From positions 19,058 through 83,057 of the forward strand of contig MGVC01000075.1 in assembly GCA_001800285.1 (NCBI GenBank): 64,000 nt of DNA. The letters run 5' to 3'. Positions 1 to 64,000 of this stretch are shown one piece after another. Every line of letters starts with the position of its first letter. Within the stretch, counting starts at the first letter, position 1. The notes under the pieces are model-generated. The model made no database searches. It saw nothing but the letters and a program-made list of their open reading frames with translations, and was not told where the DNA came from. The stretch comes from Elusimicrobia bacterium RIFOXYA2_FULL_39_19 (GTDB taxonomy: Bacteria; Elusimicrobiota; Endomicrobiia; CG1-02-37-114; XYA2-FULL-39-19). The position numbers were made by a program, and so were the translations under genes.

Positions 1-3000
1 CAGACCTTTACTTCAATCCTGTAGCCAATGATTCATTGGTTTACTTAAATACTTCAGACAGCTGGGATGTGCATCCGTCAACTAATGCTCTTGAAACGGG
101 TACAACCATCTTCTCGGTTACTCTTGTAACCGCAGGTTCAGCGCACAGAATATATGCGGTGGATTCTGCAATAGCGCCTGACGGTTACTTCCTGTCCACC
201 GATACTTCACCGGTAATTACCGCGGCGCCTAATACAACAAATGCCAACAACTTTGCCCTGCAGATAGTGGCTCCTGGTGTTTCACCGGTGCCCGGCAAAC
301 CACCGTATCCTCCGGATGCTACCGGCGGAAGAAGCGGGTCTCCAAATTATCAGACTGCAGGCCAGGAGTTTGAAGTTACGGTAAATCTTGTAGACCCCTA
401 CTGGAACATAGTAGGTACAGGTTATGACCAGCAGGTCCAGCTGATGAAAATAAATAAAACTGAAGGCCCGGCGGATCAGTACGGTATTTATACTTCTTCC
501 AGGCCGCTTATTAATGGCACTACAACATTTAAATTTGAGTTCAGGACTGCCGGCCCTGCCAGCTTCTCACCGCTAACGTGGTCCAGCTGGACTATAACAG
601 TAAGCGATGTAGATTCTAATCTGCCTAACTATTCTGATGCCGTAACGCCGCTTATCCAGGTCAGCCCCGGCACCAGAAGCAAAATGCAGGTCTTAGTGCC
701 CGGTGAAACCTGGGCGCCCGGAAAAACTACCGGCAAGCTGGGCAAAACAGAAGGCTCTACGCCGGATGTTTATGTGGCTGGTTCCACATTTACTGTTACC
801 GTGCATGCCTGCGACAGTTTCTGGAATGTGGTAGATACCGCGCCGGTTGTCGGCCTTTATCAGCATTATGATGCAGCAAACAATACCGCTGGTGACCCGA
901 ACGCGGCTACAACTACACCGTTAAGCCAGGCTTTGACTAATGGCAGAGGCTTATATATTGCTAAACTCGTAACTGCCACTACTCCGTATGTTGAAACCAA
1001 TACCGGCCCGTGGAGAATGAAGACAACTAATAACCTGGGCATGACTAACTGGGATGATGAAACCCAGAACTACGGAACAACCCAGCTATTGAAAGTCCGC
1101 GCGGCGGCTCCTACTAAACTGCTTACCCTGGTGCCCAGCCAGACAGCGCGCCTGGGTGTGGGTTCCGGAAGACAGGGAACTGTTGCCACTCAATTTGCAG
1201 GCCAACAGTTTGATGTTACAGTTTATGTAACTGATGAAATGTGGAACGTGGTAACCGGTACAGGTGCAACTAATGTCACTCTTACAACAACTGATCCTTA
1301 TGATGATGAAAGCGGATACTCCGGAGCTACAACACTGGGCCGTGCGCTGATACCTGTTACCTTTTCAAGAGGTATGGATGAACAGTACTCAATTACAGCC
1401 TCCACTTCCACAGGCAGGCCGGAAGCCTATGCTTCAAATACATCTGATCTTATCACTTCCAGGTACTGGACTGCCACAAAACTGCAGATAATAGTCCCCG
1501 GCGAAACGGCTGAGCCCGGCAAAATGTCAGGCCAGGCAGGCAAACTGGACAGTTCTAATCCTTCAAACCAGGTAGCAGACGAAATGTTCCGTGTTACCAT
1601 AAACATTACCGATGACAGGTGGAACCCGGTACCTACTGCCGGCTCAAAAGTAAAACTTATATCCAATGATATTTATTTCTCCACCATAACCAATCAGGAC
1701 ATTGCCGGCGGAACCGGTTATCTCTGGCCGAAACTTATGACTGCCACTACTTCCGGCTGGACGCTGAATGTTTCTACTGATGCCGGCGGTTCGGCGCATT
1801 ATACGGCACATACTTCACCGGCTATCAGAGTACTGCCGGGCAATCCTTCAAAACTGCTGGTCAGGGCTCCGGGTGAAAACTTATTGCCCGGTTCCGCTAC
1901 CGGAAAAACAGATGCCCCGAATTATGCTACAGCAGGTACTACAATTACAGTAACTGTTTACGCTACGGACTCAAAATATAATCAGGCCTATTCCAGCGCC
2001 GTGGTGCGTGTCTACACAAATGATTCATACAGTGTAAGTATGTCTTCTAAACAATTAGTTGACGGTACTACAACTTTTGACGTGTTATTCCTTACGGCAA
2101 ATGCTGCGCCGCTTGACGGCACAACCCAGAAATACGCCGTGGTAATTGCCACGCACATGAAAGAGCTGGATGCACCCGGCATAAGCTACACTCTTACTAT
2201 TGGCACTGTTTCTGTGCCGGTAACCCCGGAAAATGGAAAATACTTATTGCTTCTTGTGCCGGGTGAAACCCACGTGCCCGGCAAACCTCCCTATGCACCT
2301 ATTACCAATGCGGGCGGCGGAAAAACAGGTACGCCGAATACACTTTATGCCGGTGTAACTTATTATGCCACGGTATTGGTCTGCGACCCGTACTGGAATA
2401 TTGATATAACTCCAACTGACACTGACCCGTACGTAAAGGTAAGAACTACTGACCCGTTTGATGACTCTTACGAAGCGGCTTCTGGTATTGTTGACGGTGT
2501 GCGCACGTTCAGCTTCAGGCCCCAGAGAGCCACCTTACAGCAGAAAACATTAATTGATAAGACCACCGTGTCAGCCGAACACGATACCGGAACCACTCTC
2601 TTTTCCAGGTCTGAATCCATTGGCCTTGATGTGCTGCCTCAGCAAAATATTCCTCAGTACCCCAGGCATTTACTGGTGCTGGCGCCTAATGAAACACATG
2701 TGCCCGGCTCTACACTGGGCAAACAAAATACTATTTCCAACAAGAAAGCCGGTGAAAAATTCTCTGCCAGCGTTTACGGTGTGGATGCCTTCAACAATAT
2801 CTGCGACGACGTACAGCCCAATATTACACTCACTTCCACAGATGCTAACGATAACACTGCAGCAGGCCAGCCGGAATATTCATGGGATCCGCTTACCCAG
2901 CCGTTGTTTACGGGTACAACTGTATTTAACATTCAGCTGGTTACTGCAAATACGTATCACTTCTTAATAGCTATTGATAATGATGCCACCGTGCCGGATT

Positions 3001-6000
3001 ACGGCTCTGCCTATTCAAGCGGTGTCTACATTGACCCGGGCCGTCCGGATAAACTGCAGGTGCTGGTGCCCGGTGAAACTTCAGTGCCAAATACAGTGCT
3101 TGGAAAATCCGGCACCCCATCAGAAATGCCCAATAAACAATTTAAGGCAGGAGAGTCTTTCTTTATAACAGTAAATGCAACAGATGTGTTATGGAATATT
3201 CAGACTGAGATAAGCCCGAACGTTTATGTGGAATCTTCTGACCAGTACGGCACAAAGAATAATTCCCTTTCTGTAACAAATGGTTCGGAAGAAACTTCTA
3301 TAACAGTTTATAACGCTGAAATGGCAGGACTGACAGGTTACGCCACGCATTACATAAAATCCTATCCGCTTGCAGAAATAAACTATAATGGTGACGATAT
3401 ATTGCTTTCTACCGGCACCAGCTCAGACCTGAAGGTATATCCTGCTCTTGTTTCCCGTTATCATTTAATCGTGCCTAATGAAATTGCTGCCCCGGGCAAA
3501 GGGCCCTATGACGGCACAGGCGGAAAAAATTACAGCGTTTCCTTCCAGACGGCGGGTGTAGTATTCCCTGTAACTGTACGCGCTACAGATAATTACTATA
3601 ACGTCTGTACCACTGCAGTAATCGGAGGCGTGTCTATAACAGTAACAGACCCGTACAGCGGTTATTCCAGAAGCCAGGGCTTAACCCAGGGACAGAATGT
3701 ATGGAACAATGTTTATATGTACACGGCATCCACCTGGGCAGTTAGAGCTGCGGGAAGCCTGGGTACTTTTGATTCAAGCATCTTGAGAATTATTCCTGAC
3801 AGGGCGCAGAGATTAAGAATACTGTCTCCGGGAGAACAGGCAGACCCGGGCAACGTGCCGACACGAGGCAGAAAAACTAATATTTATCCAACCGGCCATA
3901 TGGCGGGCGAATCTTTTGGTGTAACCGTTGATGCTACCGATGATTATTATAATATGGTCTCCACGTCAGGCATCAGGGTAGCCATTACTACGGATGACCT
4001 GTATGATACGCACCCCAGCACAAAAACGCTTGCTTCGGGTACAACGTCATTCCTTGTAACTCTTGTTACCAAGCAGGATACCATTATCACCGCTACCACA
4101 GATTATTGCAGCAATTATAGATATGATTATACCCAGCCAATCGGCATATCAACCAACGTGCCTTACAGAATTCAGCTATTAGTGCCGGGTGAAACCCATG
4201 TTGACGGTAAAATTTCAGGCACACAGCCCGGTAAAACAGAGGATTCCCTGCCCTTATCACAGGTGGCAGGCGCGGCCTTTACTGTAACCGCTTTGTGCGT
4301 GGACCAGTATTACAATCTGACGGATGAAAACCCGTCCATTACAATTATTTCTGATGGTGCAGACGGCGACCCGTATGATACGCCGGCTATCGGCAGAACC
4401 CAATGGCTTTCTAATGGCCAGTATGTATTCTCAGGGCTGGAACAATTTAATTTTGTAACCAGAAATAATGATACAGGAAACGGCTGGAAAATAAGAATGT
4501 CAGCTTTCAGCTGGAGTGAAGGAGAAGGCTATCCGGGCATACTGGCAAATACAATTCCAAGCGAAAGAGTGCCGGTAGCTCCGGGCTTATCAAATAAAGT
4601 TCAGGTGTTAGTTCCCGGCGAATTGTCCAGCTGGGGTAATCAGGCAGGTTACGGAAAAGCTGATGACCCTGCCCTTACAGGTTCCGGCGCTATTGACCAG
4701 ACTGCCGGTGTGGCTTTTGAAATCACCTCTTATGCCGTTGACTCTTATTACAACAGAGCTACAAATACTACTGCCGGCGGCGCTGAAACCAGCCTGTTAA
4801 GTTTAGCTTCCGGCAATCCATACAAAACCTTTACACCTGATTCACAGGCACTGATACAGGATTCAACCATAACCTTTACAGTCACTCTTTACAAAGCGGC
4901 TACATCACAGCTTACCTTAAGCGATACAGAATCTCCGTACATTGATAATGGCGTAAGCAGTGTGCTTGCGTTAAATTCCAGCGCGCCGGTAACTACAGTA
5001 CTATTGCTTCCAAACCAGACTATTGATTCCGGCAAGCCGCCTTATTATCCGTCAGGCTGGGGCGGAAAAACAGGTGCTGTTGCCACCCAGACCGCCGGCA
5101 CCACATTCTATGCTACCGTGCAGGCCGTGGATAAATACTGGAATCCTTACAGCGATGTATCGCTGGTTACCATAAATACACCCGACCAGTTTGATTTTAA
5201 CCCAACAACGGCCGCCTTAAATGCAACCGGCTACAGGGTTTATGACGTAAATATAGTTACCGTAGGCACTTACACTTTAACAGCGTTTGATACTGACGGC
5301 ATAAGCGGCAACGGCTATAACGGCGGCACAGAATTAAATCTGGGTGTATCCTCTCCTGTTTACTGTGCGCCGGGCACACCGTCAAAACTGCTGGTCTTAC
5401 TGCCGGGAGAAAACGGCACGCCCGGTAAACCGCAGAGCGGGAAAACCGGTACTCCAGATACGCAGACTGCTGGTACTGTTTTTGATGTTACCGTACAACT
5501 TACAGATGCCAACTGGAACCGCGTTACTAACGGTACCATGCCTACTATAGAGCTGGCTTCTACGGATGTTTACTGGTCAACGCCTCTGGCAAGGCCGTTA
5601 AACCAGGGCCAATTTATATTTGCTGCACAGTTATTAACAGCCGCCACTCATTCTATCTCAGCTTCCGGCGGAGGTTACTCAGGATTGTCTTCAACCTTCA
5701 CGGTTAATCCAAAAGTTGCCGATCCTATAAAATATCTTGTCATACTGCCGGGACAGGAACAGGTTAACGGCAAATACGGCGCGGCTTTTGAACCTCAGGG
5801 CAGAAGAGGCAATGCAACAGTGCAGATTGCCGGCGCCAGATTTACACCGACTATTTATGCCACAGATGAATACTGGAACAGAATTTCTACCAGCCAGTTA
5901 GTAACCGTAACCATAGATGATGCTTATGGCCAGCTGTCTAATGCAGTGCTTCCTACGGACGATTATTCAGTGTCCGCTACTTTAAGCGTGAACATGACAA

Positions 6001-9000
6001 ACGGTATTGCCGTGGTAAATACGGTGCGTTCAAGAAAAGCCGGCACACATACAATTACTGCCACGGATAATGACGGGGTAGACCCGGCAATAAATCAAAG
6101 CTTAGCCAACACTCTTACGGTAATTTCCGGAGACCCGGAAAGGCTGATGATTTTTGCCGAAGGCGAAGCTTCTGATGCCGGCAGAGCGCCAACCCCGAAT
6201 AATTATCCGAATAATCCTACCGGCGGAAAATCTACAACTGACCTGCCTTACAGCAAGGCAGCCGGAGATCTTTTTGATGTTACAGTAAGAGTAACAGATA
6301 AATACTGGAATATGGCTTCAAGCCAGCAGGCAATAAAAATTTATACCAATGACGGCAATACAGTTTATAATTCAGCGAACAAATATTCAACCGTTGTTAC
6401 AACGGAAGTTATTGTAAACGATATATTCTCCTTTGTGTCAGCCGGCACCAGAGTGCTTTATGTGGAGCATTCATCTTACACCGGGTCCAACTACAACAGA
6501 ACCCAGAATGTCACAGTTACCCCGGGCGCTGCTTCAAGATTGCTTGTAAAAATGCCGGGCCAGACCTTTGATCCGGGCTCAAACCTTGGAAAATTTAACG
6601 ATCCCGCAATTGTTACCCAGACCGCCGGCACATCGTTTGATGTAGAAGTAGCCATTACAGACAGCCATTTCAATATAGTACCGGGTGCCGTGGGAACCAT
6701 GGTGCTTTATACACCTACTGATCCTTATGATGTGGAACCCGCGCAGGTAAATATTACCAACATAGATCCGGGCTACATTCCTATAAGTTTCACCACAGGT
6801 TTAAAACGCGCCGCTACTTACCATTACATAGTTGCAGAAGAACTCTACGGTGCTTATACAAAATATCCTTACAATGCGCCGGATTATGCTATATCCACCT
6901 TCACCGTACTGCCTGGCACGCCGGACCATCTGCAGTTAGTGCTTCCGGGTGAAACGCCGGCATGGGGTTTAAATGTCAGCACTGCCAACGGCAAAACGGG
7001 TTATCCGTCAAACCAGACAGCCGGCGCTATATTTGAAGTAACAGTAAACCTGGTGGACAATTATTACAACACTTATAGCCGTGAAATATTCCCGTCACTG
7101 CCGGCAATAACTATGCCGGAAGTTACTGTGGAAACCAATGACCCTTATGATGCCAACTCATCTACTTCACCGTTAGGTGACATGACCGCCAGCCGTACTT
7201 TCCAGATGCAGTTAGTAACAGCCGCTACCTGGCACATGCTCTGGACCAAGGATGTTGACGGCTCTGACCCGAGATATATTACAGATGTCAGCAGCAGGCA
7301 GTTTACAGTAAATCCTTCTACTCCGGCATTTTTACTTGTGGTGGTGCCGGGTGAAACCCACGTGCCCGGAAAATGGAATATTCCTCCGTATGGCAGGACC
7401 GATACTCAGCCAACTGTGCATCCAGCCGGTGATGCCTTTAACATAGATGTTGTATTAACAGATATCTGGTATAACAGGATTATGTCAGGAGTAGATATGC
7501 CTTCCTGCACGGTAACCACCTGGGATTATCAGGATTCTGAGCCAACCATACAGCGCTTGGCTTCCGGTTCAAGAGCCTTCAGCGTAAGGCCGTTAACTGC
7601 TTCTTCCTCCTGGACCTGCGTGTCAGTTGACTGGTCAACCGCGGCTGTAAAATATACTTCCAAAGAATCCAGCCAGATAAGAATATGGCCGGATGCCGCA
7701 TATTACATGCAGGGCACAAACTATATTGACCCTGTGCGCGGTTCTACCTGGGCTTATGCGGGCGCAGACTATAACGTAAGAGTAAATGTAAAAGACAGAT
7801 ATAATAACTTATGCTCTACCGGAAGCACCAGATATACCGGTGAAGTACAGTTTGTAGCTGAAATAGCTCCTACAAATTTTGTAAATACCCTGCAGAACCC
7901 CGAACCTCTGCCCGGCAGCGGCGGCGAATATTATACCTTCACGGAAGCTGATGCAGGCACGCATTTATTCACCATTAAACTTAAAAAGACCGGTGCCCGC
8001 TGGATAAACTGGCGCCAGAGAACAGATGCCCTTATAGGCACGGACAGATCCGGTTATGTAAATAACCCGGTAATTGAAGTAAGGCCGGGTGACCCGAGCA
8101 AATTTGCCTTTGCCACACCTGACCCGTGGACAGACCCGATCTATGTAAAAGCCGGTACTTCCGGCGGAGTAGCTAACCGCCAGCAGGTAAAAGCGTTTGT
8201 GGCAGATGCCTACGAAAACCAGGTTTCAAGTTCAAATATTTCCGCGGTATTAAGTGTAGTGGATGTATTTGGTTCTTCAGGAACTATAAAAGATGCTTCC
8301 GGCAATGTAATAACTTCTACTACAACCGACAGCAATGGTGAAGTGGGCGGCCTGGGCAAAGAATTGTATTATGAGGTATCAACTACCGGCGGCCATTATG
8401 CCAAGGTGCAGGTATCTACAGCTGCGGGTGCAACCATTACAGGCAAATCTGTAAACATTATGACTACCGGCGGTGATTTATACCGCTTCCAGTTTGTAAC
8501 TACGCCTTCGGACATTGAAGCTTCCGCGGGTAACATAAAATCTACCGTATTTACTTTTGAAAAACGCGATTACTGGAATAATCCTACGGGTGAAACAAAC
8601 ATAGTTTCCTTATCTATCGGCACCCAGCTGAAAACTGATTCACCTTCTGTACTAAATTCACAGAAGAAATATTGGAATAAAACTACCGATACCATGCTGA
8701 GCATGTATGATGTGGCTATACCAAACTGGCCTGCTGCTGTCTGGCCGGTGCCAGCAGCAAATTCACAGGCATCATTTAGATATTCTGATATGTATGCTTC
8801 GTGGCCTGCAGGCGAAGACGGCTCTCAGGGCACGGCTACCGCCGCTCTGCCTGCGCGTCCGTCAATAGGTAAATGGACTGCGAGGGTTGAGTATGGTACC
8901 TATGTAGGTTCAACAACGTTTACTGTAAACCCGGGCGCTATAACTCAGGTAGGTTTTGATGTTATTCCTTCAACCACGCTGCCGTTACTGGCGGGTATAG

Positions 9001-12000
9001 TTTATAACAACCAGAATAGCTTGCAGGTGCTTGAAATAGAAACACAGGATACTTACGGTAACCCGAGGCCGGTAAATGTAACCACTACCATGAACCTGCA
9101 GAGTGATTCCAATGCGAACAATTCACTGCTCATAGATTACCTGCAGCGTTTAACTTTTGAAAATGAAGTAGATGCCATAGCTACCACCGAATACGGCAGA
9201 AATTATTCCTTCTCGCTTACATCATCACCCTGGATGCATACATCAACGGCAGCTATTTCTGCCGGAGCGTATGCCGCACAGTTCTGGTATGCGGATACAA
9301 AAGCGTCCAAGGCTTATCCGCCGTATCATATAGCCACTTCCACTATGCCTCACGTGAAAGCTTTAGGCGGCGGCTGGGAAACACCGGGTTCAGGCCAGTA
9401 TATACCGATAGTTGCCGCGCCTATTAAGAAACTGGCTATCGTATCTCCTCACCAGTCTCTGACGGCCGGTACCACATCACAGGCATTCTTACTGCAGACG
9501 CAGGACAGGTTCTCTAACCCGTCACCGGTAATTACAGGCGAAGAAGTTATGAGCATTTTTGACCTTAATTCAACCGGTATCGGCAGTGTGAGATTTGCTG
9601 CACCTACCCCGGCTTACGGCTGGTTTGCAAAACCTGCCGTAGATATTGCAGTGCTTACTATTGGCGACGATACCACCAGCTTCTACATGATAGATACCAA
9701 AGTGGGCGATTATCAGGTAAGCGCGCAGAACCCGGCAAAGACAGACTGGTCTGTGGCGGTTCAAACCTATTCCGTAACTGCTGCGGCGCCTCAGCATATA
9801 GCTTTTGTAACACCTTCAAGAAGGCTCATTGCGGGTACTACTATTGCTTTTGCCGCAAACGGCGGGGCTTCATTAGGAACAGCTGTGGGCATATCAACCT
9901 ATACGGGTTACAATCCGTTCTCCTCACAGCCTCTGCCTCTGCCGCTGACGCTTTACAGCAACCGCGTGCAGACCATGACGGTTACTTCCATACAATTAAG
10001 AGATGAATTTGATAACGTGGCAACATCCACTGAAACTATAAGCCTTATATATACTTGTGTAAACTCCACCTCTGCGCATGCCGGCGAAAACCCGGTAAAA
10101 GATTTAATGCTCACTGCGGACTGGCCGAGCATCTGCGAGGGCGGATTCCTGCCGGGTATTATTCCTGCGGGAAGCAACGAACATTCAATTTATTTCTTTG
10201 ATACAAAAGCCGGTACCAGCACGCTGAAAGCGGAAGGAACTATGGGCGGAGTGGTATTAGCTCCTGCCCTGCAGGAACAGTATATTACACCTGCCACGGC
10301 CAGGTTCCTGACAGTTCATCATAATTATCCGATGACCAATCCTCTGCCGGTAAATCTGCCGGGAAGCATAACCATAAAAGCCAGAGACCGTTACGGCAAT
10401 CTGGTAACAGGCGACAGCACCAACGGCCAGTACTATAAAGGCATTATCAAATTTACCCATAACGGTTCTTCAACCGCCGTAACGCTAAAAGGTATGCCGG
10501 GAAGCACAACGTTCTATATGTATACGGAAGCTGACCGCGGTACCTGGCAGGGCCTGCAGATAATCAATCAGATGCAGGAATCACTGAAAATAAGCGCTAC
10601 TCATTATGCATCTCCTGTTACCCAGGCGCTGGATTATCCTGTTGAAGGTGAAGTATTCGGCTGGACCAATGACGGACTGAGGGGATTAAGAGAACAATCC
10701 AGCCAGGACCTGGTAACTTCAGGTATAAAAGTAATGCCGATATTAGACCCGGACCATTTATTAAAAAATTCAAATTATTATCCCTCAAGAACCATATCTA
10801 AAAAAGTGTACCAGGGTGACGGCGATATTGTGGAAAACTTCCAGCCGTTTGATATGCTGGGACTTACTATGGTAACCCTGCCGGTGGAAGCTAACCTGAC
10901 GGGAAAACTGGAACAGATAAAAGTAGAAAAAATAGGTAATACGCCGTCAAAAGATATTAGCATGATGTCTCTTTACTATGACTCAAGTCTCAGTTACTTT
11001 TTTGACCCGGAATTGGTATGGCACGGCCAGCCCACAGACACAAAACTTGCAGATGCTGAATATGACGCGGGCACTGATGCGTGGTATTTCAGAAACTTAA
11101 GCGCAAGCCCGATGGCTTCTATAAACACTGTGCCTAAGACCTATTTCATTACCGTGCGCATGTCTACCAGCGCTACTTCCGGCACATATTTTGGGTTGCG
11201 CTTACAGAGCTACCAGTCAATTATAACTTCCGGCACTGTAACAGTAGCGCAGAATAACTTTGAAATAGTTACTACCACCTGGACGGTAGAAAAATCTCCG
11301 CCGAAAGTTTATGCTCAGTTAACAGATATTGCTGCCTATTATCAGCTGGAAGGCACCACTCAGCCGTTTACTTACTCCTACATGCAGCAGGGTGAAAGCG
11401 ATATAGGTATGTTAAAAATAGCATTAAGATGCCCGGAATTCCAGGGAGCTATAAGCGAAATAAATGTAGGCAGAACCGGTACAGGCGAGGATTATGATAT
11501 AGTAGGCACAAAAATATATATGGACGGAAAAGATTCCGGGCCCAATGACGGCAGGATAGATGCCGGTTCCAACCCGGACGGTAATTTACAGCCCGGCGGC
11601 GACGATGCTCTGACGGACTGGGTAGAGTTTACAGACAGAAGCGCCAGGTGCCTGCTTTCAACTCCTCAGCTGATAGAAGCTACTACCAGATATTTCTTTA
11701 TAACCTTTAAGGTGGAAAACTCCGCTACTCCGGGTTATACGCACGGAGCCAAGATAAACGGTATAACACTCTCAGAAGGCACCATGCAGTCTTATGCCTC
11801 TATTGAATCAACAAAAGTTGTTGTCATGCCTACTATTGACGAGGTTAATGTCTACAATGTAAATAAACAGGAAACCAGTGTATCAAGTATAACTTTTGGT
11901 ATAACTAACGTAGTAACCCAGGGTGATAAGAATATTCCTGTTATAAAGCTTACCATGGCTACCGTAAAGAGAACCGGTCTCTGGAGCGGGTTAAGGCTTG

Positions 12001-15000
12001 ACAGGTCCATAAGCAGAAATGCGGGCTCTGGTTCTCCGGACGGAACCATCAGTCTTCCTACGGATGTGGATAAGATACAGCTATGGTATGACAGCAATGA
12101 TAACGGAATGTTTGAAGTTACGGATTCCATGGTTGTTGATCAAAACCAGCAGTACTCTCAGATGGCGTTTCCTGTGTCAGCGCTGCTTGAAGATATTGAT
12201 GCATCAACTGATGTAATTAAAGTTGGCGATATAAATACTTTCTTCCCGCCGTTTTGCTCTGTACCCAGGGCACCGGGGCGCCTGATTATTGATGACAGCG
12301 GTGATATTTCAAAACTTGAAATAGTTACCTATACCGGTGTGGATATGAACCAGAATATGTTTACAGGTGTTTCCCGCGGACAGGATAGGACCTCTGCCAA
12401 AGCCCACGTAAGCGGAGCCATAGTGTCAGGCCAGGCCCGGCTGGATATAGTAGGTACCGTAAGCAGCGTGCAGGAAATTAAACAGACCCCTAAGAATTAT
12501 TTCATAACCTATGACTACAGCCCGATATGTACCGTGGATTCGTCGCTGAAACTCGGCGTGGAAATTCCTTCTACTGGTTATTTCATGATAAATTATCCGG
12601 ATTATGTGGGCAATGTACAGGCGCAGATAGGTTTAAGAGCACCAAGAAATAACCAATGGCTGGGAAGTGAGTGGGTAGCCTCCGGCTGGACGGAATCCTA
12701 CGTGTCGCAGATAAAGGAATATGCTGACGATGTGCTGGTGAAACCTACGGATTATATTTATACGGATAATTTAGTGCAGGGTTCAGTAGATAATGTTTTA
12801 GCCCAGTTTACCATGGAAACGGATATGTCCGAAGCCCAGTGGTATGCGGTCAGAATTTATTCTACAGGCACGGCGGTTTATGACGGCGGCGGAGTGATGG
12901 AGGAAGTGCCGGTAGTAAAAGTCTGGTATGACACAAATAGAAATAATATTTTAAATAAAAGCCCGTTAGAACCCTATGCTTACACAGGAGCGGATTATGA
13001 TATGCTGGTAGGTTCGGACACGTTTGCTAATGCCGGAGATTTAGTGGCAACGGTAATCAGGTTTAATTCTGACAAGATACAGAAAATTATCACGGCCTCC
13101 AGGGCGGGCACTTCAACATCACAAAAATACTTTATAACTTACGATATCAGCGATTCCGCTCTGCCTACAAATCCGGGAAATGGCGAGCCTAAAACTCTCG
13201 GCGTAAGATTTACGGCAGAAAGCTTTCCGACGGATTCTGATAACCTGATTCAGACTGAAGATGATTTTATATCTGAGCCCAATAACTTAGACCCGGCTGG
13301 CCTGCCGTGGCAGAGTGCTTTAAAGAAAATAGTTGCTTCACCGAGAACTGTCTTTATAAAATCCACACCGATATTCTCAGACGAAGATCCGAAAGAAGAA
13401 GGCACGCTCTCTTCTTATGACGCTCCGCGCTTAAAGGGTGACATGACAGCTTCAGCAAATACTTTATACCTGTTCTCTAATGATACTTTAGGCCGTACTA
13501 CTCCGACACTGGGCCTGCCGTCAAGCGGCTACGTGATGTTAGACGGTGAAATAATAAAATATACTTCTAAAGATGCAAATTCTCTGATAGACCTTACCAG
13601 AGGCGTGCTGGGCAGCCTTGCCGTCAGCCATTCTTCCGGTACAGTTTTGGGCGTGCAGATAACGCAGAGTGTGAAAAATTTTGCGGTAGAAAAACTTGAG
13701 TTATGGGTGGACGGTTTCCAGGTAGAAATGGGCACTATTACCATGAACCGTACTATACCGTCAACATTATTAAAAGGCGATGACAGCGATTTGTTAAGCA
13801 TAAAAGTATACCGTGATGATAATGTTAACGGCAGGCTTGACAGGATAGCCGCCGCTGCTTACCGGGGCCAAGTAAGCGCTGATACTCTTGTAGGGTCAGG
13901 TATTTATAACAATACCAAAGCCCAGCTTTACTTAAATGACCCGGTAATTAACAGGAAATATATACTTGTTACCACCACACCCACGGTATATTTCATAACT
14001 TACGATGTCAATCCGTCAGCCAAATTCTCTCATCCGCTGATTTCCTGGCAGAATGAAATGCTGGGTTCTGAAATAACCGATGAAAACAAAATAGGAGTTA
14101 ATAATCCGTCTGCAGATGAAAAACATAAAGTATCTACTTACGTGCCTGTGGGCCTGGGCCAGATTCCTGCCTATCCTATTAGAACAGCCAATATGCCAAT
14201 AGTAGCTACCGTGGATACTATGTACGGCACACCGTCTGATGAACTGGTAAGCCCGGTAGAGCGTTTTGCTGAGAATGTGGCGGTGGTGAAACTTACTATG
14301 CAGACGAATAAAAACTCTGCTCTATGGGATTCCCTGAGAGTTGATATGACAGGCACAGGAGTGGACGCGGATATAAGTAAAGTAAGAATCTGGAAAGTTA
14401 TTTCATCTACGTCGGAATACAGCGTGTTTGAATCAACCGAAATGGTAAACAATGAAATCTGCGGCCTTATGTCTTACGGCAGTGATTTATTTACTGAAAA
14501 AACAGCCACTCTAGTGCTTAAAGCTGAAGAAAAATATTATGAATCAAGGACCATTACTGCGTCGCCAAAAGTATTTTATGTGACTTATGATATCAGCCAG
14601 TTTGCCCAGATAGGAGAGACAGTGGGGGCAAGTATTCTTGACAGGTCTTACTTCTCCGTGCAGGTGCCGGATGAAGTAGAGTTCCTGTGGAACACGGCTC
14701 CATTTATTACAAAAGAAGCCGAAATAAAAGAAGTGCAGAGCACGGTGTTCGCCACCGTGTCAGATAGTGTATATTATGTACACTTTGGCAGCGGCACATT
14801 CCAGTCCCAGCCAAACGTAGATATGATGAGGCTTAAACTGCGCACCGATAAATCCAACTGTGACTGGGAAGCTATTCAGATAGAGCGTACCGGTACCGGC
14901 GGGCCTCAGGACCAGACCAAACCGGAAGGCAGAAATTCTGATGTGAAATACATCAAGATATTCAGAGACGCCAACTTAAGCGGTAGCCTTGATCCTGATG

Positions 15001-17756
15001 ACCAGTGCATATCAGAGGCAGAAACAAAAATAAGTTCCTTCAACATAGGCGGAGAATTCTATGAATACCTGCCTACATCTACTCCTCTGCCGTTTGATTT
15101 AATAGTAGAATCCACTAATACGCTTACAGGTACCTTCCCGTCAAGCGGACAACAGCTGTTGGTGAAGGTGGGCGATGAATTGATGAGATACTCGGTAGCG
15201 GGTACCACTATTACGGCTACAGGACAGAAGCCCTATCTCAAGATAGTTGAACGCGCTAAGTATGGAACAGCAAAAGCTCAGTATTATTCGGGCCAGCCGG
15301 TTAAGAAAATTGACATGTTTGATTTAAATAATGATTTAAGCAAAACAAAACTTATTTATCTGACAAACATGCAGAAAATTAATCCGTCGGACCAGACCTA
15401 TTTCATAGTTTACGATATCGGAGACAATGCGGTTGCGGGAAATGCTGTGGGCTTAAAGATGTCTGACAAAAGTTGGATTAAAATAGCGCAGCCTCACCTG
15501 GTTTCACCGGAGCTGGTGCTGGAAACCGGCGCGGGCGTGCAGATAGGCGATAAAACAAATTATGATTCCTGCAAAACCAGCCTGCTGCCCATAAACCCGA
15601 TCAACCTTATAGTAAGGTCTGAAAATTATGCGCCGGTTTCGTCAAAACAAGGTACCACAAATGTGCCTCTGGCATCCCTTCGCCTGAAATCAAATATGAA
15701 TCACATTATTTTAAGCCAATTAAATCTTAAACAGACAGGAACAGTTACCGCAACCAATACGCCTGGAAAAGGACAGGGTGATTTCTCGTCGGTAAGTGTC
15801 TGGAGAGAAGCTGTCAGCGTAACTCAGCCTTACGGCGACGGCAGATTTGACTCATCAACCGATATTATGATTTCTTCTACAATTCATTCCACCGGCGCAA
15901 GCCCGAATATGAGTTTTGTTTCTGGCAATGCCAGTCTGCCTCTGGGCGCAGGAGGCATATATATTTCAACCACGGAAGTAAAACTTTACATTGTGGCTAA
16001 CATAGGCCTGCTGGATTTGGCAAATCAGTCAACGGAAAATGACCTGGCGGGCATGCAGTTGTATGATTTCAGCGGCCTGGTAATTATACCTCAGACCTCT
16101 GTTTCTGATACCAACAACACTTTCCCGTATAAATCAACGGAACTGAAAATATTAAACCAGAATGCAATTATTCCTTTGCCTTATGCGCCGGTGCCTACGG
16201 TATGGACTGACTATGGCGACGGTTATCCAGCCATAGACGAAAGCAATCCACTAGACGGTACTCCGGAACGGGTGCTGGATAAAGATGGGAATGTAATAGT
16301 TGATTTCAACGGCGACGGCATAAATGACCTGGAAGATTTAAACGGCGACGGCGTTAAAAATGAAATAGATCTTGACGGTGACGGATTGTTTGATATTGAC
16401 ATGGATGGTGACGGCCAGATAGATCTGGATTTGAACTACGATGGTATAAAAGATAATATTAAGCCGGACGCCAACGGTGACGGCATACCGGACATTGACC
16501 TGGGTTATGACAACATAGTTGATGATTACATTCCGTTGAGATGGGTAAACAGTCGCGTAAAACTTTATTCCAAGTGGTTCCCGAGAACAGGAACACAATA
16601 CACCGGTTTGAAGTATCTTATGAGCATCGGTAAAGGCCCGGATGAAACTGAAACATCGGTATCTGCCGGCTGGATAACTACCGAAGATATCAAATATACA
16701 ATAAGCGGTGTATCGCTTGAAGAATTAAAGTCCACCAAGCTAAGCGCAGATATTCTTGAAACTTATGATGCGTATCCGCTGGAACCGCTGACAATAAAAG
16801 TTGAAAGTGTTAATAATTTTAACACAACTTCCGGCGGCTATATTTACGTCGGGTTGGGTAAAAATGCTGAAATTATGCACTATGCAACGGCAGGAAGCGG
16901 GGGCTCAGGAACAGGTTTGTATTATGTCTTTAACATTGATCAGCGTGCCTGTTTCGGTACAAATAAGAAAACGCATCTTTCTGGTACAGCTGTTTCAAAT
17001 TCATTCTACTACTACAGATTGAAAGTTAAAAATGCATCAGGAGTAACGGGCCCTTCAGTGCTTTCAAGTATCTACAGGGTAGATATAAAAATACCTGATG
17101 AGCCGCGCAATATACAGACAGATTCTGCTTTGAAAAATGCGGAAATTTATACTCTGAAAATTTTATGGGATAAATCTTCCGACGATTTATCAAGCGTCCG
17201 CTTGTACGAAGTCCAGGAAAGCATGGATACGGATCCAAGATGGAAGAGAATTGCCACTATACCGTTTACTTCACTAAGCTTGTCTTTGGATAGAAGCAAA
17301 GGCCATTATTATTATTATAGAATTCGTTCGCAGGATTGTTCCGGCAACTGGAGCACCTGGTCAACTACGGTCAAGATAAATACCGGCAAACCTCCGGAAG
17401 TAATATCGCAGGTAACCAATTATCCGAACCCTGTTGATTTGAGAAAAGGAGAAGCTGAAACCTATGTAACTTATGTCCTTAACCAGGATGCAAATGTTAC
17501 CATAACTTTGTATGACCTTCTTGGTTATAAAGTTTACGAATACAGCGCATCTCCCGGAGAAGTTTGGTCCGGAGTCGGCAAGCCCTGGGTTGACGGTAAA
17601 GGTAAAGGCGGCTCGGCTGGTGTTAACGTAATGGTATGGAACTGCAGAAATGAAGCAGGAGACATAGTTTCCAAAGGTGGTTACATCTGCCATATTAAGG
17701 TCCAATCAGATAAAGGTATTGTGACAACCATCCGCAAGATAGGTATAGTCAGGTAA
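1..17756 (+). CDS. Giant repetitive cell-surface (adhesin-like) protein, 5'-truncated by the window edge (>5,900 aa visible)
   Basis: Single uninterrupted 17.7-kb ORF. The frame is open from nt 3 (no in-frame stop upstream of the TTG at 36), so the true start lies upstream of the window. T/S/G/N/V/A/Y-rich, beta-type sequence. It holds two tandem module families, an Ig-like middle region, an acidic Ca-binding-like repeat, then FN3 plus a C-terminal beta-sandwich-like domain. Stop TAA at 17754-17756. Confidence 0.9.
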   Translation, partial: DLYFNPVANDSLVYLNTSDSWDVHPSTNALETGTTIFSVTLVTAGSAHRIYAVDSAIAPDGYFLSTDTSPVITAAPNTTNANNFALQIVAPGVSPVPGKPPYPPDATGGRSGSPNYQTAGQEFEVTVNLVDPYWNIVGTGYDQQVQLMKINKTEGPADQYGIYTSSRPLINGTTTFKFEFRTAGPASFSPLTWSSWTITVSDVDSNLPNYSDAVTPLIQVSPGTRSKMQVLVPGETWAPGKTTGKLGKTEGSTPDVYVAGSTFTVTVHACDSFWNVVDTAPVVGLYQHYDAANNTAGDPNAATTTPLSQALTNGRGLYIAKLVTATTPYVETNTGPWRMKTTNNLGMTNWDDETQNYGTTQLLKVRAAAPTKLLTLVPSQTARLGVGSGRQGTVATQFAGQQFDVTVYVTDEMWNVVTGTGATNVTLTTTDPYDDESGYSGATTLGRALIPVTFSRGMDEQYSITASTSTGRPEAYASNTSDLITSRYWTATKLQIIVPGETAEPGKMSGQAGKLDSSNPSNQVADEMFRVTINITDDRWNPVPTAGSKVKLISNDIYFSTITNQDIAGGTGYLWPKLMTATTSGWTLNVSTDAGGSAHYTAHTSPAIRVLPGNPSKLLVRAPGENLLPGSATGKTDAPNYATAGTTITVTVYATDSKYNQAYSSAVVRVYTNDSYSVSMSSKQLVDGTTTFDVLFLTANAAPLDGTTQKYAVVIATHMKELDAPGISYTLTIGTVSVPVTPENGKYLLLLVPGETHVPGKPPYAPITNAGGGKTGTPNTLYAGVTYYATVLVCDPYWNIDITPTDTDPYVKVRTTDPFDDSYEAASGIVDGVRTFSFRPQRATLQQKTLIDKTTVSAEHDTGTTLFSRSESIGLDVLPQQNIPQYPRHLLVLAPNETHVPGSTLGKQNTISNKKAGEKFSASVYGVDAFNNICDDVQPNITLTSTDANDNTAAGQPEYSWDPLTQPLFTGTTVFNIQLVTANTYHFLIAIDNDATVPDYGSAYSSGVYIDPGRPDKLQVLVPGETSVPNTVLGKSGTPSEMPNKQFKAGESFFITVNATDVLWNIQTEISPNVYVESSDQYGTKNNSLSVTNGSEETSITVYNAEMAGLTGYATHYIKSYPLAEINYNGDDILLSTGTSSDLKVYPALVSRYHLIVPNEIAAPGKGPYDGTGGKNYSVSFQTAGVVFPVTVRATDNYYNVCTTAVIGGVSITVTDPYSGYSRSQGLTQGQNVWNNVYMYTASTWAVRAAGSLGTFDSSILRIIPDRAQRLRILSPGEQADPGNVPTRGRKTNIYPTGHMAGESFGVTVDATDDYYNMVSTSGIRVAITTDDLYDTHPSTKTLASGTTSFLVTLVTKQDTIITATTDYCSNYRYDYTQPIGISTNVPYRIQLLVPGETHVDGKISGTQPGKTEDSLPLSQVAGAAFTVTALCVDQYYNLTDENPSITIISDGADGDPYDTPAIGRTQWLSNGQYVFSGLEQFNFVTRNNDTGNGWKIRMSAFSWSEGEGYPGILANTIPSERVPVAPGLSNKVQVLVPGELSSWGNQAGYGKADDPALTGSGAIDQTAGVAFEITSYAVDSYYNRATNTTAGGAETSLLSLASGNPYKTFTPDSQALIQDSTITFTVTLYKAATSQLTLSDTESPYIDNGVSSVLALNSSAPVTTVLLLPNQTIDSGKPPYYPSGWGGKTGAVATQTAGTTFYATVQAVDKYWNPYSDVSLVTINTPDQFDFNPTTAALNATGYRVYDVNIVTVGTYTLTAFDTDGISGNGYNGGTELNLGVSSPVYCAPGTPSKLLVLLPGENGTPGKPQSGKTGTPDTQTAGTVFDVTVQLTDANWNRVTNGTMPTIELASTDVYWSTPLARPLNQGQFIFAAQLLTAATHSISASGGGYSGLSSTFTVNPKVADPIKYLVILPGQEQVNGKYGAAFEPQGRRGNATVQIAGARFTPTIYATDEYWNRISTSQLVTVTIDDAYGQLSNAVLPTDDYSVSATLSVNMTNGIAVVNTVRSRKAGTHTITATDNDGVDPAINQSLANTLTVISGDPERLMIFAEGEASDAGRAPTPNNYPNNPTGGKSTTDLPYSKAAGDLFDVTVRVTDKYWNMASSQQAIKIYTNDGNTVYNSANKYSTVVTTEVIVNDIFSFVSAGTRVLYVEHSSYTGSNYNRTQNVTVTPGAASRLLVKMPGQTFDPGSNLGKFNDPAIVTQTAGTSFDVEVAITDSHFNIVPGAVGTMVLYTPTDPYDVEPAQVNITNIDPGYIPISFTTGLKRAATYHYIVAEELYGAYTKYPYNAPDYAISTFTVLPGTPDHLQLVLPGETPAWGLNVSTANGKTGYPSNQTAGAIFEVTVNLVDNYYNTYSREIFPSLPAITMPEVTVETNDPYDANSSTSPLGDMTASRTFQMQLVTAATWHMLWTKDVDGSDPRYITDVSSRQFTVNPSTPAFLLVVVPGETHVPGKWNIPPYGRTDTQPTVHPAGDAFNIDVVLTDIWYNRIMSGVDMPSCTVTTWDYQDSEPTIQRLASGSRAFSVRPLTASSSWTCVSVDWSTAAVKYTSKESSQIRIWPDAAYYMQGTNYIDPVRGSTWAYAGADYNVRVNVKDRYNNLCSTGSTRYTGEVQFVAEIAPTNFVNTLQNPEPLPGSGGEYYTFTEADAGTHLFTIKLKKTGARWINWRQRTDALIGTDRSGYVNNPVIEVRPGDPSKFAFATPDPWTDPIYVKAGTSGGVANRQQVKAFVADAYENQVSSSNISAVLSVVDVFGSSGTIKDASGNVITSTTTDSNGEVGGLGKELYYEVSTTGGHYAKVQVSTAAGATITGKSVNIMTTGGDLYRFQFVTTPSDIEASAGNIKSTVFTFEKRDYWNNPTGETNIVSLSIGTQLKTDSPSVLNSQKKYWNKTTDTMLSMYDVAIPNWPAAVWPVPAANSQASFRYSDMYASWPAGEDGSQGTATAALPARPSIGKWTARVEYGTYVGSTTFTVNPGAITQVGFDVIPSTTLPLLAGIVYNNQNSLQVLEIETQDTYGNPRPVNVTTTMNLQSDSNANNSLLIDYLQRLTFENEVDAIATTEYGRNYSFSLTSSPWMHTSTAAISAGAYAAQFWYADTKASKAYPPYHIATSTMPHVKALGGGWETPGSGQYIPIVAAPIKKLAIVSPHQSLTAGTTSQAFLLQTQDRFSNPSPVITGEEVMSIFDLNSTGIGSVRFAAPTPAYGWFAKPAVDIAVLTIGDDTTSFYMIDTKVGDYQVSAQNPAKTDWSVAVQTYSVTAAAPQHIAFVTPSRRLIAGTTIAFAANGGASLGTAVGISTYTGYNPFSSQPLPLPLTLYSNRVQTMTVTSIQLRDEFDNVATSTETISLIYTCVNSTSAHAGENPVKDLMLTADWPSICEGGFLPGIIPAGSNEHSIYFFDTKAGTSTLKAEGTMGGVVLAPALQEQYITPATARFLTVHHNYPMTNPLPVNLPGSITIKARDRYGNLVTGDSTNGQYYKGIIKFTHNGSSTAVTLKGMPGSTTFYMYTEADRGTWQGLQIINQMQESLKISATHYASPVTQALDYPVEGEVFGWTNDGLRGLREQSSQDLVTSGIKVMPILDPDHLLKNSNYYPSRTISKKVYQGDGDIVENFQPFDMLGLTMVTLPVEANLTGKLEQIKVEKIGNTPSKDISMMSLYYDSSLSYFFDPELVWHGQPTDTKLADAEYDAGTDAWYFRNLSASPMASINTVPKTYFITVRMSTSATSGTYFGLRLQSYQSIITSGTVTVAQNNFEIVTTTWTVEKSPPKVYAQLTDIAAYYQLEGTTQPFTYSYMQQGESDIGMLKIALRCPEFQGAISEINVGRTGTGEDYDIVGTKIYMDGKDSGPNDGRIDAGSNPDGNLQPGGDDALTDWVEFTDRSARCLLSTPQLIEATTRYFFITFKVENSATPGYTHGAKINGITLSEGTMQSYASIESTKVVVMPTIDEVNVYNVNKQETSVSSITFGITNVVTQGDKNIPVIKLTMATVKRTGLWSGLRLDRSISRNAGSGSPDGTISLPTDVDKIQLWYDSNDNGMFEVTDSMVVDQNQQYSQMAFPVSALLEDIDASTDVIKVGDINTFFPPFCSVPRAPGRLIIDDSGDISKLEIVTYTGVDMNQNMFTGVSRGQDRTSAKAHVSGAIVSGQARLDIVGTVSSVQEIKQTPKNYFITYDYSPICTVDSSLKLGVEIPSTGYFMINYPDYVGNVQAQIGLRAPRNNQWLGSEWVASGWTESYVSQIKEYADDVLVKPTDYIYTDNLVQGSVDNVLAQFTMETDMSEAQWYAVRIYSTGTAVYDGGGVMEEVPVVKVWYDTNRNNILNKSPLEPYAYTGADYDMLVGSDTFANAGDLVATVIRFNSDKIQKIITASRAGTSTSQKYFITYDISDSALPTNPGNGEPKTLGVRFTAESFPTDSDNLIQTEDDFISEPNNLDPAGLPWQSALKKIVASPRTVFIKSTPIFSDEDPKEEGTLSSYDAPRLKGDMTASANTLYLFSNDTLGRTTPTLGLPSSGYVMLDGEIIKYTSKDANSLIDLTRGVLGSLAVSHSSGTVLGVQITQSVKNFAVEKLELWVDGFQVEMGTITMNRTIPSTLLKGDDSDLLSIKVYRDDNVNGRLDRIAAAAYRGQVSADTLVGSGIYNNTKAQLYLNDPVINRKYILVTTTPTVYFITYDVNPSAKFSHPLISWQNEMLGSEITDENKIGVNNPSADEKHKVSTYVPVGLGQIPAYPIRTANMPIVATVDTMYGTPSDELVSPVERFAENVAVVKLTMQTNKNSALWDSLRVDMTGTGVDADISKVRIWKVISSTSEYSVFESTEMVNNEICGLMSYGSDLFTEKTATLVLKAEEKYYESRTITASPKVFYVTYDISQFAQIGETVGASILDRSYFSVQVPDEVEFLWNTAPFITKEAEIKEVQSTVFATVSDSVYYVHFGSGTFQSQPNVDMMRLKLRTDKSNCDWEAIQIERTGTGGPQDQTKPEGRNSDVKYIKIFRDANLSGSLDPDDQCISEAETKISSFNIGGEFYEYLPTSTPLPFDLIVESTNTLTGTFPSSGQQLLVKVGDELMRYSVAGTTITATGQKPYLKIVERAKYGTAKAQYYSGQPVKKIDMFDLNNDLSKTKLIYLTNMQKINPSDQTYFIVYDIGDNAVAGNAVGLKMSDKSWIKIAQPHLVSPELVLETGAGVQIGDKTNYDSCKTSLLPINPINLIVRSENYAPVSSKQGTTNVPLASLRLKSNMNHIILSQLNLKQTGTVTATNTPGKGQGDFSSVSVWREAVSVTQPYGDGRFDSSTDIMISSTIHSTGASPNMSFVSGNASLPLGAGGIYISTTEVKLYIVANIGLLDLANQSTENDLAGMQLYDFSGLVIIPQTSVSDTNNTFPYKSTELKILNQNAIIPLPYAPVPTVWTDYGDGYPAIDESNPLDGTPERVLDKDGNVIVDFNGDGINDLEDLNGDGVKNEIDLDGDGLFDIDMDGDGQIDLDLNYDGIKDNIKPDANGDGIPDIDLGYDNIVDDYIPLRWVNSRVKLYSKWFPRTGTQYTGLKYLMSIGKGPDETETSVSAGWITTEDIKYTISGVSLEELKSTKLSADILETYDAYPLEPLTIKVESVNNFNTTSGGYIYVGLGKNAEIMHYATAGSGGSGTGLYYVFNIDQRACFGTNKKTHLSGTAVSNSFYYYRLKVKNASGVTGPSVLSSIYRVDIKIPDEPRNIQTDSALKNAEIYTLKILWDKSSDDLSSVRLYEVQESMDTDPRWKRIATIPFTSLSLSLDRSKGHYYYYRIRSQDCSGNWSTWSTTVKINTGKPPEVISQVTNYPNPVDLRKGEAETYVTYVLNQDANVTITLYDLLGYKVYEYSASPGEVWSGVGKPWVDGKGKGGSAGVNVMVWNCRNEAGDIVSKGGYICHIKVQSDKGIVTTIRKIGIVR
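260..7830 (+). repeat. Family-A protein modules: ~19-20 tandem ~230-aa units inside the giant ORF
   Basis: Recurring anchor 'L(L/Q)VLVPGET.(V/A)PGK....GK(T)G.P..QTAG..F.VTV.A.D.YWN.V', then '..V.L...D.....P....L..G...F.V.L.TA'. Examples: LLLLVPGETHVPGKPPYAPITNAGGGKTGTPNTLYAGVTYYATVLVCDPYWNI; LLVLLPGENGTPGKPQSGKTGTPDTQTAGTVFDVTVQLTDANWNRV; LLVVVPGETHVPGKWNIPPYGRTDTQPTVHPAGDAFNIDVVLTDIWYNRI. I counted about 19 clear anchors plus one degenerate copy. Confidence 0.8.
8080..10700 (+). other. Ig-like (bacterial Big/invasin-type) beta-sandwich region of the giant ORF
   Basis: A strand signature typical of invasin/intimin-type Ig domains recurs every ~100-130 aa: KAFVADAYENQVSS, EKRDYWNNPTG, IETQDTYGNPRPV, LQTQDRFSNPSPV, IQLRDEFDNVATS, IKARDRYGNLVTG. 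Domain boundaries were not resolved by eye. Confidence 0.45.
10730..16090 (+). repeat. Family-B protein modules: ~8 tandem 170-250-aa units inside the giant ORF (unassigned fold)
   Basis: Each unit starts like 'V.V.KL.M.T....A.W.SLR(V/L)D.TGTG.D.DI..V.IW.D.N.NG..D' and ends with a '(K/T).YFITYD(I/V)...A' strand. The ending strands are KTYFITVRMSTSATSG, RYFFITFKVENSATPG, KNYFITYDYSPICTV, QKYFITYDISDSALP, TVYFITYDVNPSAKF, KVFYVTYDISQFAQIG, QTYFIVYDIGDNAVAG and KLYIVANIGLLDLAN. Confidence 0.7.
16300..16515 (+). repeat. Acidic D-x-(D/N)-G-D-G calcium-binding-like repeats (thrombospondin type-3-like) in the giant ORF
   Basis: DFNGDGINDLEDLNGDGVKNEIDLDGDGLFDIDMDGDGQIDLDLNYDGIKDNIKPDANGDGIPDIDLGYDNI. 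There are six or seven D/N-G-D-G units about 8-11 aa apart. Confidence 0.6.
17080..17390 (+). other. FN3-like domain preceding the C-terminal domain of the giant protein
   Basis: PDEPRNIQTDSALKNAEIYTLKILWDKSSDDLSSVRLYEVQESMD....RIATIP..SLSLSLDRSKGHYYYYRIRSQDCSGNWSTWS. It shows the FN3 W...Y...Y.(Y/F)R(V/I) pattern. Both downstream cargo proteins have the same FN3-then-CTD arrangement. Confidence 0.6.
17398..17753 (+). other. C-terminal Ig-like sorting/anchoring-type domain (T9SS-CTD / FlgD-Ig-like)
   Basis: VTNYPNPVDLRKGEAETYVTYVLNQDANVTITLYDLLGYKVYEY....VMVWNCRNEAGDIVSKGGYICHIKVQSDKGIVTTIRKIGIVR. The pattern is '(Y/F)PNP..., ...V.I.(I/L)YD..G..V......W.G.N..G..V..G.Y......' and it ends at the very C-terminus, as in T9SS C-terminal sorting domains. 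Assignment is by eye only. Confidence 0.5.
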
Positions 17757-17761
17757 TCGTT

Positions 17762-17791
17762 CCTGCCAGCGGTTGCCTGCTTGCGGCAGGC
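17762..17791 (+). terminator. GC-rich hairpin immediately after the giant ORF (possible terminator, no T-tract)
   Basis: CCTGCC-A-GC (17762-17770) pairs with GCGGCAGG (17783-17790). Alternatively GCCTGC (17775-80) pairs with GCAGGC (17786-91). No downstream U-run follows, so termination function is uncertain. Confidence 0.3.
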
Positions 17792-17837
17792 GCCAGTAGA
17801 AAAATGCTCTATTATTGTATTTTTAAGGTGCCTCGGT

Positions 17838-17869
17838 CCAAATAACCCCAAATAACCCCAAATAACCCA
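17838..17869. repeat. Intergenic 10-bp tandem repeat, CCAAATAACC x3.2
   Basis: Direct reading: ccaaataacc ccaaataacc ccaaataacc cac. It lies ~65 bp upstream of the promoter-like hexamers. Confidence 0.9.
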
Positions 17870-17932
17870 CTATTTCAAAAAGATGCCTTTTAAGGCACTT
17901 TTTCCCAATTGTAACAACCAAGAAAAAATCCC

Positions 17933-17961
17933 TTGACTTTTATGTAAACATGTACTATATA
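17933..17961 (+). promoter_or_regulatory. Sigma70-like promoter (TTGACT-17 nt-TATATA) for the downstream cluster
   Basis: TTGACT at 17933-17938, exact 17-nt spacer, TATATA at 17956-17961. It sits in a 565-bp intergenic region and is followed by a perfect 8-bp stem / GGGG-loop hairpin (caggatag-gggg-ctatcctg, 17967-17986) at the predicted 5' end of the leader. Confidence 0.6.
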
Positions 17962-18104
17962 TATACCAGGATAGGGGGCTATCCTGAAAATCAATGAATT
18001 TAAACAAATTTCACAGTGTTATTACTAGTTACTAATTGTACGGATTAATAATATTACATTATTATTAATAATCTGTATAATATAATAACAATTGTTCTTT
18101 ATTA

Positions 18105-18200
18105 ACCACGACAAAGGCAAACTCTGAGCAATCGGAGGACGCAAAGCCAACAGTCCCGAATTACACAGTATTTTACCGGGAGGCTGGGTTGCCGAATAAA
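18105..18200 (+). promoter_or_regulatory. c-di-GMP-I (GEMM-I) riboswitch aptamer
   Basis: The sequence is CACGACAAAGGCAAAC-UCUGA-GCAA-UCGGA-GGACGCAAAGCC-AACAGUCCCG...(loop)...CCGGGAGGCUGGGUUGCCGAA. It lines up almost position for position with the V. cholerae Vc2 aptamer as I recall it (CACGCACAGGGCAAACC..GAAA..GGGACGCAAAGCC..CCGG...CCGGUAGGUAGCGGGGUUACCGA). Hairpin 1 is 6 bp (CUCUGA/UCGGAG) and is capped by a GNRA tetraloop (GCAA). Hairpin 2 pairs UCCCG with CGGGA. The conserved GGCAAAC, GGACGCAAAGCC and GGGUU.CCGA blocks are all present. Confidence 0.8.
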
Positions 18201-18265
18201 ATTACGCGGTTTACGTGATCGATTTTTTTTGCAGAAACCGTGTAACAAAGATGTAAACGAAAAGC

Positions 18266-18320
18266 AACCCGAAAGTTTCAAGTAAGTTTTGCGTTAAATA
18301 ATTGAAATTCGGGTTTTTTT
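18266..18320 (+). terminator. Terminator-like hairpin + U7 tract (candidate riboswitch expression platform)
   Basis: AACCCGAA (18266-18273) pairs with TTCGGGTT (18308-18315), with an inner TTTCAA/TTGAAA helix. A T7 run (18314-18320) follows, directly abutting the first possible start codon of the next gene. The aptamer 3' segment GGGTT (18186-18190) could alternatively pair with AACCC of the 5' arm as an anti-terminator. Confidence 0.55.
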
Positions 18321-18321
18321 A

Positions 18322-20034
18322 TTGCTGGGAAGCACTCCGATGTCAAACGTAAAAGGCGAAATCGGAGAAAAAGACAAAAAAACTAAAATGAAAAGAATAA
18401 ATACAACAAATTATAGCGGAATTGAAAACAGCGTGAAAATCGCTGTTAAAGCTATTTTTGTTGTATTTTCTTATATAACTCTCACCTTAGCCCCCATCAT
18501 TTCTCTAATCAACCCCGTTGCACAAGCATCCTCATCAGGTGGTCAGCCTTGCCAATTCCTCCAGTGGGCAGCCGGCGCAAGATCACTTGGTATGGGTAAA
18601 GCATTTTTCAGCGTAGCTGATGATGCCAGTGCCACTTACTGGAATCCCGCAGGATTAACCCAGATTGACAGACAGGAAGTAATGGCTTTGCACAGCAATC
18701 TTTGGGCCGGTACATCTTATGATTTTATTTCTTATGTTCAGCCGACAGCGAAGTACGGAGTATTCGGAGTAAATATAACCAGAATGTTTACCGGCGGTTT
18801 TGAAAGAGTAAATTTTGGTTATAACGAAACAACCGGCGAAATCACCTTTTTAAAAGGCGAAGAATTTTCAGATGACCAGCTGGCTCTGACTTTCGCTTAC
18901 GGCAGAAGAGCTATGAAAAATCTTTCAATCGGACTTTCAGCAAAGATTATTCAGAGAACTCTGGATATCTACACAGACAACATGATTACTTTTGACGGCA
19001 GTGTGCTTGTACAGGGATTCAATTCATACCTGCCGGGCTTAAAAGTAGGGTTTGGAATCAACAACATTCTTACCCAGAGCTTTAATACTCTGGATGTCCT
19101 GCCCATGACTCTAAGGCTTGGAGCTTCACACAAATTCTTAAGAGATAAACTGACAGCTTCTTTTGATATTGTGAAAAACATGAAAGCAAACTCTTCCTGG
19201 TCACTGGGTGCGGAATACTGGCTGGTGAATTTTGTTGCCCTGCGCCTTGGTTTTGACGGCGACCAGGGGTTCCGTGAATCCAGTCTGGGCCTTGGTTTCA
19301 AATACAAAGATTATGGTATTGATTATGCTATGGCAATTCATGAATTGGGCGTTTCCGCCATGAGAGTCAGCGGTTCATGGAGATTCGGTAAATCTGTGGT
19401 TCAGAACAGAGATGCTATGGTCAGAAGGCTTATCCAGGAAGGGCTGGAATCTTACCGCAAAGGCAATTTCCTTATTGCATTTAACCGTCTTGAAAAAGCT
19501 TCCGGGATTGACCCGACAAACAAAGAAGTTCAGAAAATACTGCGCAAATTGCAGACTGTGGTGGGTTATGTAACTTCAGCTTCTGCTGATACGGAAGAAT
19601 CTAACGGTATCCGCAAAGGTATCAGTTCTTATATTGAAGATGATTTCTCCGGCATGGTAAACGGTTTAAGATATGCTTATTATAAAAATCCTCAGAATGA
19701 AAAAATTATCCAGCTGCTCAATGCCCTGGAAAAAGAAAACAATCTGTCTCTTACGGAATCTTACAGAGAAGGCCCTGGCGGCTGGACTATTATTGATAAA
19801 AAGATATATGACGCACGTCAGTCAGTAGTAGAAGGCAAATATGACCAGGCCTTAATTAAATCTCAGGAAATCCTGAATCTGGAGCCGGGCAATGTAACAG
19901 CTCTTGAAATTATGGGTAGCGCATTCTTCATGATGCAGCAGCCTGACAGAGCCAGAGATGTATGGAAAAAAGCTCTTGAACTTGATCCTACTAACAAGAT
20001 GCTTCAGGACTTTATATATGAACTGGGAGAATAA
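18322..20034 (+). CDS. Outer-membrane beta-barrel of the FadL/PorV superfamily with C-terminal TPR extension
   Basis: Signal-like stretch AIFVVFSYITLTLAPIISLINPVAQA, then the N-terminal barrel signature AAGARSLGMGKAFFSVADDASATYWNPAGL. About 290 aa of alternating beta-strand sequence follows (ALRLGFDGD, SLGLGFKYKDYGIDYAMA). The last ~200 aa are TPR-like (GKYDQALIKSQEILNLEPGNVTALEIMGSAFFMMQQPDRARDVWKKALELDPTN). The TTG at 18322 abuts the leader T-run, so ATG 18340 or ATG 18388 (MKRINTT...) are more likely starts. Confidence 0.75.
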   Translation: MLGSTPMSNVKGEIGEKDKKTKMKRINTTNYSGIENSVKIAVKAIFVVFSYITLTLAPIISLINPVAQASSSGGQPCQFLQWAAGARSLGMGKAFFSVADDASATYWNPAGLTQIDRQEVMALHSNLWAGTSYDFISYVQPTAKYGVFGVNITRMFTGGFERVNFGYNETTGEITFLKGEEFSDDQLALTFAYGRRAMKNLSIGLSAKIIQRTLDIYTDNMITFDGSVLVQGFNSYLPGLKVGFGINNILTQSFNTLDVLPMTLRLGASHKFLRDKLTASFDIVKNMKANSSWSLGAEYWLVNFVALRLGFDGDQGFRESSLGLGFKYKDYGIDYAMAIHELGVSAMRVSGSWRFGKSVVQNRDAMVRRLIQEGLESYRKGNFLIAFNRLEKASGIDPTNKEVQKILRKLQTVVGYVTSASADTEESNGIRKGISSYIEDDFSGMVNGLRYAYYKNPQNEKIIQLLNALEKENNLSLTESYREGPGGWTIIDKKIYDARQSVVEGKYDQALIKSQEILNLEPGNVTALEIMGSAFFMMQQPDRARDVWKKALELDPTNKMLQDFIYELGE

Positions 20035-20140
20035 ATAGATGAACGCAATAATAAATGCAATAATTGCAAGTTTTGCAACTAAGCCAATGTATTTAGGAAT
20101 TAATAATTATAATTATTATATAAAGGGAGTGAAGACTAAA

Positions 20141-22009
20141 ATGAAAAACATTAAAATCCTTATGTATCTGGTTGTTGTCTTTGTTGTTAATCTGGGCTCG
20201 TTTCCTCTTGTGGCTCAGGTAAAGGACCAGGTAAGCCCGGATGTAAACACATCCCTCTACTTGCTTGAACAGGAAACAAATTATGAAAAAGAGCAGGCAG
20301 ACTATGTGCAGAAGAACATTCTTGACAGGATATTCGGTAAAGGCAAATCATCAATCATTATAGATGTCCAGCTGGGGCTTGAAACCGAAAGACAGTTAAG
20401 CGAAGCGAAGGAAAGAACTTCTGAAAGAAAAAGAAAAATGGGCGATATTGAATATATGCTTCCCGGTATTCCCAACCCTAAACCCGTGTCCCAGGAAACT
20501 CCGGCGGGAGAAAGCAAAAGCGAAGCGGGTGAAAAAGCCGCCAGTTCAGTTACCACCAAAATGACAGTTAAAAAACTTTACGTAGTTGTTGTGCATGACC
20601 AGGCATTAGCCCAGGATAAAGTGGATGTAGTAAAAGAAACCATAGCAGCTTCGTTAAAAATAGATACAAAACGCGGCGATGAGCTTATTTTCAGGAAAGC
20701 AAAATTTGCCAGCGATATTATGCTGGTTATTATGGACACTATTGTAAAACCGCAGTTTTTAATTCCGGTTTTCATAGCGCTTCTTCTGTCTATGTTTTTG
20801 TTCGGGCCGTTTTCAAGCTTTTTGAAAAACTATGTTAACACCCTGCGTGAAAGAGGCGGCACGGAAATCAGCGTGGATTCAAAACTTGAAGGTGCTGGAG
20901 CGGGCGCCCAGGGTGCGGGAGCAGGCGGTGGCGGCGTGGGCGGTGTGGGTGGATTAACAGAAGCTGAGATAGCCGAAAAAGAAAGAAAAGAAAAATCAGA
21001 AAAAGAAGGCGAAGAAGAAAAGTACATGCCTTTTACTTATATCAGCGATGAAAATTTAAGAAGGTTAAGCTACATAATTTCCAAAGAAACACCCGCTACC
21101 ATAGCGCTTGTATTAAGCTATCTTAAACCTGAACATGTCAGGGAAGTGCTGACAAACTTATCCGAAACGCTCCAGGCGGAAGTGGCTGTTAATTTAGCCA
21201 CTGCCAGGCAGCTTACCCGCGATGAAGTTGTCAGGATTGATGCGGACATAAAACAGAAAATCGATTATCTTGTCGGCGGTATTGACCAGCTTCTGAAGGT
21301 TGTTGAACAGGTGGACCGCGTAACCAGAAACAATATATTTGAATACCTGAAAAATGAAAAACCGGACATGTACAATATTGTCAGGCAGCACTTGTTTTTA
21401 TTTGACGATGTGGTAATAATACCTGATCAGGCCATGCAGGTTGTAATCAGAGACCTTAAAGTGGAAAATATAGCGCGCGCTTTAAGAGGGGCTGCCAAAG
21501 AAGTCATGGATAAATTCTTTGCCAACATGAGTACTGGTGCTAACAGCCTGGTAAAAGAAGAAATGGAATATGGCAAGCAGATGACTACTGAGCAGATTGA
21601 AGAAGAGAGAAACAAGATAGTTGAAACAATTAAAAAACTTGAAAGTGACGGGAAAATATTCATTCGTGAAAAACCAAGATTAGTTCTTGAGGGTGTAGAG
21701 GCCAGCCAGGAATCCCTGTTGTCCGGAGTGCCTGCAGATGTTCTGGAACAAGCCCAGGAATACTTTAACTATGGTGCGAATCTTTACAATGAAGGCAAAC
21801 TTGAAGAAGCTATCCAGTACCTGGAATACTGTATTTCTCTTGACCCGGGTAACGTAGACGTATATCAGTACCTGGGAAATGCCTACTACAGCCTGGAAAG
21901 GTATCAAGAAGCGCTGGATAATTTCCAGAAGGCACTGGAGTATAATCCGGAAGACGCAAATTTGAAGGGTTTTGTTGAGCAGTTAAAATCTATGTCAGTA
22001 GTGAAATAA
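20141..22009 (+). CDS. FliF-like ring domain - TM - FliG-like (middle + C-terminal) domain - TPR fusion protein (non-flagellar context)
   Basis: Start moved to ATG 20141 (RBS AGGGAG upstream; MKNIKILMYLVVVFVVNLGSFPLVAQ is a signal peptide or TM1).
- The periplasmic part resembles the FliF/YscJ ring-building region: YVQKNILDRIFGKGKSSIIIDVQLGLE...VKKLYVVVVHDQ....VDVVKETIAASLKIDTKRGDELIFRKAKF.
- Then come a TM segment (FLIPVFIALLLSMFLFGPF) and a Gly-rich linker.
- A clear FliG-like sequence follows: ETPATIALVLSYLKPEHVREVLTNLSETLQAEVAVNLATARQL...GGIDQLLKVVEQVD...LFLFDDVVIIPDQAMQVVIRDLKVENIARALRGAAKEVMDKFFANMSTGANSLVKEEMEYGKQMTTEQIEEERNKIVETIKKLESDGKI.
- The C-terminal ~90 aa are TPR (EGKLEEAIQYLEYCISLDPGNVDVYQYLGNAYYSLERYQEALDNFQKALEYNPED). 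Confidence 0.75.
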   Translation: MKNIKILMYLVVVFVVNLGSFPLVAQVKDQVSPDVNTSLYLLEQETNYEKEQADYVQKNILDRIFGKGKSSIIIDVQLGLETERQLSEAKERTSERKRKMGDIEYMLPGIPNPKPVSQETPAGESKSEAGEKAASSVTTKMTVKKLYVVVVHDQALAQDKVDVVKETIAASLKIDTKRGDELIFRKAKFASDIMLVIMDTIVKPQFLIPVFIALLLSMFLFGPFSSFLKNYVNTLRERGGTEISVDSKLEGAGAGAQGAGAGGGGVGGVGGLTEAEIAEKERKEKSEKEGEEEKYMPFTYISDENLRRLSYIISKETPATIALVLSYLKPEHVREVLTNLSETLQAEVAVNLATARQLTRDEVVRIDADIKQKIDYLVGGIDQLLKVVEQVDRVTRNNIFEYLKNEKPDMYNIVRQHLFLFDDVVIIPDQAMQVVIRDLKVENIARALRGAAKEVMDKFFANMSTGANSLVKEEMEYGKQMTTEQIEEERNKIVETIKKLESDGKIFIREKPRLVLEGVEASQESLLSGVPADVLEQAQEYFNYGANLYNEGKLEEAIQYLEYCISLDPGNVDVYQYLGNAYYSLERYQEALDNFQKALEYNPEDANLKGFVEQLKSMSVVK

Positions 22010-22045
22010 TATATAAAGCGGCTAGCAGAAAGCGGTCAGGGAAAA

Positions 22046-22207
22046 ATGCAAACAGTTATCAAAACATTAATCATGCTAAATGACAACCTGGAAAGCTTAA
22101 CCCCCGTAAGAAGCGGTGGCTGCTCTTTGGTAGCCGCAAAATACGACGGGTACAGAGTTTACTTCTACGGGGGTAGAACAATTCTTGTATCCGTCACGGA
22201 ATTATAA
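22046..22207 (+). CDS. Possible small protein (53 aa), unknown function
   Basis: Read by hand; it is below the ORF-track size cut-off. ATG at 22046 follows AGGG 4 nt upstream. Translation: MQTVIKTLIMLNDNLESLTPVRSGGCSLVAAKYDGYRVYFYGGRTILVSVTEL. It fills most of an otherwise unexplained 220-bp gap in a tightly packed cluster and its composition is not low-complexity. Confidence 0.3.
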   Translation: MQTVIKTLIMLNDNLESLTPVRSGGCSLVAAKYDGYRVYFYGGRTILVSVTEL

Positions 22208-22230
22208 CTATATTTATCGGAGGTTCACCA

Positions 22231-25200
22231 ATGGATTTATTTGAAAAATTCAGATCTAAGAAAAAAGAAGATGTTTTAAAGAAAACAGAAAACGAAAAGC
22301 GCATTGAAAACTCCCAGACAAAAAAGGAGCATCTGCTGGCAGACATTAAACTGATTGAACAAAAAATTTCAGATCAGAGAGAGTCAGCTTCAGAAAAGCT
22401 TAAACAGAAGGATGAGGAAATAATTAAGCTTAACCTGCAGGTGGAAACTATCGAAAGAAAACATGTATCCGGACAAACAGCCGGACAAAACGACACCCAG
22501 CAGCTGCAGAAAAAATGGAAGGATGAATATGACAGATTTGAACAGATGATGGAAAAAGAACGGCAGGGCTGGGAAAGCAAAATAGATTTGAAAGAACAGG
22601 AATTTGAATCCGAAAAGAATAAAATAGAAATTGAGGAAGCCCAGGAAAAATACAGTATTGAACAGCAGAAAAATGAAATTGAAACAGAAATCGATACTCT
22701 GGAAAGACAGAAACATTTATATGAAGAAAGGCTTAATAATGAGCACGAAATATTTTCAACAAGAATACAAAGCAAAGAAGAAGAAATAGTTTCTTTAAAA
22801 GCCCAGGTGGCTTTAAGAGACAGCCAGATGCGTTCTGATGCCGAAAAAAATTCACTGGTAATAAGGGATTTAAAGGAAAAGTTGGACCTGCAGTTTAAGG
22901 CGGCAGCAGAAAAGCTTGAAAAGCAAATTGAAATCTGGAAAAACAAATACAGGGCCAAGGAAAATGAATATATTACCTTTCGTGCACAGGCAGAACAGCG
23001 CCACGGTGAACTTGTTCTTAATTATGACGGAAAGCTTAAAGAATTAAATACAGAAAAATCAGCAATTCTGGAAGAAATAAGCCTCTTTGAAAATAAAATA
23101 TTCCAAGAAAAGCAAAAATATGAAACAGGTCTTAAAAAACTTGATGAAGAAGTGAATAACCTGCGCATAGAAATAATGCTGAAAGAATCTCAAGTAAAAA
23201 CAGAGCAGGAAAATAACAGGTTGCAAGTTGAGCAGGAAACAATCCGTGTAAAAAAGCAAATAGAAGAACTGGAACAGAAATTCATTTCAGAAAAGGAAAA
23301 CAATGCAAGAATAATACAGGGAAAGGAACAGGAGCTTGAAACTCTTAAAATACAGGCACAGCACAGATTTAGCGAAATAAATGGCAATGCTGAAAAAGTA
23401 CGCAAGGCATACCAGTACGAAAAAGAATCCCTTTTTGCTCAGATAAAATCACTGGAAGAAAAGCTGGAGCAGGATAAAAAATATTACCAAAACCAGGCAG
23501 AGCTTAAAACAACAGAAATACAACAGGCCAGGCAGGAATGGGAACAAAAACAAAAAGAAATTCTTTTCGGACATGAAAAGATACTGGGCGAATTAAATGA
23601 AGAAAAGGCAATACTGGAAAAGGCCGCAGAAGAAATTCAGGGAAAATACACGCAGGAAAAAGTATCACTGCAGAAAAAACTTCAGGAGAAGGAAAAGGAA
23701 ATACAGCAGAAGCTAGCGGAAACAAGAACCAAGGAACAGGCATTAAAAGAAGATCTTAATAAATTTGAAAAAAACCTTGCAGATGAACAGTTGCCGCTAA
23801 AGAACAAAGTAAATGTGCTGGAAGCCAGGATAAATGAGATAAACCAGAAAGGAGCAAAGGCTGTTGAGGAACATGAAAAGGCCCTAGGCCAGCTTCGTGA
23901 AGAAATTAAAAACAGGCAGGAGGAATATAAGCAAAACCTGCAGGCAAGAAAAGGAGAAATTGAAAAAGAAAAAGAAATATTAAAGAACAGAATCAACATT
24001 TTGGAAGTGCAACTTAAAGAAAACATAGAAGCCTTTAATGTGCAAATAGATAAAAAGCAGCAGGAAATTCAGGAAATTGAAAAACAGATTTCTGAAAAGT
24101 TAAGCAAAAGCGACGAAATAAAAAAAGAGAAAGAAAGACTGCTGCGTCAGGAAACAAAAATGCTTGAAATAGAAGCATTGGGCCTTCAAAAGAAAACTGA
24201 AACAGAAGAAAAAAAGTTTTCAGACCTTATAACAACCAACGAGCTTAAGAAAAAAGAACAGGAAGAAAAAGCGGCTATAGGAGAACAGTTACTTAAAAAC
24301 AAAATAAATGACCTGGAAAACAGGTGGGAAATAGAAAAACAAAAATCGGAATCAGAAATTGAATCTTATAAAAAGAAAATAGAAGAAGAAAACATAGTCC
24401 ACAACAGAAAAAGACAGGAAAAAGAAGCATGTATTGAAGAACTAAAACAGAATATATTCAGGCAGGAAAACAGTTTAAGGGAAGAACTGATAGTCATAGA
24501 AGAAAGAATCTTAAAAGAGAGAGAGCCAATTCAGGTAAAACGAGATTCGCTCGTATTGAAAATTAAAGAAACCGGACACTCAATACAGCTTCAACTAAAA
24601 GGATTTGAAGAAGAAATAGCCAAGCTAAAAGACAGAATGCAGGAATCAGAAAAGATATTGTCCCAGGCTTACGGGCTGAAAGAAAGTGAGATTGCCAAAG
24701 AAAGGACTGTTTACCGCAACACATTCAAAAACATTTTAAAAAGTATCGAAGAGTTAAGAATTACATCAAAAGAAGTACTGCAAGAAAAAGAAAATGAAAT
24801 AAGACTTTTGCAAGAAACCATGTCCCAGGATGTACAGAAGTTTTCATCCCAGGCAACTATAATGCAGAATGAGTGGGAAGGCGTAAAAGCGCAGCTGCAG
24901 GAAGAAATTGACAAGCTTGAGGAAGATTATAGAAATATTGAAACAGAGCTTCCGGGAATATTACAGGAGAAAGAATCACAAAAGCAAAAATTACAGGAAT
25001 TGATACTGCAGTATGACCAGGAAACACAAAAACAAAAACAAAAGATTGAACAAACCATTGAAAAATATAAAAGAAGAGCAGAACAGAAAATACAGGAAAC
25101 AAATAAACTATTTGATACGGAAAGCAGAGACCTGGCAGAAGCTCTTGAGAAGAAAGAACGGGAATACGAGTCAGTCAGAGAAGGATTGGAAAACGAAAAA

Positions 25201-27024
25201 CAGCTTATTATCGACAAAATAGCCGCACAGTCACAGGCATATGCTACAGAAAGATCAACTCTGGAACAGAAAAGAACCGAGGCCCAGGAAAAGACAAAAA
25301 GATTTGAAATGAATGCCCTGGAACAAATAAGGCTGAAGGAAAAAGGCATCTATGAGTTTCAGAATGAACTAACACTTAAGCAAGAGATGTGGCAGTCAGA
25401 AAGAAAACAACTACAGCTTGATGTTGAAAAAGAAAAGGGGATAATAGAGCAGGGCCTGGCAAACCTGAAGCTAAAGCACGAAACAGAAATTAATGAAATT
25501 CAGGAAAGAATAAGGCAGAAAGACCATGAGCTGGGTGATTTGCAGTTAAGGCACAGCGACGAATATAGAAAACTTGTAGATTCCCAGACACAACAGAAGC
25601 AAACCTTGGATCAGGAAATTGATAAATTACAGAAAAGCCTTGAAGAAGATCGGGATATTTATAGAAACACAAAGCAAGAATGGGAACAAAAGGTACAGGA
25701 AAAAGAAAACGAACTAAATGAAATACAGAACAATTTTGAAGCTCTTAAAATAAAAGCAGAAGGAAATATCGAAAAACAGAAATATGAATTTGAAAACGAA
25801 AAACAGCAGCTGCAGGAAGAAATAAGAAAAGTTGAACTTCAGCTTGCAAAAGAACAAAAGGAAGCAGAAGAAATACTTGTTAAGAAAGAAGACGAATATA
25901 AAACGTCGGATTTACGCCTTGCAAAAGAAACAGAATTACTGCAAAATCAATGGAAAAATGTTGAGAATGAACTACTGGAAAAAAGAAATGAGCTGGACCT
26001 TACCTTGCATAGCATAGAAGATAAGTTAAGTTATGAAAAAGTTGAATGGGAAAAATCATATAAGAATCTCTTTGTACAAGTCGATAAGCTTAAACTTACA
26101 AAAGCGCTTAAAATATCAGAAACAGAATCTGAGCAGAACCGGATTGCTTACGAAGTTAAAAAAGCCCAGCTGAGCTGTACGGAAAAAATTTCGGATATGC
26201 GGCATAGGTTTGAAAGAGAAAGAGACAGCTGGTTTACGAAAATAAGGCTAAAAGAAGAAGAGATAAAAATGCTCAGAACCAGGGTTTCCGCAAGAAAACA
26301 AAGGATAGAGTCAGAATATTTAAGAAGACAGAAAGAATTGCAGGCAGCAATTCTTGACCTGGAAAATGAGATAAATAGAAACAAAGAACTCTACGAAAGC
26401 GAAATACCAGCAAAGAAAAAAGAAGCCGAAGCGCTAAAGGCACAAGTACAGGATTTGCGCAGGGAAATTGAGATTGTAGAAAAAGCGTGGCAGGACCAAA
26501 AAGAGAATGTGCTGAATAAAAAGAAAGCAATTTTAGAAGAGTTTGAAGGCGATCTTTCAAAGATAGAAAAGAAGACCAAAGAAGAAGTTGAAAATATAAA
26601 GAAGATATTTGCTTCAAAAGAGAAGCTAATTGAAATGCTCAAGGAAGATGTGGGTATAAGAGAAAAGGAGTTAGGGCTGGAAGTTTCCCAGACCAGATAC
26701 TCTCTGGATTCTATAAAAGAAAAAGTAAAACTGGTAAAGGCAAATATTCAATCTTCAACTATAGTAAAAGACAAAGAAAGCACAGAAAAGCTTCTTGCTG
26801 ACGGAAAGAAATATTATGATTCCGGTTCTTATGGCGATGCCATAAAGAAATTCGGTGAAATATTGTCGATAGACGAAAATTATTTATTTGCATATGAGTA
26901 CCTGGCGTTATGCTACAAAAAACTCGGCATAAACAACGAAGCGCTTAAATATGCAGAAAAAGTACTGGGTTTTGACCCTAATAATAGAAGGGCTCGGGAA
27001 ATTATAAAAGAAATCAGAAAATAA
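22231..27024 (+). CDS. Giant cytoplasmic coiled-coil protein (1,597 aa) with C-terminal TPR module
   Basis: RBS GGAGG 7 nt upstream. No signal peptide or TM segment. About 1,500 aa of continuous K/E/Q/L-rich heptad-type sequence. The last ~75 aa are TPR (GSYGDAIKKFGEILSIDENYLFAYEYLALCYKKLGINNEALKYAEKVLGFDPNN). Confidence 0.85.
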   Translation: MDLFEKFRSKKKEDVLKKTENEKRIENSQTKKEHLLADIKLIEQKISDQRESASEKLKQKDEEIIKLNLQVETIERKHVSGQTAGQNDTQQLQKKWKDEYDRFEQMMEKERQGWESKIDLKEQEFESEKNKIEIEEAQEKYSIEQQKNEIETEIDTLERQKHLYEERLNNEHEIFSTRIQSKEEEIVSLKAQVALRDSQMRSDAEKNSLVIRDLKEKLDLQFKAAAEKLEKQIEIWKNKYRAKENEYITFRAQAEQRHGELVLNYDGKLKELNTEKSAILEEISLFENKIFQEKQKYETGLKKLDEEVNNLRIEIMLKESQVKTEQENNRLQVEQETIRVKKQIEELEQKFISEKENNARIIQGKEQELETLKIQAQHRFSEINGNAEKVRKAYQYEKESLFAQIKSLEEKLEQDKKYYQNQAELKTTEIQQARQEWEQKQKEILFGHEKILGELNEEKAILEKAAEEIQGKYTQEKVSLQKKLQEKEKEIQQKLAETRTKEQALKEDLNKFEKNLADEQLPLKNKVNVLEARINEINQKGAKAVEEHEKALGQLREEIKNRQEEYKQNLQARKGEIEKEKEILKNRINILEVQLKENIEAFNVQIDKKQQEIQEIEKQISEKLSKSDEIKKEKERLLRQETKMLEIEALGLQKKTETEEKKFSDLITTNELKKKEQEEKAAIGEQLLKNKINDLENRWEIEKQKSESEIESYKKKIEEENIVHNRKRQEKEACIEELKQNIFRQENSLREELIVIEERILKEREPIQVKRDSLVLKIKETGHSIQLQLKGFEEEIAKLKDRMQESEKILSQAYGLKESEIAKERTVYRNTFKNILKSIEELRITSKEVLQEKENEIRLLQETMSQDVQKFSSQATIMQNEWEGVKAQLQEEIDKLEEDYRNIETELPGILQEKESQKQKLQELILQYDQETQKQKQKIEQTIEKYKRRAEQKIQETNKLFDTESRDLAEALEKKEREYESVREGLENEKQLIIDKIAAQSQAYATERSTLEQKRTEAQEKTKRFEMNALEQIRLKEKGIYEFQNELTLKQEMWQSERKQLQLDVEKEKGIIEQGLANLKLKHETEINEIQERIRQKDHELGDLQLRHSDEYRKLVDSQTQQKQTLDQEIDKLQKSLEEDRDIYRNTKQEWEQKVQEKENELNEIQNNFEALKIKAEGNIEKQKYEFENEKQQLQEEIRKVELQLAKEQKEAEEILVKKEDEYKTSDLRLAKETELLQNQWKNVENELLEKRNELDLTLHSIEDKLSYEKVEWEKSYKNLFVQVDKLKLTKALKISETESEQNRIAYEVKKAQLSCTEKISDMRHRFERERDSWFTKIRLKEEEIKMLRTRVSARKQRIESEYLRRQKELQAAILDLENEINRNKELYESEIPAKKKEAEALKAQVQDLRREIEIVEKAWQDQKENVLNKKKAILEEFEGDLSKIEKKTKEEVENIKKIFASKEKLIEMLKEDVGIREKELGLEVSQTRYSLDSIKEKVKLVKANIQSSTIVKDKESTEKLLADGKKYYDSGSYGDAIKKFGEILSIDENYLFAYEYLALCYKKLGINNEALKYAEKVLGFDPNNRRAREIIKEIRK

Positions 27025-27044
27025 TAAAACAGGAGGAAGTAAAA

Positions 27045-30000
27045 ATGGAAGAGAAAAATAAGTTTACACCGCCGCCGCTGCCGAAAAATGCAAAACCAAA
27101 AATTCCTGCAAAACCAGGTGTGCCGCCGTCAATTCCTGGATTACAAAGGCCTGGAATGCCGGGAAGTACAGGGATACCAAAACCGGGCATGCCTCCGTCA
27201 ATCCCGGGAGTGCCAAAAGCAGCTGCTGATTCAGGCTCAAAAACAAAAGAGCTTGAACTGCAGTCTAATGAAAATCAACAGCTGAAAAACCAGTTCGAAT
27301 CTCAGGTACATGAACTGCAGAAACAGCTTATGGAAGAAAGAGAAAAACTTCTTCTGCAGACAGTGCGCTCAAAAGAAGAAGAAACTTTGGCCATTAAAGT
27401 TGAAGAATCCATAAAAGACATACAGGACAAATTGCGCCGTGAAAAGCGCGAGCATGAGCTTACAGAACAGATTGAAAAAGCTGAAGCGCAGATAAAGGAC
27501 CTGGAAAGAAGGCTTATTGAAGAACGGGAAACCTGGGTTGCAACTATAAGGTCTCAGATGAACCAGCGTGATGTCCAGGAAAAAGAAATTGAACAGAACT
27601 TTCAGGGCAGAATCCACGAACTTGAAAGAAGATGGCAGGATGAAAAAATGTCTCTTTCAACAATGATAAGGGATAGGGAAGCTGAAGCAACAAAGCTTAG
27701 AACCGAATATGCCGCCAAGGAAGAAGAGCTAAACAGAAACTGGGAAAGAAAAAGCGGTGCTGTAGTTTCTGAAAAACTGCGCCTTGAAGCAGGCCTCAGA
27801 GATATTAGAGATGAACTGACAAGCAAAGAAAAAGATGTTATTTCACTCAAGGCTGAGTTAGCGCTGGTAAATTCTGAAATTCTACAGGGTAAGGACAAAT
27901 TTGAAAAGTATTCAAAGATATTTGAAAGGTTCAAACTGGAAAAAGATTCCCTGATAAAAGAAATAGATAAAAAAGACAGAGAATATCTGCTTTTAAAAAC
28001 CCAGATAAGCTCACATTTGTCAAAATCAAAAAATGAGCAGGAAAAACTTCAGAAGGAAGCAGTACAGTTAAAAGAGGATATAGACAAATCAAAAAAAGAG
28101 CAGTCGGAGCTCAGGCATCAGATAGATATAAAGGAACAGGAAATAAATTCCGTAAAAAGGGCATTTGATGAAAAAATACGCGAGCATAATGAACAAATCA
28201 GATTTATTAATTCCGCGGCTGACGAGAAAATAAAAACAAAAGATGTAGAACTGCAAAGACATGCAGATTTTGAGAAAGAGCTTGATTTGAAAATAAAGGA
28301 TTATCAGGAAAGATATTCAAAAATAAATAATCAGCTGGATGAAAGCCAGAAGGTTATTTACAGCCTGACATCAGAAAAGAATAAATTGCTTGAACAGATG
28401 GAGCTTATCAGAGCCAGCTTTGCTTCAGAAAAAAATGTTTATGAAAACCAGCTGAAACAAAGCGATTCAATGATAGTTTCCCTGAAATCAGAAAAGGAAA
28501 ATTTGTACAGGGAAATAACCGGCCTGAAAATCGATTTGGTTACGGAAAAGAAAAGTTTTGAAAATCAGCTGAAACAGCATGAAACGGTAATAAGCGGGCA
28601 CGAAAAAGAAAAAACACGTTTACTTGAACAGATAAATTCATTAAAAGAAGGTTTTGTTTCAGAAAAAACAATATTAGAAAACCAGCTGAAACAGAATTTG
28701 ACACAATTAAACGGTTTACAGAATCAGAAAGATCAGCTGTCAGCCAAGATTGAAGAACTGAGGCTGAATTATGCTTCTGATAAATCAGCGCTTGAAGCCC
28801 AGCTTAAACAGAATGAAACACAGCTTGAAAACCTGAAAGCTGTTAAAGCCGGCCTGGAAAGCAGTCATCTGCAGGATGAGGCAATAATTGCTGCTCTTAA
28901 GAAAGAAAAAGACAAACTGTTTGAACAGATTGATATTATTAAAACAGATCACAGCGCGAAAGCTTTCATACTTGAAGAACGGCTCGGTCAGAATGATGTT
29001 TTGATAACCTCATTAAAAAGCGAAAAAGATTCACTCAACAAACAGCTGGAGATGTTGAAATCCAATTTTTCCGCTGAAAAGTATTCTCTGGAAAACCAGA
29101 TAGAGGAACATAAAAGGTCTTTAAGCACTCTTTCAAGCGAAAAAGACAAAGCTCAGGAAAAAATACTGGTCCTTGTGACCAAAGAGAGCGAACTAAAATC
29201 CAAGATAGACGCTCAGGACTTGAAACTGAGGGAAATTGAAAATAAACTGCACAGTAAAATGAAAGAAGCAGAGCAGTTAAAAGTTGAGATATCAAAACTG
29301 CAGGAAGTAGTGGAATCAAAGAATTTCACTATTGCAGAAATCAAGGAAAAACTGAAAGATATTGATAATGAAGTCCTCAAGAAAGTTGAAGCGCAGGAAA
29401 GAGAGTTTAAAAGAAGGCTGGAGTACATGGGCCAGTCTAATGAGGAACTCCAGAAACAATTGTCAGACAAAGATAAGAAAGTTCATGAGATGTCTTTTGA
29501 ACAGGACAAAGTTACTGCTGAATACCGTGAACGCAGTACAAAACTGGAACAGGACATGAATTATCAGAGAAGCAGGTTTAATATGATAATTTCACAGCAG
29601 GACCAGGAAATTACAAAGATTACAAAAGAAAAACACCTGTTGGAAAGCAGTATCCAGGATGTTCAGAAAAAAGCCGCAGACCAGAACACTGAGCTTGAAG
29701 CAAGAAACAAACAGGAAATAGAAAACATAATGCGGATAAAGAATACCATTGAACAGCAGATTCTGGAAAAAGACGAAAAACTTAAAAAACGCGAAGCCGA
29801 CCTGAAGATTTTCAGAGAAAGGTACATCCAGGAACAGGACAATTTCAATAAAGAAATTGAAAAACTTAACAAAAACTGGGAAAGTAAACTTAATTTTGTC
29901 AATGAAAAAGTGGTGGCTGCAGAATCTAAAGCCAACGAAATAACAACGGCGTACAAGACGGAAATTGATAAGTTAAACAACCAGTGGAAAGATAAATTCT

Positions 30001-30320
30001 TAAAAAAGGAAATGGAAACAGAAAAAATTATTGAGAAGCTTGATTTTACCTGGAAAGATTTTCATTCAAGATTCATTGATGAGTACAAAATAATAGAAGA
30101 AAAACTGCAGTCAAGGGAAAAAGAACTGGAAATGCTTCAGGGAAAAATAGACGGTGTCCCGGAAAGTGAGCCCTCCCGGGAAATCTCCGGTTTGGAAACA
30201 GCAGCAGAGGGCCAGCCCCAAGAAGCCGCGCAGGAGTATTATGAAGACGAAGAAGAAAGCCTGTTTGACCGTTTCTGGAACTGGCTTAATAAACCGATTG
30301 TAGAAAATGAAAAGAAATAG
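27045..30320 (+). CDS. Large coiled-coil protein (1,091 aa) with proline-rich N-terminus and acidic C-terminus
   Basis: RBS AGGAGGA 7 nt upstream. N-terminus: PPPLPKNAKPKIPAKPGVPPSIPGLQRPGMPGSTGIPKPGMPPSIPGVPK. About 950 aa of coiled-coil-type sequence follows, including tandem 39-aa repeats. The acidic tail is QEAAQEYYEDEEESLFDRFWNWL. No TM segment or signal peptide. Confidence 0.85.
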   Translation: MEEKNKFTPPPLPKNAKPKIPAKPGVPPSIPGLQRPGMPGSTGIPKPGMPPSIPGVPKAAADSGSKTKELELQSNENQQLKNQFESQVHELQKQLMEEREKLLLQTVRSKEEETLAIKVEESIKDIQDKLRREKREHELTEQIEKAEAQIKDLERRLIEERETWVATIRSQMNQRDVQEKEIEQNFQGRIHELERRWQDEKMSLSTMIRDREAEATKLRTEYAAKEEELNRNWERKSGAVVSEKLRLEAGLRDIRDELTSKEKDVISLKAELALVNSEILQGKDKFEKYSKIFERFKLEKDSLIKEIDKKDREYLLLKTQISSHLSKSKNEQEKLQKEAVQLKEDIDKSKKEQSELRHQIDIKEQEINSVKRAFDEKIREHNEQIRFINSAADEKIKTKDVELQRHADFEKELDLKIKDYQERYSKINNQLDESQKVIYSLTSEKNKLLEQMELIRASFASEKNVYENQLKQSDSMIVSLKSEKENLYREITGLKIDLVTEKKSFENQLKQHETVISGHEKEKTRLLEQINSLKEGFVSEKTILENQLKQNLTQLNGLQNQKDQLSAKIEELRLNYASDKSALEAQLKQNETQLENLKAVKAGLESSHLQDEAIIAALKKEKDKLFEQIDIIKTDHSAKAFILEERLGQNDVLITSLKSEKDSLNKQLEMLKSNFSAEKYSLENQIEEHKRSLSTLSSEKDKAQEKILVLVTKESELKSKIDAQDLKLREIENKLHSKMKEAEQLKVEISKLQEVVESKNFTIAEIKEKLKDIDNEVLKKVEAQEREFKRRLEYMGQSNEELQKQLSDKDKKVHEMSFEQDKVTAEYRERSTKLEQDMNYQRSRFNMIISQQDQEITKITKEKHLLESSIQDVQKKAADQNTELEARNKQEIENIMRIKNTIEQQILEKDEKLKKREADLKIFRERYIQEQDNFNKEIEKLNKNWESKLNFVNEKVVAAESKANEITTAYKTEIDKLNNQWKDKFLKKEMETEKIIEKLDFTWKDFHSRFIDEYKIIEEKLQSREKELEMLQGKIDGVPESEPSREISGLETAAEGQPQEAAQEYYEDEEESLFDRFWNWLNKPIVENEKK
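28366..29170 (+). repeat. ~6.5 tandem 39-aa (117-nt) coiled-coil repeats within the 1,091-aa protein
   Basis: EKNVYENQLKQSDSMIVSLKSEKENLYREITGLKIDLVT / EKKSFENQLKQHETVISGHEKEKTRLLEQINSLKEGFVS / EKTILENQLKQNLTQLNGLQNQKDQLSAKIEELRLNYAS / DKSALEAQLKQNETQLENLK... / KAFILEERLGQNDVLITSLKSEKDSLNKQLEMLKSNFSA / EKYSLENQIEEHKRSLSTLSSEKDKAQ. Confidence 0.8.
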
Positions 30321-30356
30321 AATAATTTAGAAAGGAATGAAAGGTTAAGGTAATTA

Positions 30357-33300
30357 ATGGGAAATAAATTCAAAATAATATTTGTGTTTTTAGGACTGCA
30401 AATATTTCTGCTCACACCAGTGATATACAGTGCACCGGATGCGGTTACAAACCTAAGTGTAACAGCCGGGTTTAGCAGGGTTGCGCTTAGCTGGTCCGCG
30501 CCCTACGATACAGCCTCTACAGCGGCACCTGTTATATACGAAGTGAGAGTATCGTCATACCGCGTGCTTGTAAGTGCAGCCGATTGGAACGGTAATTCCA
30601 GCAGTTCCCAGCATCCTTACAGAATTGTACTGCCCACAACAACCAATGCCGGCTTTCTTGAAAGTATTGTTGTTACAGGCCTGACAAATGGAATGACTTA
30701 CTTTTTTGCAGTGCGCTCATCAACATATAATTTTTCAGATTATGCCGACTGGTCCGGAATGGACAGCACTTCGCCGGAACCTCAGGCTCAGCCGCAGAAT
30801 ACCGCGCCAACCGGTGCCGGAGGCTACCAGCCTTCAAACGGTGCTCACGTCAACGTTTCAACGCCTACTATTTACTGGAACAATGCTTCTCCCGGTAATC
30901 CGGATTCTACACAGGGTGATTACATAGCATCTTATACGGTATACATAAATACAGCAACTGATTTTTCCGGTGTATCCTGGGCCAGTATAATAAAGACCGG
31001 CATAATAACAAATTCCTGGAGCGTATCACCACCGTTAGCTGATAATACCACCTATTACTGGAAGGTTTTTGCCTATGATTCAGAGGGTGAAGAAGGCCAG
31101 CTTTTTGCACCCTACCAGAGGTTAATTGTAAATTCAACAAACTCTGCACCAACATCGGTAACCCTTATTTCACCTACCAATGGCGCCACCATAACATCTT
31201 TTCCCAGAAATTTTGACTGGAACGATGCAGTTGAGTCAGACCCGGGGGACAATATTTATTATGTGGTGCATCTTTCAAGTTCCCTGGATTTTACAACAGA
31301 AATTACCAGCAATACCGGAAAGGTTTCTACGGCAAATCTAACTTTAACGGTCATGGAAAACACCACTTATTACTGGTATGTAGTTACTCACGATACAAAT
31401 TCCCTGGGGCTTAATGTGACATATTCTCAAAGCACAACCTCAAGGACTGTCTGCATAAATTTATCGCCAAACGAAGACCCGTTGCCTTTTAACCTCACCT
31501 ATCCTATTAATGGTGAAGTTGTGTGTTTTTCCACTCCTACAATAAACTGGGATGATACCACAGACCCGGACCCGGGAGACTTTATAACATTTTATGAAAT
31601 ACATTTGTCTTCATACAGTGCAGAGCTTACCAGTGGTAGTGAATATTTTTCTTCAAACGTTTATGTTTCACAATATGTATCCGAACCGCTGGTGGAAAAT
31701 GCTTCGTATAATTGGCTTGTTGTAGCTCACTCCTTTACAGGAGGACTATTGTTTACAGATTCAACATCTTTTGTAGTAGATGCGGTAAATGTGCTGCCAA
31801 GCTCAGTTACATTTTTGAGCCCGAATAATATGATTTCCACAACGTCTGTGCGCCCTGTTTTTATTTGGACAGCTTCATCAGACCCTGACCCAGGCAGCAG
31901 TTTTACTTATAAAATATATTTATCAACAAATAATTTTGCCACGGCATTCACAAGCGCGGCTCTGGTAACACCGGGTTTTATTCCGGTATCGGATTTAACT
32001 GAAAATGCCCAGTATGCCTGGAAAGTTGATGTAATTGACAACCAGGGAGGGCTGGTTACTACAGCAACAAATTATTTTTGGGTAGATTCAAGCATGGAAA
32101 ATCCAAACACTTTTAATTTGAATTCTCCGGACGGAACTAACCAGAATATACTTAAAACTTATTTTGACTGGGATAATGCAACAGATCCCGATGTAGGCGA
32201 TTATGTAGCAAGTTATGAAATATGGTATTCCACAACATCCTTATTTACGGTTTATACTTCTTCGGCCGGTTTAACGGTATCAAGCTTTTCGACACAGAGT
32301 ACTTTGATAGGCAATGCAACTTATTACTGGAAAGTTAGAGCAGTCTCAGCTAACAGCGGATTTTTATGGTCAACTACGAAATATTTTTATACAACAACAA
32401 GTTTTCCGCTGGCTTATCCCGAGGATGCGTCAGTAAGGAATTTCCTTAAAACATATTTTGTCTGGAACCAGCTGGCAGACCCGGATCCGACAGACAGCAA
32501 TACCGTTACGTATGACTTGTTCTATACCACTGTTGCATCCTTTAATATTTACACCTCAACTACAGGTCTTAGCGTTTCCACTTATACCATAGAATCACCT
32601 CTAATAAACAGCGCTACATATTACTGGAAAGTTAGAGCTATAGTCGCTACCGGTGCTTTATGGTCAAGCACAACAGGATATTTTTATACTGTCAGCAGTT
32701 TTACTCTTTCTGCACCTACTGATGGATCAAATCAGAACTATTTGAAGGTTAATTTTGACTGGAATGACCTTCCTGACCCGGCCCCTGCTGACGGTATTTA
32801 CGTGACCTATGAAATACATTACTCTACTGACATTCTTTTCAGGGTTTATGATTCTGCTTCAGGGTTAACTTTTTCAAGCTATACTACAAGTTCTGCACTT
32901 ATAAATTCTGCAACTTATTATTGGAAAGTAATTGCCCAGTCAACAAGCGGTTATACAAACTCAGTAAATACCTTTAGGTTTATAACCGGTACGGGCTTTG
33001 ACCTTTTAACTCCAGCTAATGAATCAACAGCAATAAATTTAAGGCCGTCTTTTGACTGGTCAGACATGCCTGATCCGGATACAACAGATAATGTTTCAGT
33101 AAGCTATGAATTCCAATATTCGATTTTTCCTGATTTTTCAGTTTTAAATTCTTCAGCAGGTTTAACTTCGTCAAGTTTTACTTTAACAACAGCACTGTTA
33201 AATGATACTACCTATTTCTGGAGAGTAAGAGCAGTCTCTTCTTCCGGCAGCAGTTATTGCAACGAATCCTATTTCAAATTGTATGTTTTAAACCAGTATC

Positions 33301-34916
33301 CCGCGGCTTTTAGTTTATCTTCGCCGGCAGACTTTTCAGTGCTTACTTCAACAGCTCTCAGCTTCAGATGGCAGGGTACTTATGACCCGGAATCAGAAAT
33401 AATAAGTTACTACTACAGATATTCTTTAAGCACGGTTTATACCACAACCGGCAGTTTTACAGAACCGGTATTTAACATGGATCCTGCCTTATTAACAGAA
33501 AATGCCAAATATTTATGGTATGTGCAGGCAAAAGATCTGTGGCAGAACACAACCGTATCAAACAGTTCTTTTACGTTTTATGTGAATTTTCAAAGCGAAG
33601 CGCCGTCTGCTTTCAGTCTTATGGCGCCAATGGACCGGGCTTTTGTAAGCGTGGGAAATTTTGACTGGCAAAATGCCAGTGATCCGGACCCGTTAGATAC
33701 GGTGAGATATGAAATAAATTATTCAACAATGAATGATTTTTCATTTTATTATTCGTCTGCTGGTTTATCGTCATCAAATTATTCTTTAAGTACAAGCTTG
33801 ATAGGCCAATGTACTTATTATTGGAGGGTAAAGGCTTATGGAACACAGGATCCTTCAAGCCTGTATACACTATCAAGCGTATATACATTTTATACTCCTA
33901 CAACCCAGCCGGCAGCACCCGCTGAATTAAGAGGAGTAGTTTCAGATAGCGGCAGCAAGTGTACCGTTTCCTGGGAAGCTGTGTTTTATAATTCAGATGG
34001 CTCTGTTTGCAGTAATTTGCAGGAATATCGTCTGTATAAATCCAGAACCTTAAACGGCCTTAAAGAAAATCCTGAACTGGTTGCTACTTTGGATACGAGC
34101 GTAATTACCTACGCAGATACGACCTTAAGTAGTCTTGAATATTTTTACATGGTGCGTTCAGTAAATTCATTTAAAATTGAAAGTGCTTTCTCTGCGATCC
34201 TTTATATTAATCCTTCGGAAGCTGTGAGCTACAGGGTTTTCAGCGATTTAAGCGATGAGGTAAGTCTTAATATTCCGGGTGAAATATATGACGAATTGAA
34301 TTCAAATAATGACATCCATGTAGCTATTTCCAGGATAAATTCTTACGAGAACAGCACTGTTTTAAGAGCTTATGATATGAAAATAGATAAGAGCGGTGTC
34401 AGCCGTAAAACATTCAGCCAGCCTCTTTATATTCAATTCAGTTACAGGAATATTGACGTGGCTGACCCGTCAATGCTTGGAGTGGCTTATCATGACGGAG
34501 TTTCCTGGCAGTACCTGGCTTGTACCGTAGATACCTTGAATAAAGTTGTAAAAATAAAAACTTATCATTTAACAGAATTCAGATTCCAGCTGGTGGAAAG
34601 GTCAACTGAATTTGAATTGCTTAACTGGCCGTTAAAAGCAAAAGTTTTTACTCCCAATAATGATAATGTAAATGATGAATTGAAAATATATTATTCTAAT
34701 CCGCAAAATAAAAGTATTACGGGTAAAATTATGAATATAAACGGAATGTATATTGCAGATATGGCTAATAATACTAATGAAATGGCTGTCAGTTGGGACT
34801 GCAAAACACAAAATGGCTACACCGTAACTTCAGGTATATATATTTACCAGCTTACAATTTCGGGTCCGAATTCCGAAAACAAAATTATTAACGGTACTAT
34901 TGTTGTCGCAAAGTAA
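30357..34916 (+). CDS. Secreted FN3-array surface protein (1,519 aa) with C-terminal sorting-type domain (cargo 2)
   Basis: Signal peptide MGNKFKIIFVFLGLQIFLLTPVIYSA, then an N-terminal FN3 (VALSWSAPYD...MTYFFAVRS). About 10 tandem ~90-100-aa FN3-like units follow, with the signature 'P.F.W....DPDPGD...Y.I..S....F........L....Y.....L..N(A/T)TYYWKV.A'. There is a late FN3 (CTVSWEAV...YRLYKS...YFYMVRSVN). The CTD at ~34610-34913 is KVFTPNNDNVNDELKIYYSNP...SGIYIYQLTISGPNSENKIINGTIVVAK, where 'FTPN.D..ND' resembles the type-B gliding/T9SS CTD signature. Confidence 0.8.
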   Translation: MGNKFKIIFVFLGLQIFLLTPVIYSAPDAVTNLSVTAGFSRVALSWSAPYDTASTAAPVIYEVRVSSYRVLVSAADWNGNSSSSQHPYRIVLPTTTNAGFLESIVVTGLTNGMTYFFAVRSSTYNFSDYADWSGMDSTSPEPQAQPQNTAPTGAGGYQPSNGAHVNVSTPTIYWNNASPGNPDSTQGDYIASYTVYINTATDFSGVSWASIIKTGIITNSWSVSPPLADNTTYYWKVFAYDSEGEEGQLFAPYQRLIVNSTNSAPTSVTLISPTNGATITSFPRNFDWNDAVESDPGDNIYYVVHLSSSLDFTTEITSNTGKVSTANLTLTVMENTTYYWYVVTHDTNSLGLNVTYSQSTTSRTVCINLSPNEDPLPFNLTYPINGEVVCFSTPTINWDDTTDPDPGDFITFYEIHLSSYSAELTSGSEYFSSNVYVSQYVSEPLVENASYNWLVVAHSFTGGLLFTDSTSFVVDAVNVLPSSVTFLSPNNMISTTSVRPVFIWTASSDPDPGSSFTYKIYLSTNNFATAFTSAALVTPGFIPVSDLTENAQYAWKVDVIDNQGGLVTTATNYFWVDSSMENPNTFNLNSPDGTNQNILKTYFDWDNATDPDVGDYVASYEIWYSTTSLFTVYTSSAGLTVSSFSTQSTLIGNATYYWKVRAVSANSGFLWSTTKYFYTTTSFPLAYPEDASVRNFLKTYFVWNQLADPDPTDSNTVTYDLFYTTVASFNIYTSTTGLSVSTYTIESPLINSATYYWKVRAIVATGALWSSTTGYFYTVSSFTLSAPTDGSNQNYLKVNFDWNDLPDPAPADGIYVTYEIHYSTDILFRVYDSASGLTFSSYTTSSALINSATYYWKVIAQSTSGYTNSVNTFRFITGTGFDLLTPANESTAINLRPSFDWSDMPDPDTTDNVSVSYEFQYSIFPDFSVLNSSAGLTSSSFTLTTALLNDTTYFWRVRAVSSSGSSYCNESYFKLYVLNQYPAAFSLSSPADFSVLTSTALSFRWQGTYDPESEIISYYYRYSLSTVYTTTGSFTEPVFNMDPALLTENAKYLWYVQAKDLWQNTTVSNSSFTFYVNFQSEAPSAFSLMAPMDRAFVSVGNFDWQNASDPDPLDTVRYEINYSTMNDFSFYYSSAGLSSSNYSLSTSLIGQCTYYWRVKAYGTQDPSSLYTLSSVYTFYTPTTQPAAPAELRGVVSDSGSKCTVSWEAVFYNSDGSVCSNLQEYRLYKSRTLNGLKENPELVATLDTSVITYADTTLSSLEYFYMVRSVNSFKIESAFSAILYINPSEAVSYRVFSDLSDEVSLNIPGEIYDELNSNNDIHVAISRINSYENSTVLRAYDMKIDKSGVSRKTFSQPLYIQFSYRNIDVADPSMLGVAYHDGVSWQYLACTVDTLNKVVKIKTYHLTEFRFQLVERSTEFELLNWPLKAKVFTPNNDNVNDELKIYYSNPQNKSITGKIMNINGMYIADMANNTNEMAVSWDCKTQNGYTVTSGIYIYQLTISGPNSENKIINGTIVVAK

Positions 34917-34922
34917 AAAAAT

Positions 34923-37109
34923 ATGGATAAGCTTAACAAAATAAAATTTATGAATAAAATAAAAATTGCCGGATTTATTGCAGGTATTGCCTGTTTTTGC
35001 CTGAATCCTGTTATTAATGCTTCTTTTGAAGAAACGGGCACTGGCGCACAGCCGCTTGCTATGGCAGGCTGTTTTACGGCATATACCGGATCTGTGTATT
35101 CTCTTTACTATAATCCTGCAGGATTAGGTTTTATATACAATACTCAGCTGGTTGGTGAGTTTTCCAGCCTTTATCAGGGGCTTGATGATAAAAGTAGTTT
35201 AGGAAAAGGATGTTTTGCTTTTGCGGTGCCGATAACAAAAGATTATTTCGGGTTTGGATTTGCATATGACAGCCTGTCTTTGGCAGAAACCTATTCAGAA
35301 GATATAATAAGGTTTTCAGCTGGTTATAGAATTCTGGATCCTTTAAGTTTTGGTTTTGAACTGAAGCTTATGAGCCAGAAATATATGATAGTGGGAAACC
35401 AGTATTATGCCCAGGATACCCTTTTTACAAAAGGTGTTGGTGCAGGAACTATGGATATGGATTTCGGGTTAGCCTATATGCCGTTCGATTATCTTTCCGT
35501 AGGATTGAAGTTAGGAAACATTTTTCAATCCAGTACCTACCTGGATGAAGAAAACAAATCAAAACTTCCCGGATTGGTACGGTTCGGTGTGAAATACAGT
35601 GAATATAGCTCTAACATGTGCCTGGATTTAGTTAACGAAACTTACAAATTCGGCAGCAGCCTTGAAGGAACTGAATCAAAATCAAACATGTCCGCAAATA
35701 TAGGAATTGAAAAGTTTTTCCTGGAAAGAGCAGCCAACAATTTTTTCCTTGCATTCAGGGGAGGACTTGTATGGGGAATCAATAATCAGTCAAAAAGTGT
35801 TACTGCCGGTTTTGGCGTGAATATTGCGCCTATAGCCATAGATTATGCCTGGGTTTTTCCGATAAGCGGTATCGAAGATATTTCGGGGAGCCATCACTTC
35901 TCTTTTGTCTGTAAATTTGGTAAAATAAAGAGTAATTTAAAGAGGAAAACATCAAGGTTTGAACAAGATGATTTTGAAGAGCCTTTAGCTGCCCGGGAAA
36001 ATTCTTTGCAGAGAGGAAATATGCCTGAGTCTCCGTCAACTTCTTCAAAATATACTTTATCCGGGAAAACATATGTAAAAGGGGCTTACCCTGAAGGTAT
36101 GTTTAGTTCACAGGTACTCTACGGCCCGGTAGCGATGATTCTTGATTCTGAAAGTGGCACCTATAATGTTCCTGCTCCGGCAAGTACCGGCACCGTTCAG
36201 AATTTCTATGTTTATTCTTACCAGTACACCCCTCCTATTACAGCTCAAACCAATCCTTTTTTAAGGGAATATTTTGAAACTGCCAAAGATTCTTCTGTGC
36301 CGGTTTCACTGCCGGTTCAGGAGTATAGTGAAATTGTTTTTTCAACCCAGACAAAAAATGAAAAGGGCGCAGTTTTAGTATCCTCTGTTTCGCCTGCAGA
36401 ATATAACAACGAAAAATCCACAACTCAGGTAAAAGAAATACTCCTTCCGGGATTGCAGGAAAAAATACCGGGAGTTAATTTAGAAAATTCTTCAGAAAAC
36501 CTCCCGGATTCAAAGAAAAAACTGCAGGTTGAAACAGGAGGAGTTCTGCCTTCTGTCCCATTAGTTGTTCCTGTAACTGTGCCTGTTGTTCTTCCTTCGG
36601 GAGTAACATCTGTAGAAGTTCCGGCAACAACACAGAATTTACAGCAGAAAATAAAAGACAGCAGGGAAATAAAGGGTTCTTTGCAAAATCAAAGTGATAA
36701 TGTAAATCAGAAAATAAATGAATCTCAGGTTCAGCTGCTAAGTGTACCTGAAGACGAGATACCGGAAGAAATACGAAGAGAAGTTGAGCAATCTCAGCAG
36801 AATGGAGAATCTATGACAGATACTGCACCTGCTGTTATTGTTCCCGCTGCACCGGCCGGCGGGATTCCTGCGGCGTTATCAACAGAAAACGGGATAAAAC
36901 AAAAAGAAGAAACAGGGCAGGCAACCAAACCAAAAACATCACCAGGAAATTATATGAGATATCATAAAGTAAAGCCGGGAGATACATTGAAATCCCTTGC
37001 ACAGGATTACTACGGCAATAGCGATAGATGGATAGATATATACAAAATAAATGAAGACAAAATTGATAAGGGTTCCCTTAGACCGGGACAGACTATGATA
37101 ATTCCATGA
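34923..37109 (+). CDS. FadL/PorV-like outer-membrane barrel + long low-complexity linker + C-terminal LysM (paired with cargo 2)
   Basis: It starts 6 nt after the cargo stop. Signal peptide KIAGFIAGIACFCLNPVINA. Barrel signature GTGAQPLAMAGCFTAYTGSVYSLYYNPAGLGF, then ~330 aa of beta-strand-type sequence. A ~330-aa P/S/T/Q/V-rich linker follows. The terminal LysM is YHKVKPGDTLKSLAQDYYGNSDRWIDIYKINEDKIDKGSLRPGQTMIIP (~36958-37106). Confidence 0.75.
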   Translation: MDKLNKIKFMNKIKIAGFIAGIACFCLNPVINASFEETGTGAQPLAMAGCFTAYTGSVYSLYYNPAGLGFIYNTQLVGEFSSLYQGLDDKSSLGKGCFAFAVPITKDYFGFGFAYDSLSLAETYSEDIIRFSAGYRILDPLSFGFELKLMSQKYMIVGNQYYAQDTLFTKGVGAGTMDMDFGLAYMPFDYLSVGLKLGNIFQSSTYLDEENKSKLPGLVRFGVKYSEYSSNMCLDLVNETYKFGSSLEGTESKSNMSANIGIEKFFLERAANNFFLAFRGGLVWGINNQSKSVTAGFGVNIAPIAIDYAWVFPISGIEDISGSHHFSFVCKFGKIKSNLKRKTSRFEQDDFEEPLAARENSLQRGNMPESPSTSSKYTLSGKTYVKGAYPEGMFSSQVLYGPVAMILDSESGTYNVPAPASTGTVQNFYVYSYQYTPPITAQTNPFLREYFETAKDSSVPVSLPVQEYSEIVFSTQTKNEKGAVLVSSVSPAEYNNEKSTTQVKEILLPGLQEKIPGVNLENSSENLPDSKKKLQVETGGVLPSVPLVVPVTVPVVLPSGVTSVEVPATTQNLQQKIKDSREIKGSLQNQSDNVNQKINESQVQLLSVPEDEIPEEIRREVEQSQQNGESMTDTAPAVIVPAAPAGGIPAALSTENGIKQKEETGQATKPKTSPGNYMRYHKVKPGDTLKSLAQDYYGNSDRWIDIYKINEDKIDKGSLRPGQTMIIP

Positions 37110-37140
37110 AAATAAAATATTATTAGGCCGGGAGGTAAGA

Positions 37141-38388
37141 ATGAGTGAATTTAATGAACTGGAAGAAGAACTTCAAAAAATTGAAAACGAATTCAGTACC
37201 GATGAAACGGACGAGATTTTACGCCACATAGTCAGCCCGTCTGCCGCTGATTACTGGAAAAAACGCCTGGATGATGAAAAGGTTCTCTGGACAAAAATGA
37301 CTGAGGACAAGGAAAAAGACAAAAAAATCACTGAAACCAGGTTGTCTAAGGCTAATTCAGAGATTGAAGCTTTAACAAAAAAAATTCATGAACTGGAATC
37401 TGTCCTTCAAAAGGAAGTTGCTCTTTTTCAGGATAAATTGAAATCCCAGGAAAGCGATTTTCATCTTGAACGCGAAAGGTCCTCTTATGGCCAGAAAATA
37501 AAGGAACTGGAAAAAGAAAACAACGTGCTGCACGAAGAATTGAGGCAGTTAAAAGAAAATGAGGCAGTAAAAATTGATGCCATAAAGAAAACTCATGACG
37601 AAGAAGTTCTTGAGCTGGCCGATTCACAAAATTCAATAATTGAGAGCATAGAAGCTATAGCCGGCGATATAAAAGAAATTGAAGGGATTATTCAGAAGCA
37701 GTCTGAAGAAATTGCCGGACAAAAAGATTCCGTGACAAAAACCTTAGGTGAAAAAAACCTTAAAGAAGCAGAGCTGGCAAAGCTGAAAGCAGAGTATGAA
37801 AACAAAGTTTCCGAATTAAACCTGAGAGAAACTGACTTAAAGGAGTATTTCAGGATAACAGTAAAATATTTTTCAGGAAAAATCAAACCCTCCTTGGGTA
37901 CCATTCTGGGCATAGCAAACTATTGCACCAGAAGGCTTAAGGCAAGTTTTATCGGGAAAAATGCAGTTTTAAAAAAACAGATAAATCTGCTGGAAGGTGT
38001 AGTTGCTGATGTTTCCGTGCAGCTTGATAAGCTTGTTTCTCTTTCCGGGCAGGAAGAGATGAGCCTGCAGGAAATATCCCCTGAAAAATTCATAGCAAGA
38101 ATAAGCGAAGATGTTGATGTGTCTATGTTCCCTGCGGGTTTGAAAATGAAAGCTGACCAGCTTAGAATAATAAGCGCCCTGAAAAAACACTGTGAAAATG
38201 CGTCTTATTTTGTGAAATACAACCAGGCAAACAAGGAAATTGAGTTTAAAATACTTACGCCTGATAAACTGGAAAACACCGAAGATTTGGTAAGGCTAAA
38301 ATACCTTATTTATTCTCATGGATGGAAAGCGGTGTTCGGTAAGACAGATAATAAAACATTCATTATGTTGTACATAAAGGTATATTAA
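37141..38388 (+). CDS. Coiled-coil protein with degenerate histidine-kinase-like C-terminal half (module 1)
   Basis: RBS GGGAGG upstream. N-terminal ~240 aa are coiled coil. The C-terminal ~170 aa are colinear with the HK-like paralog at 46248-47363 (dimerisation-helix-like ILGIANYCTRRLK...QINLLEGVVADVSVQLDKL, then an alpha/beta part). It lacks a His at the H-box position and lacks recognisable G1/G2 ATP-lid motifs. Confidence 0.6.
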   Translation: MSEFNELEEELQKIENEFSTDETDEILRHIVSPSAADYWKKRLDDEKVLWTKMTEDKEKDKKITETRLSKANSEIEALTKKIHELESVLQKEVALFQDKLKSQESDFHLERERSSYGQKIKELEKENNVLHEELRQLKENEAVKIDAIKKTHDEEVLELADSQNSIIESIEAIAGDIKEIEGIIQKQSEEIAGQKDSVTKTLGEKNLKEAELAKLKAEYENKVSELNLRETDLKEYFRITVKYFSGKIKPSLGTILGIANYCTRRLKASFIGKNAVLKKQINLLEGVVADVSVQLDKLVSLSGQEEMSLQEISPEKFIARISEDVDVSMFPAGLKMKADQLRIISALKKHCENASYFVKYNQANKEIEFKILTPDKLENTEDLVRLKYLIYSHGWKAVFGKTDNKTFIMLYIKVY

Positions 38389-38394
38389 GCAGTA

Positions 38395-39591
38395 ATGGAG
38401 GCAGTAAGCATGAACATGATGTTTTTACTTGACGATAAAAATTATTCAAAACATATTGAGGAAATAATTTCGGGCCTTGAAGACAGCCAGGTAAAGAAAT
38501 TCTTAAAGGCGCGCGATATGTTGAAGGATATGGTTTTATCAAAACCCCAGCTGATATTTATAAATTCAAAAAATGCAGCAACTGCAGAGGTCAGAAAAAT
38601 CATGGCTGACTTCTCATTTGTTCCCTTTATTTCTTACGGAGATTTTGGAAAAAATATAAAATCAAACAAAGCAAATATCCGCTATTTGCAGAATAACGGT
38701 TACAGCCTTTGCCTGCCTGCAGCCGACATAGTAAACAAAGAATCAGCCCAGGCACAGATAAAAAATTTATTATGGCAAAGCCTGGCCAAAAGTGAATTGT
38801 GGGAGAAACAGCTGGATATTTCCAAGGTAGAAAGAACCGGCAGGTTTTACCGCGCAGTTTTAACTGTTGTTATGACTCTTGCCATATTGTCAATTTCCGG
38901 CATTGCGACAAAAGACAGGTTCCCGCTTACCCGTTATGTTTCTCCTGTAATATTTACAATACCATACCTGAATATTTCCGGTATCTCTCTTTCAAAAAAC
39001 ACTTTATGGACTTCAGATTGGCAGACCCAAAACATATACAAGCATAAATTAAACAGCGAGTTAAGTATTGAACGCGTCTATTCCTTCCCGGGAATAAGGA
39101 TTTCAGGACTGGTGGTGGCAGATGGTTCTTTGTGGACCCTGGATTCATGGAATAAAGTCATAAGAAAACACAACCTGGATAAAAGACTTTCTGTAAGCGA
39201 TCAGATTGTAACTCCCGGCTCAAATCCTACCGGCATTGCCTATAACGGCAAATACATAATAACCATAGATAATGCGACGGATAAATTATATATTCACAAA
39301 ATTGACGAAAAACTTACTGTATTAAAAGAATATAAACTTCCCCAGTCAAACCCCATAGGACTACATGCTGATGAAAAATATATATGGATAGCTGATGCAG
39401 GGGCAAATAAAATATTCTGCTGTACCATAGATGATTTTGATTTGAAAGTTAAAAATGTATTCATTCCTCCGGATTATGAAGGATATAAATTTTCCAGCAT
39501 TTCCGGAGATGAGGATTACCTCTGGCTGGCATCAGAGAAGGAATCAAAAATATTCAAATATCCTAAAGAAATGCTGGAGCCGGTGGAGTAA
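38395..39591 (+). CDS. Bitopic membrane protein: cytoplasmic receiver-like (pseudo-receiver) domain - TM - periplasmic beta-propeller (module 1)
   Basis: The N-terminal ~125 aa follow a CheY-like beta/alpha layout (MMFLLDD...QLIFINSKN...VPFISYGD...GYSLCLP), but with N where the phospho-Asp is expected. One TM segment (FYRAVLTVVMTLAILSISGIA). About 5 blade-like repeats follow: G(I/L)...(D/N)G..LW..D.....I.KH (LWTSDWQTQNIYKHK, LWTLDSWNKVIRKHN, IITIDNATDKLYIHK, IWIADAGANKIFCCT, LWLASEKESKIFKYP). Confidence 0.6.
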   Translation: MEAVSMNMMFLLDDKNYSKHIEEIISGLEDSQVKKFLKARDMLKDMVLSKPQLIFINSKNAATAEVRKIMADFSFVPFISYGDFGKNIKSNKANIRYLQNNGYSLCLPAADIVNKESAQAQIKNLLWQSLAKSELWEKQLDISKVERTGRFYRAVLTVVMTLAILSISGIATKDRFPLTRYVSPVIFTIPYLNISGISLSKNTLWTSDWQTQNIYKHKLNSELSIERVYSFPGIRISGLVVADGSLWTLDSWNKVIRKHNLDKRLSVSDQIVTPGSNPTGIAYNGKYIITIDNATDKLYIHKIDEKLTVLKEYKLPQSNPIGLHADEKYIWIADAGANKIFCCTIDDFDLKVKNVFIPPDYEGYKFSSISGDEDYLWLASEKESKIFKYPKEMLEPVE

Positions 39592-39596
39592 AGGCC

Positions 39597-39661
39597 GTGA
39601 AGAGTAAATAGTGAATAGTGAAGAGTAAATAGTGAAGAGTAAAGAGTAAATAGTAAAGAGT
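39597..39661. repeat. Intergenic degenerate tandem repeat (GTGAAGAGTAAATA-type 7/14-mers)
   Basis: gtgaagagtaaata gtgaata gtgaagagtaaata gtgaagagtaaa gagtaaata gtaaagagt. It occupies most of the 88-bp gap between module 1 and the cargo-3 gene, ending ~18 nt before its ATG. Confidence 0.85.
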
Positions 39662-39679
39662 CTGTTAAAAAGCAAAATA

Positions 39680-42600
39680 ATGAATAAAATATTTAAGAAA
39701 CTATTTTGGATTATTATAATTGCCGCTTTTAGGGCAAGCGTTTTTGCTGATACGGCTGTGCCACCTGCGGCCATTTCAAACTTAACAGCACTGCCCCACG
39801 ATACTCAGGAGGGCGCTGTTACCTTAAAGTGGACTGCCCCGGGAGAAGATGATTTAACCGGCACCGTAGAAAATTATTCATTAAAATTTGCCACATACCA
39901 GATATTAAGCGTTCAATTTGATGGTACCCCAGACTATTTTCACGGATGGTCAGCTTTTGCTGCAGGTAACTCACAAGAAGAGCAGGTTGTAACCGGGCTT
40001 ACTCCAGGCGTTACATACTATTTTGCTGTAAAAGGTTGTGATTCTCTTAGCAATTATGGTATATGGAATTCAATCATTGATGTAGCAGAAGCAAATACGC
40101 TTAACAGTACATTTGCGCAAATACTCCCGCCGGGGCCTATTACAGACCTTTATGCGGACATTACCGGGTTTGATGAAGGCAAAGTAAATCTTTCCTGGTC
40201 AGCTCCCGGAGATGACGGTTACTTAAACACTTTGGGTTCAGGTTCAGATTTTTTAATTCAGAGTTCCACAAACCCTGACGAAGCCTGGGCCCCTCTAAGC
40301 GCCCAGCTGACAGTTTCCACATCTTCAATAATTCCCGGTAATAAACAATTAAAAACCATAGCAACCCTCATTCCCGGGACAACCTATTACTTCAGAGTTT
40401 GGACCAAAGATGAAAATCCGGACTGTTTTTCACCGCTGTCAAATCAGGCTACTGCCTGGATTCAGACAGACATATCACCGCCAACGGCCATAACCAGAAT
40501 TGATACCTTTGATAACGGGTTTAAACATGTTAAGCTGAGGTGGATTGCTCCCTGCGAAGACAATAACTCCGTACCCTACAATACCGGTATATCAACCATT
40601 TCCTACGAAATCAAATACGCTACATTTCAGATAACTTCCGAAGTGCTTTATAACAGTGCTACGGTATTTTTAGTTATAAGCAGTTCCATAACACAGCCGG
40701 GCAACTTTGAAACTTTTACCGTTACAGGTTTAACTAACGGGGTTACCTACTATTTTTCAATTAAATCTGCTGATGAAACCGGCGCCTGGTCAGTCATAAG
40801 TTCCAGTTCTCCAAAATCACTGGTTTTTAATTCTTTGCCTAACCCGGCATCTTTAGATATTACTAATCTTCAAAGATATATCAGCGTAAGCAGCCATACA
40901 ATCAGGTGGTCCGGTGCAGACGCAGGAGGAAACTTAGGAAACTATGATTCTTCATTTGGTGATTCCATATCGTCTTATACCGTATATTTTTCAACTTATT
41001 ACACCTCACAAACTACTATAGGAAGGAGCACCGTTACATTTAATGGAATTATAAACATATCTACGGTAACTTCCAGACTAAGTGAAAATGCAACTTACTG
41101 GATGGTGGTTTATACGTATGATACAGAAAGTGGTTGTGGTTTTAGTACCTTAAACAGTGCTTGGCACTGGCTGACGGTAAACACAGTTAATGACGCCCCT
41201 AATAATTTTAACCTGTATGCTTCCTCAGGCATCGCAAATTTTAAAGATTATTCCCCATATAATGAAAAATTAAGGTTTCGTTGGAATGCTACAACTGACC
41301 CGGACGGCCCGGCAGATTTCGTAGCAGAATACAGGTTGTACTATTCCATAAGCCAGAATTTTGAAACTAACATAACTACCGGTATAACGGGTATTACGGC
41401 TTCTTCGTATACCATTACCCATTCTTTACAGGACAATACCACGTATTATTGGTTTGTAGTAGCCAGAGATTCCGGCAATCCGTTTAATTATGCGGTAAAA
41501 TCCACCAGTTCATCTGTATGGAGCGTAATAGTAAACTGTGTAAATAGCGTACCGGGCAATTTTTTACTGCTTACACCGGCATCTTCAACAGTAGTTAATA
41601 ATACAAGAACGCCTCTTTTTACCTGGAATGCATCAATAGATCCGGATCCGGGCGACAGTATCTATGAATACAAATTGTTTTATTCTTCCTGGACACAGAA
41701 TTTCAGTTCAACCCAGACTTTAGCGGGCCAGTCTGAGCTGTCCTGTGGCGTGGAAACCTCTACCAGAACACCTGTTTTGGTAGAAAATGCAACTTACTAT
41801 TGGTGCGTGGCAGCTTATGATAATGCCCAAACCTTAAGCCAGCTGTATTCGGCTCCACCATACTTTATCCAAGAATCAACAAAAAGCATCACAAGATATT
41901 TTGTGATTAATTCAGAAAATGAACCACCAAATGCATTTTCTTTATACAGCCCCATAGGCAGTACAAATCCTGCGGTTACCTCAGAGATGGTTTTTGACTG
42001 GGCAGACACTATTGACCCGGACCCTTTTGACCAAGTGCATCACTATGCTTTATATTTTTCACAGGACCCGAATTTCAGCGTAGCGCTAACCACCTGGACG
42101 CCATTTCTTTACAACAGTTCTGTAACTGTAAATTATCCTTTCAGCCCCGGGGTTAATTATTATTGGAACGTGGGTGCTTATGATGCAGCGGGAAATTGCA
42201 GGGTTTCTGCTTCAACCGGAGTATTTATAATTGCACAGAATGCCCCACAAAGTTTTACAATCATTACTCCTACAGGCTCGGTGAGAAATTTGCTGCCGAG
42301 GTTTGACTGGAATAATGCAGTAGAAACAGACCCTTACGACGATATTTCCTATTATAGACTTTATTATTCAACCAGCCTTAATTTTGAATCAGGTATTACT
42401 ACCTGGACCGGAAATATTCCTGTCAGTTCCTATACTTTTACAGCTCTTAATACTTTAACTCTAAGAACCACCTACTATTGGAATGTCAGGGCCTATGATT
42501 CTACAGGTTTGTTCAGCGTTTCAAACACCACAGGAGTATTTTTTACTTCCAACAGAGCCCCCGGTGATTTTGACCTTATTTATGCAACTGGTAATTCTGT

Positions 42601-44773
42601 AATTACATCAAACAGGCCTGTTCTTACCTGGCAGCCAAGCGTGGATATTGACAACGAAATAATAGTTTATACTTTGAGTTATTCCACATTTTCAAATTTT
42701 TCTTCGTCAAATGTTTTTACAATTACTAATTTAAACTCTTATACAGTTGCTTCTAATTTATCTGAAAATACAACTTACTACTGGAAGGTGGTTTCAAGAG
42801 ATGTTTTTGAATCAAAGCATTCGCTTTCAACCGGGGTATTTATTGTAAATGCTGTTGCGGAACAACCCACAGCTTTTGAGCTGACCGCATCTTCGGGAAT
42901 ATTAAATATTTCAACTCCTACTTTTTCCTGGACCCAGAGTTATGAAAATGATCCCGGAGATTATATAGCTTATTACACGCTTTATTATTCAAGCAGCAAT
43001 TTTCTTGTGACGCAGGCAACAACAGGTCTGAAAACCGCATCTTTCATTCCTTCGCAGGCATTACAGGAAAATATAACTTATAAGTGGTTTGTAACAGCAA
43101 CAGATTCTAACGGCCTTACAACAGCTTCCAATAGTACCTGGACTATTACTATAAATGCTGTTGATGAATATCCGGATTCGTTCAATCTGGTGTCTTCTAC
43201 GGGCTGGGTATCTTCAAGAAGGCCGTCTTTTGTATGGAACCGGGCAGACAAAACAGAGTGGTGGGATACTACGGTTTATAAACTTGAGTGCGGAAATCTG
43301 GCAAACCAGCTGGATTTGATTACGCGTACAGGCATAACTATCACTACTTATACAATTGATGTGGATTTACAGGAAAATGCAACTTACTGGTGGAGAATTA
43401 TAGCTACAGATTCAGCAAACCATTCTACAACATCAAATCAGATATTCTATATTTTTGTCAGTTCAGTAAACGATGCCCCGGGTAATTTTGGACTTACCGA
43501 GCCCGCGGACGGTTCAGTAATTAATACCAGAACTCCTGTTTTTTTGTGGGAAAAACCGACAGACCCCGACGAACCCAAGGGTGACCGCATAGCTTATTAC
43601 AATATTTATTATGCCACTACCCCTGTTTTTACAACGCAGAATATTATTATCAATCTTACAACCAACACCTTTACCTTGCCGGAAGTTTCCAGATTGCTTC
43701 AAAATACAACTTTTTACTGGAAAGTAGCTGCCTATGATATGCAGGGAAGCAGTACTGTGTCTCCCTTTTATAGTTTTTTTGTCGCAAATTTAAAAATACT
43801 TAAAACTCCGGAGTATTTCACAAGCACTGTTCTTAATGAAGACGGCCTTAGTTTGGTCTTGGCCTGGCCGGCAATGACACAGTATACCGACGATAGCATT
43901 GCCGATGATCTGGCGGGATACAATGTCTATCGTTCAATTAATCCGTTAGAAGGTTATGTTTTATTTGCATTTACTAAAGATAATTATTATATGGATACAA
44001 CGGTTAATAACTCGGTTTATTATTACTTTATACGATCAGTCAGTGTGACGGGTATAGAAGGTTCTGATTCGCCTATAGTATCTTCAGAAGCACAGAATAA
44101 AACCATATCTACCACAGAAAATAAGGATGCTTATCTGGAACTTTCTAACAGTATGATGAATACAATGAAAAGCAGAAACACTCTGCCTACAATTACAAAA
44201 ACTAATAATATTTATGAAATTAAAGTTACAAGAACCGACACCGGAGAGACAATAGAAAATTATAAATTCACCGAAACTATAACACTGAATTTTGTCATTA
44301 CTGCTGACGCTTCTTCACGCAAGACAGTCCAAAGCTATAACAGTAAATATGCAATTTATTGGCATAACGGAATTGAATATATAAATATTGGCGGCGAAAC
44401 AGATGATGCAGGCACTAAGATCTATGTAAATGCCATTTATTCAGGAAAATATAAATTGATGAGTATTATAGATTCGGATTTTTCCTACAGTGTTGAGCCC
44501 AGAAAAATAATAACGCCGAACTCAAGGGGTTCAGCTGTAACAGAAACCTTTAAAATAAGGTACGTAAATAATACCGGAGAACAGGTCTCCGCAGAAATAT
44601 TTGATTTAACAGGAGCTTTTGTGGCAAGGATGCACCAGCATGATAATCAGGGTGAATATCTTGAATGGGACGGCAGGCAGGCAACCGGCGAATATTCAAA
44701 AAAAGGCGTATACTTATACCAAATAAAAGCCGGTTCAAGGCTTTATTCTGGAACTGTAATTATTGCAAGATAA
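39680..44773 (+). CDS. Secreted FN3-array surface protein (1,697 aa) with C-terminal sorting-type domain (cargo 3)
   Basis: Signal peptide MNKIFKKLFWIIIIAAFRASVFA. Three N-terminal FN3 domains (VTLKWTAPGEDD...VTYYFAVKGCD; VNLSWSAPGDDG...TTYYFRVWTKD; VKLRWIAPCEDN...VTYYFSIKSAD). About 9 units of the same 'F.W....DPDPGD..Y.L.YS....F...(A/T)TYYW.V.A.D' type as cargo 2. A late FN3 (YNVYRS...VYYYFIRSVS). The CTD at ~44490-44770 is IITPNSRGSAVTETFKIRYVNNTGEQVSAEIFDLTGAFVARM...YLEWDGRQATGEYSKKGVYLYQIKAGSRLYSGTVIIAR. Confidence 0.8.
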   Translation: MNKIFKKLFWIIIIAAFRASVFADTAVPPAAISNLTALPHDTQEGAVTLKWTAPGEDDLTGTVENYSLKFATYQILSVQFDGTPDYFHGWSAFAAGNSQEEQVVTGLTPGVTYYFAVKGCDSLSNYGIWNSIIDVAEANTLNSTFAQILPPGPITDLYADITGFDEGKVNLSWSAPGDDGYLNTLGSGSDFLIQSSTNPDEAWAPLSAQLTVSTSSIIPGNKQLKTIATLIPGTTYYFRVWTKDENPDCFSPLSNQATAWIQTDISPPTAITRIDTFDNGFKHVKLRWIAPCEDNNSVPYNTGISTISYEIKYATFQITSEVLYNSATVFLVISSSITQPGNFETFTVTGLTNGVTYYFSIKSADETGAWSVISSSSPKSLVFNSLPNPASLDITNLQRYISVSSHTIRWSGADAGGNLGNYDSSFGDSISSYTVYFSTYYTSQTTIGRSTVTFNGIINISTVTSRLSENATYWMVVYTYDTESGCGFSTLNSAWHWLTVNTVNDAPNNFNLYASSGIANFKDYSPYNEKLRFRWNATTDPDGPADFVAEYRLYYSISQNFETNITTGITGITASSYTITHSLQDNTTYYWFVVARDSGNPFNYAVKSTSSSVWSVIVNCVNSVPGNFLLLTPASSTVVNNTRTPLFTWNASIDPDPGDSIYEYKLFYSSWTQNFSSTQTLAGQSELSCGVETSTRTPVLVENATYYWCVAAYDNAQTLSQLYSAPPYFIQESTKSITRYFVINSENEPPNAFSLYSPIGSTNPAVTSEMVFDWADTIDPDPFDQVHHYALYFSQDPNFSVALTTWTPFLYNSSVTVNYPFSPGVNYYWNVGAYDAAGNCRVSASTGVFIIAQNAPQSFTIITPTGSVRNLLPRFDWNNAVETDPYDDISYYRLYYSTSLNFESGITTWTGNIPVSSYTFTALNTLTLRTTYYWNVRAYDSTGLFSVSNTTGVFFTSNRAPGDFDLIYATGNSVITSNRPVLTWQPSVDIDNEIIVYTLSYSTFSNFSSSNVFTITNLNSYTVASNLSENTTYYWKVVSRDVFESKHSLSTGVFIVNAVAEQPTAFELTASSGILNISTPTFSWTQSYENDPGDYIAYYTLYYSSSNFLVTQATTGLKTASFIPSQALQENITYKWFVTATDSNGLTTASNSTWTITINAVDEYPDSFNLVSSTGWVSSRRPSFVWNRADKTEWWDTTVYKLECGNLANQLDLITRTGITITTYTIDVDLQENATYWWRIIATDSANHSTTSNQIFYIFVSSVNDAPGNFGLTEPADGSVINTRTPVFLWEKPTDPDEPKGDRIAYYNIYYATTPVFTTQNIIINLTTNTFTLPEVSRLLQNTTFYWKVAAYDMQGSSTVSPFYSFFVANLKILKTPEYFTSTVLNEDGLSLVLAWPAMTQYTDDSIADDLAGYNVYRSINPLEGYVLFAFTKDNYYMDTTVNNSVYYYFIRSVSVTGIEGSDSPIVSSEAQNKTISTTENKDAYLELSNSMMNTMKSRNTLPTITKTNNIYEIKVTRTDTGETIENYKFTETITLNFVITADASSRKTVQSYNSKYAIYWHNGIEYINIGGETDDAGTKIYVNAIYSGKYKLMSIIDSDFSYSVEPRKIITPNSRGSAVTETFKIRYVNNTGEQVSAEIFDLTGAFVARMHQHDNQGEYLEWDGRQATGEYSKKGVYLYQIKAGSRLYSGTVIIAR

Positions 44774-44774
44774 T

Positions 44775-46247
44775 ATGAACAAAATTAAAGCCATAAAAAT
44801 TATTGCAGGATTAGAAAAACAAAAAGCCGTAAAAAAGCGGATAACCGCTGTTTCTATGATTTTTGTTATATACTGTCTGTTTACAGGAAACGTCACGGCT
44901 GATTTTAATTATACAGGCATTGGTGCCCGGCCTGTTGCTTTGGGTAATTGTTATACGGCATTTTCTGATGATGCTTTTGGGGTTTATTATAACCCCGGCG
45001 GTTTATGTTTTGCGCGCTACCCGGAAATAAGTACGCAGTTCGGCCAACTTTGGATGAATTTGACTGATAACTCAAATCTTACTGACGGTTATTTAGGCGG
45101 AGTTTATCCGGTGGAAAAAGCAGCTTATGGTTTTGCGGTCCAGAAATTTTCGCTTGACGGATATTATTCTGAAAACACAATGTCATTTGCCTATAGCAGA
45201 AAAATCAGCGATTCTCTGGGACTGGGTGTTACTTTCAGGCAGATGCAGCAGGCCTATACTATGGATGAATATACTTTGACGGATGAAGTATTCAATAACG
45301 GCAATACAGTATCAAAGGCTGCCTTTGGTATTGACCCCGGTTTACTGTGGGCCTTTTATCCGGACTATTTTTTCGGAATGTCCATAATAAATCTAAACCA
45401 GCCGGATTTTGGCCTGGTGGAAAAAGAAATGCTTCCCGTAACATTTAATTTTGGGTTAAGTTACAGGAGCAACTATCCTTTAGGAGACATAAGCCTGGGT
45501 TTAGGTCTCAGTCAGACGGATAAGGATTATAAAATCACTTCAGGCATAGAGAAATTATTAATGAAGGGGAAATTAGCCGCCAGGCTTGGCTACGGGTTCG
45601 GTTCCAGCCAGTATTCGGGAATTTCTGTGGGTATAGGTTTAAAAATTGTACAGGCAACGTTTGATTATTCATTAAATTTCCCTGTAAGCGGAATGAAGCA
45701 GACCGGAGGAACACAGCGCATAAGTTTGACTTACCGGTTTGCCAGGCTCTCTGAAGAAGAAATGGAAGGCCAGCAGAATTTCAAAGCTGAAAAAGCCCAG
45801 CTGATAAAGAAGTATGAAGGCCAGGTAAAAGAGCTTGAAAATAAAATATCGGAACTTGATGCAAAATTTGCAGAGTCCCAAAGAATGCCGGCAGCACAGC
45901 AGACCCCTCGGGATATAGAAAATAGCAGGAAGATTGAAAAACAGATTCTTGAAATGCAGGGAAAATTGAAAAATCAGAAAATACAGAAAGAGCAGGAGCT
46001 GCAGGCTCCGGTGCCTCAAAAAGTTATTTACGATGAGCCGCTGCAGGAAGTAATACCCAAAGTGCAGCCACAGACCCCTAAAGAACCTGCCGCAAAGACT
46101 CACACGGTAAAAGAAGGAGAATCCCTGCTTTCCATAGCACAGAAATATTATAATGATTCATCAAAATGGAAAATTATTTACGAAGCAAATAAGAGTAAAA
46201 TTGAAAGAGGCCAGGTTTTACCGGGCCAGGTACTTAAAATCCCATAA
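44775..46247 (+). CDS. FadL/PorV-like outer-membrane barrel + coiled/linker segment + C-terminal LysM (paired with cargo 3)
   Basis: ATG at 44775 lies 1 nt after the cargo-3 stop; the track's TTG at 44763 overlaps it. Signal-like ITAVSMIFVIYCLFTGNVTA. Barrel signature GIGARPVALGNCYTAFSDDAFGVYYNPGGLCF, then ~290 aa of beta sequence. A K/E/Q-rich linker follows. Terminal LysM: HTVKEGESLLSIAQKYYNDSSKWKIIYEANKSKIERGQVLPGQVLKIP. Confidence 0.75.
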   Translation: MNKIKAIKIIAGLEKQKAVKKRITAVSMIFVIYCLFTGNVTADFNYTGIGARPVALGNCYTAFSDDAFGVYYNPGGLCFARYPEISTQFGQLWMNLTDNSNLTDGYLGGVYPVEKAAYGFAVQKFSLDGYYSENTMSFAYSRKISDSLGLGVTFRQMQQAYTMDEYTLTDEVFNNGNTVSKAAFGIDPGLLWAFYPDYFFGMSIINLNQPDFGLVEKEMLPVTFNFGLSYRSNYPLGDISLGLGLSQTDKDYKITSGIEKLLMKGKLAARLGYGFGSSQYSGISVGIGLKIVQATFDYSLNFPVSGMKQTGGTQRISLTYRFARLSEEEMEGQQNFKAEKAQLIKKYEGQVKELENKISELDAKFAESQRMPAAQQTPRDIENSRKIEKQILEMQGKLKNQKIQKEQELQAPVPQKVIYDEPLQEVIPKVQPQTPKEPAAKTHTVKEGESLLSIAQKYYNDSSKWKIIYEANKSKIERGQVLPGQVLKIP

Positions 46248-47363
46248 TTGGAGTATATTGTGGACAAAAACATAGAACAACTAAAAGACAAAATAGCAAG
46301 AATAAAGGAAAAATCCAGGGAGATTTCTAAAAAAATATCTTCCAATATAGACACACAGCCTAAAACATATTCCGAAACTGTTATCCCGGCAGGGCTGGAT
46401 ACTACGAGAAAACAGGATTCCCCGGCAGTACCGGCTTCATTTAAAATTGAAAACAAAATCAAAGAAGAAGAATTACGCCATAAAATAGCCGAACTGGAAC
46501 AGGAAAAAAGTTATCTTGCAACAAAACTTACCAATATTCAAAACGAAAAAATACTTTCAGAAGCCAGATCAGGTGAACTGTCAAAGAAAAACGAGGAATT
46601 GAATAAAAAGCTGATAGAGCTTGATAAGGGCAAAAAAACCGTTGAACAAGAAGTAGAAACCATAGCGGAAACACTCAAAAAGTTTGACCAGACTTCCTGG
46701 AACAAATATTCGGTTGATTTAATATGCCAGTTTATTGGCGAAGCCAGCAGATATTTCAGAAATTCACAGGGTATGATAAATGAAGCCATTAAAATGTGTA
46801 CCGACGATAAAGGTATGTCAGATTCACTTAAAAAGAAAATAGCTGTTGTGCAGAACGAAATACTAAGGGTATTGAATGTTTTTTCCGATGCAAAAACAAA
46901 ATATACTTTTAAAGGCATAAATATTCAAAGAGTTAATCTGAAAAACTTTATTGAAAACGTAGTTTCTAAAAATACAGTTAAAATACAAAATAAAGTAAAA
47001 ATAGAAACCCGTATTCACGATTCGGACTGTTATGTAAACATTGACCCGGACATCTTTGAAGATGCTTTTAGTGAAATGATTACAAATTCTTCGGAATCCA
47101 TCTTAAAAGACGGTGTCATAAGAATAGAATCACATGCCATAGGAAGGAAAACAGTAATAGAAATATCCGATACCGGCTTAGGCGTGCCTCCTCATCTTAT
47201 GGACAAAATTTACTGCCCGTTTTTTTCAACAAAACAGGATCATACAGGACTGGGCCTTACCAGGGTATACTGGGTAGTTCAGCTTCATAAAGCAGAGATA
47301 GACCTTGAAAGCCAGGTAAATGCAGGTACCAAAATTACCATCATTTTACCTGAGGAGGAATAA
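46248..47363 (+). CDS. Soluble coiled-coil + histidine-kinase-like ATPase (HATPase_c intact, no H-box histidine) (module 2)
   Basis: N-terminal ~150 aa are coiled coil with no TM segment. ATP-binding boxes are readable: N box FSEMITNSSESI, G1 ISDTGLGVP, F box CPFFSTK, G2 GLGLTRV. At the expected H-box the sequence is FIGEASRYFRNSQGMI, where a canonical kinase reads (S/A)HE(L/I)RNP. That puts Arg where the phospho-accepting His should be. TTG start at 46248; GTG at 46260 is an alternative. Confidence 0.7.
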   Translation: MEYIVDKNIEQLKDKIARIKEKSREISKKISSNIDTQPKTYSETVIPAGLDTTRKQDSPAVPASFKIENKIKEEELRHKIAELEQEKSYLATKLTNIQNEKILSEARSGELSKKNEELNKKLIELDKGKKTVEQEVETIAETLKKFDQTSWNKYSVDLICQFIGEASRYFRNSQGMINEAIKMCTDDKGMSDSLKKKIAVVQNEILRVLNVFSDAKTKYTFKGINIQRVNLKNFIENVVSKNTVKIQNKVKIETRIHDSDCYVNIDPDIFEDAFSEMITNSSESILKDGVIRIESHAIGRKTVIEISDTGLGVPPHLMDKIYCPFFSTKQDHTGLGLTRVYWVVQLHKAEIDLESQVNAGTKITIILPEEE

Positions 47364-47365
47364 AA

Positions 47366-48460
47366 ATGCCGAGGCTTGAAACAACTCATGAAGCAATGAG
47401 GCATTATTACAGGGGCCGGGTATTCGAATCTACCGGCGAAATAGATATTGCTGTAAGTGAATATAAAAAAGCTATAGAGTTAGGAGCTGATTATGCAGAT
47501 ATTCATAATAGTATGGGCAGGGCATATGCAAAAAAAGGCCAGTTTGTCGAAGCATCAAAAGAATTTCAGTGTGCCTTGCAGATGAATCCTCATTATCTTG
47601 AAGCCCAGAGAAACCTTATAGAGCTTGAAACCAGGTTGACAGTCATTCAGAAAGAAAAAGAAAATACGACTATTAGCAGAAAGTTATTTTATAAAACTGA
47701 AAGCAGGCCCGGCAAACGCAGAAAATTTCCTCTTGTCCCTGTATTATCTATTGTGGCAGGAATAGTTCTGTTTACGCTTACTTCGGTTCTGGTAACAAAC
47801 ATGATTTTTCCGGCTAAATTAAAAAAATATACTGCACCTTCAGAAAATGTAACAGGTATTTCTTTTGACGACAAGGATATTTGGCTTTGCGATTGGTTCA
47901 AGCAGGAAATATACTGTGCCAAGATAATTGATGATGAATTAATAGTAAAAAAGACCTATTCCATGAAAACAAGTTTCCCCATCGGTGTTGCCATAGGTAA
48001 AAACTATCTCTGGACCTGCGATGGCTGGAACAAAAAAATAAGCAAACACATGTACGACAATGATTTATCCATCCTGGCAAGTTACCCTTCCCCGGGCAAC
48101 AATCCCTCATCTTTGTGTTTTGACGGCGAAAATCTATGGTCTACCGATGCTGATTCGAAAAAAATCTATAAACACAGCATGGATGAGATGAATTTATCAC
48201 CAGAGACTGTATACAAAAGCCCCTGCTCCAGGCCGATGGGTTTTTCTTATGACGGTAAAAACTACTGGTCAGTTGACGGAGATAATAATATAATCTACAA
48301 ACACAGAAAAAACATGAACATAATTGATCAATACCAGATGAATTTTCCTAATAAAAAGTTAAGCGCAGTGCTGGTAGACAAGAAAAATGTCTGGATTGCT
48401 TTTGAAGGTGATTCCGGCCTGCTTTGTTATCCGAGAAGCAAAATACTGAAACAGGAATAA
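47366..48460 (+). CDS. Bitopic membrane protein: cytoplasmic TPR - TM - periplasmic beta-propeller (module 2)
   Basis: RBS GAGGAGGA upstream. TPR: YYRGRVFESTGEIDIAVSEYKKAIELGADYADIHNSMGRAYAKKGQFVEASKEFQCALQMNPHYLEA. TM: FPLVPVLSIVAGIVLFTLTSVLVTNMIF. Blade-like repeats match those of 38395-39591: IWLCDWFKQEIYCAK, LWTCDGWNKKISKHM, LWSTDADSKKIYKHS, YWSVDGDNNIIYKHR, VWIAFEGDSGLLCYP. Confidence 0.7.
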   Translation: MPRLETTHEAMRHYYRGRVFESTGEIDIAVSEYKKAIELGADYADIHNSMGRAYAKKGQFVEASKEFQCALQMNPHYLEAQRNLIELETRLTVIQKEKENTTISRKLFYKTESRPGKRRKFPLVPVLSIVAGIVLFTLTSVLVTNMIFPAKLKKYTAPSENVTGISFDDKDIWLCDWFKQEIYCAKIIDDELIVKKTYSMKTSFPIGVAIGKNYLWTCDGWNKKISKHMYDNDLSILASYPSPGNNPSSLCFDGENLWSTDADSKKIYKHSMDEMNLSPETVYKSPCSRPMGFSYDGKNYWSVDGDNNIIYKHRKNMNIIDQYQMNFPNKKLSAVLVDKKNVWIAFEGDSGLLCYPRSKILKQE

Positions 48461-48463
48461 TTT

Positions 48464-50317
48464 ATGGAAAGTTTAAATAATCTGATCATATTATCAGGGA
48501 GTTTTGCTGCGCTTGTGCTGTTATTTGCCCAGTTCTTTTTTAAACCGGCAAAAAAAACAACAGCAAGGCCTGTAAATGCGGTTAAAACACAGTCTCCGAT
48601 GATATTTAAAACATTAATATCAAAGTTCAGGCAGATTGATACCATGGTAGATTCATTACGAACGCAAAAAAATGTTGAATTGCTTAAGTCTGAAGTTGAA
48701 TCGTTGAAAAACTATGTAGCTGACATAGAAGCAAGCATTATAGAAAAAATCAAAATGAAAGATAATGAAAAACTGCAGCTTAAGGCACAGGTTACGCTGA
48801 TAAACACAAAAATAGAATCTGCTTTTGTGCATCTTACAGAAGACGAGAGCAAGCTGGCATATAACAAACAGTTGCTGGAATCGAAAATACATACTTTTGA
48901 AGAAAAAGAAAGCTCAGAAATAAAAACAATAAACAACGATATAGAAAATTTAAAATCAATTCTATCCGATTACAGCGCCAGATTTAAAACAATGAATACG
49001 GAGGTTTTAAGCAATGAGGTAAAGGCGTTGTCTAGTGAAATGGCGATTTTAGAAAACAATTACGAAATAAGCAAAGAAAAATTCAGCCTTAATTTAAGCA
49101 CCAAAGATACAGATATAATTAAATTGAATGAAGAGTTTATTAAAATAAAAGAAGAAAAAGCTGCAGTGTTGGATATAATTCATAAAAGGAAAAGATTGCT
49201 TGAAAACGAAATTCAGCAACTTAAGCATAAATATGATCAGGAAATACAGAGAAGCCTGAAGGAAAAGGAAGATAAAAAAACAGAGATAGAAAATTTGAAC
49301 CAGGCTATAACAACTACTGAAAAAGAAAATAAAGCTATTGAAAACCTTATTACCTTAAGAACAGGCCTTGAAAAACAAATTGCTGACCTGACAAAAAGAA
49401 TTAAGGAACAGGAAAGGTCACATTTAAATAGCATAGAAGAGAAAAACGAAATATTAAAAACATTGTCTGTAAGTGCCCAGGAAAAAGAAAATGAAATAAG
49501 TAAAAGATATGAAGAAGAACGGCAGAAGACACTTCTGGAACAGATTGAACTGGAAAATGAAATTAAACGATTAAATGAAAACTGCGATAAGCTTAAGAAT
49601 ACAAGCATTGCGGCAGAATCGGCGCTAAAAGAAGAAGTTGAAAAACTGCAGAAAGCATATCGCCAGAACGAAGGAAAATACCAAAACGCAAAGAAGGGCC
49701 GCCTGAAGGTAGAGCAGGGTATACACGACAAGTTAAAAATTCAGCTTGACGAATTGCAAAAAGACATAGAAACGAAAACAGCAGATTACAAAAATGAGCT
49801 CAAGACCAGAGAAGAGCAAGTGTATATATTAAGAACACGCTTAGGCATAAGGGAAGATAAACTGCTTTCTGACATACAACGGCGCAGGGATCTGCAAGCC
49901 AAAATTATTGAAGACCTTAAAGTAACAGGTGATAAACTTAGAAAAACAACTCAGGGCACTACTGAGAAATATAGCAGAAATGTGGATGCCGTATCGAAAA
50001 AAGTTGAATCTATTAAATCTGACGTTGCTTCTGTAGACGCATTTATCAAGCAGGAAGAACTGTTGTCAAATAAGCTTGAGGCCCAGAGAAAGAAAATTGA
50101 AAACGAAATAGCAATAATAGAAGATAAATTGACCCGTGACCTGCATGATATGAAAGAGTTTATAACAATGAAAAATAGACAGATAAAAATGCTTTCAGAA
50201 GAAATAATTGAAAAAGAAAATCTTTTAAGGGCAGAACATACAGCATTAGGAAAGATTGTGCATTCTACCGTTGAACTTAAAACCCAAAAAAGCAAAATAG
50301 GCCTGGAAAAAGAGTAA
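48464..50317 (+). CDS. N-terminally membrane-anchored coiled-coil protein (617 aa)
   Basis: One N-terminal hydrophobic helix (LIILSGSFAALVLLFAQFFF), then ~560 aa of K/E/L/I/N-rich coiled-coil-type sequence. It starts 3 nt after the preceding stop. Confidence 0.75.
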   Translation: MESLNNLIILSGSFAALVLLFAQFFFKPAKKTTARPVNAVKTQSPMIFKTLISKFRQIDTMVDSLRTQKNVELLKSEVESLKNYVADIEASIIEKIKMKDNEKLQLKAQVTLINTKIESAFVHLTEDESKLAYNKQLLESKIHTFEEKESSEIKTINNDIENLKSILSDYSARFKTMNTEVLSNEVKALSSEMAILENNYEISKEKFSLNLSTKDTDIIKLNEEFIKIKEEKAAVLDIIHKRKRLLENEIQQLKHKYDQEIQRSLKEKEDKKTEIENLNQAITTTEKENKAIENLITLRTGLEKQIADLTKRIKEQERSHLNSIEEKNEILKTLSVSAQEKENEISKRYEEERQKTLLEQIELENEIKRLNENCDKLKNTSIAAESALKEEVEKLQKAYRQNEGKYQNAKKGRLKVEQGIHDKLKIQLDELQKDIETKTADYKNELKTREEQVYILRTRLGIREDKLLSDIQRRRDLQAKIIEDLKVTGDKLRKTTQGTTEKYSRNVDAVSKKVESIKSDVASVDAFIKQEELLSNKLEAQRKKIENEIAIIEDKLTRDLHDMKEFITMKNRQIKMLSEEIIEKENLLRAEHTALGKIVHSTVELKTQKSKIGLEKE

Positions 50318-50363
50318 TTTTTGGTCCTACACCTTCCTGATTAGATTCCAGATTATATTTTAG

Positions 50364-50392
50364 TTGAAACATTTAATCTTTTTAAGTAGAAT
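50364..50392 (+). promoter_or_regulatory. Sigma70-like promoter (TTGAAA-17 nt-TAGAAT) upstream of the GGDEF gene
   Basis: TTGAAA at 50364-50369, 17-nt spacer, TAGAAT at 50387-50392, located 31 nt upstream of ATG 50424 in a 106-bp intergenic gap. Confidence 0.5.
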
Positions 50393-50423
50393 GTACCCGT
50401 AAAAAGAAAGCAAGGAAAATTAT

Positions 50424-51524
50424 ATGACCGAACATAAAACTATTGAAGAATTGGAATCTGACGGTTACCGCATAATAGACGTAATTGCCGGTGATATACC
50501 CACATCAAAAGAAACCCAGTATATTATTGATAAAATTGCCCAGGAAAAAAGAGGCACTTTCTACAGCGATATACTTTATACGCTGAGTTCAGAAAGATTT
50601 TCTGAAAACGAAGCAAAAGACCTTTGGCAGGGTATACTGCGGCATAAATACATTATCAGTGAAACCCTGAAAAGAAATATCGGTGTACACGTAGCCGCGC
50701 TTGACTACCTGGAAAATATCAAAAAAATCATCACTTCTCCAAAAATTCTTGATGAAACAGAATTTCGTGAGACCCTGAAACTAGCAGAAACAGACCCTTT
50801 GACAGGTGTTTACAACCGGCGTGTAGCCATAAGGGAAATCAGTGACGAAATTAAACTGTCGAAAAAATCAGGGCTGAAATTTTCCATAATGATGATGGAT
50901 TTGGACGGTTTTAAGGATTATAACGATAAAGAGGGTCATACAGCAGGGGACCTGATTCTTCAGGAAATAACAGGAGTATTTAAAACCGAATTGCGCAAAG
51001 GCGATATTGTAGGCAGATACGGCGGAGATGAATTTATTATCGTGCTTCCCGGCACAGAAAAAATGCCGGCAAAACACGTGGCTGAAAAAATACGCCTAAG
51101 AGTAGAAAATGAATTTAAATCTGTAAACATTACCATAAGCATAGGAATAGCTGAATATCCTACTGACGGTAAAACGCTAGATGATATAATTACTAATGCT
51201 GATGAAGCTCTTTACAGGGCCAAGGAATTCGGAAAAAACAGGGTTATATATTTTAAAATAATTGATATTAAATATAAGCAGCAGGTTCCTGCGAAAGACG
51301 TAATTTGTGTAGGAGATTTTAACCGCTGGAGCAAAAAACACGGTAAAATGCAGTTTAATAATGATACTCATGAATGGATGATCAGTATGAGTTTAAAACC
51401 CGGAGTGTACAGATATAAATTTCTGGTAGACGGCACCAAATGGCTTGCAGACCCTGCTTCAACAGAATTAATTGAAGACGGTTTCGGGGGCAATTGTTCC
51501 GTATTGCGCGTACCGGCAGAATAA
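50424..51524 (+). CDS. Diguanylate cyclase (GGDEF, active-site and I-site intact) with C-terminal CBM48/AMPK-beta-like glycogen-binding-type domain
   Basis: GGDEF domain: DPLTGVYNRR...MMMDLDGFKDYNDKEGHTAGD...LRKGDIVGRYGGDEFIIVLPG...ADEALYRAKEFGKNRV. It has a canonical GGDEF motif and RxxD (RKGD) exactly 5 residues upstream, which is the allosteric I-site. C-terminal ~80 aa: VICVGDFNRWSKKHGKMQFNNDTHEWMISMSLKPGVYRYKFLVDGTKWLADP. This shows the G.FN.W....M.......W......L..G.Y.YKF.VDG.W..DP signature of CBM48/E-set domains. No TM segment. Confidence 0.85.
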   Translation: MTEHKTIEELESDGYRIIDVIAGDIPTSKETQYIIDKIAQEKRGTFYSDILYTLSSERFSENEAKDLWQGILRHKYIISETLKRNIGVHVAALDYLENIKKIITSPKILDETEFRETLKLAETDPLTGVYNRRVAIREISDEIKLSKKSGLKFSIMMMDLDGFKDYNDKEGHTAGDLILQEITGVFKTELRKGDIVGRYGGDEFIIVLPGTEKMPAKHVAEKIRLRVENEFKSVNITISIGIAEYPTDGKTLDDIITNADEALYRAKEFGKNRVIYFKIIDIKYKQQVPAKDVICVGDFNRWSKKHGKMQFNNDTHEWMISMSLKPGVYRYKFLVDGTKWLADPASTELIEDGFGGNCSVLRVPAE

Positions 51525-51552
51525 CAAAAAATAAACATCACATTTCATAAAA

Positions 51553-53118
51553 ATGATTAAAAAAATCTCTCTTAATTCATTCCTTAAAGTTTCTTTTGTA
51601 TCCCTGATAATTTACAACATTTTGCTTATATTCTACTTTGCCTGGAACGGCGAATCAGAATACATTATGACAGCCAAAGGTATACTTGAAGGATTTCTTC
51701 CGTTTGTTTTTTCAGGATCCCACAAAACGCCTGCCACCGGTTTTTTTATGGCCTTTGTTTTCTACTTCCTTCCTTATAATGTATTTGTTATGCGTTTTGC
51801 AGTTATGGCAGTTAATCTGGTTACCATGGCATTACTTTGGAAAACAGCCGAATCTTTTAATTTTAAGAATGAAGTAAAATGGCTGATAATTATTCTTTAT
51901 TACATTACTCTCATTCTTTTTGGCGGCACAGACCTGCGCGCCGAAACTTTTATGGCATTTTTTGCTCTTTTGTCTTTTGATATTTATATTAACAACAAAT
52001 CAATTATTTTAAAACCAGTTAACAACCTCATTCTTATAGGCATACTCATATACATTACCTTTCTTTTCAAACAGCCCGGATTGCTTTACTTATTCGGGTA
52101 CATTGTATTTTTTATTTTAATGGTATTTTTAGGAAGGGAAAAACCCGTAAATGCCTTAAAAAGAATAATCGTGGTGTCATTTACTACTGTCGGCTGTATA
52201 GGGCTTTTCTTTTATTTCTATCATACTATGGGGTTGGCAGGTTTAGTCTATGACAATATATTTCCTCAGGTAGTTAATGCCTATCCTATGGGTTTTAGCC
52301 TGAAATACCTGGTTAGATTTTTTACAGATCAGTTTCCATTGTTCTGGTTTTTATTTTTTCTCGGTACAATTACGGTTTTAAAAAGCTTAAAAAATGAAAA
52401 AAATGAAAAAATTATTCTTCTTTTTATGCTTGCTTATTTTTCTCTTTCAATAAATATTCAACGGTTCTGGAATTATTATACACTTATGGCTCTTCCATTC
52501 CTTATATTAATAGCGGGTTTTGGTATCAGGGCTGTTTCAGAATCTGCTTTATTTGAAAAATATAAAAAAACTGTTATAATAATATTGATTTTACTGGCAT
52601 CACCCGCTCTATTAAGAATGGGCCTTAACACAGCAAGATTTTTTTATTTTTTTGCAAAGGAATGCCCTGCTTCAGCAGACTTCAAGGCTTCCGGCAACCC
52701 TTTATCTGCTTATAACATCTGGCATGATTTAGCATTAGCAAAAAAAATAAGAGTAAGTTCTGCAGACAGAGAAATTCTTGCCATGTATAATGACCACAGG
52801 TATTATTTTCTTGCAGACAGATTTCCGCCAAACAGGAACATTATACCTCCTGCGCCGAATTTTGATGCAGATATGGCGAATGCAGTAATATCAAAGAATA
52901 TTCGCAGCATAATAATCCTTGATTATAAAAGTTTTGATATGAAAAGCCCGGTAGGCGAAGTAATAACAAAATACTTTCCAAAAAAAGAAGTTTTACGTAA
53001 TTCGCCTACACAGGTAATCAGGTTTTACAGAGATGTACCCGCGGCACTTTTCACCAACGCACGCTGGGATATGACAAAATTAGACTGGGTTTTAAACAGT
53101 CAGGAAATTAAAAAATGA
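51553..53118 (+). CDS. Polytopic membrane glycosyltransferase, GT-C fold (ArnT/PMT family-39-like)
   Basis: About 11-13 hydrophobic helices. The first-loop acidic motif (NGESEYIMTAKGILEG) resembles the DE..Y...A motif of ArnT/PMT_2 enzymes. A C-terminal ~150-aa soluble domain is present. Family assignment is by architecture and motif only. Confidence 0.55.
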   Translation: MIKKISLNSFLKVSFVSLIIYNILLIFYFAWNGESEYIMTAKGILEGFLPFVFSGSHKTPATGFFMAFVFYFLPYNVFVMRFAVMAVNLVTMALLWKTAESFNFKNEVKWLIIILYYITLILFGGTDLRAETFMAFFALLSFDIYINNKSIILKPVNNLILIGILIYITFLFKQPGLLYLFGYIVFFILMVFLGREKPVNALKRIIVVSFTTVGCIGLFFYFYHTMGLAGLVYDNIFPQVVNAYPMGFSLKYLVRFFTDQFPLFWFLFFLGTITVLKSLKNEKNEKIILLFMLAYFSLSINIQRFWNYYTLMALPFLILIAGFGIRAVSESALFEKYKKTVIIILILLASPALLRMGLNTARFFYFFAKECPASADFKASGNPLSAYNIWHDLALAKKIRVSSADREILAMYNDHRYYFLADRFPPNRNIIPPAPNFDADMANAVISKNIRSIIILDYKSFDMKSPVGEVITKYFPKKEVLRNSPTQVIRFYRDVPAALFTNARWDMTKLDWVLNSQEIKK

Positions 53119-53654
53119 GCCAGCATATATTAATGACATCAAAAGAAATGAATTCGGCAATTGAAAAAATGGCCGATGACATTATAAAGTCCGAAAAAGA
53201 CATGAAAAATGTGGTTCTTATAGGCATAGTAACCCGCGGGGTATGCCTGGCGGAACGCCTGGTAAAAACAATAAAGAAAAAAACAAAAATAGAGCCGGGT
53301 ATAGGCAGTCTGGACATTACATTCTACCGTGATGATATCGGCTCCATTGCCACCCAGCCGCTGGCCAAAGAAACCCAGATACCTTTTGATCTTACCGATA
53401 AAAAAATTATTTTAGTAGATGATGTCATCTTTACCGGCAGAAGTACCCGCGCGGCGCTTGACGGGCTTATGGATTATGCGCGGCCCAGGTCAATACAGCT
53501 GGCAGTATTAGTTGAAAGAAAACACCGGGAGCTGCCCATCCAGGCAGATTATGTAGGAAAAAAAGCAGCCACAAAGTACGACGATAAAGTACAGGTCTAC
53601 TTGAAAGAAACAGACAAAATTGATAAAGTGGTAGTGTATGAAACTAAAAACTAA
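53115..53654 (+). CDS. pyrR: Bifunctional pyrimidine operon regulator / uracil phosphoribosyltransferase PyrR
   Basis: 179 aa. [24 protein letters not shown], and the PRPP loop [19 protein letters not shown] are all PyrR hallmarks. ATG overlaps the upstream stop (ATGA). Confidence 0.9.
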
Positions 53655-54594
53655 GGACCTTCTTGGTTTAGAGTATCTTTCCAAAAGCGATATAGAACTT
53701 ATTCTTGATACAGCCAACCCGTTTAAACAGTTATTTACCCGCTCCATAAAAAAAGTCCCTACCTTAAGAGGAAAAACAGTTGTCCTGCTTTTCTTTGAAC
53801 CGTCCACCAGAACCAGAACCTCATTTGAACTTGCCGCCAAAAGACTTTCAGCAGATACCATAAATATTGCCGCCGCCACTTCCAGCGTAGTAAAAGGCGA
53901 AAGCCTTATAGATACCGGCAAAACCTTTGAAGCCATGAAATCAGATTTCATGATTATCCGTCACAGTATGTCCGGCGCTGCACACGTGCTTGCAAGAAAC
54001 GTTTCTTCCAGCGTTATAAACGCCGGCGACGGTTTTCATGAGCATCCTACACAAGGGTTGCTTGATATATTTACCATTCGCGAAAAAAAGGGAAAAGTAA
54101 AAGGCCTCAAAGTAGTAATAGTAGGTGATATTATGCACAGCCGCGTAGCCCGTTCAAACATCTGGGGCCTTACAAAACTTGGTGCGGATGTTACCGTTTG
54201 CGCACCGCCTACACTTATTCCTCCGGATATTCAGAAAACAGGTATAAAAGTAAGTTATAACCTGGATGAAGCCATGAGAGACGCTGATGTGGTAAACGTA
54301 TTAAGGCTTCAGCTGGAAAGACAGAAAGACAATTTATTCCCATCACTGAGAGAATATACGTTATTATACGGTTTAGATAAAACCAGAGTGAAAAAAGCAA
54401 AGAAAGACCTTTTAATTATGCACCCGGGACCCATGAACCGCGGTATAGAAATCACTTCCGAAGTGGCAGACTGCCCGCAGTCAGTAATAAATGAACAGGT
54501 AACCAACGGCATAGCCGTACGCATGGCGGTGCTTTACCTGCTTGCGGGAGAAGAAGGCGTACCGCCGGGCCAGCAGATTAATGATAAGGAATAA
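53638..54594 (+). CDS. pyrB: Aspartate carbamoyltransferase catalytic subunit
   Basis: [13 protein letters not shown] (carbamoyl-phosphate site), [24 protein letters not shown]. Overlaps pyrR by 17 nt. Confidence 0.93.
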
Positions 54595-54601
54595 CATACA
54601 A

Positions 54602-55900
54602 ATGAGCAAAACTATCATAATAAAAAACGGCCGTGTAATTGACCCTTCGCAAAAACTTGATAAAGTTTCGGATGTATTAATAAGCGATGGTAAAATTATT
54701 TCCGCGGGAAAACCTGTAAAAAACAAACCCGGCGCAAAAATTATAAATGCAAAAAACAAAATTGTGGTACCCGGCCTTATAGACATCCATACCCATTTAC
54801 GGGAACCCGGCCACGAAGAAGAAGAAACTATTGCTTCCGGCTGTATGGCGGCGGCTTCCGGTGGTGTAACCAGCATTTGTTGTATGCCAAACACGCATCC
54901 GGTTATTGATAACCAGACCGCAGTAGAATTTATACTGCTTAAAGCCAGAAACGAAGGCATAGTAAATGTTTTTCCCATAGGTTCCGTTACCAAAGGTTCC
55001 CTGGGAGAAGAGCTGGCTGAAATAGGTGAGCTTAAAAAAGAAGGCGTTGTGGCAATTTCAGACGACGGTAATTCCATTATGAACGCCATGGTTATGCGCC
55101 GTGCGCTGGAATACTCAAAAATGTTTGAAATTCCCGTTATAGCCCACTGTGAAGATACCAGCCTTTCAAAAAACGGAGTGATGAACGAAGGATATGTTTC
55201 ATCTCTGCTGGGTTTAAGAGGCATCCCCAAAGAATCTGAAGAAGTTATGGTATCGCGTGACATTATTTTAGCAGGGCTTACAAAAGGTTACCTGCATATA
55301 GCGCATGTCAGCACAAAAGGTACCGTTGACCTTATAAGAAACGCAAAAAAGTCAGGCGTAAATATTACCGCAGAAACCTGCCCTCATTATTTTGTTCTTA
55401 CGGACGAATGCGTAAAAAACTATGATACTAACACAAAAGTAAAACCTCCTTTAAGAACCAAAGAAGACCAGCAGGCAATTATAGAAGCTTTAAGAGACGG
55501 CACTATAGACTGTATAGCTTCTGACCACGCTCCGCATACAATAGAAGAAAAAAATAAAGAATATGACCTGGCGCCCTTCGGGCTTATCGGGCTTGAAACC
55601 ATACTTCCTTTAACCATCACCTATCTGGTAAAAACAAAAAAACTTACTCTTATGCAGGCTATAGATAGGCTTACGCGCTGTCCTGCAGAAGTATTGAACC
55701 TTAAAAACCGCGGCACCTTGAAACCCGGCAGTATAGCGGATGTATCAATAATAGACATCGAAAAAGAGGATACTATAAAGGAGTTTGTGTCTAAAAGCAA
55801 AAACTCTCCTTTTCTTGGATGGAAACTCTCAGGATTCGCCGTCACCACAATAGTCGGCGGTAAAGTAGTAATGGATAATGGTAAAATTATATCAGGCTGA
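54602..55900 (+). CDS. pyrC: Dihydroorotase
   Basis: Start set at ATG 54602 (MSKTIIIKNGRVIDP), 7 nt after the pyrB stop; the track's upstream start would overlap pyrB. Metal ligands and motifs: DIHTHLREPG, DDGN, HCED, HIAHVST, ASDHAPH. Confidence 0.92.
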   Translation: MSKTIIIKNGRVIDPSQKLDKVSDVLISDGKIISAGKPVKNKPGAKIINAKNKIVVPGLIDIHTHLREPGHEEEETIASGCMAAASGGVTSICCMPNTHPVIDNQTAVEFILLKARNEGIVNVFPIGSVTKGSLGEELAEIGELKKEGVVAISDDGNSIMNAMVMRRALEYSKMFEIPVIAHCEDTSLSKNGVMNEGYVSSLLGLRGIPKESEEVMVSRDIILAGLTKGYLHIAHVSTKGTVDLIRNAKKSGVNITAETCPHYFVLTDECVKNYDTNTKVKPPLRTKEDQQAIIEALRDGTIDCIASDHAPHTIEEKNKEYDLAPFGLIGLETILPLTITYLVKTKKLTLMQAIDRLTRCPAEVLNLKNRGTLKPGSIADVSIIDIEKEDTIKEFVSKSKNSPFLGWKLSGFAVTTIVGGKVVMDNGKIISG

Positions 55901-56738
55901 TGTTGAAATCATTGAAAATAAGCACCTCACCCCGGTTCACAAACTCCTAGCATTCAATAGTAAACAGATTGCAGCACACCCCATTCCAGGTAAATTCATC
56001 ACCATAGACCTCGGACAATTCTTCAGAAGGCCTTTTTGTATTGCGGGTGTTAACGGCACTAAAATAGACATTCTTTACCGCATAATAGGCCCCGGCACAG
56101 AATACCTTTCAAAACTAAAAAAAGGCGATAAAATAAATGTTTTTGGCCCCCTGGGTACCGGTTACAGCCCGCTGGCAAAAGACGTTTTACCTGTTTTTGT
56201 TTCCGGAGGCACAGGCATAGCTTCCTTAAGATACCTGGCGCAGACTCTTAATAAGCCGGGTTTGTTGTTTTACGGAGCAAAAACCAAAAAAGAAATTGTC
56301 GGCCTTGAACTGTTTAAGAAAAAGAAATGGAAAATAATACTTTCTACAGATGACGGGTCCCTGGGAAGTAAATGCAATGCCTGTGATTTATTTAACCGTT
56401 ACCTATCAACATATAAACTTAATAACTTATCATCTGTAGTATTCGCTTGCGGGCCCAAACCCATGATGAAAGGTATTTCAGCTAAAGCCAAAGAAAAAGG
56501 TATGAAATGCTATGTTTCCCTGGAAGAAAAAATGGCCTGCGGTGTGGGCGCATGCAGGGGCTGCGTAGTGAAAGTTACAAATCTCAAATCTCCCGCATTT
56601 CAAGAAAAGGCGGGATCTCGTCTGATGATGCAAGACGGACAAATCAAAAATCAAAGTATTAACAACATAGAATTTGATTATAAGGCCTGCTGTAAAGACG
56701 GGCCTGTATTTGATTCGGCAGAATTGCTCTGGGATTAG
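55878..56738 (+). CDS. pyrK: Dihydroorotate dehydrogenase B electron-transfer (FAD/2Fe-2S) subunit
   Basis: Ferredoxin-reductase-like fold (RPFCIAG, GPLGTGY, VSGGTGIASL). Terminal 2Fe-2S motif is MACGVGACRGC....CCKDGPVF. It contains an unusually long insert between the third and fourth Cys ligands. Overlaps pyrC by 23 nt. Confidence 0.88.
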   Translation: MVKLYQADVEIIENKHLTPVHKLLAFNSKQIAAHPIPGKFITIDLGQFFRRPFCIAGVNGTKIDILYRIIGPGTEYLSKLKKGDKINVFGPLGTGYSPLAKDVLPVFVSGGTGIASLRYLAQTLNKPGLLFYGAKTKKEIVGLELFKKKKWKIILSTDDGSLGSKCNACDLFNRYLSTYKLNNLSSVVFACGPKPMMKGISAKAKEKGMKCYVSLEEKMACGVGACRGCVVKVTNLKSPAFQEKAGSRLMMQDGQIKNQSINNIEFDYKACCKDGPVFDSAELLWD

Positions 56739-56754
56739 GGTTTAGAAGACAATC

Positions 56755-56848
56755 TTAAATTGGAAAATTATAAATTTAAAATTGTAAATTATAAATTTTA
56801 AATTATAGATTAGAAATTGTAAATTTTAAATTAGAAATTTGAAATCAA
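56755..56848. repeat. AT-rich degenerate tandem repeats (AAATTGTAAATT / TTAAATTAGAAATT type) between pyrK and pyrD
   Basis: aaattataaatttaaaattgtaaattataaattttaaattatagattagaaattgtaaattttaaattagaaatttgaaatc. The 12-mer AAATTGTAAATT occurs at 56779-56790 and at 56814-56825. Confidence 0.8.
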
Positions 56849-56857
56849 TAATTCTGT

Positions 56858-56980
56858 CATTCCCGAAACGAATCTGGTCGGGAATGCAGGCAGCGTCCCG
56901 ATATCTTTAGATAAAAGGAAAACATCGGGAATCCATCACGACGTAATTTATAATGACTGGATACTCGCATCCGCGAGTAT
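56858..56980. repeat. Cluster of REP-like palindromes in the pyrK-pyrD spacer
   Basis: - CATTCCCGA (56858-66) pairs with TCGGGAATG (56878-86).
- TCCCGAT (56896-902) pairs with ATCGGGA (56934-40).
- ATACTCGC-atcc-GCGAGTAT (56961-80) is a perfect 8-bp stem with a 4-nt loop.
All three share a (T/A)TCCCG / CGGGAAT-type core. Confidence 0.7.
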
Positions 56981-57055
56981 GACATCTAATTTAAACAGTA
57001 TTAACGTTTATAGGTTAATAAGAAAAAACAGCAAGAAGTTAAACCGGGAATAAAA

Positions 57056-57895
57056 ATGAAATACAAAATAAATTTTGCGGGTATAGAGCTGAAAAACCAG
57101 GTTTTTGTAGCCAGCGGTATTATTGGTTTTGGCGAAGAATACTCAAACGTATTTGATATTAATAAACTTGGCGGCATAATTACAAAAACCATTACCCTAA
57201 AACCCCGCAAGGGCAACGCAATGCCCCGCATTGTAGAAACAGCTTCCGGCATGATAAACACCATAGGCCTTGAAAACCCCGGTGTAGATAAATTTCTTGA
57301 AGAAAAAGTACCCTTTATCCAAAAAAATATAAAAACAGCAGTAATTGTCAGCGTAGGAGGGGAAAGCCCGGAAGAATTTCTGGAAATATTAAAGAAAATT
57401 GAAGGCATCAGCTGTATTTCTGCCGTAGAGCTAAATCTTTCCTGCCCGAACGTGGGCTTAAATAAAGGAATTCAGTTAATCAGCCAGAACCCGCAGGCGG
57501 CCTATAACGTAGTAAATAAAGTAAAAATGAATACCAAATATCCTGTTATTGCCAAACTTACACCCGCAGTAAATGACATAAATGAAATAGCTCTTGCCTG
57601 TGAACGGGCCGGCGCTGACGGCCTGGCTTTAATAAACACTGTGCCGGGATATTCCGAAACTTTCAAAGGCAGCCCCATTATTGGCGGTTTATCCGGCCCG
57701 GCTATAAAACCCGTTGCTTTAAGAGCCGTGTATAATGTTTCCAAAAATGTTAAAATTCCTATTATGGGTGTTGGCGGCATAAATTCTTATGATGATGTTT
57801 TAGATTTTTTTGTAGCGGGCGCAAAAGTAGTGGCAGTAGGCAGTGCAATGTTTAGAAACCCTAATCTTCCGCTGGAAATCATAGCGAAATTATAA
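57056..57895 (+). CDS. pyrD: Dihydroorotate dehydrogenase, class 1B catalytic subunit
   Basis: GIELKNQVFVASG, GGIITKTIT, MINTIGLENPG, ELNLSCPNV (catalytic Cys), GGLSGPAIKPVALR, GVGGI. Confidence 0.92.
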   Translation: MKYKINFAGIELKNQVFVASGIIGFGEEYSNVFDINKLGGIITKTITLKPRKGNAMPRIVETASGMINTIGLENPGVDKFLEEKVPFIQKNIKTAVIVSVGGESPEEFLEILKKIEGISCISAVELNLSCPNVGLNKGIQLISQNPQAAYNVVNKVKMNTKYPVIAKLTPAVNDINEIALACERAGADGLALINTVPGYSETFKGSPIIGGLSGPAIKPVALRAVYNVSKNVKIPIMGVGGINSYDDVLDFFVAGAKVVAVGSAMFRNPNLPLEIIAKL

Positions 57896-57909
57896 AACGG
57901 AGCAAATAA

Positions 57910-58602
57910 ATGGCAAAAATTGTTGTGGCGCTGGATGTAGAAATTCAGGATGCTCATAAATTGATAAAAGTGTTATCAAAAGAAATAGAGTATTATAAAA
58001 TCGGGCACAAACTCTTTACTAATAATCCCGAAATACTAACAGAAATAAACGCTCTGGGAAAAAAGGTATTTCTTGACCTGAAATATCATGACATACCCAG
58101 CGTGGTAGGCCTGGCCATAAAAGCTGTAACAGAAAAATACAAACCTTTTGCCATAACACTGCATACTTCCGGCGGGCCCAAAATGATGCAGGAAGCCGTA
58201 AAAGCAAAAAATGACCTGGCAAAAGACCTTCGCCCGCTTTTATTCGGCGTAACGGTGCTTACCAGTTTGGGTGCAGAAGATTTAAAGGCCTTATACGGTA
58301 TTACTCAGCCTCTTGAAGACGTGGTAATAAACCTTGCAAAAACGGCGCGCACCTGCGGGCTTGACGGTATAGTCTGTTCCGGCAGGGAACTGCCGCTTGT
58401 AAAAAAAGAGTGCGGCAAAGAATTTCTTACCTTAGTGCCCGGCGTACAATTAGCCGCAGAAAATTTCAGAAGTGACCAAAACCGCACTGCCTCTATAGAA
58501 GACCTTGCCGGTATAGGTGATTACTTTGTAATAGGCAGGCAGATTACAGGTGCGTCAAACCCGGCTGAAATGGCAGGAAAAATTCTAAACGCAATTAAAT
58601 AA
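57910..58602 (+). CDS. pyrF: Orotidine-5'-phosphate decarboxylase
   Basis: IVVALDV, YYKIG, the FLDLKYHDIP (DxKxxD) motif, and the C-terminal VIGRQIT phosphate-binding loop. Confidence 0.92.
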   Translation: MAKIVVALDVEIQDAHKLIKVLSKEIEYYKIGHKLFTNNPEILTEINALGKKVFLDLKYHDIPSVVGLAIKAVTEKYKPFAITLHTSGGPKMMQEAVKAKNDLAKDLRPLLFGVTVLTSLGAEDLKALYGITQPLEDVVINLAKTARTCGLDGIVCSGRELPLVKKECGKEFLTLVPGVQLAAENFRSDQNRTASIEDLAGIGDYFVIGRQITGASNPAEMAGKILNAIK

Positions 58603-58764
58603 ATTGTCTAACAACGGGAGAAAAAATGCTGCGGGTAGCGTACTGACAACCTTTGATAAAAAAAGAAAGTCAGGGCTGCGGGTTACGGGTAGTATCCTGA
58701 TATCAAAATGTAAAAGGAAAAATCAGGGTAGCGTATTTTTTACATATGATAATAGGGAGAAAAA

Positions 58765-59364
58765 ATGAACCAGATAGAAATATTAAAGATTTTTGAAGAA
58801 AAAAATGCTTTGCTTTCAGGCCATTTCCTCTTGTCCAGCGGGCTTCACAGCGATAAATATGTGCAGTGCGCGCAGGTGTTGCAGTATCCGGATGCGGCGG
58901 AAAAACTTGCAAAGGAATTAGCAAGTGAGTTAATACAACAATTTAAAAATTTAAATTTAAAATTTAAAATTAGCACTGTTGTTTCGCCTGCCATGGGCGG
59001 TGTGATAATAGGCCAGGAAATGGGCCGCGCCCTTGGCGTACGGGCAATATTTACCGAAAGAGAACAAAGCCTTATGACTTTCCGCAGAGGTTTTAAAGTA
59101 GAAAAAGGCGAAAAAATAATAATAGTTGAAGACGTAATCACCACAGGTAAATCCACAAAAGAAGTGGCTGACCTGCTAAAAAGCCTTGGCGCAGAAATAG
59201 TGTGCGCAGTATCGCTAATTGACAGAACCGGCGGAAAAGCGGACCTGCCGTTTCCTGCTGTAAGCTTGTTAAAACTTGATATAAAAACATATCAGCCGCA
59301 GGACTGCCCGCTTTGCAAAGAAGGCACCACCGCCATAAAACCCGGAAGCCGCGGTTTAAAGTAA
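58765..59364 (+). CDS. pyrE: Orotate phosphoribosyltransferase
   Basis: GHFLLSSGLHSDKYVQCAQVLQ, the PRPP loop IIIVEDVITTGKST, and the C-terminal CPLCKEGTTAIKPGSRG typical of the short PyrE class. RBS GGGAG upstream. Confidence 0.9.
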   Translation: MNQIEILKIFEEKNALLSGHFLLSSGLHSDKYVQCAQVLQYPDAAEKLAKELASELIQQFKNLNLKFKISTVVSPAMGGVIIGQEMGRALGVRAIFTEREQSLMTFRRGFKVEKGEKIIIVEDVITTGKSTKEVADLLKSLGAEIVCAVSLIDRTGGKADLPFPAVSLLKLDIKTYQPQDCPLCKEGTTAIKPGSRGLK

Positions 59365-59370
59365 AAAAAT

Positions 59371-60639
59371 ATGGACATTGAGTTAAAATACGGCCATACA
59401 CACATAAATTTTACCATCAAAGATAAAAACGTTCTTGGTGTTTTAGAACTGCCAAAAGAAAACTTTAATCCTATAGATCCTAAAACAGCCCTGATAGAAG
59501 CTTTAAACAATCCTATCGGCACAAAACCGCTGGCAGAACTTATAAAAGAAAAAAAACCAAAACAAATAGCGGTAATTCTTGAAGATATTACCCGCCCCAA
59601 TCACGATTATCCGCAAATTCTTTCCGGCCTTATAGAAGCGCTTAAAACCTCGGGCATAAAAACAGCCAAATTTATTATTGCTTACGGCACACATAGAAAA
59701 ATGACACCCGAAGAATGCCTGAAAGTTTATGGCGCCGAAGTACAGGCCTTTGGAGAATTGCTTCACCACAGCTGTGACAACAAGGCTTCCCTTGCAGCCA
59801 TAGGCAAAATGTCAAACAGCGTAATGCTGGAAATAAACAAAACCGTGGCTGAATCAGACTTTATCATCACTACAGGAAACATAGAGCCTCACACCTTTGC
59901 CGGTTACGGCGGAGGCAGAAAGGCCATTCTGCCGGGTGTTTCTTCCCGGGAAACTATTACCGCTAATCACGCGCAGGTAACATCTGACTATGCGTGTTTC
60001 GGCATGCTGGACAAAAACCCAATCCACATTGGCATGCTGGAAGCGGCCAATCTTGCCGCAAAAGGCAAAACATTATTTCTAATGAACCTGGTGCGCAACG
60101 ATAAAAAACAACTGCTTAAATATTTCTGCGGAGATTTAGAAAAAGCGTTTAATGCCGGGGTAGAGTTTTCCCAAAAAACACATACAGTACCGGTAAATAA
60201 ACTTTCAGATGTAACCATAGTTTCCAGCGGCGGCGCGCCTAAAGACTATAACCTTTACCAGGCGCAGAAATCCATAAATGCGGCGGCGCTGGTAACGCGC
60301 AAAAGCGGTACCATAGTACTGACAGCCCAGTGCAGAGACGGCGCAGGGCAGGAAATCTTTGCCAGCTGGATGCAGAAATATTCCATAGATGAAATTCTGT
60401 CAAAAAAAGAATTTGAAATAGAAGTTGAGGGCCACCGCGCCTATCTGACAGCAAAAATACTTAAAGATATTGAAATATTAGTAATTAGCGACATGCACTG
60501 TGATAAAGTAAAAGGCATGAAATTCACTTATTCACAGGATATTAACCAGGCACTGGATTATGTTACAACAAAACATGGCGAAGATTTCAAGGCTTACATC
60601 ATACCTAACGGCGCCGCCATACTGCCAAAAAAAGTATAA
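59371..60639 (+). CDS. LarA-like nickel-pincer-dependent (lactate) racemase family protein
   Basis: EDITRPN, AYGTHRKMTPEE, GNIEPHTFAGYGGGRKAILPG, NPIH, GGAPKDYNLYQAQKS. These match the conserved LarA/DUF2088 blocks as I know them. The substrate cannot be inferred. Confidence 0.8.
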   Translation: MDIELKYGHTHINFTIKDKNVLGVLELPKENFNPIDPKTALIEALNNPIGTKPLAELIKEKKPKQIAVILEDITRPNHDYPQILSGLIEALKTSGIKTAKFIIAYGTHRKMTPEECLKVYGAEVQAFGELLHHSCDNKASLAAIGKMSNSVMLEINKTVAESDFIITTGNIEPHTFAGYGGGRKAILPGVSSRETITANHAQVTSDYACFGMLDKNPIHIGMLEAANLAAKGKTLFLMNLVRNDKKQLLKYFCGDLEKAFNAGVEFSQKTHTVPVNKLSDVTIVSSGGAPKDYNLYQAQKSINAAALVTRKSGTIVLTAQCRDGAGQEIFASWMQKYSIDEILSKKEFEIEVEGHRAYLTAKILKDIEILVISDMHCDKVKGMKFTYSQDINQALDYVTTKHGEDFKAYIIPNGAAILPKKV

Positions 60640-60728
60640 ATAATTAAGTGTCTATTAGAGTAGTGGCCAAGCTTGCTTGGCAAAGATTGTTTGAATATAA
60701 ATAATCAGAAAACAGCAACTCTTATTTT

Positions 60729-60751
60729 CCTTCTCCACTTGCGGGAGAAGG
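60729..60751. repeat. REP-like palindrome CCTTCTCC-acttgcg-GGAGAAGG followed by GCGGGGATGAGGGG
   Basis: Perfect 8-bp stem with a 7-nt loop, in the larA-like/FAD-oxidase spacer. A second hairpin GCCAAG-cttg-CTTGGC lies ~50 nt upstream, just after the larA-like stop. Confidence 0.6.
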
Positions 60752-60776
60752 CGGGGATGAGGGGTCACAAAAACCT

Positions 60777-62201
60777 ATGAACTACACAAAAATTAATAAA
60801 GATATTCAATCAAAACTGGAAGCCATCTCCGGCACCATAAACGTAATAGCTGACAGGGCGCTTATGGAAAACTACACCAGAGATGAATATGCCCTGGATA
60901 TATTAAAAAGCTACCCTGGGCTGGTAGTAAAACCCCGCAATACGCAGGAAGTTTCTGAAATATTAAAACTGGCAAATGAACAAAAATTCCCGGTTTACCC
61001 CAGGGGCGGCGGCACAGGGCTGTGCGGCGCCTGCGTACCCATGCTGGGCGGTGTATTACTGCTGTTTGATAACATGAAAAAAGTAATAGAAGTAGATACC
61101 GATAACATAATGGCGGTAGTAGAATGCGGCATACCGCTAAGCGAATTTTATAAAGAAATAGAAAAACACGGCCTTTTCTTTCCGCCGCATCCCGGAGATG
61201 ACAGCGCAACCATAGGCGGGGTAATAGCCACCAATGCCGGCGGTACCCGTGCCGTAAAATTAGGCGTAGTGCGCAATTATGTTAAAGGGCTGGAAGTGGT
61301 GCTTCCTACCGGAGAAATAATAAATATCGGCGGCAAACTGATGAAAAACAGCACCGGTTATAGTTTATTAAACCTGTTAATTGGCGCAGAAGGTACTTTG
61401 GGTATTGTAACCAAAGCCACTATAAATTTATTGCCTCCGCCGCAGTGTATTATGACCCTGGTTGTCCCGTTTGAAAGTTTAAACGATGCTATTAAAACAG
61501 TACCGGAAATAATACGCGCCAAAATAACGCCTCTGGCAGTAGAATTTATAGAAAAAGACGTTCTTGTACTGGCAGAAAAATACTTAGACAGAAAATGGCC
61601 CGCCAGTCAGGGCCAGGCCTATCTGATGATAATAGTTGACGGGGACGATGAAGACAGTGTATTTAAAACCTGTGAAAAAATATCTGATGTATGCAAAAAA
61701 AATAACGCCATAGATGCCTTTATAGCTGATTCAAAAGAAAAACAAAAAGACATACTGTATATCCGCAGCCACCTGTATGAAGTAATCAAAAAATACATGA
61801 TAGAAGACCTGGACATAGTAGTCCCCCGGGCAAGAATAGCAGATTTGGTAGAAAGGGTGCATGAAATAGAAAAAAAATATAAAGTCTGGCTGCCTACCTA
61901 CGGCCATGCGGCAGACGGCAATGTGCACATACATTTATTAAGAGCTATTGTAAAAGACGGTGTTTGGATAGAAACAGACAAAAAAATATGGGAACCAAAC
62001 TATGGAAAAATAAATAACGAACTCCACGGCTATGCAAAAAGCATAGGCGGGCAGGTATCCGGAGAGCACGGTATAGGCATAAAAAAGAAAAAATACCTCA
62101 AATCCTTCCTTGAAGACAAGCATATCCAGCTTATGAAAGACATTAAAAAGGTTTTTGACCCCAACAACATTTTAAACCCCGGCAAAATATTTGATTTGTG
62201 A
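60777..62201 (+). CDS. FAD-linked oxidase (GlcD / D-lactate dehydrogenase family)
   Basis: FAD-binding PCMH-type N-terminal half (PRGGGTGLCGACVP, ATIGGVIATNAGG, GYSLLNLLIGAEGTLGIVT). The C-terminal half carries GHAADGNVHI and SGEHGIG.KK plus DP.NILNPGK. Confidence 0.85.
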   Translation: MNYTKINKDIQSKLEAISGTINVIADRALMENYTRDEYALDILKSYPGLVVKPRNTQEVSEILKLANEQKFPVYPRGGGTGLCGACVPMLGGVLLLFDNMKKVIEVDTDNIMAVVECGIPLSEFYKEIEKHGLFFPPHPGDDSATIGGVIATNAGGTRAVKLGVVRNYVKGLEVVLPTGEIINIGGKLMKNSTGYSLLNLLIGAEGTLGIVTKATINLLPPPQCIMTLVVPFESLNDAIKTVPEIIRAKITPLAVEFIEKDVLVLAEKYLDRKWPASQGQAYLMIIVDGDDEDSVFKTCEKISDVCKKNNAIDAFIADSKEKQKDILYIRSHLYEVIKKYMIEDLDIVVPRARIADLVERVHEIEKKYKVWLPTYGHAADGNVHIHLLRAIVKDGVWIETDKKIWEPNYGKINNELHGYAKSIGGQVSGEHGIGIKKKKYLKSFLEDKHIQLMKDIKKVFDPNNILNPGKIFDL

Positions 62202-62409
62202 GAACCCTCGGTAAAATTTAAATATCCCGCATACCTTTACCCAAAAAGGGCATAAAATACATATAATAACATCCAGAACTGATGATACTGCAAGAGAAGG
62301 TATCAGGAAGGAATTAAGCGAACCGGGGATAGTTTATAGTGCAAGCTTTTCTAAAAGGTTTGACGGATAAGTCATAAAAAGGTAAAATATTAGCGAGGAT
62401 AAAACAAAT

Positions 62410-62769
62410 ATGAAAATAAATAAAGTAAATAAAAATGACCATAAAATAATTTTTGGCACAGGCACGCATGAAGAAGTTGAATCTTTAAATATAGCTAAAG
62501 ATTTTGAAACTGCTCTTATTTTATTAGCTAAAATCAGAAATAAAAGAAAAAGATTTTTTGATATCAAAGATTCTGGGCAAGTAGACAGAGCTATCTACGG
62601 AACAAGAAAAATTAGTTAAGAAGCCTATTCCCATAAACAAATGGGAACTTTCAAAGGGACTCAAGTTTGTTTTATTTCAAAAAATGATTTAATTAAGTTG
62701 AAAGAATATTTTGGCAGAAAAACAGATATTAAAGATTTAAAAAGATTGAAAAAATCAAAGAAAAGTTAA
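62410..62769 (+). pseudogene. Small ORF interrupted by one in-frame TAA (possible decayed nucleotidyltransferase/TA-like remnant)
   Basis: The 69-aa ORF 62410-62619 and a hand-translated 42-aa ORF (ATG 62641; MGTFKGTQVCFISKNDLIKLKEYFGRKTDIKDLKRLKKSKKS) are in the same frame, separated only by TAA 62617-62619. The C-terminal '(V).F(I)S..DLI.(L/M)K...GR.(K/T)D..D(L/I)..L' resembles C-termini of nucleotidyltransferase-fold toxin/antitoxin-like proteins. No NTase catalytic motif was seen. Confidence 0.3.
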
Positions 62770-62880
62770 CCTCAGCTCTAACACACTTAAAACGCTCTTT
62801 ACCCTTCATCCTCTCCCCAAAAGAGTATAATCGTTAACATATAGAAACAAAATGATTGTAAACTCCCTACGAGGTAAAGC

Positions 62881-64000
62881 ATGCCAAAAGAAAAAACAAA
62901 AAAAGCAGAAAAACATGAATCGTTTGAAGCTATGCTCTGGCAGTCCGCGGATAAGCTTCGTAAAAACATTGATGCCGGGGAATACAAGCATATTTTGCTT
63001 GGCTTAATATTTTTGAAATACATATCCGATGCCTTTGAAGTCCTTCATAATAAATTAGTTGAAGGCAAAGGTGATTACAAAGGGTCTGACCCGGAAGACC
63101 CAAACGAATACACCGCAGAAAAAGTTTTCTTTGTCCCTTCCATTGCCCGCTGGAAAAACATCTCAAACAACGCTAAAAAAACCGAAATTATTCTTGAAAA
63201 AAATAAAAAAGTAGACATTGGCGGATATATTGATGAAGCTATGGAAGCCATTGAACGTCTGAACCCTTCTCTTAAGGGTGTTCTTCCAAAAGTTTATGCC
63301 CGGCAAAACCTTGACCGTGCCAGTTTGGGCGGGCTTATAGACCTTGTGGGTACCATTGCTCTTGGTTCGGAAGAAGCAAAAAGTAAAGATGTACTGGGCC
63401 AGGTATACGAATATTTTCTGGGCCAGTTTGCGCTTGCAGAGGGTAAAAAAGGCGGCCAGTTTTACACACCCAGAAGTGTTGTTAAACTTCTTGTTGAGAT
63501 GCTTGAACCTTATGAAGGCCGTGTGTTTGACCCTTGCTGCGGGTCCGGCGGTATGTTTGTGCAGAGCGAAAAGTTTATTGCTGCTCATCAGGACCATTAT
63601 AAAAAGAAAGGCAAAGCTGATAACATTAACCCTGTTGATCTGATCGCCATTTACGGGCAGGAATCAAACCAAACTACCTGGCGCCTTGCCAAGATGAATC
63701 TTTCAATTCGCGGTATAGATAGCTCAAATATTAAATGGAATGGCGAAGGCTCATTTCTCAATGATGCGCACAAAGACCTGAAAGCAGATTTTGTTATTGC
63801 TAATCCGCCTTTTAATGATTCAGACTGGTCAGGTGAGCTTTTAAAGGATGATGCCCGCTGGAAGTACGGAGTCCCGCCTGCTGGTAACGCAAACTATGCC
63901 TGGATTCAACACTTCATTTATCACCTATCGCCAAAAGGTATAGCTGGTTTTGTGCTTGCTAAGGGTTCTCTAACATCCAAAACAAACGGTGAAGGGGAAA
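62881..64000 (+). CDS. hsdM: Type I restriction-modification system DNA methyltransferase subunit (3'-truncated by window edge)
   Basis: Hand-translated; the ORF track omits it because it runs off the window. [53 protein letters not shown] (HsdM N-terminal domain). [40 protein letters not shown] (SAM motif I), [11 protein letters not shown] (N6-adenine motif IV NPPF). Confidence 0.92.

Follow-up and report, generated by a model that had tools for sequence, protein, structure and literature searches.

Tandem PorV/PorP-like barrels with C-terminal LysM domains as candidate wall anchors of type-B-like surface proteins in an Elusimicrobiota-like bacterium

Two genes in the window (the whole stretch of 64,000 nucleotides of Elusimicrobia bacterium RIFOXYA2_FULL_39_19 analysed here) encode proteins that begin as outer-membrane barrels and end in a LysM domain, which raises the question of what such a barrel would do with such a tail. 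The products are P0001 (ORF 34923-37109, 728 aa) and P0002 (ORF 44763/44775-46247, 494 aa). The answer we favour, with a probability of roughly 0.6, is that they are shuttle or anchor barrels of the PorP/SprF/PorV kind in a type-IX-like system, and that they tie their cargo to the sacculus via LysM. Each belongs to a module of four genes, encoding a cargo, the barrel-LysM protein, a coiled-coil or HATPase_c protein and a transmembrane-propeller protein. This module is duplicated in tandem and kept in relatives. Its parts are the following.

30357..34916, + strand: cargo 1, a 1519-aa secreted repeat protein with Ig_Rha78A_N-like repeats and a C-terminal type-B-like T9SS sorting domain
34923..35024, + strand: P0001, N-terminus and signal peptide (from translation and AlphaFold2 model)
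35025..35924, + strand: P0001, PorV/PorP/FadL-like barrel, residues about 35-334 (AlphaFold2, Foldseek)
35925..36962, + strand: P0001, linker, residues 335-680 (composition, pLDDT)
36963..37106, + strand: P0001, C-terminal LysM, residues 681-728 (PF01476)
37141..38388, + strand: third gene of module 1, a 415-aa coiled-coil protein
38395..39591, + strand: fourth gene of module 1, a membrane protein with one transmembrane pass and a beta-propeller-like domain at its C-terminus (paralogy, translation)
39680..44773, + strand: cargo 2, a 1697-aa fn3/Ig repeat protein with a C-terminal type-B-like sorting domain
44763..45740, + strand: P0002, N-terminus, signal peptide and 14-strand barrel, residues 1-326 (PF11751, AlphaFold2, Foldseek)
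45741..46100, + strand: P0002, linker, residues 327-446 (composition, AlphaFold2)
46101..46244, + strand: P0002, C-terminal LysM, residues 447-494 (PF01476)
46248..47363, + strand: third gene of module 2, a 371-aa HATPase_c (histidine-kinase-like ATPase) protein (Pfam)
47366..48460, + strand: fourth gene of module 2, with TPR, one transmembrane helix and a beta-propeller-like domain (Pfam, translation)

The same gene cluster also encodes a FliG_M/FliG_C protein and a GGDEF protein (Pfam), with the GGDEF enzyme at the cluster end.

Both barrel proteins have the same order of parts, namely signal peptide, 14-strand PorV/PorP-like barrel, linker and terminal LysM. As read from the translation, P0001 likely starts at the Met of codon 10, and its sequence suggests that the signal peptide is probably cleaved after ...VINA. 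For P0002 the ORF caller chose TTG 44763, and ATG 44775 is equally possible. AlphaFold2 modelled 14 strands in each protein (residues 74-332 of P0001 and 88-325 of P0002), preceded in P0001 by an N-terminal helix and a segment with pLDDT<50 (23-38). The block-mean pLDDT of the P0001 barrel was mostly 76-94, with dips to 49-71 near residues 151-170, 201-210 and 241-250. Foldseek agreed with the first-pass annotation, which had called both N-terminal regions FadL/PorV-type barrels. PorV of the F. johnsoniae T9SS translocon took ranks 1 and 3 for P0001 (8gl6_F best, E 9.9e-11) and ranks 1 and 2 for P0002 (8gl6_F and 6h3i_F, E 1e-11 and 6e-11), with FadL, TodX and TbuX after PorV in both rankings. 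PorV (6h3i and 8gl6, chain F) is thus the best structural match of the two proteins, with E-values of 1e-11 to 6e-10 and target TM-scores of 0.61-0.65. The PorV chains matched in the PDB (345 and 367 residues), however, lack a C-terminal tail, and PorV is a type A shuttle serving many type A cargos, whereas the barrels here stand one-to-one with the neighbouring cargo gene. The two proteins also scored 45 (P0001) and 66 bits (P0002) on the PorV/PorQ profile NF033709, under the family cut-off of 90. P0002 matched PorP_SprF (PF11751) at 30.0 bits, above the cut-off of 22.3. The P0001 barrel had no Pfam barrel match even at E<=1 and stays under every curated barrel cut-off (PF11751, NF033709); it aligns with P0002 at 29% identity (E 1e-35), and its 478-aa orthologue in the relative G004 matched PF11751 at 34.4 bits, over the same cut-off.

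The terminal LysM proposed earlier for both proteins was confirmed by PF01476 (cut-off 20.9), with 29.6 bits in P0001 and 33.1 bits in P0002. In each case the domain ends exactly at the C-terminus and is modelled with the beta-alpha-alpha-beta fold, at a pLDDT of about 90 and about 88, respectively. The nearest solved sequences of the P0002 LysM are Kbp/YgaU (7pvc, E 2.8e-6) and then a T. thermophilus cell-wall endopeptidase (4uz2). E. coli Kbp/YgaU is a cytoplasmic K+ sensor, and because it is the closest solved LysM, the subtype is no proof of peptidoglycan binding. The domain might even be a ligand sensor like Kbp/YgaU instead of a wall binder, and the protein a regulated channel. A match to PRK11198 ('peptidoglycan-binding protein LysM', NCBIfam; 28-44 bits, below the cut-off of 134) and the label 'nucleoid-associated protein YgaU' on some homologues would be in line with this. 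Nevertheless, we regard a sensor as extremely improbable, given that Pfam found no BON domain in P0001 or P0002, that a signal peptide and an outer-membrane barrel imply a LysM outside the cytoplasm, and that the barrel is paired with a cargo in the manner of PorP/SprF. Other homologues are labelled 'LysM peptidoglycan-binding domain-containing protein' or 'LysM repeat protein' in the databases; as the annotation names LysM or YgaU only, the barrel and its role have been missed.

To survey how often LysM is fused to this barrel family, we used an exhaustive barrel-only profile search, as word-indexed homologue searches gave only 8, 3 and 12 proteins. Pfam LysM was present in 79 of the 150 nearest barrel representatives, a set that leans toward the LysM subfamily because the profile was built from that subfamily's barrels, so that the fraction does not apply to the PorV/PorP superfamily at large, for which 13,060 representatives were counted at E<=1e-3. 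A subfamily HMM raised the LysM count to 89/150; the LysM ends at the last residue in 64 of these 89 proteins, and nine of them carry two LysMs. Among the relatives, at least 16 of 40 had barrel-to-LysM matches, a lower bound with 216 further matches outside it; the matches listed covered 10/10 relatives in f4, 3/3 in f5 and one each in f1, f3 and f9. The fusion of LysM to these barrels is therefore conserved and not rare. What is conserved in these proteins is the barrel and the LysM, while linker sequence and length vary among paralogues and orthologues, a helical E/K-rich linker being typical of the subfamily.

LysM is one of several modules found behind such barrels in this genome. Extensions of at least 90 aa occur on 17 barrels and comprise TPR in seven, peptidoglycan-binding domains of the OmpA family in two, LysM in two and nothing recognisable in six. 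The two OmpA-fused sisters (C8:84630-86777, PF00691 at 75 bits, and C20:59802-61289, 45 bits) account for two of the nine PF00691 matches genome-wide, and Pfam gave no PF00691 match in P0001 or P0002. The genome's other three LysM genes have signal-peptide-like starts (L019 and L020, the two with a complete N-terminus in the stretch read) or a hydrophobic N-terminus (L021).

A cargo gene of the type-B-like CHU_C kind lies directly upstream of the barrel gene at both loci, as the early description of cargo-bearing barrels implied, and does so in relatives as well. The spacing is within 10 bp in both cases (6 bp for P0001, an overlap for P0002), and the same arrangement is described for F. johnsoniae, where porP/sprF lies downstream of the gene for the type B substrate (PMC12618676, in the part available). 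CHU_C (PF13585, cut-off 27) was found in cargo 1 at 30.0 bits (residues 1429-1509) and in cargo 2 at 26.6 bits by hmmscan and 33.4 bits in the genome scan; an alignment indicated that the C-terminal domain of cargo 2 is kept in relatives. Cargo 2 also matched fn3 (76 bits) and Ig_Rha78A_N (78 bits), and the two cargos share 27% identity over about 1400 aa (E 1e-77). Genome-wide, a CHU_C match was located upstream and on the same strand of PorV-family barrel ORFs in 18 of 44 cases within 500 bp and in 25 of 44 within 3 kb.

We then modelled residues 47-330 of P0002, the barrel, together with the C-terminal 120 aa of cargo 2. The complex reached an ipSAE of 0.92, versus 0.00 for the best of three controls; among solved complexes 116 of 157 come up to the ipSAE mark, as do 2 of 215 mismatched pairs, counts that are rough because own alignments were used. 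Runs shared at least 95% of contacts, and the partner pLDDT was at least 77. The pass may partly reflect memory, because the structure of a comparable complex, in which PorV is bound to a C-terminal domain, is known (8gl6). The modelled contacts on P0002 involve the loops joining strands 1-2, 3-4, 5-6, 7-8, 9-10, 11-12 and 13-14, and otherwise only residues 47, 49 and 51 of the mature N-terminus. The model thus suggests that the sorting domain of the cargo is held by its barrel. Furthermore, the even strand number (14) places both termini on the same side, and the contact loops lie on the opposite face, so the tail would leave on the side away from the cargo. A periplasmic C-terminus, on which the first-pass annotation had built its anchoring idea, is accordingly the best placement.

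These observations also bear on the possibility that the tail is extracellular, with LysM binding GlcNAc polymers of the environment (chitin or the peptidoglycan of other cells) and the barrel acting as an adhesin. The long P/S/T-rich linker of P0001 resembles extracellular stalks and would suit this arrangement. In addition, LysM domains are reported to bind several GlcNAc-containing glycans (PMC5595812, in the sections available). We consider an outward tail very unlikely, in view of the even strand number and of modelled cargo contacts that lie, residues 47, 49 and 51 apart, in the opposite-face loops. Sister barrels bear OmpA or TPR domains at the same position, and an invariant aromatic residue (F326 in the barrel alignment) ends the last strand and is followed by the tail, in the fashion of OmpA-type proteins. 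OmpA and TPR domains are periplasmic modules, and where an OmpA-type protein combines a barrel with a periplasmic domain, the tail likewise comes after the terminal aromatic of the last strand.

The linkers are of the two types initially described, rich in P/S/T/V/Q in P0001 (346 aa, P+S+T+V+Q = 44%) and in E/K/Q in the helical one of P0002 (120 aa; E 15%, Q 14%, K 14%). The description of them as low-complexity is only moderately true, with Shannon entropies of 3.9 and 3.7 bits, respectively, and with no tandem repeats in the P0001 linker other than a 30-bp low-score run at its start; a repeat array there was considered and rejected on this search. Apart from one helix (570-605), the P0001 linker has pLDDT <50 and is predicted to be disordered. 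The P0002 linker was modelled as long helices (331-373 and 382-414) followed by about 28 disordered residues, and the a/d heptad positions of helix 331-373 are 67% hydrophobic versus a background of 33%. The P0001 linker is unconserved, with homologues spanning only 42-44% of the query and a G004 orthologue of just 478 aa in all, and none of the 89 representatives with LysM has a linker as long (median 122, maximum 255). A simple wall anchor does not account for this length, which is far beyond the reach to the wall.

Downstream of the barrels, the third gene of module 1 (37141..38388) gave no Pfam match, and its counterpart in G004 (32% identity, E 8e-59) likewise follows the orthologue of P0001. 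The third gene of module 2 encodes a product with a HATPase_c match of 59.9 bits (46248-47363); in relatives, a HATPase_c gene follows the barrel-LysM gene at 6/6 loci with a downstream ORF taken for this gene, and a seventh scanned downstream ORF (locus L031) is without HATPase_c. Homology between the third genes of the two modules was considered and rejected, as BLASTP found no significant similarity (E 0.37). The products of the fourth genes, on the other hand, are paralogues (30% identity, E 1e-32). That of 38395-39591 has a transmembrane segment visible in the translation and a weak SGL match; that of 47366-48460 has TPR matches (Pfam), and its propeller should be periplasmic by the positive-inside rule because GKRRK precedes the transmembrane segment.

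Given these neighbours, the tail might be mainly a trans-envelope coupling arm, whose linker docks to the periplasmic propeller protein or to the coiled-coil or HATPase-like partners while LysM only positions it. The cargo on the surface would in this way be connected with the inner membrane and perhaps also with the FliG-like rotor encoded nearby. The tandem duplication and conservation of the four-gene module, the heptad pattern of the helical P0002 linker, the prevalence of helical E/K-rich linkers in the subfamily and the FliG_M/FliG_C and GGDEF proteins of the cluster are all compatible with docking, and PorE has TPR and beta-propeller domains that are suggested to bind PorP (PMC9143113, in the text available). 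We nevertheless think it unlikely that coupling is the main function, because it is the barrel and the LysM that are conserved, and so little conservation of linker sequence and length is more what one expects of a spacer than of a docking surface.

The wall-anchor reading finds its closest parallel in a known system. In the T9SS of P. gingivalis, PorE is bound by the PorP barrel and itself binds peptidoglycan through an OmpA_C-like domain, and it has been proposed that complexes of the PorP-PorE kind keep type B cargo that does not move attached to the wall (PMC9143113); in F. johnsoniae, a type B cargo with a PorE homologue in its operon appears static (PMC12618676), each as described in the accessible part of the source. 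Wall tethering of such barrels is therefore already known, and together with the OmpA-fused sisters and the inverse autotransporters described below it leaves the initial view that FadL/PorV-type barrels are not normally tethered to peptidoglycan unsupported. Both systems have the gene of a 14-strand FadL-family barrel directly after a type B cargo gene, a barrel that binds the cargo's domain (here by prediction) and a tie to peptidoglycan on the periplasmic side, with a static wall-anchored surface protein as the proposed result. PorE, however, is described as a separate lipoprotein with TPR, beta-propeller, CRD and OmpA_C domains, whereas the wall binder here is a LysM, in cis with the barrel through a linker of 120-346 aa, and the host is Elusimicrobiota-like, with no GldL/GldM matches and a weak SprA match. 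P0001 and P0002 are not PorE members (no PF00691) and may work like PorP plus PorE. What differs is the fusion in cis, the use of LysM and not OmpA_C, and the Elusimicrobiota-like host.

OmpA-type proteins, including the two sister barrels of this genome, share the order barrel, linker and C-terminal wall-binding domain, but their wall-binding domain is OmpA_C. LysM binds glycan strands and OmpA_C the peptide stem, and the barrel of OmpA itself has 8 strands. TsaP of the type IVa pilus offers a further parallel, as predicted disordered residues join its LysM to the part gripping the outer-membrane channel PilQ and may make the connection of this component with the wall elastic (bioRxiv 10.1101/2020.05.29.123786, as far as the available text goes). 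TsaP differs in being a separate periplasmic protein with no barrel, in another machine with another cargo.

LysM also occurs in cis with an adhesin-bearing outer-membrane barrel in the inverse autotransporters (type Ve; intimin, invasin, YeeJ), and the LysM of YeeJ binds peptidoglycan (PMC5595812, in the sections available). A periplasmic LysM and an outer-membrane barrel carrying an Ig-repeat adhesin are common to both systems. Theirs is an N-terminal LysM on a 12-strand barrel (PF11924) with the adhesin in the same chain, whereas P0001 and P0002 have a C-terminal LysM, a 14-strand PorV-like barrel with no match to PF11924 in Pfam, and no passenger, the adhesin being a separate protein. The comparison suggests another possible role for LysM, in biogenesis, where it would keep the barrel close to the wall during its formation, favour dimerisation or label the site of cargo export, with no lasting load-bearing anchor. 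Such a role has been proposed for inverse autotransporters; YeeJ without LysM gave less surface-exposed protein, and the LysM region of intimin also dimerises (PMC5595812, same sections). The two LysMs of 9/89 representatives would suit avidity or cross-linking. We judge this role, too, to be improbable, since the sister barrels have OmpA domains, which are classical stable wall anchors, at the same position, and since PorE homologues of F. johnsoniae are tied, in the part of the report available, to static localisation of the finished complex (PMC12618676).

In the wall-anchor reading, whose core, a cargo-bearing barrel fixed to the sacculus, the first-pass annotation had also put forward, the barrel would be produced together with the large fn3/Ig protein encoded immediately upstream, and its extracellular loops would hold the C-terminal sorting domain of this cargo, which would then stay on the surface. 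Past the last strand, the chain would pass back into the periplasm as a long linker, helical over ~120 aa in P0002 and disordered over 346 aa in P0001, and the terminal LysM would bind the glycan strands of peptidoglycan non-covalently. The cargo-barrel complex would thereby be tied to the sacculus, and the cargo would be fixed and load-bearing, neither mobile nor released. The net effect would be a PorP-PorE wall anchor in one polypeptide, with LysM replacing OmpA_C.

The host synthesises peptidoglycan and its outer membrane contains LPS, as seen from four penicillin-binding-protein-type ORFs and from LptF/LptG. GldM (TIGR03517) and GldL (TIGR03513) had no match in the 97.8%-complete genome, with profiles that matched no control genome either, and SprA (TIGR04189) matched weakly, at 54.6 bits versus a cut-off of 200, in a 1757-aa ORF. 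The available parts of two papers describe the T9SS as confined to the FCB superphylum (PMC12421860, PMC11205867). Our search of titles and abstracts, in a body of papers from which most subscription journals are absent, brought up no account of PorP or PorV fused to LysM, nor of type IX components in Elusimicrobia. A wider and rather doubtful reading takes the LysM-tailed barrels for fixed, wall-anchored stations of an undescribed Elusimicrobiota envelope machine, made of cassettes of type IX ancestry and a FliF/FliG-like rotor without GldLM. If it were true, dozens of cargo/barrel cassettes would serve a machine whose FliF/FliG-like rotor is encoded in the same cluster, and the long tail would be a force-bearing or mechanosensing tether running from the surface adhesin through the wall to the inner-membrane propeller and HATPase-like proteins, with output to the GGDEF enzyme at the cluster end. 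Barrels without a wall-binding tail would then carry mobile adhesins, and LysM or OmpA barrels static ones.

Elusimicrobiota, a group outside the FCB superphylum, appear to be rich in type-IX-like cargo/shuttle cassettes, and the known motor is apparently missing; this raises the question of the export route of the cargos and of its energy source. For the PorP-PorE idea, the fusion serves as a natural 'Rosetta stone', as it joins a barrel and a wall anchor that are two proteins in P. gingivalis and F. johnsoniae. Evolution has joined the barrel and a periplasmic module repeatedly, with LysM, OmpA and TPR as three interchangeable modules. This repetition lends independent support to a division of type B cargos into ones intended for fixation to the wall and ones intended to move, and it provides a simple sequence rule for predicting the static ones among the roughly 44 cargo/barrel cassettes of such genomes.

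P0001 and P0002, two proteins of the window with a signal peptide, a PorV/PorP-like barrel, a linker and a C-terminal LysM domain, belong to two modules sitting inside a long run of same-strand ORFs. Each is preceded by a gene for a large secreted repeat protein, named cargo 1 and cargo 2, respectively.

Genes of the two modules (coordinates in the window, strand, product)
30357-34916, +, module 1: cargo 1, 1519 aa
34923-37109, +, module 1: P0001, 728 aa
37141-38388, +, module 1: coiled-coil protein, 415 aa
38395-39591, +, module 1: membrane-anchored propeller-like protein
39680-44773, +, module 2: cargo 2, 1697 aa
44763 or 44775 to 46247 (two possible starts), +, module 2: P0002, 494 aa
46248-47363, +, module 2: HATPase_c protein
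47366-48460, +, module 2: TPR, one transmembrane helix and propeller

The modules are paralogous at three of their positions. The cargos share 27% identity across approximately 1400 residues (E 1e-77), the barrels 29% (E 1e-35), with the LysM domains aligning too, and the propeller proteins 30% (E 1e-32), while the third genes showed no significant similarity to each other. The propeller proteins are single-pass membrane proteins with the propeller-like domain at the C-terminus, preceded in the module 2 protein by an N-terminal TPR region; basic residues on the N-terminal side of the transmembrane helix point to a periplasmic propeller. Elsewhere in the window, a giant ORF (3-17756, >5900 aa, extending past the 5' end) lies upstream of a PorV/PorQ-family barrel with a TPR tail (18322-20034, 129 bits, above the cut-off). 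Directly after this barrel gene comes one for a 656-aa protein (20039-22009) in which FliG_M (57 bits) and FliG_C (93 bits) are accompanied by TPR at the C-terminus. The cluster closes downstream with a protein that joins a GGDEF diguanylate cyclase (147 bits) to a CBM48/AMPK1_CBM domain of the glycogen-binding kind (50424-51524).

The first-pass annotation had described both proteins as outer-membrane barrels joined to LysM through linkers of different character, and this observation is confirmed. Pfam LysM scored 29.6 bits in P0001 and 33.1 bits in P0002 (gathering cut-off 20.9), reaching the last residue in each; the closest solved LysM by sequence is that of Kbp/YgaU. For the barrels, AlphaFold2 with alignments of 15-16 homologues produced 14 strands in each protein, with a mean pLDDT of 77 for the P0002 model and block means mostly of 76-94 across the P0001 barrel, interrupted by three dips (49-71). 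In Foldseek searches of the PDB, the two PorV chains of Flavobacterium johnsoniae translocon complexes (8gl6_F and 6h3i_F) took the top two places for P0002 and the first and third for P0001, with FadL, TodX and TbuX further down. Sequence profiles were less uniform. The P0002 barrel matched PorP_SprF (PF11751) at 30.0 bits (cut-off 22.3), and the NCBIfam PorV/PorQ model (NF033709) reached 45 bits in P0001 and 66 bits in P0002, both below the cut-off of 90. Profile support for the P0001 barrel is weak, because on its own it gave no Pfam match with the E-value limit relaxed to 1; its orthologue in a relative (G004) matched PorP_SprF above the cut-off (34.4 bits).

The linkers differ as had been described. 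That of P0002 (120 aa) is E/Q/K-rich and was modelled as two long helices and approximately 28 disordered residues, whereas that of P0001 (346 aa, P+S+T+V+Q 44%) has pLDDT <50 nearly throughout, and a search for tandem repeats in it found none. By polymer scaling, we roughly estimate that these 346 residues, as a disordered chain, would measure something like 15-20 nm from end to end and >100 nm along the contour, long enough to cross the periplasm or to serve as a long leash. A simple anchor does not explain this length.

As each barrel has 14 strands, both termini lie on one barrel face. We modelled the barrel of P0002 (residues 47-330) in complex with the C-terminal 120 residues of cargo 2 and obtained a score of 0.92, the best of three controls scoring 0.00, although PorV with a substrate C-terminal domain has already been solved (8gl6) and the pass may partly reflect likeness to that structure. 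Of 157 solved complexes, 116 attain the mark used for this score, as do 2 of 215 mismatched pairs; these counts are rough given that our own alignments were used here. Runs shared at least 95% of contacts, with partner pLDDT of at least 77. Three contacting residues (47, 49 and 51) belong to the mature N-terminus; all other barrel contacts fall in the loops between strands 1-2, 3-4, 5-6, 7-8, 9-10, 11-12 and 13-14, on the face opposite the termini. Since cargo 2 is secreted and built of fn3/Ig repeats, the contacting face is expected to lie at the cell surface, which would leave the tail in the periplasm.

The genome containing the window (3.09 Mb, 97.8% complete) offers a comparison among sister barrels. 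The PorV/PorQ model matched 48 places, 32 of them above the cut-off, corresponding to 44 distinct ORFs of at least 250 aa. Seventeen of the 44 continue for at least 90 residues beyond the barrel, and Pfam recognised TPR in seven of these extensions, an OmpA-family domain in two, LysM in two (P0001 and P0002) and nothing in six.

Barrel-OmpA fusions in the genome (contig coordinates, content)
C8:84630-86777 (locus L009): OmpA-family 75 bits, with a FlgD_ig/CHU_C-like domain between barrel and OmpA
C20:59802-61289 (locus L013): OmpA-family 45 bits

These tails look like interchangeable periplasmic modules. Only five LysM and nine OmpA places exist genome-wide, two of each on PorV-family barrels, a marked association. 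That sister barrels have an OmpA domain where P0001 and P0002 have LysM is, within this genome, the best argument for a periplasmic position and a role in wall binding. The genome further encodes four penicillin-binding-protein-type ORFs and LptF/LptG, and therefore peptidoglycan and an LPS outer membrane are present.

The barrel-LysM fusion is common in Elusimicrobiota. Among named homologues, the best match to P0002 (59% identity) is from a metagenome bin assigned to Elusimicrobia, and other named relatives are Elusimicrobiota. Matches that span the barrel and extend to the final residue of LysM were found in at least 16 of 40 relatives of the same class; among the matches listed, they covered all 10 genomes in family f4, 3 of 3 in f5 and at least one each in f1, f3 and f9, and none came from the 20 genomes of f6. 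We fetched nine loci for gene context, eight with a barrel-LysM gene and one (L030) with a barrel without LysM. A cargo fragment with a conserved C-terminal motif precedes the barrel gene in eight of the nine, the contig of L027 having no upstream ORF. Three of eight scanned fragments match CHU_C (PF13585), the profile of type B T9SS sorting domains, at E<=1e-3, and the aligned cargo C-terminal domains (n=10) have a mean column identity of 49%. An HATPase_c gene lies 3' of the barrel-LysM gene in 6 of 6 relatives' loci where the downstream ORF taken as this gene was scanned, a count that leaves out L030 and L026 (only a cut-off ORF approximately 870 bp downstream); a seventh downstream ORF scanned, in L031, is without HATPase_c. 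Behind the P0002-type gene, both in the window (46248-47363) and in relatives' loci among L023-L029, the product is an HATPase_c-only protein of approximately 357-392 aa.

G004, which belongs to the same order but to a different family, carries both modules on one contig. Its P0001 orthologue has 478 aa, and the next gene encodes the counterpart of the module 1 coiled-coil protein (32% identity, E 8e-59). On this basis, the tandem duplication of the modules is old and the 346-aa linker of P0001 is a recent expansion.

An exhaustive search with a barrel-only profile returned 13,060 cluster representatives at E<=1e-3, of which 689 reach E<=1e-30. Among the best 150 of the 13,060, a sample skewed to the LysM-type subfamily from which the profile was made, Pfam recognised LysM in 79, TPR_2 in 39 and OmpA in 3, and a subfamily HMM found LysM in 89. 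In these 89 the median linker length is 122 aa (quartiles 86 and 144, range 11-255), and LysM forms the exact end in 64. Two C-terminal LysM domains in tandem occur in nine of the 89, and also in another protein, P0012. As leads only, a protein atlas contained clusters of barrel with LysM in Elusimicrobiota and Candidatus Eiseniibacteriota, with OmpA in Zixiibacteriota, and with TPR in Elusimicrobiota and Fidelibacterota. Databases annotate the barrel-LysM proteins only as 'LysM' or 'YgaU' proteins. We found no description of this fusion, or of type IX parts in Elusimicrobia, in a literature judged by title and abstract, with many subscription journals outside it.

It had been argued that FadL/PorV-type barrels are not normally tethered to the wall. 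This premise is too strong, given the precedents that follow. The PorP barrel of Porphyromonas gingivalis binds PG1035, a type B protein, as well as PorE, a lipoprotein that attaches to peptidoglycan by its OmpA_C-like domain; it was postulated that type B cargos of the non-mobile sort are wall-anchored via PorP-PorE-like complexes, and that mobile ones such as SprB attach solely to their PorP-like protein (PMC9143113). In F. johnsoniae, a type B substrate with a PorE homologue in its operon appears statically anchored, and dynamic substrates have no gene of this kind (PMC12618676). LysM on an adhesin-bearing barrel is known from inverse autotransporters as well, where it binds peptidoglycan (PMC5595812), and in TsaP a disordered linker connects LysM with the part that partners an outer-membrane channel (bioRxiv 10.1101/2020.05.29.123786). 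P0001 and P0002 fit the PorP-PorE scheme, but their anchor is fused in cis and is LysM instead of OmpA_C. PorE also combines TPR and propeller domains, as does the propeller protein of module 2. We regard the original interpretation as partly supported: fixation of barrel and cargo to the sacculus is a reasonable proposal, with peptidoglycan binding predicted. P0001 and P0002 would represent the PorP-PorE wall anchor in a form that is fused in cis and based on LysM.

PorV-family barrels and CHU_C sorting domains are greatly expanded in the genome, the latter occurring at 51 places (24 above the cut-off). CHU_C lies upstream on the same strand within 500 bp of 18 of the 44 barrel ORFs and within 3 kb of 25. 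GldM and GldL profiles had no match in this genome, but no control genome matched either profile, so both genes may still be present. The SprA model (TIGR04189) matched only weakly (54.6 bits, cut-off 200), to a 1757-aa ORF on contig C81 (L032:13314-18587) with no Pfam match, a candidate for a divergent translocon; a 544-aa TraF_2-like barrel, an FecR-like protein and LptF/LptG are encoded nearby. More surprising than the anchor itself is this wider setting, in which a phylum outside the FCB group has dozens of type-IX-like cassettes although neither GldL nor GldM was matched.
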